Positions 1 to 64,000 of a stretch of DNA of 64,000 nt are shown piece after piece. Location of the stretch: the sequence record NZ_CP069678.1. One strand, 5' to 3'. Made by a program: the position numbers and the translations under genes. The stretch comes from a plasmid. How positions within the stretch are numbered: position 1 is the first letter of the stretch; every line of letters starts with the position of its first letter. Below the pieces are notes generated by a model that worked only from the letters and a program-made list of their open reading frames with translations, ran no database searches and had not been told where the DNA came from.

Positions 1-3
1 GAC

Positions 4-2157
4 GTGTTAATCCTGGATGATACCACCTCAGCGGTTGATGCTGTTACGGAAGCGGAGATTAATACCGCGCTGGGTCGCTATGCTGACGAAGGGCATATGC
101 TGCTGGTGATTGCCCGACGGCGTTCAACACTTCAGCTAGCCAGCCGGGTTGTGGTGCTGGATAAGGGCCGTATGGTGGATACCGGAACCCCGGCAGAACT
201 TGAAGCGCGCTGTCCGGCGTTCCGCGCACTGATGACCGGCGACAGCGATTTTCTGGCCACGTCCCACAATAGCCACAACGAATTGTGGCCGGCTGAACCA
301 GCGACACAAGACGATGTAACGGATACGGGGGATAAAGGTTTTGTCGCCCGTATGACCCGCGTACCGGAAAATGCAGTACAGCAGGCGCTGGCCGGTAAAG
401 GCCGCAAAGTCACGTCACTACTGAAGCCTGTGGCGTGGATGTTCGTCATCGCCGCTCTGCTGATCGCACTCGATTCTGCGGCAGGCGTAGGGGTGCTGAT
501 ACTGTTGCAGCACGGCATTGACTCCGGTGTCGCCGCAGGCGATATGTCGACCATCGGCCTCTGTGCCCTGCTCGCCCTGAGCCTGGTCATTGTGGGCTGG
601 TGCAGTTATTCTCTGCAGACGGTCTTCGCCGCCAGAGCGGCGGAATCAGTTCAGCATTCGGTGCGCTTGCGCAGCTTCGGCCATATGCTGCGTCTTGGAC
701 TCCCCTGGCATGAAAAGCATGCCGATTCGCGTCTTACCCGCATGACCGTTGATGTGGACTCTCTCGCCCGCTTTCTGCAAAACGGCCTTGCCGGTGCGGC
801 CACCAGTCTGGTGACGATGTTCGCAATCGCCGCCACCATGTTCTGGCTCGACCCGTTCCTGGCGCTGACGGCATTAAGCGCAGTGCCAGTGGCCGCACTG
901 GCAACCATGATTTATCGCCGCCTCAGTACCCCTGCTTATGCACAGGCACGGCTGGAAATAGGCAAAGTCAACAGCACCCTGCAGGAAAAAGTCTCTGGCA
1001 TGCGTGTCGTGCAATCGCATGGTCAGCAGGAACTGGAGGGCGCCCGGCTGCGCGCGTTATCGGAGCGTTTCCGCGCAACCCGTGTGCGAGCACAAAAATA
1101 CCTTGCAGTCTATTTTCCGTTCCTGACATTCTGCACCGAGGCCTCCTATGCCGCTGTTCTGTTAGTGGGAGCTTCGCAGGTCGCCGCTGGAGAAATGACT
1201 GCCGGGGTACTGGCGGCTTTCTTCCTGTTGCTGGGGCAATTCTATGGGCCAGTGCAGCAGTTATCAGGGATTGTCGACGCCTGGCAGCAGGCGACAGCCA
1301 GCGGCAAACATATTGATGAACTACTGGCGACAGAAGGCACTGAGAACCTCGGCTCCTCTTCGGTCCTCCCTGTCACCGGTGCACTGCATCTTGATGAGGT
1401 CACGTTCAGTTATCCCGACAGTCACGAGCCAGCTCTGAACAAACTTACCCTGACGATCCCAGAGGGAATGGTTGTTGCGGTCGTCGGTCGCAGCGGTGCG
1501 GGTAAGTCGACGCTGATTAAGCTGATTGCCGGGTTGTATTTCCCCACGCACGGCAACATCAGAATCGGTGTGCAAATGCTCGATGATGCCTCGCTCGCTG
1601 AGTATCGTCGCCAGATTGGGCTTGTCGATCAGGATGTAGCACTGTTTAGTAGTGATATTGCAGAAAACATTCGTTATTCACGGCCATCCGCCACCAATGA
1701 AGACGTTGAAATTGCCTCACAGCGGGCAGGGCTGTATGAGATGGTGTGCAATCTGCCGCAGGGATTCCGGACACCAGTGAATAACGGCGGAGCCGATCTG
1801 TCCGCAGGTCAGCGCCAGTTGATTGCGCTGTCCCGCGCGCAACTGGCTAATGCTCACATCCTGCTGCTCGACGAAGCCACGTCATGTCTGGATCGCACAT
1901 CCGAAGAACGACTGATGTCATCGTTAACAGATGTCGTGCATGCCGGGAAGCACTCGGCGCTGATTGTTGCACATCGTCTGACCACCGCGCAACGCTGCGA
2001 TCTGATTGCCGTTATTGATAAGGGGTTACTTGCGGAATACGGAACCCACGAACAGCTGTTATCTGCGGGCGGCCTCTATACCCGCTTATGGCATGACAGC
2101 GTCAGCAGTACTGCGCTCCATCGCCAGCACAACATGAAGGAGGAAACCCCGGGATAG
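4..2157 (+). CDS. iroC: Salmochelin/enterobactin ABC exporter IroC, C-terminal 717 aa (5' end lies upstream of window)
   Basis: 717-aa ORF with TM domain plus Walker A (GRSGAGKST), ABC signature (LSAGQRQ) and Walker B (ILLLDEATS). Followed by iroD, iroE and divergent iroN in canonical iroBCDEN order. Confidence 0.85.
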   Translation: MLILDDTTSAVDAVTEAEINTALGRYADEGHMLLVIARRRSTLQLASRVVVLDKGRMVDTGTPAELEARCPAFRALMTGDSDFLATSHNSHNELWPAEPATQDDVTDTGDKGFVARMTRVPENAVQQALAGKGRKVTSLLKPVAWMFVIAALLIALDSAAGVGVLILLQHGIDSGVAAGDMSTIGLCALLALSLVIVGWCSYSLQTVFAARAAESVQHSVRLRSFGHMLRLGLPWHEKHADSRLTRMTVDVDSLARFLQNGLAGAATSLVTMFAIAATMFWLDPFLALTALSAVPVAALATMIYRRLSTPAYAQARLEIGKVNSTLQEKVSGMRVVQSHGQQELEGARLRALSERFRATRVRAQKYLAVYFPFLTFCTEASYAAVLLVGASQVAAGEMTAGVLAAFFLLLGQFYGPVQQLSGIVDAWQQATASGKHIDELLATEGTENLGSSSVLPVTGALHLDEVTFSYPDSHEPALNKLTLTIPEGMVVAVVGRSGAGKSTLIKLIAGLYFPTHGNIRIGVQMLDDASLAEYRRQIGLVDQDVALFSSDIAENIRYSRPSATNEDVEIASQRAGLYEMVCNLPQGFRTPVNNGGADLSAGQRQLIALSRAQLANAHILLLDEATSCLDRTSEERLMSSLTDVVHAGKHSALIVAHRLTTAQRCDLIAVIDKGLLAEYGTHEQLLSAGGLYTRLWHDSVSSTALHRQHNMKEETPG

Positions 2158-2260
2158 TTACTGGACACGTAATGTATTAAAAACACAGTCAGAAGCGGCG
2201 GTACCGTGAATAGCCGCTTTAATTATTTATACTGACATCCTTAATTTTTAAAGAGTATGA

Positions 2261-3490
2261 ATGCTGAACATGCAACAACATCCCTCTGCTATCGCCAGCC
2301 TGCGCAACCAACTGGCAGCGGGCCACATTGCTAACCTTACTGACTTCTGGCGCGAAGCTGAGTCGCTGAATGTTCCTCTTGTGACGCCAGTCGAAGGAGC
2401 GGAAGATGAGCGAGAAGTTACCTTTCTGTGGCGCGCCCGACATCCTCTGCAGGGCGTTTATCTGCGTCTGAACCGGGTGACGGATAAAGAGCACGTAGAA
2501 AAAGGAATGATGAGCGCCCTTCCCGAAACGGATATCTGGACACTGACACTGCGTTTACCCGCAAGTTACTGCGGCTCCTATTCGCTGCTGGAAATCCCCC
2601 CCGGCACTACGGCTGAGACGATTGCACTGTCCGGAGGCCGTTTTTCCACCCTCGCCGGAAAAGCCGATCCGCTAAACAAAATGCCGGAGATCAACGTTCG
2701 GGGGAACGCAAAGGAATCAGTGCTGACACTTGATAAAGCTCCCGCCCTGTCGGAATGGAACGGCGGCTTCCACACCGGACAACTGCTTACCTCCATGCGC
2801 ATTATCGCCGGGAAATCTCGCCAGATTCGGCTCTATATTCCGGATGTTGATATTTCTCAGCCCCTCGGGCTGGTCGTGCTGCCCGATGGTGAAACCTGGT
2901 TTGATCACCTTGGCGTATGCGCGGCAATTGACGCCGCCATAAATAACGGGCGCATCGTGCCCGTGGCTGTACTGGGCATTGACAACATTAATGAACATGA
3001 ACGCACTGAGATACTCGGCGGGCGCAGCAAACTGATAAAGGATATCGCCGGACATCTGCTGCCGATGATTCGCGCTGAACAACCGCAGCGTCAGTGGGCA
3101 GACCGTTCGCGCACAGTGCTGGCCGGGCAGAGCCTCGGCGGGATCAGTGCGCTAATGGGGGCTCGTTACGCACCGGAAACGTTCGGTCTGGTGCTCAGCC
3201 ACTCTCCTTCAATGTGGTGGACGCCAGAAAGAACCAGTCGACCAGGCTTGTTCAGCGAAACCGATACCTCATGGGTGAGTGAGCATCTGCTTTCTGCCCC
3301 ACCGCAGGGCGTACGTATCAGCCTGTGCGTGGGATCGCTGGAAGGTTCGACAGTGCCTCACGTTCAGCAGCTTCACCAGCGGCTGATTACCGCTGGCGTC
3401 GAAAGCCATTGCGCAATTTACACCGGTGGTCACGATTACGCATGGTGGCGCGGTGCACTGATTGACGGGATTGGTTTACTACAGGGTTGA
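2261..3490 (+). CDS. iroD: Salmochelin/enterobactin esterase IroD (Fes-like)
   Basis: 409-aa ORF with Fes/IroD-like N-terminus and an esterase serine motif (GQSLGG). Position between iroC and iroE. Confidence 0.85.
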   Translation: MLNMQQHPSAIASLRNQLAAGHIANLTDFWREAESLNVPLVTPVEGAEDEREVTFLWRARHPLQGVYLRLNRVTDKEHVEKGMMSALPETDIWTLTLRLPASYCGSYSLLEIPPGTTAETIALSGGRFSTLAGKADPLNKMPEINVRGNAKESVLTLDKAPALSEWNGGFHTGQLLTSMRIIAGKSRQIRLYIPDVDISQPLGLVVLPDGETWFDHLGVCAAIDAAINNGRIVPVAVLGIDNINEHERTEILGGRSKLIKDIAGHLLPMIRAEQPQRQWADRSRTVLAGQSLGGISALMGARYAPETFGLVLSHSPSMWWTPERTSRPGLFSETDTSWVSEHLLSAPPQGVRISLCVGSLEGSTVPHVQQLHQRLITAGVESHCAIYTGGHDYAWWRGALIDGIGLLQG

Positions 3491-3574
3491 GTTGACCCAC
3501 AAACACTTTCAGGAAACGGTACAGACTTCCCGAATAAATCAAATTGTCACCTGCGGAAAAGGAATAATCATCAG

Positions 3575-4531
3575 ATGTATGCCCGCGAGTATCGCTCAAC
3601 ACGCCCGCATAAAGCGATTTTCTTTCATCTTTCTTGCCTCACCCTTATCTGTAGTGCGCAAGTTTATGCGAAGCCGGATATGCGGCCACTGGGGCCGAAT
3701 ATAGCCGATAAAGGCTCCGTGTTTTACCATTTCAGCACCACCTCTTTCGACTCTGTCGATGGCACACGCCATTATCGGGTATGGACGGCCGTGCCGAATA
3801 CAACCGCACCGGCATCGGGTTACCCGATTTTATATATGCTTGACGGTAACGCAGTTATGGACCGCCTGGATGACGAACTGCTCAAACAATTGTCAGAAAA
3901 AACACCGCCAGTGATCGTGGCTGTCGGGTATCAGACCAACCTCCCTTTCGATCTCAACAGCAGGGCTTACGACTATACGCCAGCAGCAGAAAGCAGAAAA
4001 ACAGATCTCCACTCAGGGCGTTTTAGCCGTAAGAGTGGTGGCAGCAACAACTTCCGCCAGTTACTGGAAACGCGTATTGCCCCAAAAGTGGAACAGGGAC
4101 TGAATATCGATCGGCAACGCCGCGGCTTATGGGGGCACTCCTACGGCGGCCTCTTCGTGCTGGATTCCTGGCTGTCCTCCTCTTACTTCCGGTCGTACTA
4201 CAGTGCCAGCCCGTCGTTGGGCAGAGGTTATGATGCTTTGCTAAGCCGCGTTACGGCGGTTGAGCCTCTGCAATTCTGCGCCAAACACCTGGCGATAATG
4301 GAAGGCTCGGCGACACAGGGTGATAACCGGGAAACGCATGCTGTCGGGGTGCTGTCGAAAATTCATACCACCCTCACTATACTGAAAGATAAAGGCGTCA
4401 ATGTCGTATTTTGGGATTTCCCCAACTTGGGACACGGGCCGATGTTCAATGCCTCCTTTCGCCAGGCACTGTTAGATATCAGTGGTGAAAACGCAAATTA
4501 CACAGCAGGTTGTCATGAGTTAAGCCACTAA
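3575..4531 (+). CDS. iroE: Periplasmic salmochelin esterase IroE
   Basis: 318-aa ORF with N-terminal signal or anchor segment and an alpha/beta hydrolase motif (GHSYGG). Canonical position downstream of iroD. Confidence 0.85.
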   Translation: MYAREYRSTRPHKAIFFHLSCLTLICSAQVYAKPDMRPLGPNIADKGSVFYHFSTTSFDSVDGTRHYRVWTAVPNTTAPASGYPILYMLDGNAVMDRLDDELLKQLSEKTPPVIVAVGYQTNLPFDLNSRAYDYTPAAESRKTDLHSGRFSRKSGGSNNFRQLLETRIAPKVEQGLNIDRQRRGLWGHSYGGLFVLDSWLSSSYFRSYYSASPSLGRGYDALLSRVTAVEPLQFCAKHLAIMEGSATQGDNRETHAVGVLSKIHTTLTILKDKGVNVVFWDFPNLGHGPMFNASFRQALLDISGENANYTAGCHELSH

Positions 4532-4575
4532 ACACTGCCCGCTTTTACGCGGGCAGTACGCCTGAAACACTACGA

Positions 4576-6753
4576 TCAGAATGATGCGGTAACTCCGGCA
4601 TAGTAAGCCCGGCCTGGCTCGTTATAGGTATTCGCCCCTTCAGAAGATCGGAAGATCTGTTTATTGAGGATATTACTGACGCCGACATTAAGACGCAGAT
4701 TTTTATTAATATCGTAATTGAAGTTCGTCCCCACCAGTGAATAAGCGCCCAGCTCTTTACCTGACAGACCGCCAGTATCTTCACTGCGGGTTTCCGCATG
4801 AGTACGCGGTTTTTGTCTGCCATATAACGTCCAGTTGACGCTGGCAGAAAACGCCTGGGTGATGGTCCAGTTAAGCGAGTTATTGATAGTATATTTCGGG
4901 ATGACCGACAGAGGATTACCGGTGTCTTTTTGCTCCGAAGTGATCATCCATGTGGCATTGGTATTCCAGTTCAGACGATCTTTCACCAGTGGGAAAGACA
5001 TACTGGCTTCGATACCGTCCACCAGAGCTTTCCCGCCATTCTGCCACTTGAGGATATATGCGCCTGAAGCGGTTTGCCCGATAACGTTATCCCCGGCCAC
5101 GATCTTATTCTGGTAATCATTGCGGAAGTAGGTCACACTTGCGTGGTAATCTTCCCAGGTGAACTCCAGCCCAATTTCTTTATTGACGCTGATTTCCGGA
5201 TCGAGATCTTTATTACCGATCAGGTAGCACCCGCCTGATGTAATATCTTTTGGACAGCCATTGCCTTTCGAGTAGAGCAGATAGCCTTCACTGGATTGAT
5301 ACAGGTTTGGGGCTTTAAAGGTTCGGGCAACCCCTGCTTTGACTTTGAAATAATCGCCCAATTCCTGCGAAAGATTCAGACTGGGGCTGAAGTTCCCGCC
5401 GGAGTCGCTGAGATAATCAAAGCGCAGGCCGGGAATGATATTCGTGCCAGGAACCGGCTCAATGTTATCTTCAATATACAGCGCACTGATTTGAGAATGA
5501 TTTTTACTGCTGCGATCCGCAGCAGAGCCAGAAATACCGCTGATATCACTGTCATTCACCGTCAGGCTGGTAGAGGAAGGATCATCGAGCTTATCGCGGT
5601 TCCACTCTGCACCAACGGTCAGCGTTTGATCAACCATCACATTCAAAGGAATATTAAGCTCGCCGCTGGTTCGCCAGGAACTCAGGCGATTGGTCGTAAA
5701 CTTTTCACCCGCTAAAATACGCCCTTCACCACCGCCGGATAATCCTTCATTCATGCGGGTATTATTGGTTTTCTCGTAATAAACACCAAAGCGACTTTGT
5801 CCCCAGTCCCAGATACCATTATGCGTAATGCCATAATTCTGTCGGTACAGGCGGTTCGTCTCTTTGCCGGATTTTGCCAGGCTTTCGGTAACTGCACTGG
5901 AAGAACTGTTTTGCGTATCGCCCGCATAGATATTCCCCTGGCGGCTATATCCGGCTTCGAAATCGAGAATCTGCTGCGGATTTAATTTCCACGAGACAAC
6001 GCCGTTAATATCTTTGTTACGTACCCCTTCATGCCCGGCTGCGTTTTTCGTACCGACCGGAGAATTAATATCCCAACTGTCAGCATCCGTTTTATTCAGG
6101 TTACCATACAAACGCGTGGTAAGAGCATTACCAGCCAGAGGCCCACTAAGGCTGAAATTGGCGCGACGCGTAGCGCCCTCATCGCTACTTTCCGGCTGAT
6201 TGGTGTATAACGACAGCGAACCGTGCCAGTCGTTGGTGGGACGTTTGGTAATGATGTTCACCACCCCCCCGGCTGCCCCCGAACCGTAGCGCGCCGCCGC
6301 AGGGCCGCGGATCACTTCAATACGCTCAACCTGTTCCGGTGGCACCCAGTTGGTGTCACCGCGGGTATCACGCTCTCCACGCCAGCTATAACGCACGGAG
6401 TTACGTGACGTCACCGGTACACCATCAATTAAAATTAAGGTGTTTTCCGGCCCCATACCACGAATATCGATCTGGCGGTTGTTACCGCGTGTGCCCGAGG
6501 CGCTATTGCCGGTAAGATTGACGCCAGGCATTTTACGAATAATATCTGAAAGGTCGTTTACCGGAGGGGTCTTTTTAATATCCTCGCTGGTAATAACCGA
6601 CACGCCCGGCTGCTGTTTTAATACCTGCTCAGCGGTGGCTTCCACCACCAGAGTCTCGTCATTATCATCGTCGGAGGATTTGGCTACTGATACCTGGCTA
6701 TTCAACCCAACCAGGAGCACAGTTAGCGACCAGAGGATTTTGTTAATTCTCAT
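4576..6753 (-). CDS. iroN: TonB-dependent outer-membrane salmochelin receptor IroN
   Basis: 725-aa ORF with signal peptide, a TonB box (ETLVVEA), plug and beta-barrel, and a terminal aromatic residue (…YYAGVTASF). Divergent to iroCDE, as in the iro locus. Confidence 0.92.
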   Translation of the reverse strand: MRINKILWSLTVLLVGLNSQVSVAKSSDDDNDETLVVEATAEQVLKQQPGVSVITSEDIKKTPPVNDLSDIIRKMPGVNLTGNSASGTRGNNRQIDIRGMGPENTLILIDGVPVTSRNSVRYSWRGERDTRGDTNWVPPEQVERIEVIRGPAAARYGSGAAGGVVNIITKRPTNDWHGSLSLYTNQPESSDEGATRRANFSLSGPLAGNALTTRLYGNLNKTDADSWDINSPVGTKNAAGHEGVRNKDINGVVSWKLNPQQILDFEAGYSRQGNIYAGDTQNSSSSAVTESLAKSGKETNRLYRQNYGITHNGIWDWGQSRFGVYYEKTNNTRMNEGLSGGGEGRILAGEKFTTNRLSSWRTSGELNIPLNVMVDQTLTVGAEWNRDKLDDPSSTSLTVNDSDISGISGSAADRSSKNHSQISALYIEDNIEPVPGTNIIPGLRFDYLSDSGGNFSPSLNLSQELGDYFKVKAGVARTFKAPNLYQSSEGYLLYSKGNGCPKDITSGGCYLIGNKDLDPEISVNKEIGLEFTWEDYHASVTYFRNDYQNKIVAGDNVIGQTASGAYILKWQNGGKALVDGIEASMSFPLVKDRLNWNTNATWMITSEQKDTGNPLSVIPKYTINNSLNWTITQAFSASVNWTLYGRQKPRTHAETRSEDTGGLSGKELGAYSLVGTNFNYDINKNLRLNVGVSNILNKQIFRSSEGANTYNEPGRAYYAGVTASF

Positions 6754-6848
6754 ACCTATTCCCTAATAAATGCCTAACTTAAAATGTTTGATCGTTAAGC
6801 TCACATCCTTGCCAGATATTTCTTACTGCCATTATTGTTTTTATATAA

Positions 6849-6869
6849 GAATGATAATTAATATCATTT
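6849..6869. promoter_or_regulatory. Fur-box-like motif upstream of iroN
   Basis: gaatgataattaatatcattt resembles GATAATGATAATCATTATC, about 100 bp upstream of the iroN start in an AT-rich promoter region. Confidence 0.4.
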
Positions 6870-7618
6870 AGTAAAAGAAAAAGCAATCCCTCACAAGATA
6901 CATATATTGATTTTTCATAAATATCAAATTGATATATAACATATGTTTTTTATTTCATTGCACTTGTCGATCATCGGGAATTTTGTCACAATTTCTCACG
7001 GATAGTGTTCACATTGTTTCTGACCTGCATTTCAGGCGCGGGCGCTGCTTATGTATATAAGGGCCTGTGGTCGACGAATCAGCATAATCAGATCTTCCTG
7101 CGAACAATTTCTTTCAGCGTATCAGGCAGCACTATCGGATTATCTACGAGCGTTTTTGATTCACATTGTGTGTGAAACTTCATACATCATGATTCGCTTT
7201 CCCTACTCAGTTCTGATGATTGTTTTTTATTCTATTAACACGGAGTTAAGATTCTACCCTCGGTGTCCTCATTATTAATGAGGAATGCTACCTATCTAAA
7301 AACTGACCGAAACTTTGGGGCATCCCTGGAGGTTTCCAAGGAGAAAAAGGTGACAGTGATAGTGCCACATTGTGAGGAAATTCCTGAGAAACTCCTGAGA
7401 AACTCCTGGTTCACACACATAATTCAGGAGCTTGCCATAGATAGTAACCAATTGTTTTATATTTTAAGACCATTAAATACGCGGCTACGATAGCGCTTTA
7501 TATAATCATAAACTGTAGAGATAAAATATCTGCTTCTCTGATAACACTAATTGAGTGTCTTAAACTAAGTAATTTCATTTTTCCCCCTTTAAAAGCAATA
7601 TATGTGCAATAGTTGAAG

Positions 7619-8653
7619 TTAAAGCTGTGCTGCCAGAGTTGATAATAATTGTTCTGTCTGTTGCCATGATATGCATTCATCAGTAACAGACTGACCATAC
7701 TCTAGCGGAAAACTATCGGATTGTTTTCCATCTTGTAAAAAGCTTTCCACCATAATGCCAGCTACATATCCTGGTATTTTTTTCCGATTATCTATAACTT
7801 GACGTGCAACGGAAATTTGCCGTTTAGCCACTTTACCGCTATTACCATGGCTACAATCAATTATCAGACGATGGTTAATGCCCTCATCATGCATTAATTT
7901 CACTGCCTTAGTTATATCAGACAAACCATAGTTAGGTTCTCTACCTCCACGTAATATTAGATGTCCATGTGGATTGCCATCGGTTAATAGTGTAGATATA
8001 CTATTTGTTAAAGATGTCATATATACAATATGTTGTTCACGGGCTGCAATAATAGCGTCAATAGCTAAGTTAATATTTCCATCAGTACTGTTTTTAAATC
8101 CAACTGGACAATGTAAACCAGACGCAAGTTGACGATGCGTTTGTGATTCAGTGGTTCTGGCACCAATAGCACCCCAACATATTAAATCAGCAATATAGGG
8201 AGTAAGAAAAGGATCGAGGAATTCTGTAGCGGTTGCGACACGCATCGTTGTGATTGAAGACAAACACTGGCGAGCATATCGTATCCCTTTCTCAACATCA
8301 TAACTTCCATTTAGATCAGGATCGTGCATTATTCCCTTCCAGCCTTTACGGGTTCGAGGTTTCTCAAAATAAGTGCGCATTACAATGTACATTTTCGATA
8401 AGTACTTATTCTGTAATACGAACAATCGCTTCGCATAATCAACTGCGGCCTGAACGTCATGGATTGAGCATGGACCAACAATCACAAGTAAGCGAGGATC
8501 TTTTCCCAGCAAAATATTCGCTATAATATCTCGTTGCAGAGAGATCCATGTTACGGTTTCTTCCGATACTGCGATTTCTTTATGAATCTCGCCCACAGTG
8601 GGTAAACTGCCAAGCAACTTCCCGCGGTAGATTAATTTACTAGCTGACTGCAT
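7619..8653 (-). CDS. 3-deoxy-D-arabino-heptulosonate-7-phosphate (DAHP) synthase, class I (AroF/G/H-like)
   Basis: 344-aa ORF with the overall AroG/F/H architecture, including the motifs …GPCSIHD… and …KPRT…. Chromosomal-type enzyme encoded on the plasmid. Confidence 0.85.
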   Translation of the reverse strand: MQSASKLIYRGKLLGSLPTVGEIHKEIAVSEETVTWISLQRDIIANILLGKDPRLLVIVGPCSIHDVQAAVDYAKRLFVLQNKYLSKMYIVMRTYFEKPRTRKGWKGIMHDPDLNGSYDVEKGIRYARQCLSSITTMRVATATEFLDPFLTPYIADLICWGAIGARTTESQTHRQLASGLHCPVGFKNSTDGNINLAIDAIIAAREQHIVYMTSLTNSISTLLTDGNPHGHLILRGGREPNYGLSDITKAVKLMHDEGINHRLIIDCSHGNSGKVAKRQISVARQVIDNRKKIPGYVAGIMVESFLQDGKQSDSFPLEYGQSVTDECISWQQTEQLLSTLAAQL

Positions 8654-9212
8654 CTTGTCTCCTAAAAGCGCTATTTCAGACCATCAGTTGCACACAGTAG
8701 ATGATAATGATAATCATTTACTGTATAATTGGCAATATATGGGGATTCATAGTCATTTCTGAGATAATATACGTTAGGCCTTCTCTCCCGTACGGAAATC
8801 ACTTGTTTTCCGTAAATTACCTGAATCTTAATCCCTGAGCTGCGGCTAGCTGTGGAACTCACAAAAGCTGACCGGGCCGTGGCACAGCCTCTCTGCTGGC
8901 AGAACAGCGTACTGCAGAAGTCGTCGTACTGCCGCTGGTCCCGGCATCAGGTCTGCCCGCAGATGGCACTTCTGCCACTGATCTGCCGGTGGAGCTGAAC
9001 GGCATGACATATCAGGCCTGCCGTGGGGATTTTGTGGTGCGCCTCGACGGCAGCACCTGTCTGCAGTTATAGAATAAAGAAGGCGGGGAGGTACGCCGGG
9101 AGGGCGATCCGCTGGAAGTGGCGTAGTGGCTGTAGGCCTGTAATGATGCAGGAATAGAAGTTCGTGTACAGGTTAATGAAAGCATCACCCCGTAAAAACA
9201 TGCCGGCACGGT

Positions 9213-9521
9213 TTACACATCATTCCATGGTGGCAGCCGGTTAACTTTCCTGCGCCACCAGTGGAAAGAGGCCATGAGCAGTCCGAACAAAAAACCACTC
9301 GTGATACTTATAATAATGGCCTCACCTGCTACCATTCCTGACGGCCCCCAGTACATAAACCACATTGCACATCCCCAGGAAATACCCCATAAGCCCCCCA
9401 TCAGCAGCGTAACCTGCCAGAACGGCATAAAGGGCAATGGCGGAAGCCGGATACCCAGCCGCCAGAGAATACGCAGCAGAGGAGGAGCATAATTACTCCG
9501 CCACATCTTTTTGCTGTCCAT
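9213..9521 (-). CDS. Hypothetical small membrane protein (102 aa)
   Basis: ORF with Trp-rich N-terminus and a clear hydrophobic TM segment (AIIISITSGFLFGLLMASF). No recognisable family. A rho-independent-like palindrome (gggcaattgccc plus T-run) lies just upstream on the + strand. Confidence 0.35.
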   Translation of the reverse strand: MDSKKMWRSNYAPPLLRILWRLGIRLPPLPFMPFWQVTLLMGGLWGISWGCAMWFMYWGPSGMVAGEAIIISITSGFLFGLLMASFHWWRRKVNRLPPWNDV

Positions 9522-9619
9522 CAGGGCAATTGCCCGGGCTTTTTTTGCTCAAAAGTCACAGGAGCACCTCCGTTCCATGATGTAAACGTGACACAACTTA
9601 TTGTTATTGATTATTATTA

Positions 9620-9802
9620 TCATACCGTGATTATGTTGTCATGCACCTGTACACTGATAAAAGAAAGGGAGAACAGGAGGCTGGCTGAACAACCAATCCG
9701 TTCGTCCAGTTCAATGGCGGCTATCAGGTTCTGCTCCGCAATGTACTCACGAATGCGCTTCCTGTCCTGGCTGGCCAGCATGGTCCAGAATATCTCCATC
9801 AT
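9620..9802 (-). pseudogene. RelE/ParE-family toxin (yacB-like), C-terminally truncated
   Basis: N-terminal 36 aa (MMEIFWTMLASQDRKRIREYIAEQNLIAAIELDERI) match the ParE/RelE toxin fold. The rest diverges into non-homologous sequence, and the full ~95 aa is absent. Overlaps the upstream antitoxin stop. Confidence 0.6.
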
Positions 9803-9996
9803 TTACCGGCGACTTTCCTGCTCATTTCATCCCGCCATGCAGCAGCGGAAGATTCGACCATGTCATGGGGAAGCACATCGCCGCGCTCGAGTTGCTGACG
9901 TCCTGCCTCAACCTGGTCACGGAACCAGGTATTATGCTGCCGTTCCACGGTCTGGCGCATAAAATCCCGGATTAACTGAGAGCCATTACGGTCCAT
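9799..9996 (-). CDS. Putative antitoxin (yacA-like, partner of ParE-family toxin)
   Basis: 65-aa ORF immediately upstream of, and overlapping by 4 nt, the ParE-like ORF. Typical type II TA operon layout. Confidence 0.55.
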   Translation of the reverse strand: MDRNGSQLIRDFMRQTVERQHNTWFRDQVEAGRQQLERGDVLPHDMVESSAAAWRDEMSRKVAGK

Positions 9997-10077
9997 GCTT
10001 TTTGCAGGGCCATAAAAGCATCCTTCAGTTCAGCGTCAATTCTTAAACTCATATTAACCTGTGCCATTTATCACCCC

Positions 10078-10215
10078 GTCATTACCACGTATATACACAG
10101 TATATAACGATTCAGATATCGTCACTAGGATATGCCGCGCCAGCGGCATGGAAGGCGGCACTCCGCTGTTTCATATGATACCGCCGAAGCCCGATGTAAG
10201 CCGCTACAGTCGTCC
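10078..10215. repeat. Second copy of IncFII oriR-distal (repA4-like) segment; direct repeat of 46736-46880
   Basis: About 140 bp with roughly 88% identity to 46736-46880 (cattaccacgtatatacaca…ggcatggaaggcggcact…gtttcatatgatac…cgccgaagccc…gtaagccg), same orientation, with one 11-bp indel. Confidence 0.7.
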
Positions 10216-10359
10216 GAAAGTCACCAGCCTCCTCCCCCCTGCCGTCATCCGTGCATCAGCTATGCACTGAGTATGCCTGCCCTTCCCTAGAGAATCCTGC
10301 CAGGCTTGCCACACTGATATATCTTGACTTTATGTAAACGATATGACACTTTAACATGA

Positions 10360-10378
10360 TAATGATTACCATTCTCTT
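10360..10378. promoter_or_regulatory. Fur box in cvaA promoter region
   Basis: gataatgattaccattctc matches the Fur consensus GATAATGATAATCATTATC at 15 of 19 positions, about 300 bp upstream of cvaA. The colicin V operons are known to be iron regulated. Confidence 0.55.
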
Positions 10379-10677
10379 TTAATATACAGAGAAACTAGGA
10401 AATAGATGAATGAGTTATGTTACTTTAATATTCTCTGACAATAACCTAAATCAGTTAGATTATTGTCATTTAATAAATAATGACATTCTTTCATCATAAA
10501 TAAAAAGACTATTGTTTATAATATTGTTCTCAGCATTATATGATTATTTATCCTGATAACTCTCCTATGTTGTATGTTTATATGATTTTCCTTGAAACAT
10601 ATAATGCAAATTTTCGATTTATTTTCCATCATTAATCCAGATAAACAACAAACTAATAGTATGCAAGGAGACATTAT

Positions 10678-11952
10678 TTGTTTCGCCAGGATGCTTTAGA
10701 AAACAGAAAAATGAAGTGGCAGGGACGGGCAATATTACTTCCCGGAATACCACTGTGGTTAATCATGCTGGGAAGCATTGTGTTTATTACGGCATTTCTG
10801 ATGTTCATTATTGTTGGTACCTATAGCCGCCGTGTTAATGTCAGTGGTGAGGTCACAACCTGGCCAAGAGCTGTCAATATATATTCAGGTGTACAGGGAT
10901 TTGTTGTCAGGCAGTTTGTTCATGAAGGGCAGTTGATAAAAAAAGGGGATCCTGTTTATCTGATTGACATCAGTAAAAGTACACGCAATGGTATTGTCAC
11001 TGATAATCATCGCCGGGATATAGAAAACCAGCTGGTTCGTGTGAACAACATTATTTCCCGTCTGGAAGAAAGTAAAAAAATAACGCTAGATACCCTGGAA
11101 AAACAACGTCTGCAATACACAGATGCGTTCCGTCGCTCATCAGACATTATACAGCGTGCAGAGGAAGGGATAAAAATAATGAAAAATAATATGGAGAATT
11201 ACAGATACTATCAGTCAAAAGGACTGATTAATAAAGATCAATTAACTAACCAAGTTGCATTATATTATCAACAACAAAACAACCTTCTCAGTCTGAGCGG
11301 ACAAAATGAACAAAATGCCCTGCAGATAACCACTCTGGAGAGTCAGATTCAGACTCAGGCAGCAGATTTTGATAATCGTATCTATCAGATGGAACTGCAA
11401 CGACTCGAATTGCAGAAAGAACTGGTTAACACTGATGTGGAAGGCGAAATCATTATCCGGGCGTTGTCTGACGGGAAAGTTGACTCCCTGAGTGTCACTG
11501 TAGGGCAAATGGTCAATACCGGAGACAGCCTTCTGCAGGTTATTCCTGAGAACATTGAAAACTATTATCTTATTCTCTGGGTCCCGAATGATGCTGTTCC
11601 TTATATTTCGGCTGGTGACAAAGTGAATATTCGTTATGAAGCCTTCCCCTCAGAAAAATTTGGGCAGTTCTCTGCTACGGTTAAAACTATATCCAGGACT
11701 CCTGCGTCAACACAGGAAATGTTGACCTATAAGGGCGCACCTCAAAATACGCCGGGTGCCTCTGTTCCCTGGTATAAAGTCATTGCGACGCCTGAAAAGC
11801 AGATAATCAGGTATGACGAAAAATACCTCCCTCTGGAAAATGGAATGAAAGCCGAAAGTACACTATTTCTGGAAAAAAGGCGTATTTACCAGTGGATGCT
11901 TTCTCCTTTCTATGACATGAAACACAGTGCAACAGGACCGATCAATGACTAA
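10678..11952 (+). CDS. cvaA: Colicin V secretion membrane fusion protein CvaA (HlyD family); published 413-aa product would start at 10711
   Basis: The ORF translation matches the CvaA sequence as recalled, with a single N-terminal TM and coiled-coil and lipoyl-like domains. It overlaps cvaB. Confidence 0.93.
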
Positions 11953-14041
11953 CAGGAATTTCAGACAAATTATAAATCTGCTTGATTTGCGCTGGCAACG
12001 TCGTGTTCCGGTTATTCATCAGACGGAGACCGCTGAATGTGGACTGGCCTGCCTAGCAATGATATGCGGTCATTTTGGTAAGAATATTGACCTGATATAT
12101 CTTCGCCGGAAGTTTAATCTCTCTGCCCGTGGAGCAACCCTTGCAGGAATCAATGGAATAGCGGAGCAACTGGGGATGGCCACCCGGGCTCTTTCACTGG
12201 AGTTGGATGAACTTCGAGTCCTCAAAACGCCGTGTATTCTCCACTGGGATTTCAGTCACTTCGTCGTTCTGGTCAGCGTAAAGCGTAACCGTTATGTACT
12301 GCATGATCCGGCCAGGGGCATAAGATATATCAGCCGGGAGGAAATGAGCCGATATTTTACAGGCGTTGCACTTGAGGTCTGGCCCGGAAGTGAATTCCAG
12401 TCGGAAACCCTGCAGACCCGCATAAGTCTTCGTTCACTGATTAACAGTATTTACGGTATTAAAAGAACGCTGGCGAAAATTTTCTGTCTGTCAGTTGTAA
12501 TTGAAGCAATCAATCTGCTAATGCCGGTGGGGACACAGCTGGTTATGGATCATGCTATTCCTGCGGGGGACAGAGGGCTACTGACGCTAATTTCTGCTGC
12601 TCTTATGTTTTTTATATTACTCAAAGCTGCAACGAGTACGCTGCGCGCATGGTCTTCACTGGTTATGAGCACGCTCATCAATGTACAGTGGCAGTCGGGG
12701 CTGTTCGATCATCTTCTCAGACTACCGCTGGCGTTTTTTGAACGCCGAAAATTAGGTGATATCCAGTCACGTTTTGACTCCCTTGACACATTGAGGGCCA
12801 CATTTACCACCAGTGTGATCGGGTTCATAATGGACAGCATTATGGTTGTCGGTGTTTGTGTGATGATGCTGTTATACGGAGGATATCTCACCTGGATAGT
12901 TCTCTGCTTTACCACAATTTACATTTTTATTCGACTGGTGACATACGGCAATTACCGACAGATATCAGAAGAATGTCTTGTCAGGGAGGCCCGTGCCGCC
13001 TCCTATTTTATGGAAACATTATATGGTATTGCCACGGTAAAAATCCAGGGGATGGTCGGAATTCGGGGAGCACACTGGCTTAATATGAAAATAGATGCGA
13101 TAAATTCGGGTATTAAGCTAACCAGGATGGATTTGCTCTTCGGAGGAATAAATACCTTTGTTACCGCCTGTGATCAGATTGTAATTTTATGGCTGGGAGC
13201 AGGCCTTGTGATCGATAATCAGATGACAATAGGAATGTTTGTAGCGTTTAGTTCTTTTCGTGGGCAGTTTTCGGAAAGAGTTGCCTCTCTGACCAGTTTT
13301 CTTCTTCAGCTAAGAATAATGAGTCTGCACAATGAGCGCATTGCAGATATTGCATTACATGAAAAGGAGGAAAAGAAACCTGAAATTGAAATCGTTGCTG
13401 ATATGGGGCCAATATCCCTGGAAACCAATGGTTTAAGCTATCGTTATGACAGTCAGTCAGCACCGATATTCAGTGCTCTGAGTTTATCTGTAGCTCCGGG
13501 GGAAAGTGTGGCTATAACTGGTGCTTCCGGTGCGGGAAAAACCACATTAATGAAAGTACTATGTGGACTATTTGAACCTGATAGCGGGAGGGTACTGATA
13601 AATGGTATAGATATACGCCAAATTGGAATAAATAATTATCACCGGATGATAGCCTGTGTTATGCAGGATGACCGGCTATTTTCAGGCTCAATTCGTGAAA
13701 ATATCTGTGGTTTTGCAGAGGAAATGGATGAAGAGTGGATGGTAGAATGTGCCAGAGCAAGTCATATTCATGATGTTATAATGAATATGCCAATGGGATA
13801 TGAAACATTAATAGGTGAACTTGGGGAAGGTCTTTCTGGCGGTCAAAAACAGCGTATATTTATTGCACGAGCCTTATACCGGAAACCAGGAATATTATTT
13901 ATGGATGAGGCAACCAGTGCTCTTGATTCAGAGAGTGAACATTTCGTGAATGTTGCCATAAAAAACATGAATATCACCAGGGTAATTATTGCACACAGAG
14001 AAACAACGTTGAGAACTGTTGATAGAGTTATTTCTATTTAA
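11945..14041 (+). CDS. cvaB: Colicin V ABC exporter CvaB with N-terminal C39 peptidase domain (698 aa)
   Basis: C39 peptidase Cys motif ([15 protein letters not shown]), a 6-TM domain, Walker A (GASGAGKTT), ABC signature (LSGGQKQR) and Walker B (ILFMDEATS). Confidence 0.93.
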
Positions 14042-14166
14042 ACCATAGAGGAATTACAAGCGTATGAGGAATATTTCTTCCTGTTATAATTCCTCGTTAT
14101 GCTCAGATATCTGTTGGAGGTGGAATGGAAGATAGACAATCCACCAAGAAGAAATATCATTCTGTG

Positions 14167-15495
14167 CTGATGAATCCCCTAATGATTTTTATCAAAATCA
14201 TTAAGTTAAGGTAGATACACATCTTGTCATATGATCAAATGGTTTCGCCAAAAATCAATAATCAGACAACAAAATGTGCGAACTCGATATTTTACACGAC
14301 TCTCTTTACCAATTCTGCCCCGAATTACACTTAAAACGACTCAACAGCTTAACGTTGGCTTGCCACGCCTTACTTGACTGTAAAACTCTCACTCTTACCG
14401 AACTTGGCCGTAACCTGCCAACCAAAGCGAGAACAAAACATAACATCAAACGAATCGACCGATTGTTAGGTAATCGTCACCTCCACAAAGAGCGACTCGC
14501 TGTATACCGTTGGCATGCTAGCTTTATCTGTTCGGGCAATACGATGCCCATTGTACTTGTTGACTGGTCTGATATCCGTGAGCAAAAACGGCTTATGGTA
14601 TTGCGAGCTTCAGTCGCACTACACGGTCGTTCTGTTACTCTTTATGAGAAAGCGTTCCCGCTTTCAGAGCAATGTTCAAAGAAAGCTCATGACCAATTTC
14701 TAGCCGACCTTGCGAGCATTCTACCGAGTAACACCACACCGCTCATTGTCAGTGATGCTGGCTTTAAAGTGCCATGGTATAAATCCGTTGAGAAGCTGGG
14801 TTGGTACTGGTTAAGTCGAGTAAGAGGAAAAGTACAATATGCAGACCTAGGAGCGGAAAACTGGAAACCTATCAGCAACTTACATGATATGTCATCTAGT
14901 CACTCAAAGACTTTAGGCTATAAGAGGCTGACTAAAAGCAATCCAATCTCATGCCAAATTCTATTGTATAAATCTCGCTCTAAAGGCCGAAAAAATCAGC
15001 GCTCGACACGGACTCATTGTCACCACCCGTCACCTAAAATCTACTCAGCGTCGGCAAAGGAGCCATGGATTCTAGCAACTAACTTACCTGTTGAAATTCG
15101 AACACCCAAACAACTTGTTAATATCTATTCGAAGCGAATGCAGATTGAAGAAACCTTCCGAGACTTGAAAAGTCCTGCCTACGGACTAGGCCTACGCCAT
15201 AGCCGAACGAGCAGCTCAGAGCGTTTTGATATCATGCTGCTAATCGCCCTGATGCTTCAACTAACATGTTGGCTTGCGGGCGTTCATGCTCAGAAACAAG
15301 GTTGGGACAAGCACTTCCAGGCTAACACAGTCAGAAATCGAAACGTACTCTCAACAGTTCGCTTAGGCATGGAAGTTTTGCGGCATTCTGGCTACACAAT
15401 AACAAGGGAAGACTCACTCGTGGCTGCAACCCTGCTTACTCAAAATCTATTCACACATGGTTACGTTTTGGGGAAATTATGAGGGGATCTCTCAG
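14167..15495 (+). mobile_element. IS10 (1329 bp) simple insertion with 9-bp target site duplication CATTCTGTG
   Basis: Outside end ctgatgaatcccctaatgatttt at 14167 and inside end …ggggatctctcag at 15495. CATTCTGTG is present at 14158-14166 and 15496-15504. Inserted between the cvaB stop and the cvaC stop. Confidence 0.9.
14274..15482 (+). CDS. IS10 transposase (402 aa; variant with …SLVAATLLTQ…YVLGKL C-terminus)
   Basis: Full-length match to the IS10 transposase (MCELDILHDSLYQF…). Confidence 0.92.
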   Translation: MCELDILHDSLYQFCPELHLKRLNSLTLACHALLDCKTLTLTELGRNLPTKARTKHNIKRIDRLLGNRHLHKERLAVYRWHASFICSGNTMPIVLVDWSDIREQKRLMVLRASVALHGRSVTLYEKAFPLSEQCSKKAHDQFLADLASILPSNTTPLIVSDAGFKVPWYKSVEKLGWYWLSRVRGKVQYADLGAENWKPISNLHDMSSSHSKTLGYKRLTKSNPISCQILLYKSRSKGRKNQRSTRTHCHHPSPKIYSASAKEPWILATNLPVEIRTPKQLVNIYSKRMQIEETFRDLKSPAYGLGLRHSRTSSSERFDIMLLIALMLQLTCWLAGVHAQKQGWDKHFQANTVRNRNVLSTVRLGMEVLRHSGYTITREDSLVAATLLTQNLFTHGYVLGKL

Positions 15496-15548
15496 CATTC
15501 TGTGTGGATTGTCCAATAACTGTTCTTTCTTATATTAAATAATACTAT

Positions 15549-15860
15549 TTATAAACAAACATCACTAAGATTATTTGGACTCCAATTACACAATCTTCCC
15601 GCAGCATAGTTCCATGCTTCTGAAGGTATCCCTTCGGGTTTTTGCTTAATTGTTCCCCCTAAACCGGATGGAGACATTGCAGGATTAGGTTTGTGAGTGG
15701 ATGCATAGTCATATATTGCACCTCCAGCCACACCCCCAGCAGCTGCTCCAATTCCTCCTGCAACAAATTGCCCGGATAGTGTTCCTATAGCCATCGCAAT
15801 ATCACGCCCTGAAGCACCACCAGAAACAGAATCTAATTCATTTAGAGTCAGAGTTCTCAT
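15549..15860 (-). CDS. cvaC: Colicin V (microcin V) precursor, 103 aa with double-glycine leader
   Basis: Matches CvaC as recalled: MRTLTLNELDSVSGG leader, Gly-rich core and …CNWSPNNLSDVCL C-terminus. Confidence 0.95.
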   Translation of the reverse strand: MRTLTLNELDSVSGGASGRDIAMAIGTLSGQFVAGGIGAAAGGVAGGAIYDYASTHKPNPAMSPSGLGGTIKQKPEGIPSEAWNYAAGRLCNWSPNNLSDVCL

Positions 15861-16074
15861 ATGATCTCCTTTTTATCTTATCGGATATTGAATAATAATT
15901 ATCACCAACAAAGTAACATATTGCAGACATTAATGCAGAGAAGCAAAATGTATGCATGGATAAAAAGTCCTTTCCTCTAAAAACACAATCATATATAGCT
16001 AATGCAATATATATTGCGGTGGCATTTATTATAAATGCAAATAACAACTCTAATTTTGTTCTTTTTCTATCCAT
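15838..16074 (-). CDS. cvi: Colicin V immunity protein Cvi (78 aa)
   Basis: Matches Cvi as recalled (MDRKRTKLELLFAFIINATAIYIALAIYD…). Upstream of and overlapping cvaC in the cvi-cvaC operon. Confidence 0.93.
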   Translation of the reverse strand: MDRKRTKLELLFAFIINATAIYIALAIYDCVFRGKDFLSMHTFCFSALMSAICYFVGDNYYSISDKIKRRSYENSDSK

Positions 16075-16118
16075 TACTTTTTATCCCATTACTTTCTATC
16101 CCATTACCACACAAACAC

Positions 16119-16137
16119 TAACGATAATGATTATCGT
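16119..16137. promoter_or_regulatory. Fur box in cvi-cvaC promoter; adjacent 14-bp tandem repeat (16078-16108)
   Basis: gataatgattatcgtta matches the Fur consensus, about 45 bp upstream of the cvi start. Tandem tatcccattacttt / ctatcccattacca lies just beside it. Confidence 0.5.
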
Positions 16138-16192
16138 TAACATAGTCAAGAGTGAAGGGTAGGAGGCCCTCAACCCCCTATAAGGGGTCCGC

Positions 16193-17012
16193 TTGGAAAA
16201 CGGATTTCCCCACGTCAAGAGAATTGATTTGAACGAGTGGCTTCGCTACAAACAGCTCCCGTTTGTGTGTGAAAAACCCCTCTCAACAGATCTCAACTCT
16301 GCACGATATCTACAGGAGATTGCTCCAAAAGGCAGTATCGTGTCTTTTAACTACCGATATAACCCCGTCATCGACATGATAATGCGTCTGAGAAATGAGA
16401 AGAAATTAGGTGAACTGCATTTCTTCTCAGCAGAATTTAATAAAAATTCTGCACTGACCCGCCATCACCTGACCTGGCGAGACTCCGCACAACAGAGCAA
16501 AAGCAGCGGTGCTCTGGGCGATCTATCCTGTCATCTGCTTGATTTATTTTGTTTTATAGGGGAAAGCCCGGTAGTGGTTCATGGGATCAAAACGGTAAAG
16601 GGGACACGTGGGTACAAAATCAGATGGTCAGGTTGAAGTGGATGATAACGGCTATGTAATGGGCAGTTCAGAAAAGGGAGCTTATTTCAGAGTTCATGCC
16701 AGTAAATCGGAAACAGATCATAATTTGGGACTGCATATACAGCTTGTATTTGAAAATGGTGAAATCAGATATTCAACCCACCATGAAAATCGCCTGCTCC
16801 TGATTCTATTTAATGATACGAATACGGAAACAATTGGCTTCGACGCTCTGAAACGCTTGCCTGATCCACCACGGGAGCTTCCATTCTGGTCTGATTCGTT
16901 TATTCATCTTCATGACGACTGGTGTGCTCTTATTAAATATGGTCACTCGTCTCCTAAGCTAGCGGACCTGTCATCCGGCCTTCATATACAGGAAATAATT
17001 GAGGCATTCTGA
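16193..17012 (+). pseudogene. Gfo/Idh/MocA-family oxidoreductase remnant (N-terminal NAD-binding domain missing; frameshift near 16610-16636)
   Basis: Frame 1 (16193-16636) carries the conserved EKP motif region (…CEKPLSTDLNSARYL…). The C-terminal domain continues in another frame (16608-17012). No Rossmann N-terminus is upstream; the cvi promoter abuts instead. Confidence 0.6.
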
Positions 17013-17283
17013 TATGGATACCATTCTTTTAACCGGGCTGTTTGCTGCATTTTTCACAACGTTTGCGTTCGCTCCCCAGAGCATAAAAACTATCAGGACA
17101 CGCAATACCGAAGGTATCTCCGTTGTTATGTATATCATGTTCCTGACAGGTGTAATCTCATGGATAGCGTATGGCATTATGCGATCTGATTTTGCCGTAC
17201 TGATCGCCAATATTGTCACACTGTTTCTGGCTGCACCAGTGCTTGTAATAACACTTATCAACCGCAGGAAAAAACACGTATGA
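16999..17283 (+). CDS. SemiSWEET / PQ-loop family small transporter (~90 aa, 3 TM)
   Basis: 94-aa ORF with three hydrophobic helices and a PQ-loop-like motif (FAPQSIKTIRTRNTEGIS). Plausible start at MDTILL (17014). Overlaps the downstream ORF start by 4 nt. Confidence 0.6.
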   Translation: MRHSDMDTILLTGLFAAFFTTFAFAPQSIKTIRTRNTEGISVVMYIMFLTGVISWIAYGIMRSDFAVLIANIVTLFLAAPVLVITLINRRKKHV

Positions 17284-18260
17284 ATATTGCAATCATCGGC
17301 GCGGGTCCTGCCGGCATCATTTCTGCCCGTAATGCGATTAAAGCAGGTCACTCCGTGGTTCTGTTTGAGAAGAATACCCGAATTGGGGAGATCTGGAACC
17401 CCTGGAGTGGTGGCGCTTACCGTAATGCCTGTATGCAGAACTCTCGTTATACATTTCATTATACTGGCTTTCCCCCTGGCGATATCGATGAATTTCTAGG
17501 AGTGGAACAGGTATTCAGATATCTTTCGGCCGTGGCCGGAGAGGATGCCCTCCGTGAGTCGATCCGACTGAATACTGAAGTTGTTTCACTCAGAAAAGAC
17601 GCCGGACACCGGGTGATCCGCTGCGCTTCTGAAGGAAAAGACACGGAAGACATTTTTGACCGGGTCATCATTGCAACAGGTGAACTCTGGCAACCCCGCC
17701 GGCCCCCCCTGCCAGGTGAGGAAAACTTCTCCGGAACGTTGATCACGTCGAGAGATTATCAGGAGCCAGAGGCATTTAAAGGAAAAAATATCCTCATCAT
17801 TGGCGGCGGTGTCAGCGGTGCGGATATTGCCTCAGACCTTGTTCCCTTTGCCAGAAGCGTAAGTCTGTCCGTCAAAAAGATGGGACTTTATCTGCCGAGA
17901 CAATTCCCGACTGGCCCGAATGACATGATGCACTCCTATCTGGGCAGGTGTCTGCTGAGCCAAATGAATTATGAAGATTTTATCGGTTATCTCGACACCA
18001 TGATGCCTGACTACATGCAGGCCTACCGAGCATCCAGTCTGTTGCCCGACATGGCGAACAATAACGCGGTGCATGTTAACGAAAAAATCATACCGAATGT
18101 GGCCGCCGGTCTGATAAAAGTTAAACCCCAGGCAGAGCGTTTCACCGGAGAAGGCGCTATTAAGTTCGTCGACGCATCTCAGGAAAAATATGATGTAATA
18201 ATAACCTGTACAGGCTATGAAATGCCTGATTACTCGTTCATTCGTAAGCGTACAGCCTGA
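17280..18260 (+). CDS. FAD/NAD(P)-binding flavin-containing monooxygenase-like protein, 3' end replaced by IS66-family IR
   Basis: GxGxxG FAD motif (IAIIGAGPAGI), an FMO-like FxGxxxxxxxY motif (FSGTLITSRDY) and a second dinucleotide motif (ILIIGGGVSGADIA). The ORF terminates inside the IS66-type terminal repeat (gtaagcg…). Confidence 0.65.
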   Translation: MNIAIIGAGPAGIISARNAIKAGHSVVLFEKNTRIGEIWNPWSGGAYRNACMQNSRYTFHYTGFPPGDIDEFLGVEQVFRYLSAVAGEDALRESIRLNTEVVSLRKDAGHRVIRCASEGKDTEDIFDRVIIATGELWQPRRPPLPGEENFSGTLITSRDYQEPEAFKGKNILIIGGGVSGADIASDLVPFARSVSLSVKKMGLYLPRQFPTGPNDMMHSYLGRCLLSQMNYEDFIGYLDTMMPDYMQAYRASSLLPDMANNNAVHVNEKIIPNVAAGLIKVKPQAERFTGEGAIKFVDASQEKYDVIITCTGYEMPDYSFIRKRTA

Positions 18261-18314
18261 ACCGTCTGGTCAGAATCTGACGAATTAGACAAAGTGGTGT
18301 CCACCAAATAAGTA

Positions 18315-18716
18315 GTGGGAACCAAAGTGTCAGATATGCAGAAAAATGTGACTCCCGGCAGGCGAAAAGGCTGCCCTAATTATCCTCCCGAATTTAAACA
18401 GCTGCTCGTTGCTGCCTCCTGTGAACCCGGGATATCCATCTCAAAACTTGCTCTTGAAAATGGCATTAACGCCAATCTGTTGTTCAAATGGCGACAACAA
18501 TGGCGCGAGGGAAAGCTGCTATTACCTTCTTCAGAGAGCCCCCAGCTACTTCCTGTGACTCTCGATGCAGCTGCCGAACAGCCAGAATCGCTTGCAGAGG
18601 ACCCGGAAACCCTCAGTATCAGCTGTGAGGTAACGTTCCGGCACGGGACGCTCCGCTTCAATGGCAATGTCAGCGAAAAGCTCCTGACTCTGCTGATACA
18701 GGAACTGAAGCGATGA
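18315..18716 (+). CDS. IS66-family accessory protein TnpA (orf1)
   Basis: 133-aa ORF with an HTH-like N-terminus, 4-nt overlap with tnpB. Confidence 0.8.
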   Translation: MGTKVSDMQKNVTPGRRKGCPNYPPEFKQLLVAASCEPGISISKLALENGINANLLFKWRQQWREGKLLLPSSESPQLLPVTLDAAAEQPESLAEDPETLSISCEVTFRHGTLRFNGNVSEKLLTLLIQELKR

Positions 18717-19060
18717 TCCCGTTACCTTCCGGGACCAAAATTTGGCTGGTTGCCGGTATCACCGATATGAGAAATGGCTTCAACGGCCTGGCTGCGAAAG
18801 TACAGACGGCGCTGAAAGACGATCCCATGTCCGGCCATGTTTTCATTTTCCGGGGCCGCAGCGGCAGTCAGGTTAAACTGCTGTGGTCCACCGGTGACGG
18901 GCTGTGCCTCCTGACCAAACGGCTGGAGCGTGGGCGCTTCGCCTGGCCGTCAGCCCGTGATGGCAAAGTGTTCCTTACGCAGGCGCAGCTGGCGATGCTG
19001 CTGGAAGGTATCGACTGGCGACAGCCCAAGCGGCTGCTGACCTCCCTGACCATGCTGTAA
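18713..19060 (+). CDS. IS66-family TnpB (orf2)
   Basis: 115-aa ORF MIPLPSGTKIWLVAGITDMRNGFNGLAAKVQ…, a conserved IS66 TnpB signature. Confidence 0.85.
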   Translation: MIPLPSGTKIWLVAGITDMRNGFNGLAAKVQTALKDDPMSGHVFIFRGRSGSQVKLLWSTGDGLCLLTKRLERGRFAWPSARDGKVFLTQAQLAMLLEGIDWRQPKRLLTSLTML

Positions 19061-19109
19061 ATCTCTTTATCCTGGTTGTCACAGAATAAGCCCGGTAAAA
19101 TACGGGCTT

Positions 19110-19972
19110 ATGAACGACATCTCTTCTGACGACATCTTCCTGCTGAAACAGCGCCTGGCCGAACAGGAAGCGCTGATCCACGCCCTGCAGGAAAAGCTGA
19201 GCAACCGGGAGCGCGAAATAGACCATCTGCAGGCGCAGCTGGATAAACTCCGCCGGATGAACTTCGGCAGTCGTTCCGAAAAAGTCTCCCGCCGTATCGC
19301 ACAAATGGAAGCCGATCTGAACCGGCTTCAGAAAGAGAGCGATACGCTGACTGGTAGGGTGTATGACCCGGCAGTACAGCGTCCGTTGCGTCAGACCCGC
19401 ACCCGTAAGCCGTTCCCTGAATCACTACCCCGTGACGAAAAGCGACTGTTGCCTGCGGCGCCGTGCTGCCCGAACTGCGGCGGTTCACTGAGCTATCTGG
19501 GCGAGGATACCGCCGAACAGCTGGAGTTGATGCGTAGCGCCTTCCGGGTTATCCGGACGGTACGGGAAAAACATGCCTGTACTCAGTGCGATGCCATCGT
19601 GCAGGCACCTGCACCTTCGCGGCCCATCGAGCGGGGTATCGCCGGACCGGGGCTGCTGGCCCGCGTGCTGACCTCGAAGTATGCAGAGCACACCCCGCTG
19701 TATCGCCAGTCAGAAATATACGGCCGGCAAGGTGTGGAGCTGAGCCGTTCACTGCTGTCGGGCTGGGTGGATGCATGCTGCCGGCTGCTGTCTCCGCTGG
19801 AAGAGGCGCTTCATGGCTATGTCATGACTGACGGCAAACTCCATGCCGATGATACCCCGGTCCAGGTACTGCTGCCGGGTAATAAGAAGACGAAGACCGG
19901 GCGGTTGTGGGCGTATGTTCGTGATGACCGCAATGCCGGGTCAGCGTTGGCACCTGCAGTGTGGTTCGCTTA
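19110..19972 (+). pseudogene. IS66-family transposase TnpC, N-terminal 287 aa only
   Basis: Leucine-zipper N-terminus and a CxxC zinc motif (CPNCGG…CTQC). Truncated by the Tn3-family IR. Confidence 0.8.
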
Positions 19973-20005
19973 GGGGTCTGACGCTCAGTGGAACGAAAAC
20001 TCACG

Positions 20006-23000
20006 TTAAGCAACGTTTTCTGCCTCTGACGCCTCTTTTAATGGTCTCAGATGTCCTTTGGTCACCAGTTCTGCCAGCGTGAAGGAATAATGGCCGAGCA
20101 TATTGATATGTCCGTGGCAAAGCGGGGAGAGGCGTGCGATATCTTCATCATTCAGTGTTTCACCCTGCGCCCGGAGATGATCCAGGGCTGCCTGCATATA
20201 AATAGTGTTCCATAACACGACGGCGTTAGTGACCAGCCCCAGTGTGCCCAGTTGATCTTCCTGACCGTCGGTATATCGTTTTCTTATCTCACCTTTTTGA
20301 CCGTGACAGATGGCTCTGGCAACGGCATGGCGACTTTCTCCCCGATTAAGCTGGGTCAGAATGCGCCGGCGGTAATCTTCATCATCAATATAATTAAGCA
20401 GATACAGCGTTTTGTTGATGCGCCCCACTTCAATGATTGCCTGAGTCAGTCCGGAAGGACGTTCACTTTTCAGCAATGAACGGACCAGCACTGAAACCTG
20501 TACTTTGCCCAGCTTCAGGGAGCCAGCGGTCCGGATCATTTCGTCCCACTGAAGGACTATTTTTCGGGGATCTGATTGCCCTCTGGCAATATCATTCAGC
20601 ACGCCATAGTCGGCATCATGGTCCATTCGCCAGAAAACCGAAGCACCGGCATCAGCCAGGCGTGGAGAAAACTGGTATCCCAGCAGCCAGAAAAGGCCAA
20701 AGACAAGTTCGCTGGCACCTGCTGTATCGGTCATAATTTCGGTTGGATTCAGCCCGGTCTCCTGTTCCAGAAGACCTTCCAGCACAAAGATAGAGTCCCT
20801 CAGCGTCCCCGGTATAACGATGCCATGAAAGCCGGAATACTGATCGGACACAAAGTTGTACCAGGTGATCCCTCTGTTATTACCAAAGTATTTGCGGTTC
20901 GGTCCGGCATTGATTGTTCTGACTGGCGTAACAAAGCGCATTCCATCTGCAGATGCCACTTCTCCTCCACCCCATATCTGTGCCAGTGGCAGCGTTGCCT
21001 GAAAATCAACCAGTCTGGCATTAGCGCTGGTGATAGTTTCAGCCCGCAGATAGTTCGCTTTTGTCCAGTTCAGCCGGTGTCGGGTCAGTGCAGGAACATT
21101 TGATCTGATCAGTGGTTCCAGACCGATATTGCAGGCTTCAGCCATCAGCACGGCGCTGATGCTGACGGGCAGATCATCAACTCTGGCACTGGCTTCACTA
21201 GCATGGAAAAACTCATCAGCAAATCCGGTATGGGCGTTAATTTCGAGCAGCAACTCCGTTAAATCCACCGGAGGGAGTAGATCACTGATCATTTTGCTCA
21301 GTCGTTTCAGACTGTCCGGCTCATCAAGACTGGCGAGGGGAGAAATTGTCAACCGGGGCTTCGGGCCAGAAACATCGAGTTCGACAGCCTCATTTTCGCA
21401 AAGACGTGCAGCAACCTGTCTGTAACGACTATCAAGCTGATGACCCAGAGATTTTATTGCTTCCTGCGGGTCTGTCGGGTGCCCCAAAGAACGATAAACC
21501 TTAATCCGGTTTGCCTGCCAGTCAGCACCCTGTAGTAATCTTGCACGAGGATCTCCCCACCGGTTACTGCCGGTAACGTAGACATCCCTCCGCCTCAGAC
21601 TATCCTGCAGTTTACTGAGAAAGCAGAGCGTGTATCCCCTGCGGGTGATATGTTTTTCCTTGTTAATCACCAGCCGTTTCCATGACCGACTGATAATTTC
21701 CGTTGGTGCGTCGTCAAAAAACTGCCGCCGTGAGCTGAACTCCCGGCTGAGGTAGTCACAGGCATTCAGAGTGGTAACCCCGGCAGGTGCGGATGAAAAT
21801 TTAACGGTATTCAGCAGATGGGGCAGGAAACGACGAACGCGCCCGTACTGCTCCACCATTTCTTCATGAAAATTATCGTCTGAGGGCCGGGCAATTTCAC
21901 GGACAAGCGTGATGATTTCAGCCAGCTTTTGCCTTGGGATGTAGCTGAACACCTCAGCACGAATCGATTCGTCCGGTGTTTCTTCTTTCAGCAGGTACGA
22001 ACATGCGCTGGCGAGCGCCAATGCAGATTTATCCAGATCCTTCAGCGAGCGGAGCCGTTTTTTCTGCCCAATCTTTCTGGCGTCACGGATGATAACGGCC
22101 AGCATGGCGTCCAGAACGTCCAATGCATCATCCAGCGCCAGCGTTTCCCATGCAAGGACAAAGGCAACCAGAACCGCCATCCTTTTCTGCGGTGACATCC
22201 TGGCAATATTGAACACCGAAGTCATACCAGCATAACGTGCGAGATTTTTCAGGCGCACAGCCGGGAGTGTACTCAGGTTTTCAGCATGCAGGCCAAAATC
22301 GTTCAGAGTTTTCCAGCGTTCAATTGCTTCATTAAACGCCGGACCACTGATGGTCACAGGGCCCTTTTTCAGTGATTCCAGTAAAGACAGGCGGCTGCAA
22401 TCAGTTGGCCCCAGCAGCATCTCCAGCTGTGAACGCTGTTCGGCTGACGGTATCAGTGCCAGTTTGTTCCACAGGCGCAACGTCGCCTTTTCCCTTACCT
22501 CTGAAATCAACCGGGTCAGCGTAGTGGCTCCGGGGAGAATAATACGATGTTGCATAAGCCACCCTGTCGCCAGATCGAAAAGCAGGCCAGGACGTTCGTT
22601 GCTTATCCAGCTCCGGGTATATAAAAGACGGGTAAGGCGAAATGTCCAGGGCCAGGCAAATTCACGATACTGATAGTGCTGACGTATCAGCGCTGCATGC
22701 TCACGGCGGGTATTTTCCCTCTGACCGTATTCTGCAAGAACGGTGATATCACGAATCCCGAGCTGTCTGGCGGTAAAATGCCGGACGCCGGAAGGAATAT
22801 GATTCATATCGGTGAGGAAGGTGCCCAGAAAACGGACACATCCAATTTGCAGGGCAATGCCCAGACGGTTGTGATCACCTCTGCTTTTTCCGATAAATTC
22901 CTTGTCTGCTTCATCAAGGTGAAAATATCGTGCCAGCTGAAGCTCATCCGGTTCACCGGTGAATCTGCCATAGCTTTCAGTCTGCTCAGTGGTCAGAAAG

Positions 23001-23011
23001 TCAACGGGCAT
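20006..23011 (-). CDS. tnpA: Tn3 transposase TnpA (1001 aa)
   Basis: MPVDFLTTEQ… full-length Tn3-family TnpA. The ORF-track start lies further upstream. Confidence 0.93.
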   Translation of the reverse strand: MPVDFLTTEQTESYGRFTGEPDELQLARYFHLDEADKEFIGKSRGDHNRLGIALQIGCVRFLGTFLTDMNHIPSGVRHFTARQLGIRDITVLAEYGQRENTRREHAALIRQHYQYREFAWPWTFRLTRLLYTRSWISNERPGLLFDLATGWLMQHRIILPGATTLTRLISEVREKATLRLWNKLALIPSAEQRSQLEMLLGPTDCSRLSLLESLKKGPVTISGPAFNEAIERWKTLNDFGLHAENLSTLPAVRLKNLARYAGMTSVFNIARMSPQKRMAVLVAFVLAWETLALDDALDVLDAMLAVIIRDARKIGQKKRLRSLKDLDKSALALASACSYLLKEETPDESIRAEVFSYIPRQKLAEIITLVREIARPSDDNFHEEMVEQYGRVRRFLPHLLNTVKFSSAPAGVTTLNACDYLSREFSSRRQFFDDAPTEIISRSWKRLVINKEKHITRRGYTLCFLSKLQDSLRRRDVYVTGSNRWGDPRARLLQGADWQANRIKVYRSLGHPTDPQEAIKSLGHQLDSRYRQVAARLCENEAVELDVSGPKPRLTISPLASLDEPDSLKRLSKMISDLLPPVDLTELLLEINAHTGFADEFFHASEASARVDDLPVSISAVLMAEACNIGLEPLIRSNVPALTRHRLNWTKANYLRAETITSANARLVDFQATLPLAQIWGGGEVASADGMRFVTPVRTINAGPNRKYFGNNRGITWYNFVSDQYSGFHGIVIPGTLRDSIFVLEGLLEQETGLNPTEIMTDTAGASELVFGLFWLLGYQFSPRLADAGASVFWRMDHDADYGVLNDIARGQSDPRKIVLQWDEMIRTAGSLKLGKVQVSVLVRSLLKSERPSGLTQAIIEVGRINKTLYLLNYIDDEDYRRRILTQLNRGESRHAVARAICHGQKGEIRKRYTDGQEDQLGTLGLVTNAVVLWNTIYMQAALDHLRAQGETLNDEDIARLSPLCHGHINMLGHYSFTLAELVTKGHLRPLKEASEAENVA

Positions 23012-23732
<721 letters not shown>

Positions 23733-23844
23733 TACGCCTATTTTTATAGGTTAATGTCATGATAATAATGGTTTCTTAGACGTCAGGTGGCACTTTTCGG
23801 GGAAATGTGCGCGGAACCCCTATTTGTTTATTTTTCTAAATACA

Positions 23845-23873
23845 TTCAAATATGTATCCGCTCATGAGACAAT
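23845..23873 (+). promoter_or_regulatory. blaTEM P3-type promoter (-35 TTCAAA, 17 bp, -10 GACAAT)
   Basis: Hexamers seen at 23845-23850 and 23868-23873 upstream of bla. Confidence 0.5.
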
Positions 23874-23902
23874 AACCCTGGTAAATGCTTCAATAATATT
23901 GA

Positions 23903-24775
<873 letters not shown>

Positions 24776-24875
24776 CTGTCAGACCAAGTTTACTCATATA
24801 TACTTTAGATTGATTTAAAACTTCATTTTTAATTTAAAAGGATCTAGGTGAAGATCCTTTTTGATAATCTCATGA

Positions 24876-25433
<558 letters not shown>

Positions 25434-25450
25434 GGACAAGGAGGTGTGCG

Positions 25451-25813
25451 ATGAGCGCCTACACGGTATCGCAACTGGCCCATAACGCTGGGGTGAGCGT
25501 ACATATCGTGCGCGACTACCTGGTGCGCGGCTTGTTACGGCCGGTGGCCTGCACCACGGGCGGCTACGGCGTGTTCGACGATGCGGCCTTGCAACGGCTG
25601 TGCTTCGTGCGCGCGGCCTTCGAGGCGGGTATCGGCCTGGATGCCCTGGCGCGGCTGTGCCGTGCGCTCGACGCAGCGGACGGCGCACAAGCCGCAGCGC
25701 AGCTTGCCGTGCTGCGCCAGTTGGTCGAGCGGCGGCGCGCGGCGTTGGCCCATCTGGACGCGCAACTGGCCTCCATGCCAGCCGAGCGGGCGCACGAGGA
25801 GGCATTGCCGTGA
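25451..25813 (+). CDS. merD: Mer operon co-regulator MerD (121 aa)
   Basis: [29 protein letters not shown]… MerR-like HTH. Position after merA. Confidence 0.85.
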
Positions 25814-26046
25814 ACGCCCCTGACAAACTGCCGCCCGAGACGCGCCAACCCGTTTCCGGCTACCTGTGGGGTGCGCTGGCCGTGTTGACCTGCCCCTGCC
25901 ATCTGCCGATTCTCGCCGCCGTGCTGGCCGGGACGACCGCCGGTGCCTTCCTTGGCGAGCATTGGGGTGTTGCCGCGCTCGCGCTGACCGGCTTGTTCGT
26001 TCTGGCCGTAACGCGGCTGCTGCGCGCCTTCCGGGGCGGATCATGA
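25810..26046 (+). CDS. merE: MerE (78 aa, GTG start)
   Basis: [36 protein letters not shown]… with the conserved CPC motif. Confidence 0.75.
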
Positions 26047-26750
26047 CGAGTTCGCAGCCCGCCGGATGGACGGCGGCCGAGTTGGCGCAGGCGGCGGCGC
26101 GCGGACAGCTTGACCTGCATTACCAGCCGCTGGTCGATCTGCGCGATCACCGGATCGCTGGCGCGGAAGCGTTGATGCGCTGGCGGCATCCGAGGCTTGG
26201 CCTGTTGCCGCCCGGCCAGTTCCTGCCGCTGGCCGAGTCGTTCGGCCTGATGCCGGAAATAGGCGCGTGGGTGCTGGGCGAGGCCTGTCGCCAGATGCAC
26301 AAGTGGCAAGGACCGGCATGGCAACCGTTCCGTCTTGCCATCAATGTGTCCGCCAGCCAGGTTGGGCCAACGTTCGACGACGAGGTAAAGCGGGTGCTGG
26401 CCGATATGGCCCTGCCCGCCGAGCTTCTGGAGATCGAACTGACCGAATCGGTCGCATTCGGCAATCCAGCCCTGTTCGCCAGTTTCGACGCCTTGCGCGC
26501 CATCGGCGTGCGCTTCGCCGCCGACGACTTCGGCACCGGCTATTCCTGCCTGCAACATCTGAAATGCTGCCCCATCACCACATTGAAAATCGACCAATCC
26601 TTTGTCGCCAGGCTCCCGGATGATGCCCGTGACCAAACTATCGTGCGGGCGGTGATCCAGCTCGCGCACGGGCTGGGCATGGATGTCATTTTCAGAAGAC
26701 GACTGCACCAGTTGATTGGGCGTAATGGCTGTTGTGCAGCCAGCTCCTGA
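26043..26750 (+). CDS. urf2: urf2 (EAL-domain protein of Tn21 family), C-terminus altered by integron IRt
   Basis: EAL-domain motifs (…EALMRW…, …DDFGTGYS…). The reading frame runs into the 25-bp IRt. Confidence 0.75.
   Translation: MTSSQPAGWTAAELAQAAARGQLDLHYQPLVDLRDHRIAGAEALMRWRHPRLGLLPPGQFLPLAESFGLMPEIGAWVLGEACRQMHKWQGPAWQPFRLAINVSASQVGPTFDDEVKRVLADMALPAELLEIELTESVAFGNPALFASFDALRAIGVRFAADDFGTGYSCLQHLKCCPITTLKIDQSFVARLPDDARDQTIVRAVIQLAHGLGMDVIFRRRLHQLIGRNGCCAASS
26684..26708. repeat. Class 1 integron / Tn402 inverted repeat IRt
   Basis: TGTCATTTTCAGAAGACGACTGCAC. Confidence 0.7.
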
Positions 26751-26788
26751 CAGTTCAATATCAGAAGTGATCTGCACCAATCTCGACT

Positions 26789-28076
26789 ATGCTCAATACT
26801 CGTGTGCACCAAAGCGAGGTGAGCATGGCGGCGGACACCCCACGGATTCCAGAACAAGGCGTGGCCACTCTGCCTGATGAGGCTTGGGAGCGTGCGCGCC
26901 GTCGTGCGGAGATCATCAGTCCGTTGGCGCAGTCGGAGACGGTCGGGCACGAAGCGGCCGATATGGCGGCTCAGGCGCTGGGCTTGTCTCGGCGCCAGGT
27001 ATACGTTCTGATCCGGCGTGCCCGGCAAGGCAGCGGCCTCGTGACGGATCTGGTGCCCGGCCAGTCCGGTGGAGGTAAAGGTAAGGGGCGCTTGCCGGAA
27101 CCGGTCGAGCGCGTCATCCACGAGCTACTGCAAAAGCGGTTCCTGACCAAGCAGAAGCGCAGCCTAGCGGCCTTTCACCGCGAAGTCACTCAGGTGTGCA
27201 AGGCTCAAAAACTGCGAGTGCCGGCGCGCAATACCGTGGCCTTACGGATCGCTAGCCTTGACCCGCGCAAGGTCATCCGCCGGCGGGAAGGCCAGGATGC
27301 CGCTCGTGACCTACAAGGTGTGGGCGGCGAGCCTCCTGCCGTGACCGCGCCGCTGGAGCAGGTGCAGATAGACCATACGGTCATCGACCTGATCGTGGTC
27401 GATGACCGCGACCGGCAACCTATTGGCCGCCCGTACCTGACCCTCGCCATCGACGTGTTCACCCGCTGCGTGCTCGGCATGGTCGTCACGCTGGAAGCGC
27501 CGTCTGCCGTTTCGGTTGGCCTGTGCCTCGTGCATGTCGCCTGCGACAAGCGCCCTTGGCTGGAAGGACTGAACGTGGAAATGGATTGGCAGATGAGCGG
27601 CAAGCCCTTGCTGCTCTACCTAGACAACGCGGCCGAGTTCAAGAGCGAGGCCCTGCGCCGGGGTTGCGAGCAGCATGGCATCCGGCTGGACTATCGCCCG
27701 CTGGGACAGCCGCACTATGGCGGCATCGTGGAACGGATCATCGGCACGGCGATGCAGATGATTCACGACGAACTGCCGGGAACGACCTTCTCCAACCCTG
27801 ACCAGCGCGGCGACTACGATTCCGAAAACAAGGCCGCCCTGACGCTGCGCGAGCTAGAGCGCTGGCTCACATTGGCGGTCGGCACCTACCACGGTTCGGT
27901 GCACAACGGCCTGCTCCAACCGCCGGCCGCGCGCTGGGCCGAGGCCGTGGCGCGTGTCGGCGTACCGGCCGTCGTCACACGCGCTACTTCGTTCCTGGTC
28001 GATTTTCTGCCGATCCTCCGGCGCACGCTGACCCGCACCGGCTTTGTCATCGACCACATCCACTACTACGCCGATG
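26789..28076 (+). pseudogene. tniA: Tn402-type transposase TniA, truncated at codon ~429 by IS26
   Basis: MLNTRVHQSEVSMAADTPRIPEQ… DDE transposase. The frame ends …ADGHCCK*, created by the IS26 IR. Confidence 0.85.
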
Positions 28077-28896
28077 GGCACTGTTGCAAATAGTCGGTGG
28101 TGATAAACTTATCATCCCCTTTTGCTGATGGAGCTGCACATGAACCCATTCAAAGGCCGGCATTTTCAGCGTGACATCATTCTGTGGGCCGTACGCTGGT
28201 ACTGCAAATACGGCATCAGTTACCGTGAGCTGCAGGAGATGCTGGCTGAACGCGGAGTGAATGTCGATCACTCCACGATTTACCGCTGGGTTCAGCGTTA
28301 TGCGCCTGAAATGGAAAAACGGCTGCGCTGGTACTGGCGTAACCCTTCCGATCTTTGCCCGTGGCACATGGATGAAACCTACGTGAAGGTCAATGGCCGC
28401 TGGGCGTATCTGTACCGGGCCGTCGACAGCCGGGGCCGCACTGTCGATTTTTATCTCTCCTCCCGTCGTAACAGCAAAGCTGCATACCGGTTTCTGGGTA
28501 AAATCCTCAACAACGTGAAGAAGTGGCAGATCCCGCGATTCATCAACACGGATAAAGCGCCCGCCTATGGTCGCGCGCTTGCTCTGCTCAAACGCGAAGG
28601 CCGGTGCCCGTCTGACGTTGAACACCGACAGATTAAGTACCGGAACAACGTGATTGAATGCGATCATGGCAAACTGAAACGGATAATCGGCGCCACGCTG
28701 GGATTTAAATCCATGAAGACGGCTTACGCCACCATCAAAGGTATTGAGGTGATGCGTGCACTACGCAAAGGCCAGGCCTCAGCATTTTATTATGGTGATC
28801 CCCTGGGCGAAATGCGCCTGGTAAGCAGAGTTTTTGAAATGTAAGGCCTTTGAATAAGACAAAAGGCTGCCTCATCGCTAACTTTGCAACAGTGCC
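28077..28896 (+). mobile_element. IS26 copy 1 (820 bp, 14-bp IRs GGCACTGTTGCAAA); flanks CGCCGATG / CATTTATG, no TSD
   Basis: Exact IS26 ends and Tnp26 gene. Confidence 0.95.
28140..28844 (+). CDS. tnp26: IS26 transposase Tnp26 (234 aa)
   Basis: [57 protein letters not shown]…. Confidence 0.95.
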   Translation: MNPFKGRHFQRDIILWAVRWYCKYGISYRELQEMLAERGVNVDHSTIYRWVQRYAPEMEKRLRWYWRNPSDLCPWHMDETYVKVNGRWAYLYRAVDSRGRTVDFYLSSRRNSKAAYRFLGKILNNVKKWQIPRFINTDKAPAYGRALALLKREGRCPSDVEHRQIKYRNNVIECDHGKLKRIIGATLGFKSMKTAYATIKGIEVMRALRKGQASAFYYGDPLGEMRLVSRVFEM

Positions 28897-29057
28897 CATT
28901 TATGAATGTTCCTGTTATGGCTTATGTTCAAGAAAGCATTGCCCCTGAAATGATGGGCAAGGTGTTTTCCCTTTTGATGACCGCCATGACTCTTTCTATG
29001 CCGATAGGCTTACTTGTTGCAGGTCCGGTTGTTGAGGTTATAGGTGTTAATACATGA
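28897..29057 (+). pseudogene. MFS efflux pump 3' fragment (mef(B)-like, sul3-associated), 5' end removed by IS26
   Basis: In-frame C-terminal …MNVPVMAYVQESIAPEMMGKVFSLLMTAMTLSMPIGLLVAGPVVEVIGVNT* starting directly at the IS26 end. Low GC. Confidence 0.5.
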
Positions 29058-29301
29058 TTTTTCTGGTCTGGTGTTGCGTTGATAGTAAACGCTGTTCTCT
29101 GCCGCATTCTGACACGACGCTATGACAAAGTAACAATGAAACCGCAAGTGGACTGAAAAAAGGACCGGGTTGATGATAATTTGTAGTGGTGAGCTTCTGG
29201 GAGTACAAAACAAAGTGCTCAAAATTGTCGGGCTCATGGCGTTTAACGGTATTAATTTCGCTTATAATAATCTTTCTATAATAGCCTAAAGGAGAATATC
29301 T

Positions 29302-30165
29302 ATGATACCTAATAGCGAAAATAAAAGAGTATGGTTTATTACCGGAGCAAGCAAGGGGCTTGGCTATGCTTTTACATGCGCCGCCTTGAAAGCCGGGGAT
29401 AAAGTTGTTGCAGTTGCAAGGACTATCGATAATTTGGCGAAGCTAGAAGAAACATATCAAGAGAGCTTACTGCCATTAAACCTCGATGTTACAGATAGGG
29501 AGGCTGTTTTTTCTACGGTTGAAACAGCAGTTAAACATTTCGGTAGGCTTGATATTGTTGTTAATAATGCGGGTATCATGACTATGGGTATGATTGAAGA
29601 ACTAAACGAATCCGATGCTCGGAAACTAATGGACACAAACTTTTTTGGAGCTCTTTGGGTTTGTCAGGCAGTGATGCCCTATTTGAGGTCGCAGCGTTCT
29701 GGACATATCATACAGATTACAAGCATTGGCGCTATTATCTCGGGTCCGATGTCTGGTATTTACAGTGCAAGTAAATTTGCGCTGGAAGGAATGAGTGAAG
29801 CCTTAGCAAAAGAAGCGGAACATTTCGGAGTGAAACTCACTATGGTGGAACCAGGAGGATATTGGACAGATTTATACACTTCGATGAGTTACAGCAATCC
29901 ATTAGATTCATACGGTACACTGCGCGATGAGCTGGCGAAACAGTATTCCGAAGATTCGGTCGATAGTGATCCTTCCTTGGCAGCGGAAGCCCTTATGAAA
30001 TTAGTAGCCAGCAATAATCCGCCTTTGAGGCTTATCCTTGGCAGCATGGTATACGATTTGGCGATGGATACCTTAAAAGCACGGATGGCTACCTGGGAAG
30101 AATGGGAAGCTGTTAGCCGTGCATCAGAAAAGGCTATTCCTGCACCGGAGAGATATGGAGTATAA
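29302..30165 (+). CDS. Short-chain dehydrogenase/reductase (SDR) family protein (sul3-module orf)
   Basis: TGASKGLG Rossmann motif, NNAG, and the YxxxK catalytic pair (YSASK). Low-GC codon usage. Confidence 0.75.
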   Translation: MIPNSENKRVWFITGASKGLGYAFTCAALKAGDKVVAVARTIDNLAKLEETYQESLLPLNLDVTDREAVFSTVETAVKHFGRLDIVVNNAGIMTMGMIEELNESDARKLMDTNFFGALWVCQAVMPYLRSQRSGHIIQITSIGAIISGPMSGIYSASKFALEGMSEALAKEAEHFGVKLTMVEPGGYWTDLYTSMSYSNPLDSYGTLRDELAKQYSEDSVDSDPSLAAEALMKLVASNNPPLRLILGSMVYDLAMDTLKARMATWEEWEAVSRASEKAIPAPERYGV

Positions 30166-30202
30166 TACCAAACATGGTTTTTGAGGCAAGGACGAAACTA
30201 TC

Positions 30203-30448
30203 ATGAAAATTGAAATTATGGAATATAACCCGGATTGGACAAAGAATTTTGAAGAAGAGAAAATAAAATTGCTCCATTTTTTCGGTTCTCATGCCGTAGC
30301 CATTGAACATATCGGAAGCACGGCGATACCCAATCAACGGGCGAAACCGGTTATAGATATATTTATTGGCGTTTCGCCTTTTGCTGAACTACCTTTTATC
30401 AGCGCATTTTTAATGCAAAGGAGTATCACCACACTCCGACAGATATGA
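30203..30448 (+). pseudogene. GrpB-family protein, N-terminal fragment
   Basis: 81 aa (…YNPDWTKNFEEEKIKLLHFFGSHAVAIEHIGSTAIP…) with a GrpB-like start. Full-length proteins are ~180 aa. Confidence 0.45.
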
Positions 30449-30916
30449 CAGGCAGATATTTGTTTGCAAAATATACAAATGAAGTTTGGACCCATAATCT
30501 TCTTGCTTTGGTGTAGGTATAATACCCAAAAACGAAGTTTATGCGGAACAGGATAACACCTCGAAATCGGAGTTTATATGGCTTCGTGGGGGAGTTATGT
30601 GTTTGAGCTTTGTCGCATTAACGCGAATCAGGGGTTGACGGCAGAAATAGACTGGAATTACACTTCTTGGAGTCGGCGTTGCCGGAAAATTCTGATTGGA
30701 TTAGTTGTTCGGGGTGCGAAAACAGTCGTAGTTCGGGGAAAAAACCGAATTTTGACCCAAAACCGCGAAAAACTCGAAATGACAGTTCCTATCAGTTTTC
30801 ATAATGAATTAAAACAAAAAAATTAGGCTGCAAAGATAGGGAAAATGTGTCAATTTGCGTAAGTGATAATTAGTCAATTAAGATAAATGCTACTTTTGTA
30901 ATCAAAGCAAAATGAT

Positions 30917-31708
30917 ATGAGCAAGATTTTTGGAATCGTAAATATAACCACCGATAGTTTTTCCGATGGAGGACTTTATTTAGATACAGATAAGGCAATT
31001 GAGCATGCTCTGCATTTGGTTGAAGATGGAGCAGATGTGATTGATTTGGGAGCCGCTTCCAGTAATCCTGATACAACTGAAGTGGGCGTTGTGGAAGAAA
31101 TCAAAAGACTCAAACCTGTCATTAAGGCTTTAAAAGAAAAAGGCATTTCTATTTCTGTTGATACATTTAAACCTGAGGTTCAGAGTTTTTGCATAGAACA
31201 AAAGGTTGATTTTATTAATGATATTCAAGGTTTTCCTTATCCTGAGATTTATTCAGGCTTGGCAAAGTCAGATTGCAAACTTGTGTTGATGCACTCCGTT
31301 CAGCGAATTGGTGCAGCTACTAAAGTTGAAACGAATCCGGAAGAGGTTTTTACTTCCATGATGGAATTTTTTAAAGAAAGAATTGCTGCTTTAGTTGAGG
31401 CTGGTGTAAAGCGTGAACGAATTATTCTTGATCCGGGTATGGGCTTCTTTTTAGGCTCTAATCCAGAAACATCTATTCTTGTTTTGAAGCGTTTCCCTGA
31501 AATTCAAGAAGCTTTTAATTTGCAAGTAATGATTGCAGTGTCACGGAAATCATTCTTAGGTAAAATAACTGGAACCGATGTGAAATCTCGTTTAGCACCA
31601 ACTCTTGCAGCAGAAATGTATGCATACAAAAAAGGTGCAGATTATCTCCGCACCCATGATGTTAAGTCTTTATCAGATGCCTTGAAAATATCCAAAGCCC
31701 TAGGTTAG
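30917..31708 (+). CDS. sul3: Sulfonamide-resistant dihydropteroate synthase Sul3 (263 aa)
   Basis: MSKIFGIVNITTDSFSDGG… DHPS fold. Matches Sul3 as recalled. Low-GC gene linked to qacH and an IS440 fragment. Confidence 0.88.
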   Translation: MSKIFGIVNITTDSFSDGGLYLDTDKAIEHALHLVEDGADVIDLGAASSNPDTTEVGVVEEIKRLKPVIKALKEKGISISVDTFKPEVQSFCIEQKVDFINDIQGFPYPEIYSGLAKSDCKLVLMHSVQRIGAATKVETNPEEVFTSMMEFFKERIAALVEAGVKRERIILDPGMGFFLGSNPETSILVLKRFPEIQEAFNLQVMIAVSRKSFLGKITGTDVKSRLAPTLAAEMYAYKKGADYLRTHDVKSLSDALKISKALG

Positions 31709-31710
31709 TT

Positions 31711-31986
31711 TTATTTTTTTAGCTTTCTAAATGAATATGCTATACTTGCTCTGAAGTTGTGTTGGCGTACTTGACTTAGGTCTGGATCTTTCGAACTGTT
31801 ACTAAGAGGGTAATCATAGCCAAACATAAACTGGAAATGTCCTAATTCTAAACCTGTTCCAATACCTACACTATAATCAAGAGGACTTAAACTTCCATCA
31901 CTTCCAAAAGGTTTTGTGTACTTCTCTTGAGTTTTCGTAGCTAAATAGTAGTGTTTGTTGGTAAATCCAAATAATCCAATATTCAA
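31711..31986 (-). pseudogene. Possible outer-membrane beta-barrel protein C-terminal fragment
   Basis: 91-aa ORF with alternating hydrophobic pattern, ending in …SIAYSFRKLKK. No N-terminus. Weak support. Confidence 0.25.
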
Positions 31987-32641
31987 TCTTGCGACCGGGA
32001 AAGTCCTCTTGAAAGTACCACAAGTTCGCGGGATGGAGTTTTATCCCAGCTGCATCGAGAAAGGCATGCGCAGTGAGCGTGCTCTCAAGCTCGCCATCGC
32101 CGAAATGTATGTCAAAGGAGTAAGTACCCGCAGGGTCTCGGATATCGTCGAAATTCTTTGTGGCACCGAAGTCAGCTCGTCCCAGGTCAGCAGGCTGGCA
32201 AAGGAGCTCGATGAAGAGATTACGTCTTGGAAGGCGCAGCCTGTCGGACAGATTCAATACTTGGTACTTGATGCGACCTATGAATCGGTTCGCGTCGGTT
32301 CCCATGTGGTCAAGCAGGCGCTTCTAGTGGCTATTGGCGTTGATTACAGCGGGAATCGGCATATTCTTGACGCCGAAGTCGCGAACAGTGAGGCAGAGGT
32401 AAACTGGCGTTCCTTTCTCGAGGGTCTCGTACGACGAGGGATGCACGGCCTGCGAATGATCACCAGTGATGACCACTCAGGACTGCGCGCGGCAATCGAT
32501 GCTGTCTTCCCTGGAATTCTGTGGCAACGCTGCCAGTTTCATCTGCAGCAGAATGCCCACTCCTACGTCACGAAAAAAGATGAGATCCCGCTGATAGCCG
32601 CTGATATTCGGAAGGTGTTCAATCGGAATATGTCAAGATAG
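31955..32641 (+). pseudogene. IS256-family (IS440-like) transposase, internal fragment lacking both ends
   Basis: Mutator-type transposase core (…YLVLDATYESVRVG…LVAIGVDYSGNRHIL…ITSDDHSGLRAAIDAVFPGILWQRCQFHL…). No start codon and no terminal IRs. Confidence 0.7.
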
Positions 32642-32799
32642 TTTATGCCAGATTTTTGAGAGGTTTGCATCAAGCAGCCTTCGAAAGAGGACGGCATGAC
32701 ATTGAGACCGGCAAGGCGTCGTAGATACGCACTTTCCCAGTACGCCACCGTAAGGGGTTTTTCTCTTTGGCAGCAAGAATGGTTTGGTTTCTTTTTTCC

Positions 32800-32885
32800 T
32801 CGGCGCCGTAGGCGTCCGACTAACACCTGAATTAAGCCGCGCCGCGAAGCGGCGTCGGCTTGAATGAACTGTTAGATGCCAGCCC
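32800..32885 (-). other. attC (59-be) of qacH cassette
   Basis: Imperfect inverted repeat gccgcgccgcgaagcggcgtcggcttgaa…gttagat with GTTAGAT core. Confidence 0.5.
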
Positions 32886-32887
32886 GA

Positions 32888-33226
32888 TCAATGTGCGCTG
32901 ACCTTGGATAGCAGATTTAGAACGGCGACGCCACTAACGATAAGTCCCATGCCAACGAACGCCCACAAGTCTAGTTTCTGGCCATGGAAGATCCAAGCGA
33001 TAGCTGCCACAAGTACGATGCCGAGGCCAGCCCAAACAGCATAAGCAATGCCGACCGGGATGGACTTGAGTGCGAGAGAGAGGAAATAGAACGCAAGCCC
33101 GTAGCCAGCCACAACTACAACAGAAGGAACTAACTTGGTGAATCCATGGCTGGACTTCAGTGCGGAAGTTGCGACGACCTCACCAAATATTGCAATAGCC
33201 AGAAAGAGCCAGTTCTTCACGTGCAA
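32888..33226 (-). CDS. qacH: SMR-family quaternary ammonium compound efflux protein (qacH/qacF-type cassette)
   Basis: 112-aa 4-TM SMR protein [26 protein letters not shown]…. Related to QacE but a distinct variant. Confidence 0.8.
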
Positions 33227-33309
33227 TCTCCTCTACGGTATGAAGGATAAATAGTGGTGGCTATGAGTTGCCAAAAACAGTCTTGCGGCTGTCGATTTTC
33301 TGTGAGCAT

Positions 33310-33389
33310 ACGCAACGCCAAATCTGGCATCTAACGCTTGAGTTAAGCCGCGCCGCGAAGCGGCGTCGGCTTGAACGAATTGTTAGACA
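33310..33389 (-). other. attC of aadA1 cassette
   Basis: …gcatctaacgcttgagttaagccgcgccgcgaagcggcgtcggcttgaacgaattgttagac, matching the aadA1 59-be as recalled. Confidence 0.6.
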
Positions 33390-34181
33390 TTATTTGCCGA
33401 CTACCTTGGTGATCTCGCCTTTCACGTAGTGAACAAATTCTTCCAACTGATCTGCGCGGGAGGCCAAGCGATCTTCTTCTTGTCCAAGATAAGCCTGTCT
33501 AGCTTCAAGTATGACGGGCTGATACTGGGCCGGCAGGCGCTCCATTGCCCAGTCGGCAGCGACATCCTTCGGCGCGATTTTGCCGGTTACTGCGCTGTAC
33601 CAAATGCGGGACAACGTAAGCACTACATTTCGCTCATCGCCAGCCCAGTCGGGCGGCGAGTTCCATAGCGTTAAGGTTTCATTTAGCGCCTCAAATAGAT
33701 CCTGTTCAGGAACCGGATCAAAGAGTTCCTCCGCCGCTGGACCTACCAAGGCAACGCTATGTTCTCTTGCTTTTGTCAGCAAGATAGCCAGATCAATGTC
33801 GATCGTGGCTGGCTCGAAGATACCTGCAAGAATGTCATTGCGCTGCCATTCTCCAAATTGCAGTTCGCGCTTAGCTGGATAACGCCACGGAATGATGTCG
33901 TCGTGCACAACAATGGTGACTTCTACAGCGCGGAGAATCTCGCTCTCTCCAGGGGAAGCCGAAGTTTCCAAAAGGTCGTTGATCAAAGCTCGCCGCGTTG
34001 TTTCATCAAGCCTTACGGTCACCGTAACCAGCAAATCAATATCACTGTGTGGCTTCAGGCCGCCATCCACTGCGGAGCCGTACAAATGTACGGCCAGCAA
34101 CGTCGGTTCGAGATGGCGCTCGATGACGCCAACTACCTCTGATAGTTGAGTCGATACTTCGGCGATCACCGCTTCCCTCAT
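33390..34181 (-). CDS. aadA1: Aminoglycoside (3'')(9) adenylyltransferase AadA1 (263 aa)
   Basis: MREAVIAEVSTQLSEVVGVIERHLEPTLLAVHLYGSAVDGGLKPHSDIDLLVTV… The ORF-track start lies further upstream. Confidence 0.9.
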   Translation of the reverse strand: MREAVIAEVSTQLSEVVGVIERHLEPTLLAVHLYGSAVDGGLKPHSDIDLLVTVTVRLDETTRRALINDLLETSASPGESEILRAVEVTIVVHDDIIPWRYPAKRELQFGEWQRNDILAGIFEPATIDIDLAILLTKAREHSVALVGPAAEELFDPVPEQDLFEALNETLTLWNSPPDWAGDERNVVLTLSRIWYSAVTGKIAPKDVAADWAMERLPAQYQPVILEARQAYLGQEEDRLASRADQLEEFVHYVKGEITKVVGK

Positions 34182-34273
34182 GATGTTTAACGCCTGGCAC
34201 AGCGGATCGCAAACCTGGCGCGGCTTTTGGTACAAAAGGCGTGACAGGTTTGCGAATCCGTTGCTGCCACTTG

Positions 34274-34747
34274 TTAACCCTTTTGCCAGATTTGGTAACT
34301 ATAATTTATGTTAGAGGCGAAGTCTTGGGTAAAAACTGGCCTAAAATTGCTGGGGATTTCAGGAAAGTAAACATCACCTTCCGGCTCGATGTCTATTGTA
34401 GATATATGTAGTGTATCTACTTGATCGATCAGGCTTTTGTATATCTCCCCACCACCTGAAACAATGACATGATCCGTTATTTTCTTTAGGTTGGTTAAAG
34501 CATCTTTAATTGATGGAAAGATCACTACGTTCTCATTGTCAGATGTAAAACTTGAACGTGTTACGACCGCATACTTTCGGTTGGGTAATGCTCCCATTGA
34601 TTCAAAAGTCTTGCGTCCAACCAACAGCCATTGGTTATAGGTAATAGCTTTAAACAGGAGCTGTTCACCTTTGGCACTCCATGGAATATCAGGGCCATTC
34701 CCGATAACTCCATTCTTCGATATAGCTACCATTAGTGATAGTTTCAC
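34274..34747 (-). CDS. dfrA1: Trimethoprim-resistant dihydrofolate reductase DfrA1 (157 aa)
   Basis: [52 protein letters not shown]… First cassette next to attI1. Confidence 0.9.
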
Positions 34748-34830
34748 AATTCTTCCTCAGAGGTTAACTTTGTTTTAGGGCGACTGCCCTGCTGCGTAAC
34801 ATCGTTGCTGCTCCATAACATCAAACATCG
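34748..34830. other. attI1 recombination site
   Basis: Region between the dfrA1 start and the intI1-proximal sequence (…gttaactttgttttagggcgactgccctgctgcgtaacatcgttgct…). Confidence 0.5.
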
Positions 34831-34902
34831 ACCCACGGCGTAACGCGCTTGCTGCTTGGATGCCCGAGGCATAGACTGTACAAAAAACAGTCATAACAAG
34901 CC

Positions 34903-35916
34903 ATGAAAACCGCCACTGCGCCGTTACCACCGCTGCGTTCGGTCAAGGTTCTGGACCAGTTGCGTGAGCGCATACGCTACTTGCATTACAGCTTACGAAC
35001 CGAACAGGCTTATGTCCACTGGGTTCGTGCCTTCATCCGTTTCCACGGTGTGCGTCACCCGGCAACCTTGGGCAGCAGCGAAGTCGAGGCATTTCTGTCC
35101 TGGCTGGCGAACGAGCGCAAGGTTTCGGTCTCCACGCATCGTCAGGCATTGGCGGCCTTGCTGTTCTTCTACGGCAAGGTGCTGTGCACGGATCTGCCCT
35201 GGCTTCAGGAGATCGGAAGACCTCGGCCGTCGCGGCGCTTGCCGGTGGTGCTGACCCCGGATGAAGTGGTTCGCATCCTCGGTTTTCTGGAAGGCGAGCA
35301 TCGTTTGTTCGCCCAGCTTCTGTATGGAACGGGCATGCGGATCAGTGAGGGTTTGCAACTGCGGGTCAAGGATCTGGATTTCGATCACGGCACGATCATC
35401 GTGCGGGAGGGCAAGGGCTCCAAGGATCGGGCCTTGATGTTACCCGAGAGCTTGGCACCCAGCCTGCGCGAGCAGCTGTCGCGTGCACGGGCATGGTGGC
35501 TGAAGGACCAGGCCGAGGGCCGCAGCGGCGTTGCGCTTCCCGACGCCCTTGAGCGGAAGTATCCGCGCGCCGGGCATTCCTGGCCGTGGTTCTGGGTTTT
35601 TGCGCAGCACACGCATTCGACCGATCCACGGAGCGGTGTCGTGCGTCGCCATCACATGTATGACCAGACCTTTCAGCGCGCCTTCAAACGTGCCGTAGAA
35701 CAAGCAGGCATCACGAAGCCCGCCACACCGCACACCCTCCGCCACTCGTTCGCGACGGCCTTGCTCCGCAGCGGTTACGACATTCGAACCGTGCAGGATC
35801 TGCTCGGCCATTCCGACGTCTCTACGACGATGATTTACACGCATGTGCTGAAAGTTGGCGGTGCCGGAGTGCGCTCACCGCTTGATGCGCTGCCGCCCCT
35901 CACTAGTGAGAGGTAG
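34903..35916 (+). CDS. intI1: Class 1 integron integrase IntI1 (337 aa)
   Basis: [49 protein letters not shown]… tyrosine recombinase. Confidence 0.95.
34990..35018 (-). promoter_or_regulatory. Cassette promoter Pc, weak variant PcW (TGGACA, 17 bp, TAAGCT)
   Basis: Read on the minus strand: TGGACATAAGCCTGTTCGGTTCGTAAGCT, within the 5' end of intI1. Confidence 0.6.
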
Positions 35917-36093
35917 GGCAGCGCAAGTCAATCCTGGCGGATTCACTACCCCTGCGCGAAGGCCATCGGTGCCGCATCGAACGGCCGGTTGCGGAAAGTC
36001 CTCCCTGCGTCCGCTGATGGCCGGCAGCAGCCCGTCGTTGCCTGATGGATCCAACCCCTCCGCTGCTATAGTGCAGTCGGCTTCTGACGTTCA

Positions 36094-36118
36094 GTGCAGC
36101 CGTCTTCTGAAAACGACA
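36094..36118. repeat. Class 1 integron inverted repeat IRi
   Basis: Reverse complement of TGTCGTTTTCAGAAGACGGCTGCAC. Confidence 0.75.
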
Positions 36119-36469
36119 ATGGAGGTGGTAGCCGAGGGTGTGGAAACACCCGACTGCCTTGCGTGGTTGCGGCAGGCGGGTTGCGACACGGTGCAGGGTT
36201 TCCTGTTCGCCAGGCCGATGCCGGCGGCGGCCTTCGTCGGCTTCGTCAACCAATGGAGGAACACCACCATGAACGCCAATGAACCGAGCACCAGTTGCTG
36301 CGTGTGCTGCAAGGAAATCCCGCTCGATGCCGCCTTCACGCCGGAAGGGGCCGAGTACGTGGAGCATTTCTGCGGGCTGGAGTGCTATCAGCGCTTCCAG
36401 GCGCGGGCCAGCACTGCGACCGAAACCAGCGTCAAACCGGACGCTTGTGATTCGCCGCCGTCAGGTTGA
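36119..36469 (+). CDS. tnpM: tnpM (3' end of urf2M) of Tn21, 116 aa
   Basis: [42 protein letters not shown]… begins immediately at IRi, as in Tn21. Confidence 0.7.
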
Positions 36470-36644
36470 GGCATACCCTAACTTGATGTCAGGCAGGGCC
36501 GCGCCGCTTCGTCAGAATAGAGTCTGCTTTCCCATTTTTTGACACATGCCCGCGAAGGTTATAGATTTCAGCCTGACAGAAATGGGCTTTGAGGCACAAC
36601 GGAACAGAAAGTGCACTTAAGCCGCCTTCAACCAAGGAGACATC
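36470..36644. promoter_or_regulatory. Tn21-subfamily res region upstream of tnpR
   Basis: Position between tnpM and tnpR. Likely crossover point between Tn21 and Tn1721 backbones. Confidence 0.45.
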
Positions 36645-37205
36645 GTGCAGGGGCACCGCATCGGCTACGTCCGGGTCAGCAGCTTTGACCAGAACCCGGA
36701 ACGCCAGCTGGAACAAACCCAGGTGAGCAAGGTGTTCACCGACAAGGCATCGGGCAAGGACACCCAGCGCCCCCAGCTCGAAGCGCTGCTGAGCTTCGTC
36801 CGCGAAGGCGATACAGTGGTGGTGCACAGCATGGATCGGCTGGCCCGCAACCTCGATGACCTGCGTCGCTTGGTACAGAAGCTGACTCAGCGCGGCGTGC
36901 GCATCGAGTTCCTGAAGGAGGGCCTGGTGTTCACTGGCGAGGACTCGCCGATGGCCAACCTGATGCTGTCGGTGATGGGGGCCTTCGCTGAGTTCGAGCG
37001 CGCCCTGATCCGCGAGCGGCAGCGTGAGGGCATCGCCTTGGCCAAGCAGCGTGGCGCGTACCGGGGCCGCAAGAAAGCCCTGTCCGATGAGCAGGCTGCT
37101 ACCCTGCGGCAGCGAGCGACGGCCGGCGAGCCCAAGGCGCAGCTTGCCCGCGAGTTCAACATCAGCCGGGAAACCCTCTACCAGTACCTCCGCACGGACG
37201 ACTGA
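36645..37205 (+). CDS. tnpR: Tn21-subfamily (Tn1721-type) resolvase TnpR (186 aa)
   Basis: MQGHRIGYVRVSSFDQNPERQLEQTQVSKVFTDKASGKDTQRP… serine recombinase. Confidence 0.9.
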   Translation: MQGHRIGYVRVSSFDQNPERQLEQTQVSKVFTDKASGKDTQRPQLEALLSFVREGDTVVVHSMDRLARNLDDLRRLVQKLTQRGVRIEFLKEGLVFTGEDSPMANLMLSVMGAFAEFERALIRERQREGIALAKQRGAYRGRKKALSDEQAATLRQRATAGEPKAQLAREFNISRETLYQYLRTDD

Positions 37206-37208
37206 CAC

Positions 37209-40175
37209 ATGCCGCGTCGCTTGATCCTCTCGGCCACGGAGCGGGACACCCTGCTTGCGCTGCCGGAAAGCCAGGATGACCTGATCCGCTACTACACCTT
37301 CAACGACTCCGACCTGTCGCTGATCCGCCAGCGACGCGGCGACGCCAACCGCCTCGGCTTCGCCGTGCAGCTCTGCCTGCTGCGCTACCCCGGTTACGCG
37401 CTGGGAACCGACAGCGAGCTGCCCGAGCCGGTCATCCTGTGGGTGGCGAAGCAAGTCCAGGCCGAGCCGGCGAGCTGGGCAAAGTACGGCGAGCGCGACG
37501 TGACCCGTCGCGAGCATGCCCAGGAACTGCGCACCTACCTGCAACTGGCCCCGTTCGGCCTGTCCGACTTCCGCGCCCTGGTGCGCGAGCTAACCGAGCT
37601 GGCCCAGCAGACCGACAAAGGCTTGCTGCTGGCCGGTCAGGCCCTGGAGAGCCTACGGCAGAAACGACGCATCCTGCCGGCGCTGAGCGTGATTGACCGG
37701 GCCTGCTCGGAAGCCATTGCGCGAGCCAATCGGCGGGTCTACCGCGCCCTGGTCGAACCACTCACGGACTCGCATCGGGCCAAGCTGGACGAGCTGTTGA
37801 AGCTCAAGGCCGGCAGCAGCATCACCTGGTTGACCTGGCTGCGCCAGGCACCGCTGAAACCCAACTCTCGGCACATGCTGGAACACATCGAGCGGCTGAA
37901 GACATTTCAGTTGGTGGACTTGCCCGAAGGCCTGGGCCGGCACATCCACCAGAACCGCCTGCTCAAGCTGGCCCGCGAGGGTGGGCAGATGACGCCCAAA
38001 GACCTCGGTAAGTTCGAGCCGCAGCGCCGCTACGCGACCCTGGCCGCCGTGGTGCTGGAGAGCACCGCGACCGTGATCGATGAGCTGGTCGATCTGCATG
38101 ACCGCATCCTGGTCAAGCTGTTCAGCGGCGCGAAGCACAAGCATCAGCAGCAGTTCCAGAAGCAGGGCAAGGCGATCAACGACAAGGTGCGCCTGTACTC
38201 CAGGATCGGCCAGGCGCTGCTGGAAGCGAAGGAAAGCGGCAGCGACCCCTATGCCGCCATCGAGGCGGTGATTCCCTGGGACGAGTTCACCGAGAGCGTC
38301 AGCGAGGCCGAGCTGCTGGCCCGGCCGGAAGGCTTCGACCACCTGCACCTGGTCGGCGAGAACTTCGCCACCCTGCGCCGTTACACGCCGGCCTTGCTGG
38401 AGGTGCTGGAACTGCGCGCCGCGCCGGCCGCGCAAGGCGTGCTGGCAGCCGTGCAGACCCTGCGTGAGATGAACGCCGACAACCTGCGCAAGGTGCCGGC
38501 CGATGCACCCACGGCCTTCATCAAGCCGCGCTGGAAGCCGCTGGTGATCACCCCGGAAGGCCTCGACCGGAAATTCTACGAAATCTGCGCCCTGTCCGAG
38601 CTGAAGAACGCCCTGCGCTCCGGCGACATCTGGGTCAAGGGCTCGCGGCAGTTCCGCGACTTCGACGACTACCTGCTGCCGGCCGAGAAGTTCGCCGCAC
38701 TCAAGCGCGAGCAGGCCCTGCCCCTGGCGATCAACCCGAACAGCGACCAGTACCTGGAAGAGCGTTTGCAGCTGCTGGACGAGCAGTTGGCCACCGTCAC
38801 CCGCCTGGCCAAGGACAACGAGCTGCCCGATGCCATCCTCACCGAGTCAGGGCTGAAAATCACCCCGCTGGATGCGGCGGTGCCGGATCGGGCGCAGGCG
38901 CTGATCGACCAAACCAGCCAGTTACTGCCGCGCATCAAGATCACCGAACTGCTGATGGACGTGGACGACTGGACGGGCTTCAGCCGCCACTTCACCCACT
39001 TGAAGGACGGGGCCGAGGCCAAAGACAGGACGTTGCTGCTGTCCGCAATCCTCGGTGATGCGATCAACCTCGGGCTGACCAAGATGGCCGAGTCGAGCCC
39101 CGGCCTGACCTACGCCAAGCTGTCCTGGCTGCAAGCCTGGCACATCCGCGACGAAACCTATTCGGCGGCCTTGGCCGAGCTGGTCAACCACCAGTATCGC
39201 CACGCCTTTGCCGCCCACTGGGGCGACGGCACGACCTCATCCTCCGATGGCCAGCGCTTCCGCGCGGGTGGCCGGGGCGAGAGCACCGGGCACGTCAACC
39301 CGAAGTACGGTAGCGAGCCGGGACGGCTGTTCTATACCCATATCTCCGACCAGTACGCGCCGTTCAGCACCCGCGTGGTGAATGTCGGCGTCCGCGATTC
39401 CACCTATGTGCTCGACGGCCTGCTGTACCACGAGTCCGACCTGCGGATCGAGGAGCACTACACCGACACGGCCGGCTTCACCGATCACGTCTTTGCCCTG
39501 ATGCACCTGCTAGGCTTCCGCTTCGCGCCGCGCATCCGCGACCTCGGCGAAACCAAGCTGTACGTGCCGCAGGGCGTGCAAGCCTACCCGACGTTGCGCC
39601 CGCTGATCGGCGGCACCCTGAACATCAAGCACGTGCGTGCCCACTGGGACGACATCCTGCGCCTGGCCAGCTCGATCAAGCAGGGCACCGTCACCGCCTC
39701 GCTGATGCTGCGCAAGCTCGGCAGCTACCCGCGCCAGAACGGACTGGCCGTGGCCCTGCGCGAGCTGGGCCGGATCGAGCGCACGCTGTTCATCCTGGAC
39801 TGGCTGCAAAGTGTTGAACTGCGCCGCCGCGTGCATGCCGGCCTGAACAAAGGTGAGGCGCGCAACTCGCTGGCCAGGGCGGTGTTCTTCAACCGCCTTG
39901 GGGAAATCAGGGATCGGAGCTTCGAGCAGCAGCGCTACCGGGCCAGCGGCCTCAACCTGGTGACGGCGGCTATCGTGCTGTGGAACACGGTGTACCTGGA
40001 ACGCGCCACCCAGGGGTTGGTCGAGGCCGGCAAGCCGGTGGACGGCGAGCTGCTGCAATTCCTGTCGCCGCTGGGCTGGGAGCACATCAACCTAACCGGC
40101 GATTACGTCTGGCGGCAGAGCCGCAGACTGGAAGACGGGAAGTTTCGGCCCTTACGGATGCCCGGAAAACCTTAG
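37209..40175 (+). CDS. tnpA: Tn21-subfamily (Tn1721-type) transposase TnpA (988 aa)
   Basis: Full-length Tn3-family transposase that terminates inside a 38-bp IR of Tn1721 type. Confidence 0.92.
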
Positions 40176-40208
40176 CGTACGATTTTTTCCGAATTCTGCG
40201 GGCTCCCC
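40171..40208. repeat. 38-bp terminal IR of Tn1721 type (IRR-I)
   Basis: Reverse complement GGGGAGCCCGCAGAATTCGGAAAAAATCGTACGCTAAG. Confidence 0.7.
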
Positions 40209-40506
40209 TATCTCATCTGCGCAAGGCAGAACGTGAAGACGGCCGCCCCGGACCTCGCCCGCGAGCGCCAGGCGCACGAGGCCGGCGCGCGGACCCGCGC
40301 CACGGCCCACGAGCGGACGCCGCAGCAGGAGCGCCAGAAGGCCGCCAGAGAGGCCGAGCGCGGCCGTGAGGCTTGGACGCTAGGGCAGGGCATGAAAAAG
40401 CCCGTAGCGGGCTGCTACGGGCGTCTGACGCGGTGGAAAGGGGGAGGGGATGTTGTCTACATGGCTCTGCTGTAGTGAGTGGGTTGCGCTCCGGCAGCGG
40501 TCCTGA

Positions 40507-41157
40507 TCAATCGTCACCCTTTCTCGGTCCTTCAACGTTCCTGACAACGAGCCTCCTTTTCGCCAATCCATCGACAATCACCGCGAGTCCCTGCTCGAAC
40601 GCTGCGTCCGGATCGGCTTCGTCGAAGGCGTCTATCGCGGCCCGCAACAGCGGCGAGAGCGGAGCCTGTTCAACGGTGCCGCCGCGCTCGCCGGCATCGC
40701 TGTCGCCGGCCTGCTCCTCAAGCACGGCCCCAACAGTGAAGTAGCTGATTGTCATCAGCGCATTGACGGCGTCCCCGGCCGAAAAACCCGCCTCGCAGAG
40801 GAAGCGAAGCTGCGCGTCGGCCGTTTCCATCTGCGGTGCGCCCGGTCGCGTGCCGGCATGGATGCGCGCGCCATCGCGGTAGGCGAGCAGCGCCTGCCTG
40901 AAGCTGCGGGCATTCCCGATCAGAAATGAGCGCCAGTCGTCGTCGGCTCTCGGCACCGAATGCGTATGATTCTCCGCCAGCATGGCTTCGGCCAGTGCGT
41001 CGAGCAGCGCCCGCTTGTTCCTGAAGTGCCAGTAAAGCGCCGGCTGCTGAACCCCCAACCGTTCCGCCAGTTTGCGTGTCGTCAGACCGTCTACGCCGAC
41101 CTCGTTCAACAGGTCCAGGGCGGCACGGATCACTGTATTCGGCTGCAACTTTGTCAT
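40507..41157 (-). CDS. tetR(A): Tetracycline repressor TetR, class A (216 aa)
   Basis: MTKLQPNTVIRAALDLLNEVGVDGLTTRKLAERLGVQQPALYWHF… Divergent from tetA. Confidence 0.92.
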   Translation of the reverse strand: MTKLQPNTVIRAALDLLNEVGVDGLTTRKLAERLGVQQPALYWHFRNKRALLDALAEAMLAENHTHSVPRADDDWRSFLIGNARSFRQALLAYRDGARIHAGTRPGAPQMETADAQLRFLCEAGFSAGDAVNALMTISYFTVGAVLEEQAGDSDAGERGGTVEQAPLSPLLRAAIDAFDEADPDAAFEQGLAVIVDGLAKRRLVVRNVEGPRKGDD

Positions 41158-41262
41158 GCTTGACACTTTATCACTGATAAACATAATATGTCCACCAACT
41201 TATCAGTGATAAAGAATCCGCGCGTTCAATCGGACCAGCGGAGGCTGCTCCGGAGGCCAGAC

Positions 41263-42462
41263 GTGAAACCCAACAGACCCCTGATCGTAATTCTGAGCAC
41301 TGTCGCGCTCGACGCTGTCGGCATCGGCCTGATTATGCCGGTGCTGCCGGGCCTCCTGCGCGATCTGGTTCACTCGAACGACGTCACCGCCCACTATGGC
41401 ATTCTGCTGGCGCTGTATGCGTTGATGCAATTTGCCTGCGCACCTGTGCTGGGCGCGCTGTCGGATCGTTTCGGGCGGCGGCCGGTCTTGCTCGTCTCGC
41501 TGGCCGGCGCTGCTGTCGACTACGCCATCATGGCGACGACGCCTTTCCTTTGGGTTCTCTATATCGGGCGGATCGTGGCCGGCATCACCGGGGCGACTGG
41601 GGCGGTAGCCGGCGCTTATATTGCCGATATCACTGATGGCGATGAGCGCGCGCGGCACTTCGGCTTCATGAGCGCCTGTTTCGGGTTCGGGATGGTCGCG
41701 GGACCTGTGCTCGGTGGGCTGATGGGCGGTTTCTCCCCCCACGCTCCGTTCTTCGCCGCGGCAGCCTTGAACGGCCTCAATTTCCTGACGGGCTGTTTCC
41801 TTTTGCCGGAGTCGCACAAAGGCGAACGCCGGCCGTTACGCCGGGAGGCTCTCAACCCGCTCGCTTCGTTCCGGTGGGCCCGGGGCATGACCGTCGTCGC
41901 CGCCCTGATGGCGGTCTTCTTCATCATGCAACTTGTCGGACAGGTGCCGGCCGCGCTTTGGGTCATTTTCGGCGAGGATCGCTTTCACTGGGACGCGACC
42001 ACGATCGGCATTTCGCTTGCCGCATTTGGCATTCTGCATTCACTCGCCCAGGCAATGATCACCGGCCCTGTAGCCGCCCGGCTCGGCGAAAGGCGGGCAC
42101 TCATGCTCGGAATGATTGCCGACGGCACAGGCTACATCCTGCTTGCCTTCGCGACACGGGGATGGATGGCGTTCCCGATCATGGTCCTGCTTGCTTCGGG
42201 TGGCATCGGAATGCCGGCGCTGCAAGCAATGTTGTCCAGGCAGGTGGATGAGGAACGTCAGGGGCAGCTGCAAGGCTCACTGGCGGCGCTCACCAGCCTG
42301 ACCTCGATCGTCGGACCCCTCCTCTTCACGGCGATCTATGCGGCTTCTATAACAACGTGGAACGGGTGGGCATGGATTGCAGGCGCTGCCCTCTACTTGC
42401 TCTGCCTGCCGGCGCTGCGTCGCGGGCTTTGGAGCGGCGCAGGGCAACGAGCCGATCGCTGA
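41263..42462 (+). CDS. tet(A): Tetracycline efflux MFS transporter TetA, class A (399 aa, GTG start)
   Basis: VKPNRPLIVILSTVALDAVGIGLIMPVLPGLLRDL… 12-TM MFS. The ORF-track start lies upstream. Confidence 0.92.
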   Translation: MKPNRPLIVILSTVALDAVGIGLIMPVLPGLLRDLVHSNDVTAHYGILLALYALMQFACAPVLGALSDRFGRRPVLLVSLAGAAVDYAIMATTPFLWVLYIGRIVAGITGATGAVAGAYIADITDGDERARHFGFMSACFGFGMVAGPVLGGLMGGFSPHAPFFAAAALNGLNFLTGCFLLPESHKGERRPLRREALNPLASFRWARGMTVVAALMAVFFIMQLVGQVPAALWVIFGEDRFHWDATTIGISLAAFGILHSLAQAMITGPVAARLGERRALMLGMIADGTGYILLAFATRGWMAFPIMVLLASGGIGMPALQAMLSRQVDEERQGQLQGSLAALTSLTSIVGPLLFTAIYAASITTWNGWAWIAGAALYLLCLPALRRGLWSGAGQRADR

Positions 42463-42493
42463 TCGTGGAAACGATAGGCCTATGCCATGCGGG

Positions 42494-43378
42494 TCAAGGC
42501 GACTTCCGGCAAGCTATACGCGCCCTAGGAGTGCGGTTGGAACGTTGGCCCAGCCAGATACTCCCGATCACGAGCAGGACGCCGATGATTTGAAGCGCAC
42601 TCAGCGTCTGATCCAAGAACAACCATCCTAGCAACACGGCGGTCCCCGGGCTGAGAAAGCCCAGTAAGGAAACAACTGTAGGTTCGAGTCGCGAGATCCC
42701 CCGGAACCAAAGGAAGTAGGTTAAACCCGCTCCGATCAGGCCGAGCCACGCCAGGCCGAGAACATTGGTTCCTGTAGGCATCGGGATTGGCGGATCAAAC
42801 ACTAAAGCTACTGGAACGAGCAGAAGTCCTCCGGCCGCCAGTTGCCAGGCGGTAAAGGTGAGCAGAGGCACGGGAGGTTGCCACTTGCGGGTCAGCACGG
42901 TTCCGAACGCCATGGAAACCGCCCCCGCCAGGCCCGCTGCGACGCCGACAGGATCTAGCGCTGCGTTTGGTGTCAACACCAACAGCGCCACGCCCGCAGT
43001 TCCGCAAATAGCCCCCAGGACCGCCATCAATCGTATCGGGCTACCTAGCAGAGCGGCAGAGATGAACACGACCATCAGCGGCTGCACAGCGCCTACCGTC
43101 GCCGCGACCCCGCCCGGCAGGCGGTAGACCGAAATAAACAACAAGCTCCAGAATAGCGAAATATTAAGTGCGCCGAGGATGAAGATGCGCATCCACCAGA
43201 TTCCCGTTGGAATCTGTCGGACGATCATCACGAGCAATAAACCCGCCGGCAACGCCCGCAGCATCGCGACCGTCATCGGTGAGAAGTTCGGCAGGTATTG
43301 GGTGGTGACAATGTAGGTGCTGCCCCAAATGGCAGGTGCTATCGCTGTGAACAATAAATCGGGCGTGCGTAATGACAT
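42494..43378 (-). CDS. pecM: EamA/PecM-family transporter of the Tn1721 tet region
   Basis: 294-aa 10-TM DMT-superfamily protein, convergent with tetA as in Tn1721. Confidence 0.85.
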   Translation of the reverse strand: MSLRTPDLLFTAIAPAIWGSTYIVTTQYLPNFSPMTVAMLRALPAGLLLVMIVRQIPTGIWWMRIFILGALNISLFWSLLFISVYRLPGGVAATVGAVQPLMVVFISAALLGSPIRLMAVLGAICGTAGVALLVLTPNAALDPVGVAAGLAGAVSMAFGTVLTRKWQPPVPLLTFTAWQLAAGGLLLVPVALVFDPPIPMPTGTNVLGLAWLGLIGAGLTYFLWFRGISRLEPTVVSLLGFLSPGTAVLLGWLFLDQTLSALQIIGVLLVIGSIWLGQRSNRTPRARIACRKSP

Positions 43379-43515
43379 GCGATTACAAGACCTCCGCTAC
43401 GGCGATGGGTTTTTGAGAGTTGCAGGCGCCGCGATGACCGCACCCTGACTTGGACTGGCCCTGCCTCGCACCAATCCACCTGCGGCTATGGCCGCGATCA
43501 TGCGAGGCCCGAAAA

Positions 43516-43850
43516 TTACACGACCTGTACACGTCCGCCGAACCCGGAACGCAACAGAGCTTCGTGGGCATCCCGATCCGGGTCGTAGCAGCAGTCCTGG
43601 ACCAAACGCACGTCGTAGTCCGCATCACTAGCCCAGGCGACGCTTGAAAGAACAACGCCGGTGGTGCTTATCCCGGCCATGACAAGCGTGCTTACGCCGC
43701 GCGTCCGAAGGTCGGCGTCGAGCGCCGTGCCATAAAAGACGCTGGCTCGCGGACATGCATAGAAAAGGTCGCCCCGTTCGATCGCAAGCCCTTCGACGGG
43801 CAGACCGGTGCGAAATCGTCCGCTCGGGAGATACGGTGAGATTTGGCGAT
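43516..43850 (-). pseudogene. Isochorismatase-family hydrolase, C-terminal fragment
   Basis: …GDLFYACPRASVFYGTALDADLRTRGVSTLVMAGISTTGVVLSSVAWASDADYDVRLVQDCCYD… cysteine-hydrolase fold. The upstream part of the ORF is not protein-like. Confidence 0.4.
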
Positions 43851-43905
43851 TCGTCGCCGGCGGCGCATGTTCATACTCTTCGCCGAGCGAAAAGTTGGGG
43901 AACAG

Positions 43906-44248
43906 CACGGGCCGGCCGCGCAAGGCGTGCTGGCAGCCGTGCAGACCCTGCGTGAGATGAACGCCGACAACCTGCGCAAGGTGCCGGCCGATGCACCCAC
44001 GGCCTTCATCAAGCCGCGCTGGAAGCCGCTGGTGATCACCCCGGAAGGCCTCGACCGGAAATTCTACGAAATCTGCGCCCTGTCCGAGCTGAAGAACGCC
44101 CTGCGCTCCGGCGACATCTGGGTCAAGGGCTCGCGGCAGTTCCGCGACTTCGACGACTACCTGCTGCCGGCCGAGAAGTTCGCCGCACTCAAGCGCGAGC
44201 AGGCCCTGCCCCTGGCGATCAACCCGAACAGCGACCAGTACCTGGAAG
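43906..44248 (+). pseudogene. Duplicated internal tnpA fragment (start of the Tn1721 tet-region tnpA' repeat), cut by IS26
   Basis: 343 bp identical to 38423-38763 within tnpA. The frame ends …[10 protein letters not shown] at the IS26 IR. Confidence 0.8.
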
Positions 44249-45068
44249 GGCACTGTTGCAAAGTTAGCGATGAGGCAGCCTTTTGTCTTATTCAAAGGCC
44301 TTACATTTCAAAAACTCTGCTTACCAGGCGCATTTCGCCCAGGGGATCACCATAATAAAATGCTGAGGCCTGGCCTTTGCGTAGTGCACGCATCACCTCA
44401 ATACCTTTGATGGTGGCGTAAGCCGTCTTCATGGATTTAAATCCCAGCGTGGCGCCGATTATCCGTTTCAGTTTGCCATGATCGCATTCAATCACGTTGT
44501 TCCGGTACTTAATCTGTCGGTGTTCAACGTCAGACGGGCACCGGCCTTCGCGTTTGAGCAGAGCAAGCGCGCGACCATAGGCGGGCGCTTTATCCGTGTT
44601 GATGAATCGCGGGATCTGCCACTTCTTCACGTTGTTGAGGATTTTACCCAGAAACCGGTATGCAGCTTTGCTGTTACGACGGGAGGAGAGATAAAAATCG
44701 ACAGTGCGGCCCCGGCTGTCGACGGCCCGGTACAGATACGCCCAGCGGCCATTGACCTTCACGTAGGTTTCATCCATGTGCCACGGGCAAAGATCGGAAG
44801 GGTTACGCCAGTACCAGCGCAGCCGTTTTTCCATTTCAGGCGCATAACGCTGAACCCAGCGGTAAATCGTGGAGTGATCGACATTCACTCCGCGTTCAGC
44901 CAGCATCTCCTGCAGCTCACGGTAACTGATGCCGTATTTGCAGTACCAGCGTACGGCCCACAGAATGATGTCACGCTGAAAATGCCGGCCTTTGAATGGG
45001 TTCATGTGCAGCTCCATCAGCAAAAGGGGATGATAAGTTTATCACCACCGACTATTTGCAACAGTGCC
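44249..45068 (-). mobile_element. IS26 copy 2 (820 bp), inverted relative to copy 1; flanks CCTGGAAG / CTCTCAAC, no TSD
   Basis: Exact IS26 ends. Confidence 0.95.
44301..45005 (-). CDS. tnp26: IS26 transposase Tnp26 (234 aa)
   Basis: Identical protein to the 28140-28844 copy. Confidence 0.95.
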
Positions 45069-45218
45069 CTCTCAACAGTTCGCTTAGGCATGGAAGTTTT
45101 GCGGCATTCTGGCTACACAATAACAAGGGAAGACTTACTCGTGGCTGCAACCCTACTAGCTCAAAATTTATTCACACATGGTTACGCTTTGGGGAAATTA
45201 TGAGGGGATCTCTCAGGG
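45069..45218 (+). mobile_element. IS10 remnant (3' 150 bp including inside-end terminus), cut by IS26
   Basis: Encodes the transposase C-terminus …LSTVRLGMEVLRHSGYTITREDLLVAATLLAQNLFTHGYALGKL and ends …ggggatctctcag. Differs from the intact copy at 14167-15495 by about 5 SNPs. Confidence 0.85.
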
Positions 45219-45362
45219 CTGCGCTTGGAATTCGGAAAATAAACCACATCAAAACTACTTTTTAGCCAAATAACGTTTGGGAATCACCAGAATGGTGGGA
45301 CAACAGCGGTTTTAGTGCCCTAAATCGTACGTTTTCATCCAGTTGCCCCTCAAACCCCATGT

Positions 45363-45695
45363 TCAAGTCAGAATAGTGGACAGGCGGCCAAGAACTTCGT
45401 TCATGATAGTCTCCGGAACCCGTTCGAGTCGTTTTCCGCCCCGTGCTTTCATATCAATTGTCCGGGGTTGATCGCAACGTACAACACCTGTGGTACGTAT
45501 GCCAACACCATCCAACGACACCGCAAAGCCGGCAGTGCGGGCAAAATTGCCTCCGCTGGTTACGGGCACAACAACAGGCAGGCGGGTCACGCGATTAAAG
45601 GCCGCCGGTGTGACAATCAGCACCGGCCGCGTTCCCTGCTGCTCATGACCTGCGGTAGGATCAAGCGAGACAAGCCAGATTTCCCCTCTTTCCAT
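45363..45695 (-). CDS. pemK: PemK/Kid (MazF-family) endoribonuclease toxin (110 aa; an alternative 133-aa start MLKYQ… at 45764 overlaps pemI)
   Basis: MERGEIWLVSLDPTAGHEQQGTRPVLIVTPAAFNRVTRLPVVVPVTSG…. Confidence 0.9.
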   Translation of the reverse strand: MERGEIWLVSLDPTAGHEQQGTRPVLIVTPAAFNRVTRLPVVVPVTSGGNFARTAGFAVSLDGVGIRTTGVVRCDQPRTIDMKARGGKRLERVPETIMNEVLGRLSTILT

Positions 45696-45696
45696 G

Positions 45697-45954
45697 TCAG
45701 ATTTCCTCCTGACCAGTCGCCGGTGCATCCAGCCATTCTCGTTCTTCAGCTGATATTTCAGCATTCGGATCACACTGTGCCAGTAGCTCAGCCAGTGAAT
45801 ATTGCGGGCGTCTGTACGGCTCAACAATCAGCCGGCCATTATCAATGACCATGCCAACTTCATTATCTGTGCCCAGAGACAGCGCATTCAGCAGTGCCGG
45901 TGGGACGGTCAGCATAACTGAGCCGCCAACCCTCTTCAGTCGGGTGGTATGCAT
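45697..45954 (-). CDS. pemI: PemI/Kis antitoxin (85 aa)
   Basis: MHTTRLKRVGGSVMLTVPPALLNALSLGTDNEVGMVIDNGRLIVEPY… Immediately upstream of pemK. Confidence 0.9.
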   Translation of the reverse strand: MHTTRLKRVGGSVMLTVPPALLNALSLGTDNEVGMVIDNGRLIVEPYRRPQYSLAELLAQCDPNAEISAEEREWLDAPATGQEEI

Positions 45955-46046
45955 TCTTCACCTCCATAAAAGTTATATTTAAATATAACATCCACTAAAA
46001 AAACACACCAGGCTTTAACGCACAATGTTTAATAAAAATATAACTT

Positions 46047-46700
46047 TCAACCAAACAGTAAACCCAGCGTGGTTGCTTCCATATGCAGCAATACCGGCAG
46101 CAGCAGGCCACCACTTCTGATCCTGGCCACTGATGTAATCAACCCCACCAGGAACAGTTCTGCCAGTGTCAGCAGGTTCTGATACTGGCTGTGCGCGGCG
46201 ACGAACAACAACGACGTTATCAGCGCCCCCAGCCACATCGTCCAGCAGTACCGTGAACGGAAGACGTTCAGCATAATCCCCCGGAACAGCGTTTCCTCAT
46301 TCAACGGGGCAAGGATAAAGATGGTCAGCAACGTCAGGATCACGTCAGGTATGGACTTATCGGCAAAAAGTTTCGTCATAAATGGCTCAGCAGGCAGAGC
46401 CAGCGCCTTACCGAGCAGAAATACACCGACATACACCACGGCCATCGCACCGACCAGCCACGGTACGCCAACGTTGCGCAGCTGACCAACGACCGGTAGC
46501 GGAGCTATCCAACGGCGGTATACCAGGAAAACACACAGCAGGTACATCAGAACAGTACCATGACTGAAGAACAAATAGTTTTTTCCTGATCCATAAAGCA
46601 GAACGGCCTGCTCCATGACAAATCTGGCTCCCCAACTAATGCCCCATGCAGCCAGCATAACCAGCATAAACTGCAGATATTGATTACGTGTTTGAATCAT
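46047..46700 (-). CDS. CPBP-family (CAAX/Abi-type) intramembrane metalloprotease
   Basis: 217-aa multi-TM protein with the EExxxR motif (NEETLFRG) and a conserved His (FVAAHS). Standard IncFII neighbour of oriR. Confidence 0.75.
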   Translation of the reverse strand: MIQTRNQYLQFMLVMLAAWGISWGARFVMEQAVLLYGSGKNYLFFSHGTVLMYLLCVFLVYRRWIAPLPVVGQLRNVGVPWLVGAMAVVYVGVFLLGKALALPAEPFMTKLFADKSIPDVILTLLTIFILAPLNEETLFRGIMLNVFRSRYCWTMWLGALITSLLFVAAHSQYQNLLTLAELFLVGLITSVARIRSGGLLLPVLLHMEATTLGLLFG

Positions 46701-46719
46701 TGCATCGCCTGTAAATTTT

Positions 46720-47638
46720 TAACTTGTCCTATTTTTGTCATTACCACGTATATACACATGTATAACAATTCAGATATCGTTACCAGGATATGCCGCATCA
46801 GCGGCATGGAAGGCGGCACTCTGTTGTTTCATATGATACAGGAGTAAAACCGCCGAAGCCCGGCGTAAGCCGGTACTGATTGATAGATTTCACCTTACCC
46901 ATCCCCAGCCCTGCCAGACCATACCCGCTTTCAGCCATGAGAGAGCTTCTGTGCGCGGTCGGAGTGGTCCCGACGAGGGTTTACCCGAAGTCGGGGCGTA
47001 TCTCCGCGTTAGCGGGCCGTGAGGGCCGCTTACGAGCGTGTACTGAGAACTTCCAGCGAGAAGACTGACAGCGATGAAGATGTAGTTACAACATTCATAA
47101 TTAAAAGCGACTCTGTTCCGGCCCTTTGGGCCGGGGCGGGGCCGCTTTTCAGTTATGAGGGAGGGGCTTTGTGGTTTCGGTTCTGCGCTGGACCGGGGTT
47201 TTTCTGGAGGTTGTTTTTGTGTGTTGTAACTAAAGTGGCTCCGGTCGGGGCCCGCCGCTTGCGGTGGGAGGTGCATATCTGTCTGTCCACAGGACAGGCA
47301 GTGAATAGGTTTTCTTTTTAAATGAATGTAATTAAGTAGTTTAAAGGAGATATAAACAGGTGTTTAAAAGATACATTGCACCCTGTAAGACTGGCGGCTG
47401 GCGCTTTATGGCATGAACGGTTGTAACCTTATGGGGAAGTCCATTGCAGTTAAATGTGGATAAGCAAAATTCCCCGTCTGTGAGGCGTGTTTTGTATCAA
47501 AAACAGGGGGGGCCAGATGCACCAGAAGGTGGATGATGAGGTTGTTTTTTGTATGAGGTGCTGCTTTTTTGTTCGCTGGCAGGCTTCAGGCGTGCGAATG
47601 CCTCCGGTGCGGGCCGGATTATTCAGAAGAGGTCACTT
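46720..47638. other. RepFIIA origin region (oriR, repA4-like sequences) downstream of repA1
   Basis: Non-coding stretch directly 3' of repA1, with IncFII-origin-like sequence as recalled for R100 (…ggtaacgatatctgaattgttatacatgtgtatatacgtggtaatgac…). Exact oriR limits not determined. Confidence 0.55.
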
Positions 47639-48496
47639 TCAGGGGGAAGCTGTGGCCAGCCGGCTGTAATTACGGTTACGTGACAGAATCATGCGCTCTT
47701 TCACACGACGCTCCACTTCGCGTTTTACCGCCTCACGATTGGCAGTGAAGCGCCCTTCCGAGATTTCACGCGTCAGCTGCCGTTTCACCAGGGTGACGAT
47801 ATCCTGACGTTCCCTGTTCGCATCACGACGCGCACGGGCACGCTTTATTCCACGGGACTTAAGCTCTGTCTGGTAACTGCGGAAACGCTCACGCACAAAA
47901 CGCCAGGCTTTCGCTATCAGTTCATCCATACCCAGGGTATCCAGCCCCTGCTTTTTGCGCTGTCTGTTTTCCCATTCAACACGACTGCGGCGCGCAGCAA
48001 CCACTGCATCCTCAGACACATCAAGGGCGGCAAATAACGCCGGTGTGAACGTGATATCGGTCGGAATGTAGCACCCGATAAGCGGATCATATTCCGTCTG
48101 GTAGGTAATCAGTCCCAGCTCTGCAAGGAACGTCAAGGCTCGGGAGGCCCGGGTGATGGAGAGTTTTCCGGCAGCAGACTCCGTCGCCAGTCCGCACTCA
48201 ATGGCCAGCGTAGTGATGGAGCACTGGACGCGGTTGGCCAGCGGGTCATAGTGAAAACACAGCCCCTGCAGCAGCGCATCAATAGCCCGGCGACGCAGTA
48301 CCGGTGGCATGCGCCGACGCAGTCCCTTCGAACGGGCATGTGCCACATGAATGGCGAAATCAAAACGGGAGGTGAAGCCCACCGCCTTTTCCATCAGTTT
48401 TTCGCAGAACTTCAGCGTTCCGGCACCTTCACGGGGTGTGAACACCGGATTCGGATTTTTAACCTGTGAATAGTATTTTTGAAGGAGATCAGCCAT
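47639..48496 (-). CDS. repA1: IncFII replication initiator RepA1 (285 aa)
   Basis: [56 protein letters not shown]… Close homologue of R100 RepA1 with a variant N-terminus. Confidence 0.92.
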
Positions 48497-48983
48497 GTCC
48501 CCCTCCAACACTATTCCCCCTCCTACGGGCGGTAACTAGCTCGTCTGGGCCGACACGTAAAGTTTCGAACATATCTGGTCTGAACCAGATGGTTCCTCCA
48601 TCAAAAGCGATGAGATGAAGATCATTATCAAGAGTTTTGAGGGCTCTCCAAACACGAGTGTATGAACCTCCACTACAAACTGAAAGCTCTTTAACAGATA
48701 AGTTAACTTTGTTCGTATCAGGGATGTAGTGTGCGCACATTACTTGTACGAGGGAAACATAAAAACTAACCATCGACGCGCTGATTTTATTTTTACGTTT
48801 GCCATGCGCTATTGCAAGCAAACCTCTGATGAAGATCAGATGCTTGAAGGAGTCAAAATGAGCCCTTTTCTGGAGAAGGCTGCAAAACGGGTGAGGATAC
48901 TTGCTGGAATCAATGTGAAGATCTGATTCAATCCCACCCGCTATTACTGAATGTGTTTCATGATTAGCCACACCATCCTGCAC
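48489..48983 (-). CDS. Truncated, divergent RepA1-like N-terminal paralogue ORF (~160 aa) between tap and repA1; its stop overlaps the repA1 start (ATGGCTGA)
   Basis: Homology to the RepA1 N-terminal half as recalled ([28 protein letters not shown] against [44 protein letters not shown] against [16 protein letters not shown]). A GTG at 48971 overlaps the tap stop (GTGGCTAAT), in the same geometry as the R100 tap/repA1 junction as recalled. Confidence 0.45.
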
Positions 48984-49038
48984 TTACAATGCACAGAAGG
49001 AGTGAGCACAGAAAGAAGTCTTGAACTTTTCCGGGCAT
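48964..49038 (-). CDS. tap: Leader peptide Tap (RepA6), 24 aa
   Basis: [24 protein letters not shown], matching the R100 tap reading frame as recalled. Confidence 0.6.
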
Positions 49039-49054
49039 ATAACTATACTCCCCG

Positions 49055-49146
49055 CATAGCTGAATTGTTGGCTATGCGGTTTTATGGGGCCCCGGTAATC
49101 TTTCTAGTCGCCAAACTTGAAGAAGATTATCGGGGTTTTCGCTTTT
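49055..49146 (+). ncRNA. copA: CopA antisense RNA (copy-number control), approximate limits
   Basis: Antisense to the repA1 leader. The 3' stem-loop plus U-tract (gccaaacttgaagaagattatcggggttttcgcttttctggc) matches the CopA terminator of R1/R100 as recalled. Confidence 0.55.
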
Positions 49147-49269
49147 CTGGCTCCTGTAAATCCACATCAGAACCAGTTCCCTGCCACCTTACGGCGTGGC
49201 CAGCCACAAAATTCCTTAAACGATCAGCAATCTACCACTCACTCCTGAGATAAGCAAGAATGTGAATAT

Positions 49270-49527
49270 TTACGAAGTCGCTCTGCGTTTCAGCTCTGAT
49301 TCAATCAGTTTTTCAAGCATCTGCGCCTGAGTAATACCTTCCTCATCCGCCAGTTCACTCAGCCTGTCTTTTAACCGGGCCTGAATAACCGCATGAAAAG
49401 CCTTATGAGTGTTGCTTCTGCGAGCCAGAGAAGCTCTTTGCCTCTCTCTGGCCGGAACAGGGTTACCTTTCCGGTATGTACGCTTGGTGCCTGATGAGGA
49501 AGTCACTGCATTTTCTGTCTGCGACAT
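49270..49527 (-). CDS. repA2: RepA2 / CopB transcriptional repressor of repA1 (85 aa)
   Basis: [11 protein letters not shown]… small RHH-like protein upstream of copA/tap/repA1. Confidence 0.88.
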
Positions 49528-49810
49528 CTCGCCTCCTCAATTCTCAAACAGGGATCGTTTCGCAGAGAATACTACAGTTTTTTGAAATCAGCGACTTGAA
49601 AGTTGTGACGATGATCTGTGTTGGCGCACAAATCATGTCTGATTACGACCGTTTAATGTGATTTTGATAATGAAATGACTGAAAAGCTGGAAATGCCTTA
49701 GCCAGGGTGCCGGCCCCGGGCGGGACCGGCTGTTTCTGGTATATAGGGTGTCTGCCCCTGAAATACCTCACACTTCCGGAAAGCGGGGACTTCCGTCCCC
49801 GCCCGGCAGC

Positions 49811-50017
49811 TTACTTCCGTGCTTCGTAGGCCAGAGTTACCTGCACCACTGTATTTCCTCTGTGAATATTCAGCTCACATAACCGTTCCCTGAATATCAG
49901 TGAAAAACACAACACCGTGGCGCACACGGCGAGCAACCCGATAAGGGCATATTTCGTCATAAACTTTGACCTCTCAGCAAAGAAGAGGCTACAATCAGTA
50001 GTGTTAAGGTACTTCAT
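49811..50017 (-). CDS. srnB: SrnB (Hok/Gef-family membrane toxin, 68 aa) of a type I toxin-antitoxin system
   Basis: MKYLNTTDCSLFFAERSKFMTKYALIGLLAVCATVLCFSLIFRERLCELNIHRGNTVVQVTLAYEARK, matching F-plasmid SrnB as recalled. The overlapping longer frame is a possible mok-like frame. Confidence 0.8.
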   Translation of the reverse strand: MKYLNTTDCSLFFAERSKFMTKYALIGLLAVCATVLCFSLIFRERLCELNIHRGNTVVQVTLAYEARK

Positions 50018-50289
50018 GCAGACCTCACGAGTTAATGGATTAACGAGTGGGGTCTTCGCATTTCTGGTACCTGCGTCTTGCCTGAACCAGAAAGGCTCAA
50101 ACACCCGCCGCGATAATACCACATTCCCTGTTGCTGACTATTACCCCCATTTGCCTGTTTTTGTTACAAAAACGCCGGGAGCGGGGGAAAACTTACTTTT
50201 TCCCGTTTCCGGGGGGGACAACTGAGCATTGCGAACGCGTCAGCTACGATGTTCCGGTGATTGCTGATCAGCCCCTGTTGTATTCATAA

Positions 50290-50394
50290 ACTAATTAACA
50301 TTCATTCTGTCTGGTGCATAAATCTGCCCGTGAACATCTGCAGACAATACCGGCCATGAAAAGATAAATAATACCAGTGGAATATATTTCCTCA
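50290..50394 (-). CDS. Small ORF, 34 aa with signal-peptide-like N-terminus
   Basis: MRKYIPLVLFIFSWPVLSADVHGQIYAPDRMNVN, preceded by GGAG 7 nt upstream. Not in the ORF track (<60 aa). Confidence 0.3.
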
Positions 50395-50600
50395 TGTTAT
50401 TCTCCATATCAGATAAATGGCACCTGTATTTCAGCCCCCCTGAATATCGCAGCACACATTGAATAAGACCTTATTTTGTGAAATTAATCACAAAATATAA
50501 AATCGCGACTTAATACGGAAAAAACTCTGTGCTACTCAGAACTGGCCGGTCATACTGCCCGACCGGATATTAAAAAAAGCAAATCTCATAAACTCCTTTC

Positions 50601-50640
50601 AGCCTTCTGACTCCTGGAGTAATGAAGGCTGCTTTTTTCG
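50601..50640 (+). terminator. Rho-independent-terminator-like hairpin (cagccttc…gaaggctg plus CTTTTTT)
   Basis: Stem-loop followed by a T-run on the + strand, in the non-coding region between srnB and finO. Confidence 0.4.
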
Positions 50641-50853
50641 TTACACCCTTCCCCGGCAGCGCCGGTGGCAGTGTTCAGCCCTTTTCCGGGCAAACTGTTG
50701 CCAGTCTGTCCGGGGAGCTATGCAGGCAGCCCGTCGCCATGCTTCTGCCGCTTCCATCCAGCGTCCACTGACCTCCAGAATAACGGCCCGCCCGCCGGCA
50801 CGCTGGTAACGCCAGACCTGACCGTTCCGTGAACTGTTTCTGAATCCATTCAT
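50641..50853 (-). CDS. Hypothetical protein (70 aa), finO-distal IncF backbone ORF
   Basis: Arg/Trp-rich basic ORF. Position conserved-looking but no family assigned. Confidence 0.35.
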   Translation of the reverse strand: MNGFRNSSRNGQVWRYQRAGGRAVILEVSGRWMEAAEAWRRAACIAPRTDWQQFARKRAEHCHRRCRGRV

Positions 50854-50988
50854 TTTTCTGCTCCTCCCTTTTAGTCGTCAGTATTATTGTGGTAAATAAT
50901 TCAGTGGACTGGCTTCCTTTCGGGTACGGAAGTTATTTCCTTTTAAGCCTTATTGTTTCAGCCTCCCCGGTTTCCGGGGAGGCTTTTT

Positions 50989-51549
50989 TTATTTCCCATC
51001 AAGCACGGCCTGAAGTTCTGCCTTTGTCCGGTTCTGGCGGCGAATTTTCTCCAAACGCCCTGCCGCATACGCTTCCTCCTCCTGAGAAATATGCTCCGTC
51101 ACATACCCTTCCGTGTCATACCGGCAGGCACCGGCTTTCATGGCACACAGATAGCTTTCTGAACGGGTGATGGCCTTCAGCGCCCGGCGCAGTTTTTTAT
51201 GCGAGAGCGGGATATTCCGCTGCGCCACGTCTTCCAGTAACACGTCCCGGATACCGCAGGCCAGAAGCCGGGGCGTGTTACCGTCAAACAATCCCGGCCA
51301 CCAGGGTTTCAGAGTGTTCACCGCCTCATCCAGCGAGGGCAGCGTCAGATAAATGGACAGCGCCTGTCTGGCCTGTGCTTTCTTCGCCGCCAGCTCTGCT
51401 TCCCGGGCAGCCTTCTCCGCCAGTTTCTGCTTTTTCACCTTCCATTTTGGTGGCGTGGTGACATTGATGATGGTTTTCCGGCTCCGGGTCGGTGTTTCCC
51501 CTTCCGTTTTCCGTTTCAGTGTCAGTACCGGTCGTTTCTGCTCTGTCAT
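50989..51549 (-). CDS. finO: Fertility inhibition protein FinO (186 aa), intact
   Basis: [59 protein letters not shown]… RNA chaperone. Confidence 0.93.
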
Positions 51550-51651
51550 GATTGCCCTGACCTTTGTGAAAATATGTCCTCCAGGTCGTTGAAACTACTC
51601 ACTATGATATTAAGCTGACCTCAACGACCTCTGACATATTAATACCGACAA

Positions 51652-52512
51652 TTAAAGATGTTTTTTAAACCATTGCGTCTGTACTGCCGCCACACGTTCA
51701 AAAAACGCGCCTTTATAAATATCATAATGGCATGCGTCAGCTTCCTCGTATAATTCCTTAGTACCAGAAGCAACAGCATCATATAAGGCTCTTCCCTGTT
51801 CTGGTGGATTAACACTATCCTGGCCGGCAATAACAACCAAAACTGGGCACTGTACTTTGGCTGCGCTCTCTGCCGGTTTATATTGCAACGTCTCCATAAC
51901 CGTAAGGAAAGGTATTTTTATATCCATTTCAGGATACTGACCTTTTACCTTCTCGAAGAATACCTTTGATTCATTATCACTCAGTACCCGGGTAACCCCC
52001 ACAAACATCTCTTTCCCGGTATTTTTCTTCTTTTCTGCCATTTTATTCAGCGTGGACAGAAAAGAAGCTTTCTCCAGTTCATTCATTTCTCCGGTAACCA
52101 GAACCTCACCGTCAGCAAAAGCCAGCTGGCTGACAATACATTTTACGCGTTGGTCCTGCGCAGCTGCACTGAAGACATGCCCCCCTCCCAGCGATGTTCC
52201 CCATAACCCAATACGCTGATTATCAATACATACCTGCTTTTCTGCCCAATTGATAACTGAAATAATATCTTCGGTCTGCATTGCCGGAACCAGACGACCT
52301 CGTTCCCCTTCACTCTCACCGAATCCACGATAATCAAAAGTAATCGTTGCAAACCCGGCTTCTGTAAACGCATTCGCAAAGGAAGGCAGCAGAACATTCC
52401 GGATACCGCAAAATCCATGGCATAAGAGAATCAAAGGATGTTTTATATTTCCTTCCGGGACACGAAATGTCAGGGCAATACCTTCAGGGAGTTTGTGATC
52501 CGTAATTTTCAT
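51652..52512 (-). CDS. Alpha/beta-fold hydrolase (dienelactone hydrolase-like), tra-distal ORF
   Basis: 286-aa ORF with HGFCG and GTSLGG nucleophile-elbow motifs. Sits between traX and finO as in IncF plasmids. Confidence 0.8.
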   Translation of the reverse strand: MKITDHKLPEGIALTFRVPEGNIKHPLILLCHGFCGIRNVLLPSFANAFTEAGFATITFDYRGFGESEGERGRLVPAMQTEDIISVINWAEKQVCIDNQRIGLWGTSLGGGHVFSAAAQDQRVKCIVSQLAFADGEVLVTGEMNELEKASFLSTLNKMAEKKKNTGKEMFVGVTRVLSDNESKVFFEKVKGQYPEMDIKIPFLTVMETLQYKPAESAAKVQCPVLVVIAGQDSVNPPEQGRALYDAVASGTKELYEEADACHYDIYKGAFFERVAAVQTQWFKKHL

Positions 52513-52570
52513 AAATATCCTGTGTTATGTTGTTTATTAATAAGCAGAATCAGCGCCAGCATCATACCAG

Positions 52571-53317
52571 TCACACAGCCAGAACGCCCAGCACAGTAAG
52601 ATGACAGGCATAGAACGTCGGGAAAAAATCCCCGTACCAGAAACGGGGTAGTGATTTCCCTGTACAGGACACCAGACCAACAGTCAGCACCGTCATCACA
52701 AGGCCGGCCACCGCCGCTGCATCACTGGTGGCAAGGTTAAGCGCCGGAATAACAGCCAGCAGGCAGGCGACCAGCGCCAGACGTTCCATTCTGTCTTCCG
52801 CCCGGTACAGCCTGTGGCTGACTGCCAGCATCAGCAGCCCGGCAATGCCGTAACTGGTGCCGGAGAAAGGCAACCACATTGCCAGAAGCAACATGGTCTC
52901 TGCGGAACGCCACCAGGTGCGCGTTTCACACCATGTCAGCACCTGTGCCGCAACTGCAAAGGCAAACAGGATATTCCCCTCATACCAGGGAAAGCCGGCC
53001 AGATAATATGCGAACTGGGCAATCACCGCCCATCCCCACAGCCGGTTAATGGCCTCCTGCCGGATATGCGTATGACGGGACAGATTCAGCCCCCACACCA
53101 GGGCAAACAGCGGAAAGGCCCCACGCCCGACCAGAAACATCCACGACTGGTCCAGATGCAGAATGCGGTTTGCATGGTCCAGAACCATCAGCACCAGTGC
53201 CACCGTTTTGATGATATCCCGCTGTCCGGGTGACCAGACCAGCAACGACTGCAACCAGGTATCGGTCCGGGCAGCCAGTGAATCATTACGTGTTGTGTTC
53301 GTGTTATCCGTTGTCAT
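52571..53317 (-). CDS. traX: F-pilin N-acetylase TraX (248 aa)
   Basis: MTTDNTNTTRNDSLAARTDTWLQSLLVWSPGQRDIIKTVALVLMVLDHANR… polytopic membrane protein. Confidence 0.92.
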   Translation of the reverse strand: MTTDNTNTTRNDSLAARTDTWLQSLLVWSPGQRDIIKTVALVLMVLDHANRILHLDQSWMFLVGRGAFPLFALVWGLNLSRHTHIRQEAINRLWGWAVIAQFAYYLAGFPWYEGNILFAFAVAAQVLTWCETRTWWRSAETMLLLAMWLPFSGTSYGIAGLLMLAVSHRLYRAEDRMERLALVACLLAVIPALNLATSDAAAVAGLVMTVLTVGLVSCTGKSLPRFWYGDFFPTFYACHLTVLGVLAV

Positions 53318-53336
53318 CAGCGTTTATCTTCCTGTG

Positions 53337-56300
53337 TCAGTCTCCGCCCAGGGTTTTCTCTTTCTGCAGGTCACGAACCATATCCCGCTCCATCTGCTGC
53401 AGTCGCTCCTGCAGCAGATTTTCCCGGGCAACCTCCCGGACCGCTTCCCGCACCCGTTGTGGTTCACGCAGTACACTCTCCGGCAGCGCGGCTTCCCGTT
53501 CAGATATGGCAGACCGGTCACGCTCCAGCCCGGCAATATCCCTGACAGCCTGCTCTGTTTTGCCGTCCGGCAGGTCAGGTTTGTTCTCTGCCATTTTACG
53601 GACAATTTCATCCGCACGGCGTTCCGTTTCACGGCGGATGGCCTCTTCAGCCTGCCGCTGTGCCAGTACCTCTGCCGTGACCGGTTCGCCATTTCCGGCT
53701 CCCGGCTGAACGCTGTTGTCCGGGATATCCCCCCACACGCGACCACCGGTGATGGTTCTGGGATTCCACGGACGACCTTCACCGGCGATTCTTACCACCA
53801 CACCGCTGTCAGGATTATCACGGGCAATCCGGACACCATCCTGCATATTATCAGCCAGCAGGCTCTCTCCGTTACGGCTGCCCTGCAGGGCCACGAACTG
53901 CGCATCCCCGCTGCCTTTCACCCGGCCTTCACCACTGAAGCCCCGCAGCCCGTTTCCGTCATCCGTGGTCAGCGGGTTCAGCCAGATACCAGCTGACTTG
54001 CCGTTACGGTCAAAAGCCGGCAGTGCCACATACGGCTGCGGATATTTGCGCCCGGGTGCAATAAACCGTGCAGGACTGTCTCCCCCGGCCAGCCCTGCCT
54101 GACGGAGAACGGCACGGCCGGCCACCACGTCCCGCAGCTCCCGCGCCGTACTGAACAGCCGCTCTGCATTCATGACCTCCCGGTCCGATTTCGGCTCTAG
54201 CACATCGTGGGCAGTTCCTTTCTGTACGGCATTGTTGATGGCATCCGTCCAGCCCTGACGGTTATCGGTGTACACCTGCACATGCTGCTTCATACGCGAC
54301 AGGGCCACGTAGGCTGACTCAAAGCCGGCCATCAGTTTCCGGTTACCTTCCGTGCCTTCAAGCGCGATGGCAAAGGTTTCACTTGCCCCCTGCGCACCGT
54401 GGGCGGTGATGGCATAAGCCAGGTCAATATGTTGCTCTGCCCGCTCCTGACCTGGGCGAATCACCCGGATCTGCTGTCCGTCCGACAGCGTGACACTGTC
54501 ACCGGAAACCGCTGTCACCGTCCAGACGCTGTTGGCCACATAACCTCGCTCCCGGTCACTCTTCGTGAAGCGCATCCGGTCACCGGTTCCCACCCGGATG
54601 GTGTCCGGGGTGTACAGTGTGACGCCTTCAGCCACCGCCTCCCGGGGCGAAATCAGCCGCGTGTTACCTTCCGCATCCTCCAGGGTTATCAGCCCGTCAT
54701 CCTTGCTGATACCGGCAATCCGGTGATACACACTATCCACCAGGGCAAGGGCATCCGGGTTATTCTCCCAGGTGGAGAGACGACGCAGTTCTCCGTCACG
54801 TATATTCGCTGTGTTCAGGACAGGCACCATGACCTGCTCTTTGCCCAGCTCACCGGCCTTTTCCCGTGCATCATGAATCATGCTGTTCAGTACGCGCCGG
54901 TCCTCATTCAGGTGTGTGACAATCAGCGTCTGCTCCCGTGCTTCCGGTGTCCTGCCGGTATAGTCGCGGACAATGGCTTCATACAGTGTCATGGGGATAT
55001 CCGGGAAAGCCTCGCCTTTCAGCATCGCCTTCTGCTGCGCTTCTGCCAGTTTCGCTTCCTGGCTGTGACTGAACTCCGTCACGGAGTGCTCCGGTGCCCA
55101 TGCGCCCTCCTGACGGGGAACCTGAGACGGTTTCACACTCTCAAGCCCGGACAGTGCCCTTTCCACATCCCGGTTAATCAGGCTGTATACCGCCTCCCGC
55201 AGTTCCGGCGTCTGACGCACAATCTCCTTCATGATGACCACATCGGCAGCACTGCGCGTCTGCTGGAGACGGAAAGGCTGACCGGGCGCGATGGCCTGCA
55301 ACTGGTCCGTGTCACCACTGGCCACGGCACGACCGCCACCGGCCGCAATCAGGGCGTATGCCCGTGCCATGTCGGTATTGCCCACCATAGAGCTCTCATC
55401 GAGCAGGAACAGCGTGTTGCTGAAATTCGGCGTTTCTCCGCTGCGCTGCAGCAGCTGCGTGTCATGCAGAAAGGACGCCAGCGTCTGTGCATCCACGCCG
55501 GCGCTGCGCATCTCACCGACCGCACGGTGCGTGGGCCCCAGCCCCACGACACGGGGACGTTCACTCTCCGGCAGCATGTTCACGGCTGACATCACCGCCC
55601 GGAACTGTGTGGTCTTACCCACACCGGCATAGCCCTGCACCACCGTGAAACGGTCGGACGTTTCCAGTATCATGCGGGTAGCGGCACGCTGTCCTGATGT
55701 CAGTTTCTCCATGAGTTCGCCAGGTACTCTCTCCATCAGTGGCGTGACCGCCTCCTTACCTTCGAGAATATGGCGAAGAATGCTCTTTTCTGCCTCATAC
55801 GACGCACGGGAAACCAGCAGGCCTGTGCCATAGCCTTTTGCCACATCCACATACAGTAAATCACCGCGTTTTATCTGCGCATTGATTTCCCCTCCCAGTT
55901 CAGTAAAACTGGTTCCTTCTGCAGCAAACGACTTCGCCTCTGTCAGCAGGTCCACCATGCTGAAGGCCAGGTTTTTACTTTCCACCACAGGAAGCGCCAG
56001 ATGAATAGCCTGCTGTGCCGGCGTGTGAAGCCCGGTTTTCTGCAGACTGATAGCGGTTTCCAGCAATGTCTCACCGGCACGCGCCTTTATCTGCTCAGAA
56101 ACCACCGTAAAGGAGGGATGGCGGGCAAGTTTTTCCGCAGTACGGGTTTCATCCAGTGAGGAATACAGCCGGACATCACGACCGCTGCGGGCCAGACCGT
56201 TCAGGGTGGCGTTGTCCATTGCCATCTGTGTGACGGAGGCAAAAACCTTCGCACTGTCGCTGACGGAATGCCCGGGCGTTTCCACCCAGCCGTTCTCCAG

Positions 56301-58607
56301 CTTCAGTGCCATGAATGGTGAATCGCTCACAGGCAGGGAGGCCGGTTCAGCCCGCCCCGGCACAACAACCGTCATCGCATCTTCACTGACGGATGCCACC
56401 TGCAGGCGGTCACCGCCGGAGACGCGGAGTCCGGGAATTTTCCCTGTCACCCTCAGTCGCTCGCCGTCTGCCACCGGCATTTTTTCCGGCCGGAACAGCG
56501 ACCAGCTGCTGTCCAGGGAGGAAATACGCACCACCTGCGTTTCATCCTGCGCATCCCGCAGGGTCAGGCTGTTACTCTGCGCCGTCACCCGGTCGATAAC
56601 ATAGCGGTCATGACTGCGTGTCTCCGGGTTCCACTGCTCCATCACCATCCCCGGACGGTACATATCCCGCAGATAACGGCTCCGGCTGTCCAGCCAGACC
56701 GGCGACAGGGCGGTCATGGTTACCTCCGGGCGTCCGAGCACGCCCTGTGTTTTCAGCTCACTGCGAATGGCCTGTGTCAGTATGGCCTGTTCCCGTACCC
56801 CGCTGACCTGTGCCACGCTCTCTTCTCCGGCTTTCACGCTGGCAGCAAAATCTCCTGCCAGCCGGGCATAGCGGACATTACGGTCCGGTTCACTGATGAT
56901 GGTGGCCGGCCGCTGTTCTCCCCCCTGCCAGCGATATGTGTTCACCCCGGCATCTTTCATGGCCATCAGTGCACTGCCTGTACCGGTTCGCTGCCCGCTG
57001 TCGGTTATCAGGACCTGTACGTTATGACGTGCGGCACCGTCCAGCAGGGTTAACGTCTCTTTCAGGGAGAGTTTTTCGCCCTGGTCAACGATAACAGTAT
57101 TGCCCGGCGTGAAGGCCATGCCCTCCTGCAGCTGACGACGTCCGGTTATCAGCTCACCGGACAGCCGTTCATCCTGCTTCAGGTTCATCTGCGAGCGACG
57201 GTCAGCGGCGATAATCTGCACCTCCCGCCCCTGCTCCCGGGCCATCATGACCAGCTCCGCCACCCGCTCACGCTGCCCGGCTGCACCGCCCTGCCCGGAC
57301 ACAATAGCCAGCGACGGGCGATCCTGTGCCAGAACACTGACCGCATCGCTGTAACCGGCCGTCCGGGGGACACTTTTCTCCGGATGTACGGTCACCCGGT
57401 TCTGTTTCATGATGTCACGACTGAGTGCCCGGACTGACAGCTCATCGAGCACATGAATCCCGGACGTGAACAGCCCCTTCTCACGATCGAGGGGGATAAG
57501 CTGCTCACGGCTGATGGCCTCATCGATACCGGCGCGTGCCCGTTCAATCACACCATTTTCCGGCGGCAGTATGCCGACCGTTCTGGCCAGCACGTCCGTG
57601 TACGTAAACTGCACTTTGCGTTCACTTAATCCGGCAATGGCCTGTGTCACCGCCTGCTGCACATCCGGCCCGTCCTGTGAAGCGGGTCCGGGCGTCTGCG
57701 TGCGGGTCTCCGCCCGTTGGTCCGCCGCGTCACGATACGCCCGGATGTCGAACCCGGTTTCCTTCAGCGTCTGCATCCATTCAGCCATTCTGACTTCAGG
57801 ATCGACGTGCTGTTTGGATTTTCGCGTATCCAGTGCCGCCACATCCCGGGATTTCAGCGAGGCGTCTTCCCCGACGGCCTCCCGGATAGCCTGTGAGCGT
57901 CCGGAGAAGGCCTCCACCGGTACGCCCGGCATCTCCCACATACCGTGCTTACCAACCACTTCCGTTTCATAGCCTAGCGCCTCAACCTGCTCTTTCAGTT
58001 TTTCCCGGTAGAGCCTGCCGAAGGCAATCTGATTAGCGTACACATTCTCAATGAACCCCGTTTTCCCCACTTTGTCACTGCTCAATGTCTTCCACTCGCC
58101 GTTATGCTGCGTGACATTGGCCACTACCGCATGTGTGTGTAACTGTGGTTCCTGATCGCGACTGGTGTCGTGGTTAAACAGTGCCATCACCAGATTACCG
58201 GTCAGCACCGTTTCTGACTGTCCGTCCGTCATAACCCGTGTGGAAGCCAGCGCCTCCACCTGACGGACAGCAAAATCCACGGCCTGGTTATGTGCATCAA
58301 TAAGACGTTTATCACCGCCTAACATGGCCATCACGGAGACACTTTTGGGGGCGGAGAAGGTCAGGTCGTAGCCGGGACGATGCTTATTACTGCCATCCTG
58401 CATGCGGCTTAAATCCGCTCCGTCCGGCAGCTTCCCCTCCAGAAGACGGGTAAAAACATCCTTATCGACGCTGCCCTGCAGCCCCAGCTGTTCAGCCCCC
58501 CTGCCGGCCCAGCGTTCTCCCATGCTGCCCAGCACATAGTAATTATCCTTGTCGGTATAATAGTTACCGGCACTTCCGGCCGATCTGACCTGCGCGATAC
58601 TCATCAT
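53337..58607 (-). CDS. traI: Relaxase/helicase TraI (1756 aa)
   Basis: MMSIAQVRSAGSAGNYYTDKDNYYVLGSMGERWAGRGAEQLGLQGSVDKDVF… with relaxase Tyr region and helicase Walker motifs. The ORF-track start is 7 codons upstream. Confidence 0.95.
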   Translation of the reverse strand: MMSIAQVRSAGSAGNYYTDKDNYYVLGSMGERWAGRGAEQLGLQGSVDKDVFTRLLEGKLPDGADLSRMQDGSNKHRPGYDLTFSAPKSVSVMAMLGGDKRLIDAHNQAVDFAVRQVEALASTRVMTDGQSETVLTGNLVMALFNHDTSRDQEPQLHTHAVVANVTQHNGEWKTLSSDKVGKTGFIENVYANQIAFGRLYREKLKEQVEALGYETEVVGKHGMWEMPGVPVEAFSGRSQAIREAVGEDASLKSRDVAALDTRKSKQHVDPEVRMAEWMQTLKETGFDIRAYRDAADQRAETRTQTPGPASQDGPDVQQAVTQAIAGLSERKVQFTYTDVLARTVGILPPENGVIERARAGIDEAISREQLIPLDREKGLFTSGIHVLDELSVRALSRDIMKQNRVTVHPEKSVPRTAGYSDAVSVLAQDRPSLAIVSGQGGAAGQRERVAELVMMAREQGREVQIIAADRRSQMNLKQDERLSGELITGRRQLQEGMAFTPGNTVIVDQGEKLSLKETLTLLDGAARHNVQVLITDSGQRTGTGSALMAMKDAGVNTYRWQGGEQRPATIISEPDRNVRYARLAGDFAASVKAGEESVAQVSGVREQAILTQAIRSELKTQGVLGRPEVTMTALSPVWLDSRSRYLRDMYRPGMVMEQWNPETRSHDRYVIDRVTAQSNSLTLRDAQDETQVVRISSLDSSWSLFRPEKMPVADGERLRVTGKIPGLRVSGGDRLQVASVSEDAMTVVVPGRAEPASLPVSDSPFMALKLENGWVETPGHSVSDSAKVFASVTQMAMDNATLNGLARSGRDVRLYSSLDETRTAEKLARHPSFTVVSEQIKARAGETLLETAISLQKTGLHTPAQQAIHLALPVVESKNLAFSMVDLLTEAKSFAAEGTSFTELGGEINAQIKRGDLLYVDVAKGYGTGLLVSRASYEAEKSILRHILEGKEAVTPLMERVPGELMEKLTSGQRAATRMILETSDRFTVVQGYAGVGKTTQFRAVMSAVNMLPESERPRVVGLGPTHRAVGEMRSAGVDAQTLASFLHDTQLLQRSGETPNFSNTLFLLDESSMVGNTDMARAYALIAAGGGRAVASGDTDQLQAIAPGQPFRLQQTRSAADVVIMKEIVRQTPELREAVYSLINRDVERALSGLESVKPSQVPRQEGAWAPEHSVTEFSHSQEAKLAEAQQKAMLKGEAFPDIPMTLYEAIVRDYTGRTPEAREQTLIVTHLNEDRRVLNSMIHDAREKAGELGKEQVMVPVLNTANIRDGELRRLSTWENNPDALALVDSVYHRIAGISKDDGLITLEDAEGNTRLISPREAVAEGVTLYTPDTIRVGTGDRMRFTKSDRERGYVANSVWTVTAVSGDSVTLSDGQQIRVIRPGQERAEQHIDLAYAITAHGAQGASETFAIALEGTEGNRKLMAGFESAYVALSRMKQHVQVYTDNRQGWTDAINNAVQKGTAHDVLEPKSDREVMNAERLFSTARELRDVVAGRAVLRQAGLAGGDSPARFIAPGRKYPQPYVALPAFDRNGKSAGIWLNPLTTDDGNGLRGFSGEGRVKGSGDAQFVALQGSRNGESLLADNMQDGVRIARDNPDSGVVVRIAGEGRPWNPRTITGGRVWGDIPDNSVQPGAGNGEPVTAEVLAQRQAEEAIRRETERRADEIVRKMAENKPDLPDGKTEQAVRDIAGLERDRSAISEREAALPESVLREPQRVREAVREVARENLLQERLQQMERDMVRDLQKEKTLGGD

Positions 58608-58688
58608 AAACGTATATCCCTTTGACATATCCCGGTATCAATCCCACAATGGATATACACAAGACATATCCACATAAGGAGGCAAATA

Positions 58689-58916
58689 ATGGAAACCACC
58701 GTATTTTTCAGCAACCGCAGCCAGGCGGTCAGACTGCCAAAAGCGGTTGCATTGCCGGAAAACGTAAAACGCGTTGAAGTGATTGCTGTCGGACGAACCA
58801 GAATCATTACGCCAGCCGGAGAGACATGGGACGAATGGTTCGACGGACACAACGTCAGCGCCGATTTTATGGATAACAGGGAACAGCCCGGCATGCAGGA
58901 AAGGGAGTCATTCTGA
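58689..58916 (+). CDS. vapB: VapB (VagC-like, AbrB/SpoVT-type) antitoxin, 75 aa
   Basis: METTVFFSNRSQAVRLPKAVALPENVKRVEVIAVGRTRIITPAGETWDEWF…. Overlaps vapC by 1 nt (ATGA). Confidence 0.85.
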   Translation: METTVFFSNRSQAVRLPKAVALPENVKRVEVIAVGRTRIITPAGETWDEWFDGHNVSADFMDNREQPGMQERESF

Positions 58917-59314
58917 TGCTGAAGTTTATGCTCGATACCAACATCTGCATTTTCACGATAAAGAACAAACCCGCCAGCGTCAGGGAGCGTTTTAACCTGA
59001 ACCAGGGGAGAATGTGTATCAGTTCGGTCACCCTGATGGAGCTGATATATGGTGCAGAAAAAAGCCAGATGCCTGAACGTAATCTCGCTGTGATCGAGGG
59101 ATTTGTTTCCCGCATTGATGTTCTGGATTACGACGCTGCCGCAGCCACACACAGCGGCCAGATAAGAGCAGAACTTGCCCGTCAGGGACGCCCTGTCGGG
59201 CCATTTGATCAAATGATCGCAGGTCATGCCCGCAGTCGGGGACTGATTATTGTGACTAATAACACCCGGGAATTTGAACGTGTGGACGGTCTGAGAATTG
59301 AAGACTGGAGCTGA
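58916..59314 (+). CDS. vapC: VapC (VagD-like) PIN-domain toxin, 132 aa
   Basis: MLKFMLDTNICIFTIKNKPASVRERF… with PIN acidic residues (D7, E43, D99, N118 region). Confidence 0.88.
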   Translation: MLKFMLDTNICIFTIKNKPASVRERFNLNQGRMCISSVTLMELIYGAEKSQMPERNLAVIEGFVSRIDVLDYDAAAATHSGQIRAELARQGRPVGPFDQMIAGHARSRGLIIVTNNTREFERVDGLRIEDWS

Positions 59315-59322
59315 CCTGTTCA

Positions 59323-61476
59323 TCAGAAATCATCTCCCGGCTCAACATCCTCCCCGCGCTCCCGGTGCACATTGATGTTCACCTCTTCACGACGCTGCAT
59401 CTTCTGCTGGATATCCGGATTCTGCTCCCGTTGCCATGCCTCATAAACGGCCATATCCACCACTTCACCGGATTCACTGATCCCGGGTGGCAGTTGCTGT
59501 TCCATCTCTTCTTCCGGTTTCATTTTCAGCTCCTGCTCGATCCCCCCTGCCGGAACATTCACACCTGCATCTGACTTCTTATCGTTGATGGCAGGAGACA
59601 CCGGCTGTTGCGGCTGTTCAGCCTGAGTCACGTCTTCTCCGGAAACAACCTCCGGGACATCCGGTTCGAAGAGGCTGGCCATCTGACGACCTTCTGCTTC
59701 CCTTGCGGCAAGTACGGCACTCAGACGGTTCTCCATTTCCGGGTTGATGTCACGCGGAATAAACTCCGGAGCGACCTTCGGTCGTGTCTGATATTTCAGG
59801 GAGAGTTTTACTGCCGGATACGGTCCGGGCAGGGTGACATAACAGGTCAGATCCGGCAGAGACTGAATGTCGGAATAACTGACCAGCGTCTGACGCTCCA
59901 TATCCTTACCGGTCGATACCCCGTCACGTACCGGATCAGCACCGTAGGAATACTGCTCGCTGGCTTTCAGGTGCTCTTTCTCACCAATTTCACCGGCAGC
60001 GAACTCTGCAATCTTATGGCTGGGAGAACGGAAAAAGGCACGGGTGTTCATGACGTCAAACAGCGTGGCAGCCGCTTTCTCACCGTAGATATCTTCCAGC
60101 TGGGCATAGGACTGGATACCAAACACATAACAGCCACCGAACTTACGGGCTTCCGGCAGGATCTCCACCAGATCCGGCAGTTTGTGTAACGTGGGTAACT
60201 CGTCACAGAAAAACCACACACGACGGTTACGGTTTTCTCCCATTGCCAGCAGACCACGAATAGCAATGGACAGCCACATGGAGATCACCGGCTTCAGGGA
60301 GGCATGGGTGTCGGCGTTCGACGAAATAAACAGCCAGCCGTTTTTCTGATCTTCCCGGACACCACGCATCCAGTCACGGATGGTGAAGGGCTCACCGTTA
60401 TGCTCAATCCCCTGCAGGTAACGGATGGCTTTCACGTAGTTGGTCAGCACAGCACGGATGGATATGGCCGTTTTCTCGATTTTCTCTTCCACCAGGTTGG
60501 CCGCCGGTGAATTACGCAGGAAGGTACGCAGCTTTTCAATTTTGATGGAAAGCAGTGTGTCCACCAGTTTGCTGTAGCTGCGGTTGGGGTCATTACGCAT
60601 CAGGTATGCCGCTTCCGCAAAAATGGTACGTCCTGAACCCTGCCAGAACGGGTCCTCTTTTGTCCCCATCGGGATCAGAGTATTTGCGGTATTATCAAAA
60701 TCTGGCTGTGTCAGGCACTCCTTCCACAAATCCCAGGCAGCACAGCGTGCATCCAGCGGATTCAGGATTTTATCGATGGAGGGATCATAGTAACTTTTAA
60801 CAAATTCCCCCGAACGGTCATAAATCACCACCATATCACCACGCTGACGGGCGTAGTTGGCCAGACGACGGATAACCTCCGACTTACCGGCCCCGACAGT
60901 GCCGTGCAGACAGAAGTTCTGGATTTCAGAATCCCGGATAATCGGCAGATCGCCAATCCGGATATCGGAATCCTTGCCATCTTTTTTCAGCATCCTGGCC
61001 ACCTCTTTCGGATTGTCAGTCAGCTGACGACCACCTGTGATTTCATTTTCGCTCTGTTGTTTACCCTGACGCCCCAGAATCCAGGAGACAACAAAGAAGG
61101 TGATCAGGCAGATAACCAGGGCCACGACAGACGCCAGAACGAATGCCGACCATAACTGCTCACCGCACCAGATCATATATTTATCATGCAGTACCTGAGC
61201 CGCGTTCATCCGGAAGGTTTTGCCGTAATACTGGATCTCATAGACCGGCTGGGACCTGATTAAATCCCGCATGCCTTCCAGCGTGGTGCACCACCAGTAA
61301 ATGCAGCCATTCACAAACGTCTGCCAGCTTATTTTTACCCATAAAACCAGACCAACTAGGATCCAGAAAAAAATAAACAGGCAGTAAAGTATGATATTGG
61401 CGATCTGACTGAACATGCGGATACGCATGGACGCAATCTGACCGCCCTGGGTCATATCCTTTGCGTTAAAACTCAT
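59323..61476 (-). CDS. traD: Type IV coupling protein TraD (717 aa)
   Basis: [45 protein letters not shown]… with Walker A (GTVGAGKS) and a C-terminal acidic/QQP tail. Confidence 0.95.
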
Positions 61477-61624
61477 GATGATATTCTGAAGAAAGAAAGT
61501 CAGTCGGACTGATTATTAATGATGAAAAGATTAATAACCGTTAAATTCCGGCTTCGCCGGCAACACTTCACGGTCGCACAAAGAATTTGCACAACCGCTC
61601 AGTGTTTTCATATTTATTTCGGAA

Positions 61625-61670
61625 ACGCCGGGGAGAAATAAAATTTATTTTATTTCTCCCCGGGGTTGGA
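61625..61670 (-). terminator. Rho-independent terminator downstream of traT
   Basis: Perfect hairpin ggggagaaataaaat / attttatttctcccc with flanking T-runs, about 60 bp after the traT stop. Confidence 0.5.
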
Positions 61671-61728
61671 CAACGAGCAAAGCGAGGCGTCAGTCAGGAG
61701 GCCGGTCAGACCAGCCTCCGGAAGATAA

Positions 61729-62460
61729 TCAGAGAATATTTGCGATTGATTTGGCCAGCTGGTCTTCGAGAACAGGCTTCGCCTCTTCAAATTTCAGGTT
61801 AACCTTGTTCGCATTTGAGACCACACGGGTCTGGTATTTATGCTGGTTACCTGTTTCAGTACTGGTCTGAATTTTCGCACCTGATGTGCCCTGACGCAGG
61901 GCGGCAACATTATCCGTTGTCACCGTTGCCTTAGTACGCTCTGCAATCTGCACATCCGTGATCATGGTATAGTTCACATCTTCCACCATCGCATCTGCAG
62001 CCATACCCACCAGACCGGCAGCAAGGCCCACACCGAGTGTGGCACCGGCAGAATTGGAATTATATCCGGTGATACCGGCACCTAACGCTGCACCAACTGC
62101 TGCGCCTTCATAACCACGGTTCAGCCATCCCTGAGACTCCCGCAGATCCATCTTATCGGCCTTCAGCACATTCGCCTGAATCCAGTAGTAGGCTTTATCC
62201 GGAGAAGTCACCACCTGATACCCTTTTGCTTTCACAGCATCAGCAATTTTGCCCTGCAGCCCACTCATGTCTTTATCAGACGTGTTTTTGATCTGCAGAA
62301 ATACCGTGCGTTCGCTGGCGGGTTCAAGCCAGATGGTCTCACTCATCTGAGTCTTCACCTCAAGGTTACGCTTCTTGATTGCTGTGCTCATCGCACCACA
62401 CCCTGAAAGGGCCAGAGTGGAACTGACCAGTGTAACCATCATCAATTTTTTTGTTTTCAT
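61729..62460 (-). CDS. traT: Surface exclusion / serum resistance lipoprotein TraT (243 aa)
   Basis: [41 protein letters not shown]… lipobox LSGC. Confidence 0.93.
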
Positions 62461-62491
62461 CAAATTACCTTTTTTACAAACTACAGTTTTC

Positions 62492-62989
62492 TTATTGCCT
62501 GTCATAATAGTCCTGCCAACGAGTCCCAAAAGTATTTCCCGCTGAATCAAAGCCTCCATGCATAGGATATCCGGTTGAAGGGTTATAGTAGATCGTTGGG
62601 GTCTGTTCAATGCCCCCGAAGTCTAACTTTTCACTCCCATCATATTGGTCTTTGAGTTGATTTTGCCCCCATTTTTTTATGCTTATGCAACCACTAACTT
62701 GCCTTAATTCGTATAGTGTACCAATGATAAAAACCATCAGGCTTAATAACGGAGAGAGTAAGGAAGATACTGGCATCGTTATATACCAAACGCCTTTACT
62801 AAACTTAAACTCATCCGACACATCCCGTTTTTTTCGTATTTGAGAGAACAACCAGATAAACAGTCCCTGCCATAGCACTATGAAGAACAGCATAAAAACT
62901 GTTTCGGCATTCCCCCAATCAGCCAGATAACAGGCGATAAACTGTATCACTGTTACCAGAGCAATATGGGCTAAACATCTCATTATCAT
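62492..62989 (-). CDS. traS: Entry exclusion inner-membrane protein TraS (start codon uncertain)
   Basis: Hydrophobic ~150-165-aa ORF between traG and traT. Poorly conserved family, so called by position. Confidence 0.6.
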
Positions 62990-63004
62990 CTCCCAAACAC
63001 AGTA

Positions 63005-64000
63005 TTATTGCTTATACTTATCCTGATACTCCTTTGCCCTTTTCATCAGTTCCTGTGGACTGTCAGCCCCGGGCATTCTTTCCTGAGCCGACTTTTCTTC
63101 ATTATATTTATTATTCTGAGATAATGCCTCTGTTTTATGGTGATTCTGCAGTTCAGAATACTGTCCTCTTACAATATTTTCCTCGCCACGTATGCTGTTC
63201 TGAGTATCACCTATATTCCCTTTATATTCTGTGACCATATTATCAACCTGATGTTTTACATCATTACGGATATTACTGTCCTGCGTTCTTTGCTCAATAA
63301 TGGCCTGATGTCCCTGATGGTCAGCAATAATATCCTGACTGCCTCCACCCGAAGGTACGCTCTCCATTCCTTTACCAATATCGCCACGGGATTCCCGCCA
63401 GGCATTATCAACACCAGGCTGTATCTGTTCCTGCACAAAAGACCAGGCCATTGCCCGACGGCGTTCTGCAATCTCCGGCGAACTGGTATTTGTCAGAATA
63501 GCTTCGGCATCCTGCGGTGCGTGTTTCATCACATACTGTGCAAACTGTTGCGACAAATCTTCGCTCATCTGCCCACTCATGCTTTCAGTACGGGATGCCA
63601 TTTCAGCATATTCATGGCTGCGGGTCATATTCGTCGTGTACTGGTCGTAACTCTGTTTCGCTGAATTCAGGGCTGCAGACAGTTGATCCACCCGGGAATC
63701 AGCATTATTGTCAGTATGGCTGCCGGATTCACTGACTTTGCGACTGGTAAAGTAATCGCTGGCCTCTTTAAAGTCCTTACTGGCTTTAGCGTCAATATCA
63801 TGACGAGCATCATAGCTGGCCCGTGAACCACTGCTGGCCTGATGCGCATCATCATCACTCCAGTCAATGCCAGCCCGACCACCACCTCTAACGCCTAATC
63901 CTCCACCAACACCAAGAATTTTAGGTTTAACCCCCCATTCAGCATGAGCATCTCCATACATCCCGGCAGAAGCTCTCGTACTTCTGGATGCCAGTTCCTG
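63005..64000 (-). CDS. traG: TraG (mating-pair stabilisation / pilus assembly), C-terminal part; 5' end beyond window
   Basis: Long open frame continuing to the window edge. Hydrophilic, Gln/Asp-rich C-terminal domain. Position upstream of traS and traT. Confidence 0.8.
   Translation of the reverse strand, partial: QELASRSTRASAGMYGDAHAEWGVKPKILGVGGGLGVRGGGRAGIDWSDDDAHQASSGSRASYDARHDIDAKASKDFKEASDYFTSRKVSESGSHTDNNADSRVDQLSAALNSAKQSYDQYTTNMTRSHEYAEMASRTESMSGQMSEDLSQQFAQYVMKHAPQDAEAILTNTSSPEIAERRRAMAWSFVQEQIQPGVDNAWRESRGDIGKGMESVPSGGGSQDIIADHQGHQAIIEQRTQDSNIRNDVKHQVDNMVTEYKGNIGDTQNSIRGEENIVRGQYSELQNHHKTEALSQNNKYNEEKSAQERMPGADSPQELMKRAKEYQDKYKQ

Follow-up and report, generated by a model that had tools for sequence, protein, structure and literature searches.

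Analysis of a 64,000-nt stretch of plasmid DNA (NZ_CP069678.1; hereafter the window) revealed two related sequences of about 140 bp, copy A at 10078-10215 (+) and copy B at 46737-46880 (+), which lie as direct repeats 36,659 bp apart. Most probably, both are copies of the non-coding post-origin segment of IncFII/IncI1-type backbones, and the pair is the scar of an old homologous exchange or fusion between F-type backbones that became fixed in the ColV lineage. In such backbones, the segment separates the ter/repA4 block beyond the origin from the post-origin operon, whose first gene it adjoins. Copy B still occupies that site in the resident replicon, copy A is the origin-proximal end of a second FII post-origin module that has decayed and lost its yacC, and the repeat pair did not arise in this plasmid.

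A BLAST comparison of the window with itself gave a significant same-strand alignment of 104 bp between 10078-10181 and 46737-46839 (91.3% identity, E 1e-33). The aligned part is directly followed by an 11-bp block (ACAGGAGTAAA) that is present in copy B only, and beyond this indel a further 28-35 bp or so can be aligned at about 86-89% identity up to 10215/46880. MAFFT alignment of the two whole intervals gave a mean column identity of 90%, the longest exact runs being 23, 22, 14, 13, 13, and 12 bp. The likeness ends sharply, the left flanks diverging from 10077/46736 and the right flanks from about 10216/46881. Copy A represents a relic with a cva-linked allele of the segment, characterized by the 11-bp deletion and a diverged right end. 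These results bore out the sequence-only reading, which had proposed a repeat of about 140 bp in the same orientation at 10078-10215 and 46736-46880, with coordinates right to within one base. Gene positions also agreed with its view that the copies flank the cva genes, the resistance island, and pemIK: bracketed between them are cvaAB, IS10, cvaC-cvi, the multiresistance region (blaTEM, sul3, aadA1, intI1, and tet(A)), and pemK-pemI-tir. That the similarity is a chance or low-complexity match without common ancestry is hardly credible; nothing beyond the shortness of the region speaks for it, and it is contradicted by the E value of the self-comparison and by the conservation of the segment at 90-100% identity, with collinear flanks, in thousands of plasmids.

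Copy B lies in its native position between repA4 and tir of the resident RepFII replicon. Read along the minus strand, the order is copB, CopA, tap, repA1, oriR, ter/repA4, the segment, tir, pemI, pemK, an IS10 end remnant, and IS26. The basic replicon (47280..49527, -) consists of oriR, repA1, tap, CopA RNA, and copB/repA2, and its DNA is 99.7-99.9% identical to records annotated as incFII RepA, Tap, and replication regulatory RepA; the first and the last of these annotations correspond to repA1 (47639-48496, -; ORF 47639-48511) and copB/repA2 (49270-49527, -), respectively. CopA RNA (Rfam RF00042) was detected at 49056-49144 (+), its score of 93.6 bits (E 1.4e-17) exceeding the gathering score of 60. 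Matching with consensus patterns located a perfect DnaA box (TTATCCACA; 47455-47463, -) in oriR and an inverted pair of Tus ter cores at 47083-47096 (-) and 47219-47232 (+) in the repA4 region (46915..47279, -). The coordinates of this region were transferred from the repA4 pseudogene annotated by PGAP in AHB3 plasmid 2 (L013), and in homologous loci the segment is immediately followed by a repA4 pseudogene according to PGAP. With CopA, RepA1 with its tap leader and copB/repA2, and an oriR carrying a DnaA box followed by inverted ter sites, the replicon is of the IncFII (R1/R100) type. The CopA score, the DnaA box, the two ter cores, and the PGAP repA4 pseudogene together confirmed that copy B is situated just beyond repA4/oriR of a real RepFII replicon, as had been suggested from the letters alone.

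Downstream of copy B, the R100-type post-origin operon is made up of the tir/CPBP membrane protease gene (46047-46700, -), pemI (45697-45954, -), and pemK (45363-45695, -). Gene order and landmarks are the same as in the R1/R100 IncFII replicon with repA4-tir-pemIK, with no material difference, and the 3.3-kb arrangement at copy B (junction B) was found in more than 2,400 plasmids at 95% identity or above. Copy B is therefore best described as an ordinary member of its kind in its native place in a working R100-type RepFII replicon, and tir-segment-repA4, being the common R100 arrangement, need not be a recombinant junction. Only the approximately 140 bp between repA4 and tir of the R100-type region is common with copy A. 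A 430-bp block at 46737-47167, covering the segment and the repA4/ter region, is shared at about 92.5% identity with IncI1-type plasmids, and the alignment stops short of their initiator genes. This pattern suggests that the block may have been exchanged or conserved as a unit, possibly for priming or termination signals.

On the other side, copy A forms the end of a decayed second post-origin module of about 1.3 kb, which comprises a DUF6404 gene (9213..9521, -; the distal member of the FII-type post-origin module), a truncated yacB' toxin pseudogene (9674..9799, -), a frameshifted yacA' antitoxin pseudogene (9799..10067, -), and the segment. A DAHP synthase gene lies beyond DUF6404 on the same side. 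On the minus strand, copy A stops about 10 nt before the start codon of yacA', whose ORF is split by a 1-bp deletion and frameshift at about 10007 relative to intact alleles; PGAP annotates yacA as frameshifted at the homologous position in L013, in pVTB379v-1 (L014), and in a further record (L016). The C-terminal part of yacB' is missing, the homology to intact yacB ending at 9674, and PGAP labels the gene in homologous records as 'incomplete, missing C-terminus'; the deletion that removed yacC begins at this position. With the frames of both yacA and yacB broken, the locus at copy A does not encode a functional YacAB (RelE/ParE-type) toxin-antitoxin pair. Identity to natural FII alleles is uniformly 95-97% across yacB', yacA', and the left 100 bp of copy A, and the relic is therefore one evolutionary unit.

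Fused to the right end of copy A is an interior fragment of a second, more diverged yacC gene (3'-5' exonuclease; 10236..10316, -), which is 78-88% identical to the yacC genes of IncF and IncI plasmids and has the same orientation as yacA'B'. It is followed by the AT-rich cvaA promoter and then by cvaA, which starts at 10678 on the opposite strand. The origin-side DNA of copy A is thus replaced, from about 10180-10235, by the yacC fragment and the cva operon, and the fragment implies a second, older yac module together with a deletion that joined that module to the segment. The idea that a diverged repA4 follows copy A on the right was rejected, since the DNA there is a fragment from inside yacC.

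Comparison with natural loci placed the relic in its context. In the IncFII plasmids pINF237_02 and pH1519-76, repA, repA4, the segment, yacA, yacB, yacC, an intervening gene, and DUF6404 follow one another without interruption, and in IncI1-type plasmids the order is repA, segment, yacA, yacB, yacC. Copy A, yacA', and yacB' are collinear with, and 92-97% identical to, the yacABC modules of both IncFII (pH1519-76 and pINF237_02) and IncI1-type (p9134dT) plasmids, including the segment upstream of yacA. Compared with these intact modules, the copy A locus has a frameshifted yacA, a truncated yacB, and a deleted yacC, and the yacC fragment and cva stand where repA4/oriR should be. The decayed yacA'/yacB' pair that follows copy A accounts for the yacA/yacB-like remnant which had been noticed beside the repeat, and the contiguous repA-repA4-segment-yacABC order of natural FII loci agrees with the statement that yacAB is the usual neighbour of repA4 in IncFII backbones. 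The segment itself is not FII-specific; it goes with yacA and is equally found in IncI1-type plasmids.

The association with yacA raises the alternative that neither a second replicon nor a cointegrate was ever involved: the segment would be the promoter/leader of yacAB(C), copy A would have come in as part of a yac block associated with colicin genes, perhaps from a plasmid of the IncI1/ColIa type, and its similarity to copy B would mean no more than that the tir-pemIK backbones kept the same promoter region. Consistent with this idea, every intact locus, those of IncI1-type plasmids included, has the segment immediately upstream of yacA, and the right neighbour of copy A is derived from yacC, not from replicon DNA. 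Moreover, yacABC stands beside the colicin Ia genes in pS88 and NZ_CP134087.1 (L010), and yacAB has been proposed to co-transfer with colicin regions (PMC4707298). However, the distal side of the relic points to a different source, because DUF6404 and 9500-9688 match FII-type backbones only (95-96% identity over 9500-9688), with no match in IncI1-type loci. In addition, copy A reaches about 130 bp in the direction of the origin, far beyond the palindrome next to yacA, and is collinear with the repA4-proximal DNA of copy B as far as 10215, and the other neighbour of the segment is repA4 plus the origin in every intact locus examined. On balance, we consider this alternative unlikely, although not negligible, and prefer the origin of copy A in an FII-type post-origin module.

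The proposal that a second FII replicon once sat at copy A thus stood in part. Remains of an FII-type module are present there, but the right side consists of the yacC fragment and the cvaA promoter; no trace of a second replicon is left at copy A, the right neighbour being neither repA4 nor oriR. That a replicon once adjoined copy A is what the module remains lead us to infer. Cointegrate ancestry fared similarly: the pair fits a scar of an old fusion or exchange between F-type backbones, but the junction is lineage-wide, and the founding event may have been cointegration or another kind of exchange.

At least 274 ColV plasmids, among them pAPEC-1 and the PCN033 plasmid, share junction A (yacB'-yacA'-segment-cvaA) at 100% identity, and it is therefore an old scar of the lineage, not an event of this plasmid. 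At least three other records have both junctions, with spacings, as computed from the match coordinates, of about 32.8 kb (NZ_CP075063.1), 25.9 kb (NZ_LS992172.1), and 45.4 kb (NZ_CP019268.1), compared with 36.7 kb here. The repeat pair accordingly looks like a lineage feature whose spacing changes with the content of the resistance island. The allele data contradict an origin of copy A by fresh duplication of copy B in the present plasmid.

All four combinations of flanks, that is, yacA or tir on the left with repA4 or cva on the right, were found in nature. The reciprocal-type junction tir-segment-cvaA occurs in 24 mostly poultry plasmids, including NZ_CP104511.1 (L009), L010, and CP059926.1 (L011), in which the order is parM-stbB-pemK-pemI-tir-segment-cvaA-like-mchF/cvaB-ColV-family bacteriocin-cvi. 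Their segment is of the tir type up to about 10109 and of the cva type, including the 11-bp deletion, from 10139 or earlier, which places the switch at about 10110-10139. The cva operon of ColV plasmids and the cva-like operon of the L009 type are 96.2% identical, and the cva-linked allele of the right half of the segment is older than the split between the two operons. L009-L011, mostly poultry IncFIA/FII plasmids with the cva-like operon beside tir-pemIK-stbB-parM, share the exact segment/yacC-fragment/cvaA-promoter junction with ColV plasmids; their operon is made up of an HlyD-family gene, mchF, the gene of a ColV-family bacteriocin, and cvi, and a gene for colicin M immunity comes after it. 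L010 and L012 were rejected as a second case of two full segments, the copy upstream of yacA being cut after 45 bp by a sul2 insertion.

Both recombinant junctions predicted for the repeat pair were built in silico. The exact product of copy A and copy B was absent from 72,556 plasmids (PLSDB) and from 20,395 E. coli replicons, the best full-length matches to the predicted junction reaching 98.3% and 97.3%, respectively. The deletion-type junction, in which the relic flank and the segment are followed by repA4/oriR/repA1, was recovered from one PLSDB record, pEND_Eco 14033-1 (L003), and from about eight of the 20,395 E. coli replicons, including L014 and L013; these are cva-less. A simple crossover between the two copies of the window was rejected as the source of L003, because both copies read C at 10076 and 10086 and L003 reads T; its alleles instead indicate a recombinant of the relic with a resident copy of the pS88 type.

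The parental arrangement of these forms was readily found. The replicon allele of L003, L013, and L014 occurs at 99.3-99.5% identity in about 100 E. coli replicons, in most of them at two places, including the ColV-Ia plasmids pS88 (pECOS88; L015) and pMS1665-1. Both of these contain the module twice, as direct repeats at a distance of 12-14.5 kb. One of the copies, adjoining cva, is the relic, which has the same relic-segment-cva junction as the window, next to iroN, the DAHP synthase gene, and DUF6404; the other, with a second segment, belongs to the resident RepFII replicon and has the order colicin Ia-yacC-yacB-yacA-segment-repA4-repA. The RepA, Tap, and FinO protein accessions of pS88 and pMS1665-1 are those of L003 and L014, as is that of CopB in pS88. 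In pS88, the relic yacA (7672-7941) is intact and has the same protein accession as the resident yacA (19731-20000), most ColV relics being frameshifted, which suggests gene conversion between the two yacA copies.

Tables of variable sites located the crossovers. In L003 and L014, the alleles are those of the relic as far as the yacA' frameshift at 10007 and those of the resident copy from 10076 on, so that the crossover falls somewhere in 10008-10075, where 68 bp are identical; in L013, the relic alleles extend to 10140 and the resident ones begin at 10164, and its crossover interval, 10141-10163, coincides with the longest exact run of 23 bp. Between L013 and L003, identity is 100% in yacB', yacA', the right part of the segment, repA4, and oriR. 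When a crossover was simulated in pMS1665-1, the product differed from the L003/L014 junction by a single mismatch and no gap over 5,068 bp, and L013 was best reproduced by a crossover in the 23-bp block. Because the two-copy parent is abundant and the one-copy forms are rare and have two different switch points, the simplest account of these data is that homologous recombination between relic and resident module deleted the colicin block at least twice, independently, in ColV-Ia sister plasmids; at most one of the two cva-less types, L003 or L013, could instead be ancestral. The earlier expectation that recombination between the copies deletes the intervening block was hence realized in sister ColV-Ia plasmids of the pS88/pMS1665-1 lineage, whereas the exact product for the tir-type context of the present plasmid was not among the records searched.

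The breakpoints cluster within about 170 bp: the yacA/tir flank switch at 10068-10077, those of L003 (10008-10075), L009 (10110-10139), and L013 (10141-10163), and the repA4/cva switch from about 10164-10180. This clustering, together with the structure of the native copy, would be expected if the segment were a dedicated recombination site or a part of a small mobile element, with the breakpoints produced by site-specific recombination or transposition. On both strands, copy B is more stably folded than its shuffled versions (z -3.5 and -3.05), and a hairpin with a 7-bp stem, ATGCCGC-NNNN-GCGGCAT, has an invariant stem and a variable loop across nine alleles. However, the breakpoints lie at different positions, each in a run of perfect identity, as homologous recombination predicts, and the clustering is subject to ascertainment bias, only this region having been examined. 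In a search for two 11-bp XerC/XerD consensus arms 6-8 bp apart, the best Xer (dif/cer/psi) matches in the segments reached 13-14 of 22 positions; elsewhere, 18 sites scored at least 15, and the maximum in the window was 16. Nor is either copy bounded by the terminal inverted repeats of an insertion sequence, MITE, or transposon; the neighbours are yacA', cvaA, tir, and repA4, with no adjoining transposase or recombinase gene, and in other plasmids collinear backbone DNA flanks the segment. Among Rfam hits at E up to 1, the only one in the segment was a snoRNA match of 20.6 bits (E 0.61) at 46685-46752, which lies below its gathering score of 70 and was taken as chance; the remaining three hits fell in the CopA/repA leader region at 49018-49144. 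A dedicated site is thus very improbable, and homologous exchange in the shared post-origin segment remains our preferred reading of the breakpoints.

Copy A does not fold above shuffled sequence (z +0.25 and -0.67) and has thus lost the above-random folding that copy B retains. The minus strand of copy B contains a terminator-like hairpin with a T-run at 46865-46851, and the T-run is gone from copy A through the 11-bp deletion. A near-palindrome, CGTATATAC-ACA-GTATATAACG, adjoins yacA, and a promoter scan of both copies found no sigma-70 consensus promoter. From its position and the yacA-side palindrome, it is plausible that the segment combines a promoter/operator with a terminator. Its interpretation as a small gene, based on a 20-codon minus-strand ORF read by eye, was rejected, as the differences between the copies would all be non-synonymous and there is no Shine-Dalgarno sequence. 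A more far-reaching view, which we regard as rather unlikely, holds that the segment is a conserved functional joint (promoter/operator, terminator, and possibly priming hairpins) and a preferred point of module swapping in IncF/IncI backbones, and that it provides the main route by which colicin operons are gained and lost in ColV-like plasmids. If this were true, post-origin cargo such as yacABC, tir-pemIK, and colicin blocks would be repeatedly exchanged between plasmids at the segment.

The DNA bracketed by the copies includes the colicin V operon (10678..16074), in which cvaA (10678-11952, +) and cvaB (ending at 14041, +) are convergent with cvaC (15549-15860, -) and cvi (15838-16074, -). 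Within 10343-10375, in the upstream region of cvaA, a candidate Fur-box-like sequence (GATAATGATTACCATTCTC) was read by eye, and it fits an iron-regulated export of colicin V. A complete IS10 of 1,329 bp (14167-15495; 402-aa transposase ORF 14274-15482) sits between cvaB and cvaC, probably leaving both coding regions intact, and is absent from pAPEC-1, pS88, and L009. Its right end and an IS10 remnant cut by IS26 beside pemK make up a 148-bp direct repeat (15348-15495 and 45069-45216, 96% identity), a second pair that brackets the resistance island. This repeat was initially considered as another backbone relic, which was rejected upon its identification as an IS10 end.

The multiresistance region (19971..45216) contains a Tn2/Tn3-like element with blaTEM, sul3, aadA1, intI1, a Tn3-family tnpA, tet(A), two IS26 copies, and the IS10 end remnant. 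Perfect 40-bp inverted repeats at 19971-20010 and 24885-24924 surround a Tn3-family transposase gene and blaTEM, and the resulting Tn2/Tn3-like unit of about 4.95 kb interrupts an IS66-family transposase ORF ending at 19973. The IS26 copies lie in inverted orientation at 28076-28897 and 44248-45069, and a 341-bp direct repeat of 99.7% identity (100% over 300 bp) occupies 38420-38760 and 43908-44248, 5.5 kb apart.

As direct repeats, copies A and B would be a substrate for RecA-dependent deletion or resolution. The deletion product would keep iro...yacA'-segment-repA4-oriR-repA1-tra and hence a complete replicon, and the deleted circle would take cva, cvi, blaTEM, sul3, aadA1, intI1, tet(A), and pemIK, with no known replicon on it. 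In this respect the pair resembles the short diverged direct repeats through which mosaic and cointegrate F plasmids undergo RecA-type resolution or deletion, where accessory DNA is likewise bracketed by direct repeats. In pS88, the resident flank is an intact yacABC-cia and relic and resident have 506 bp in common at 97.4% identity; here, because the resident flank is tir-pemIK, only the segment of about 140 bp is shared. The bacterial minimal efficient processing segment (MEPS) is at most about 30 identical bp, and recombination drops exponentially with divergence (PMC8918686). The longest exact runs in the present pair, 22-23 bp within 104 bp at 91% identity, are at or below that length and are therefore marginal substrates, which puts the pair at the lower limit for efficient RecA processing (PMC8918686). 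By comparison, the crossovers of the natural derivatives fell inside perfect-identity blocks of 68 and 23 bp, and the one in L013 used the same 23-bp block, there with about 500 bp of adjoining 97% homology. The Chi site GCTGGTGG is absent from both strands of the 64-kb window, in which about two would be expected by chance.

Deletion of the 36.6 kb between copies A and B in this plasmid should thus be possible, and rare. The pem system has an established role in post-segregational killing, and loss of pemIK from the retained plasmid would release PemK; since the deletion removes this addiction module, deletants are probably counter-selected. The two IS26 copies and the 341-bp direct repeat inside the island are better substrates for rearrangement and should dominate it, IS26-mediated events being far likelier.

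The components of this arrangement were all known already: the R100-type replicon region and yacABC are annotated, and the decayed yacAB beside cva appear as PGAP pseudogenes. The occurrence of yacAB near colicin regions (PMC4707298) and the repA1-yacABC-cia order of pS88 have also been published. In the searchable (non-subscription) papers on ColV and F plasmids, neither the duplication of the segment nor a loss of cva through recombination between the two yac modules was described. The pair is a real but ordinary backbone scar common to hundreds of plasmids, and its practical consequence for this plasmid is small. With the limits given above, the sequence-only reading proved right for the most part. 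Our analysis accounts for the decayed yacAB genes beside cvaA as the remains of a second F-type post-origin module, and the 140-bp repeat is what this module still has in common with the resident replicon. Moreover, the mapped crossovers provide a concrete mechanism by which some 'ColV-like' virulence plasmids lost cva (and cia) and kept iro, iss, and other virulence genes, and this loss bears on typing schemes that use cvaABC/cvi as markers.
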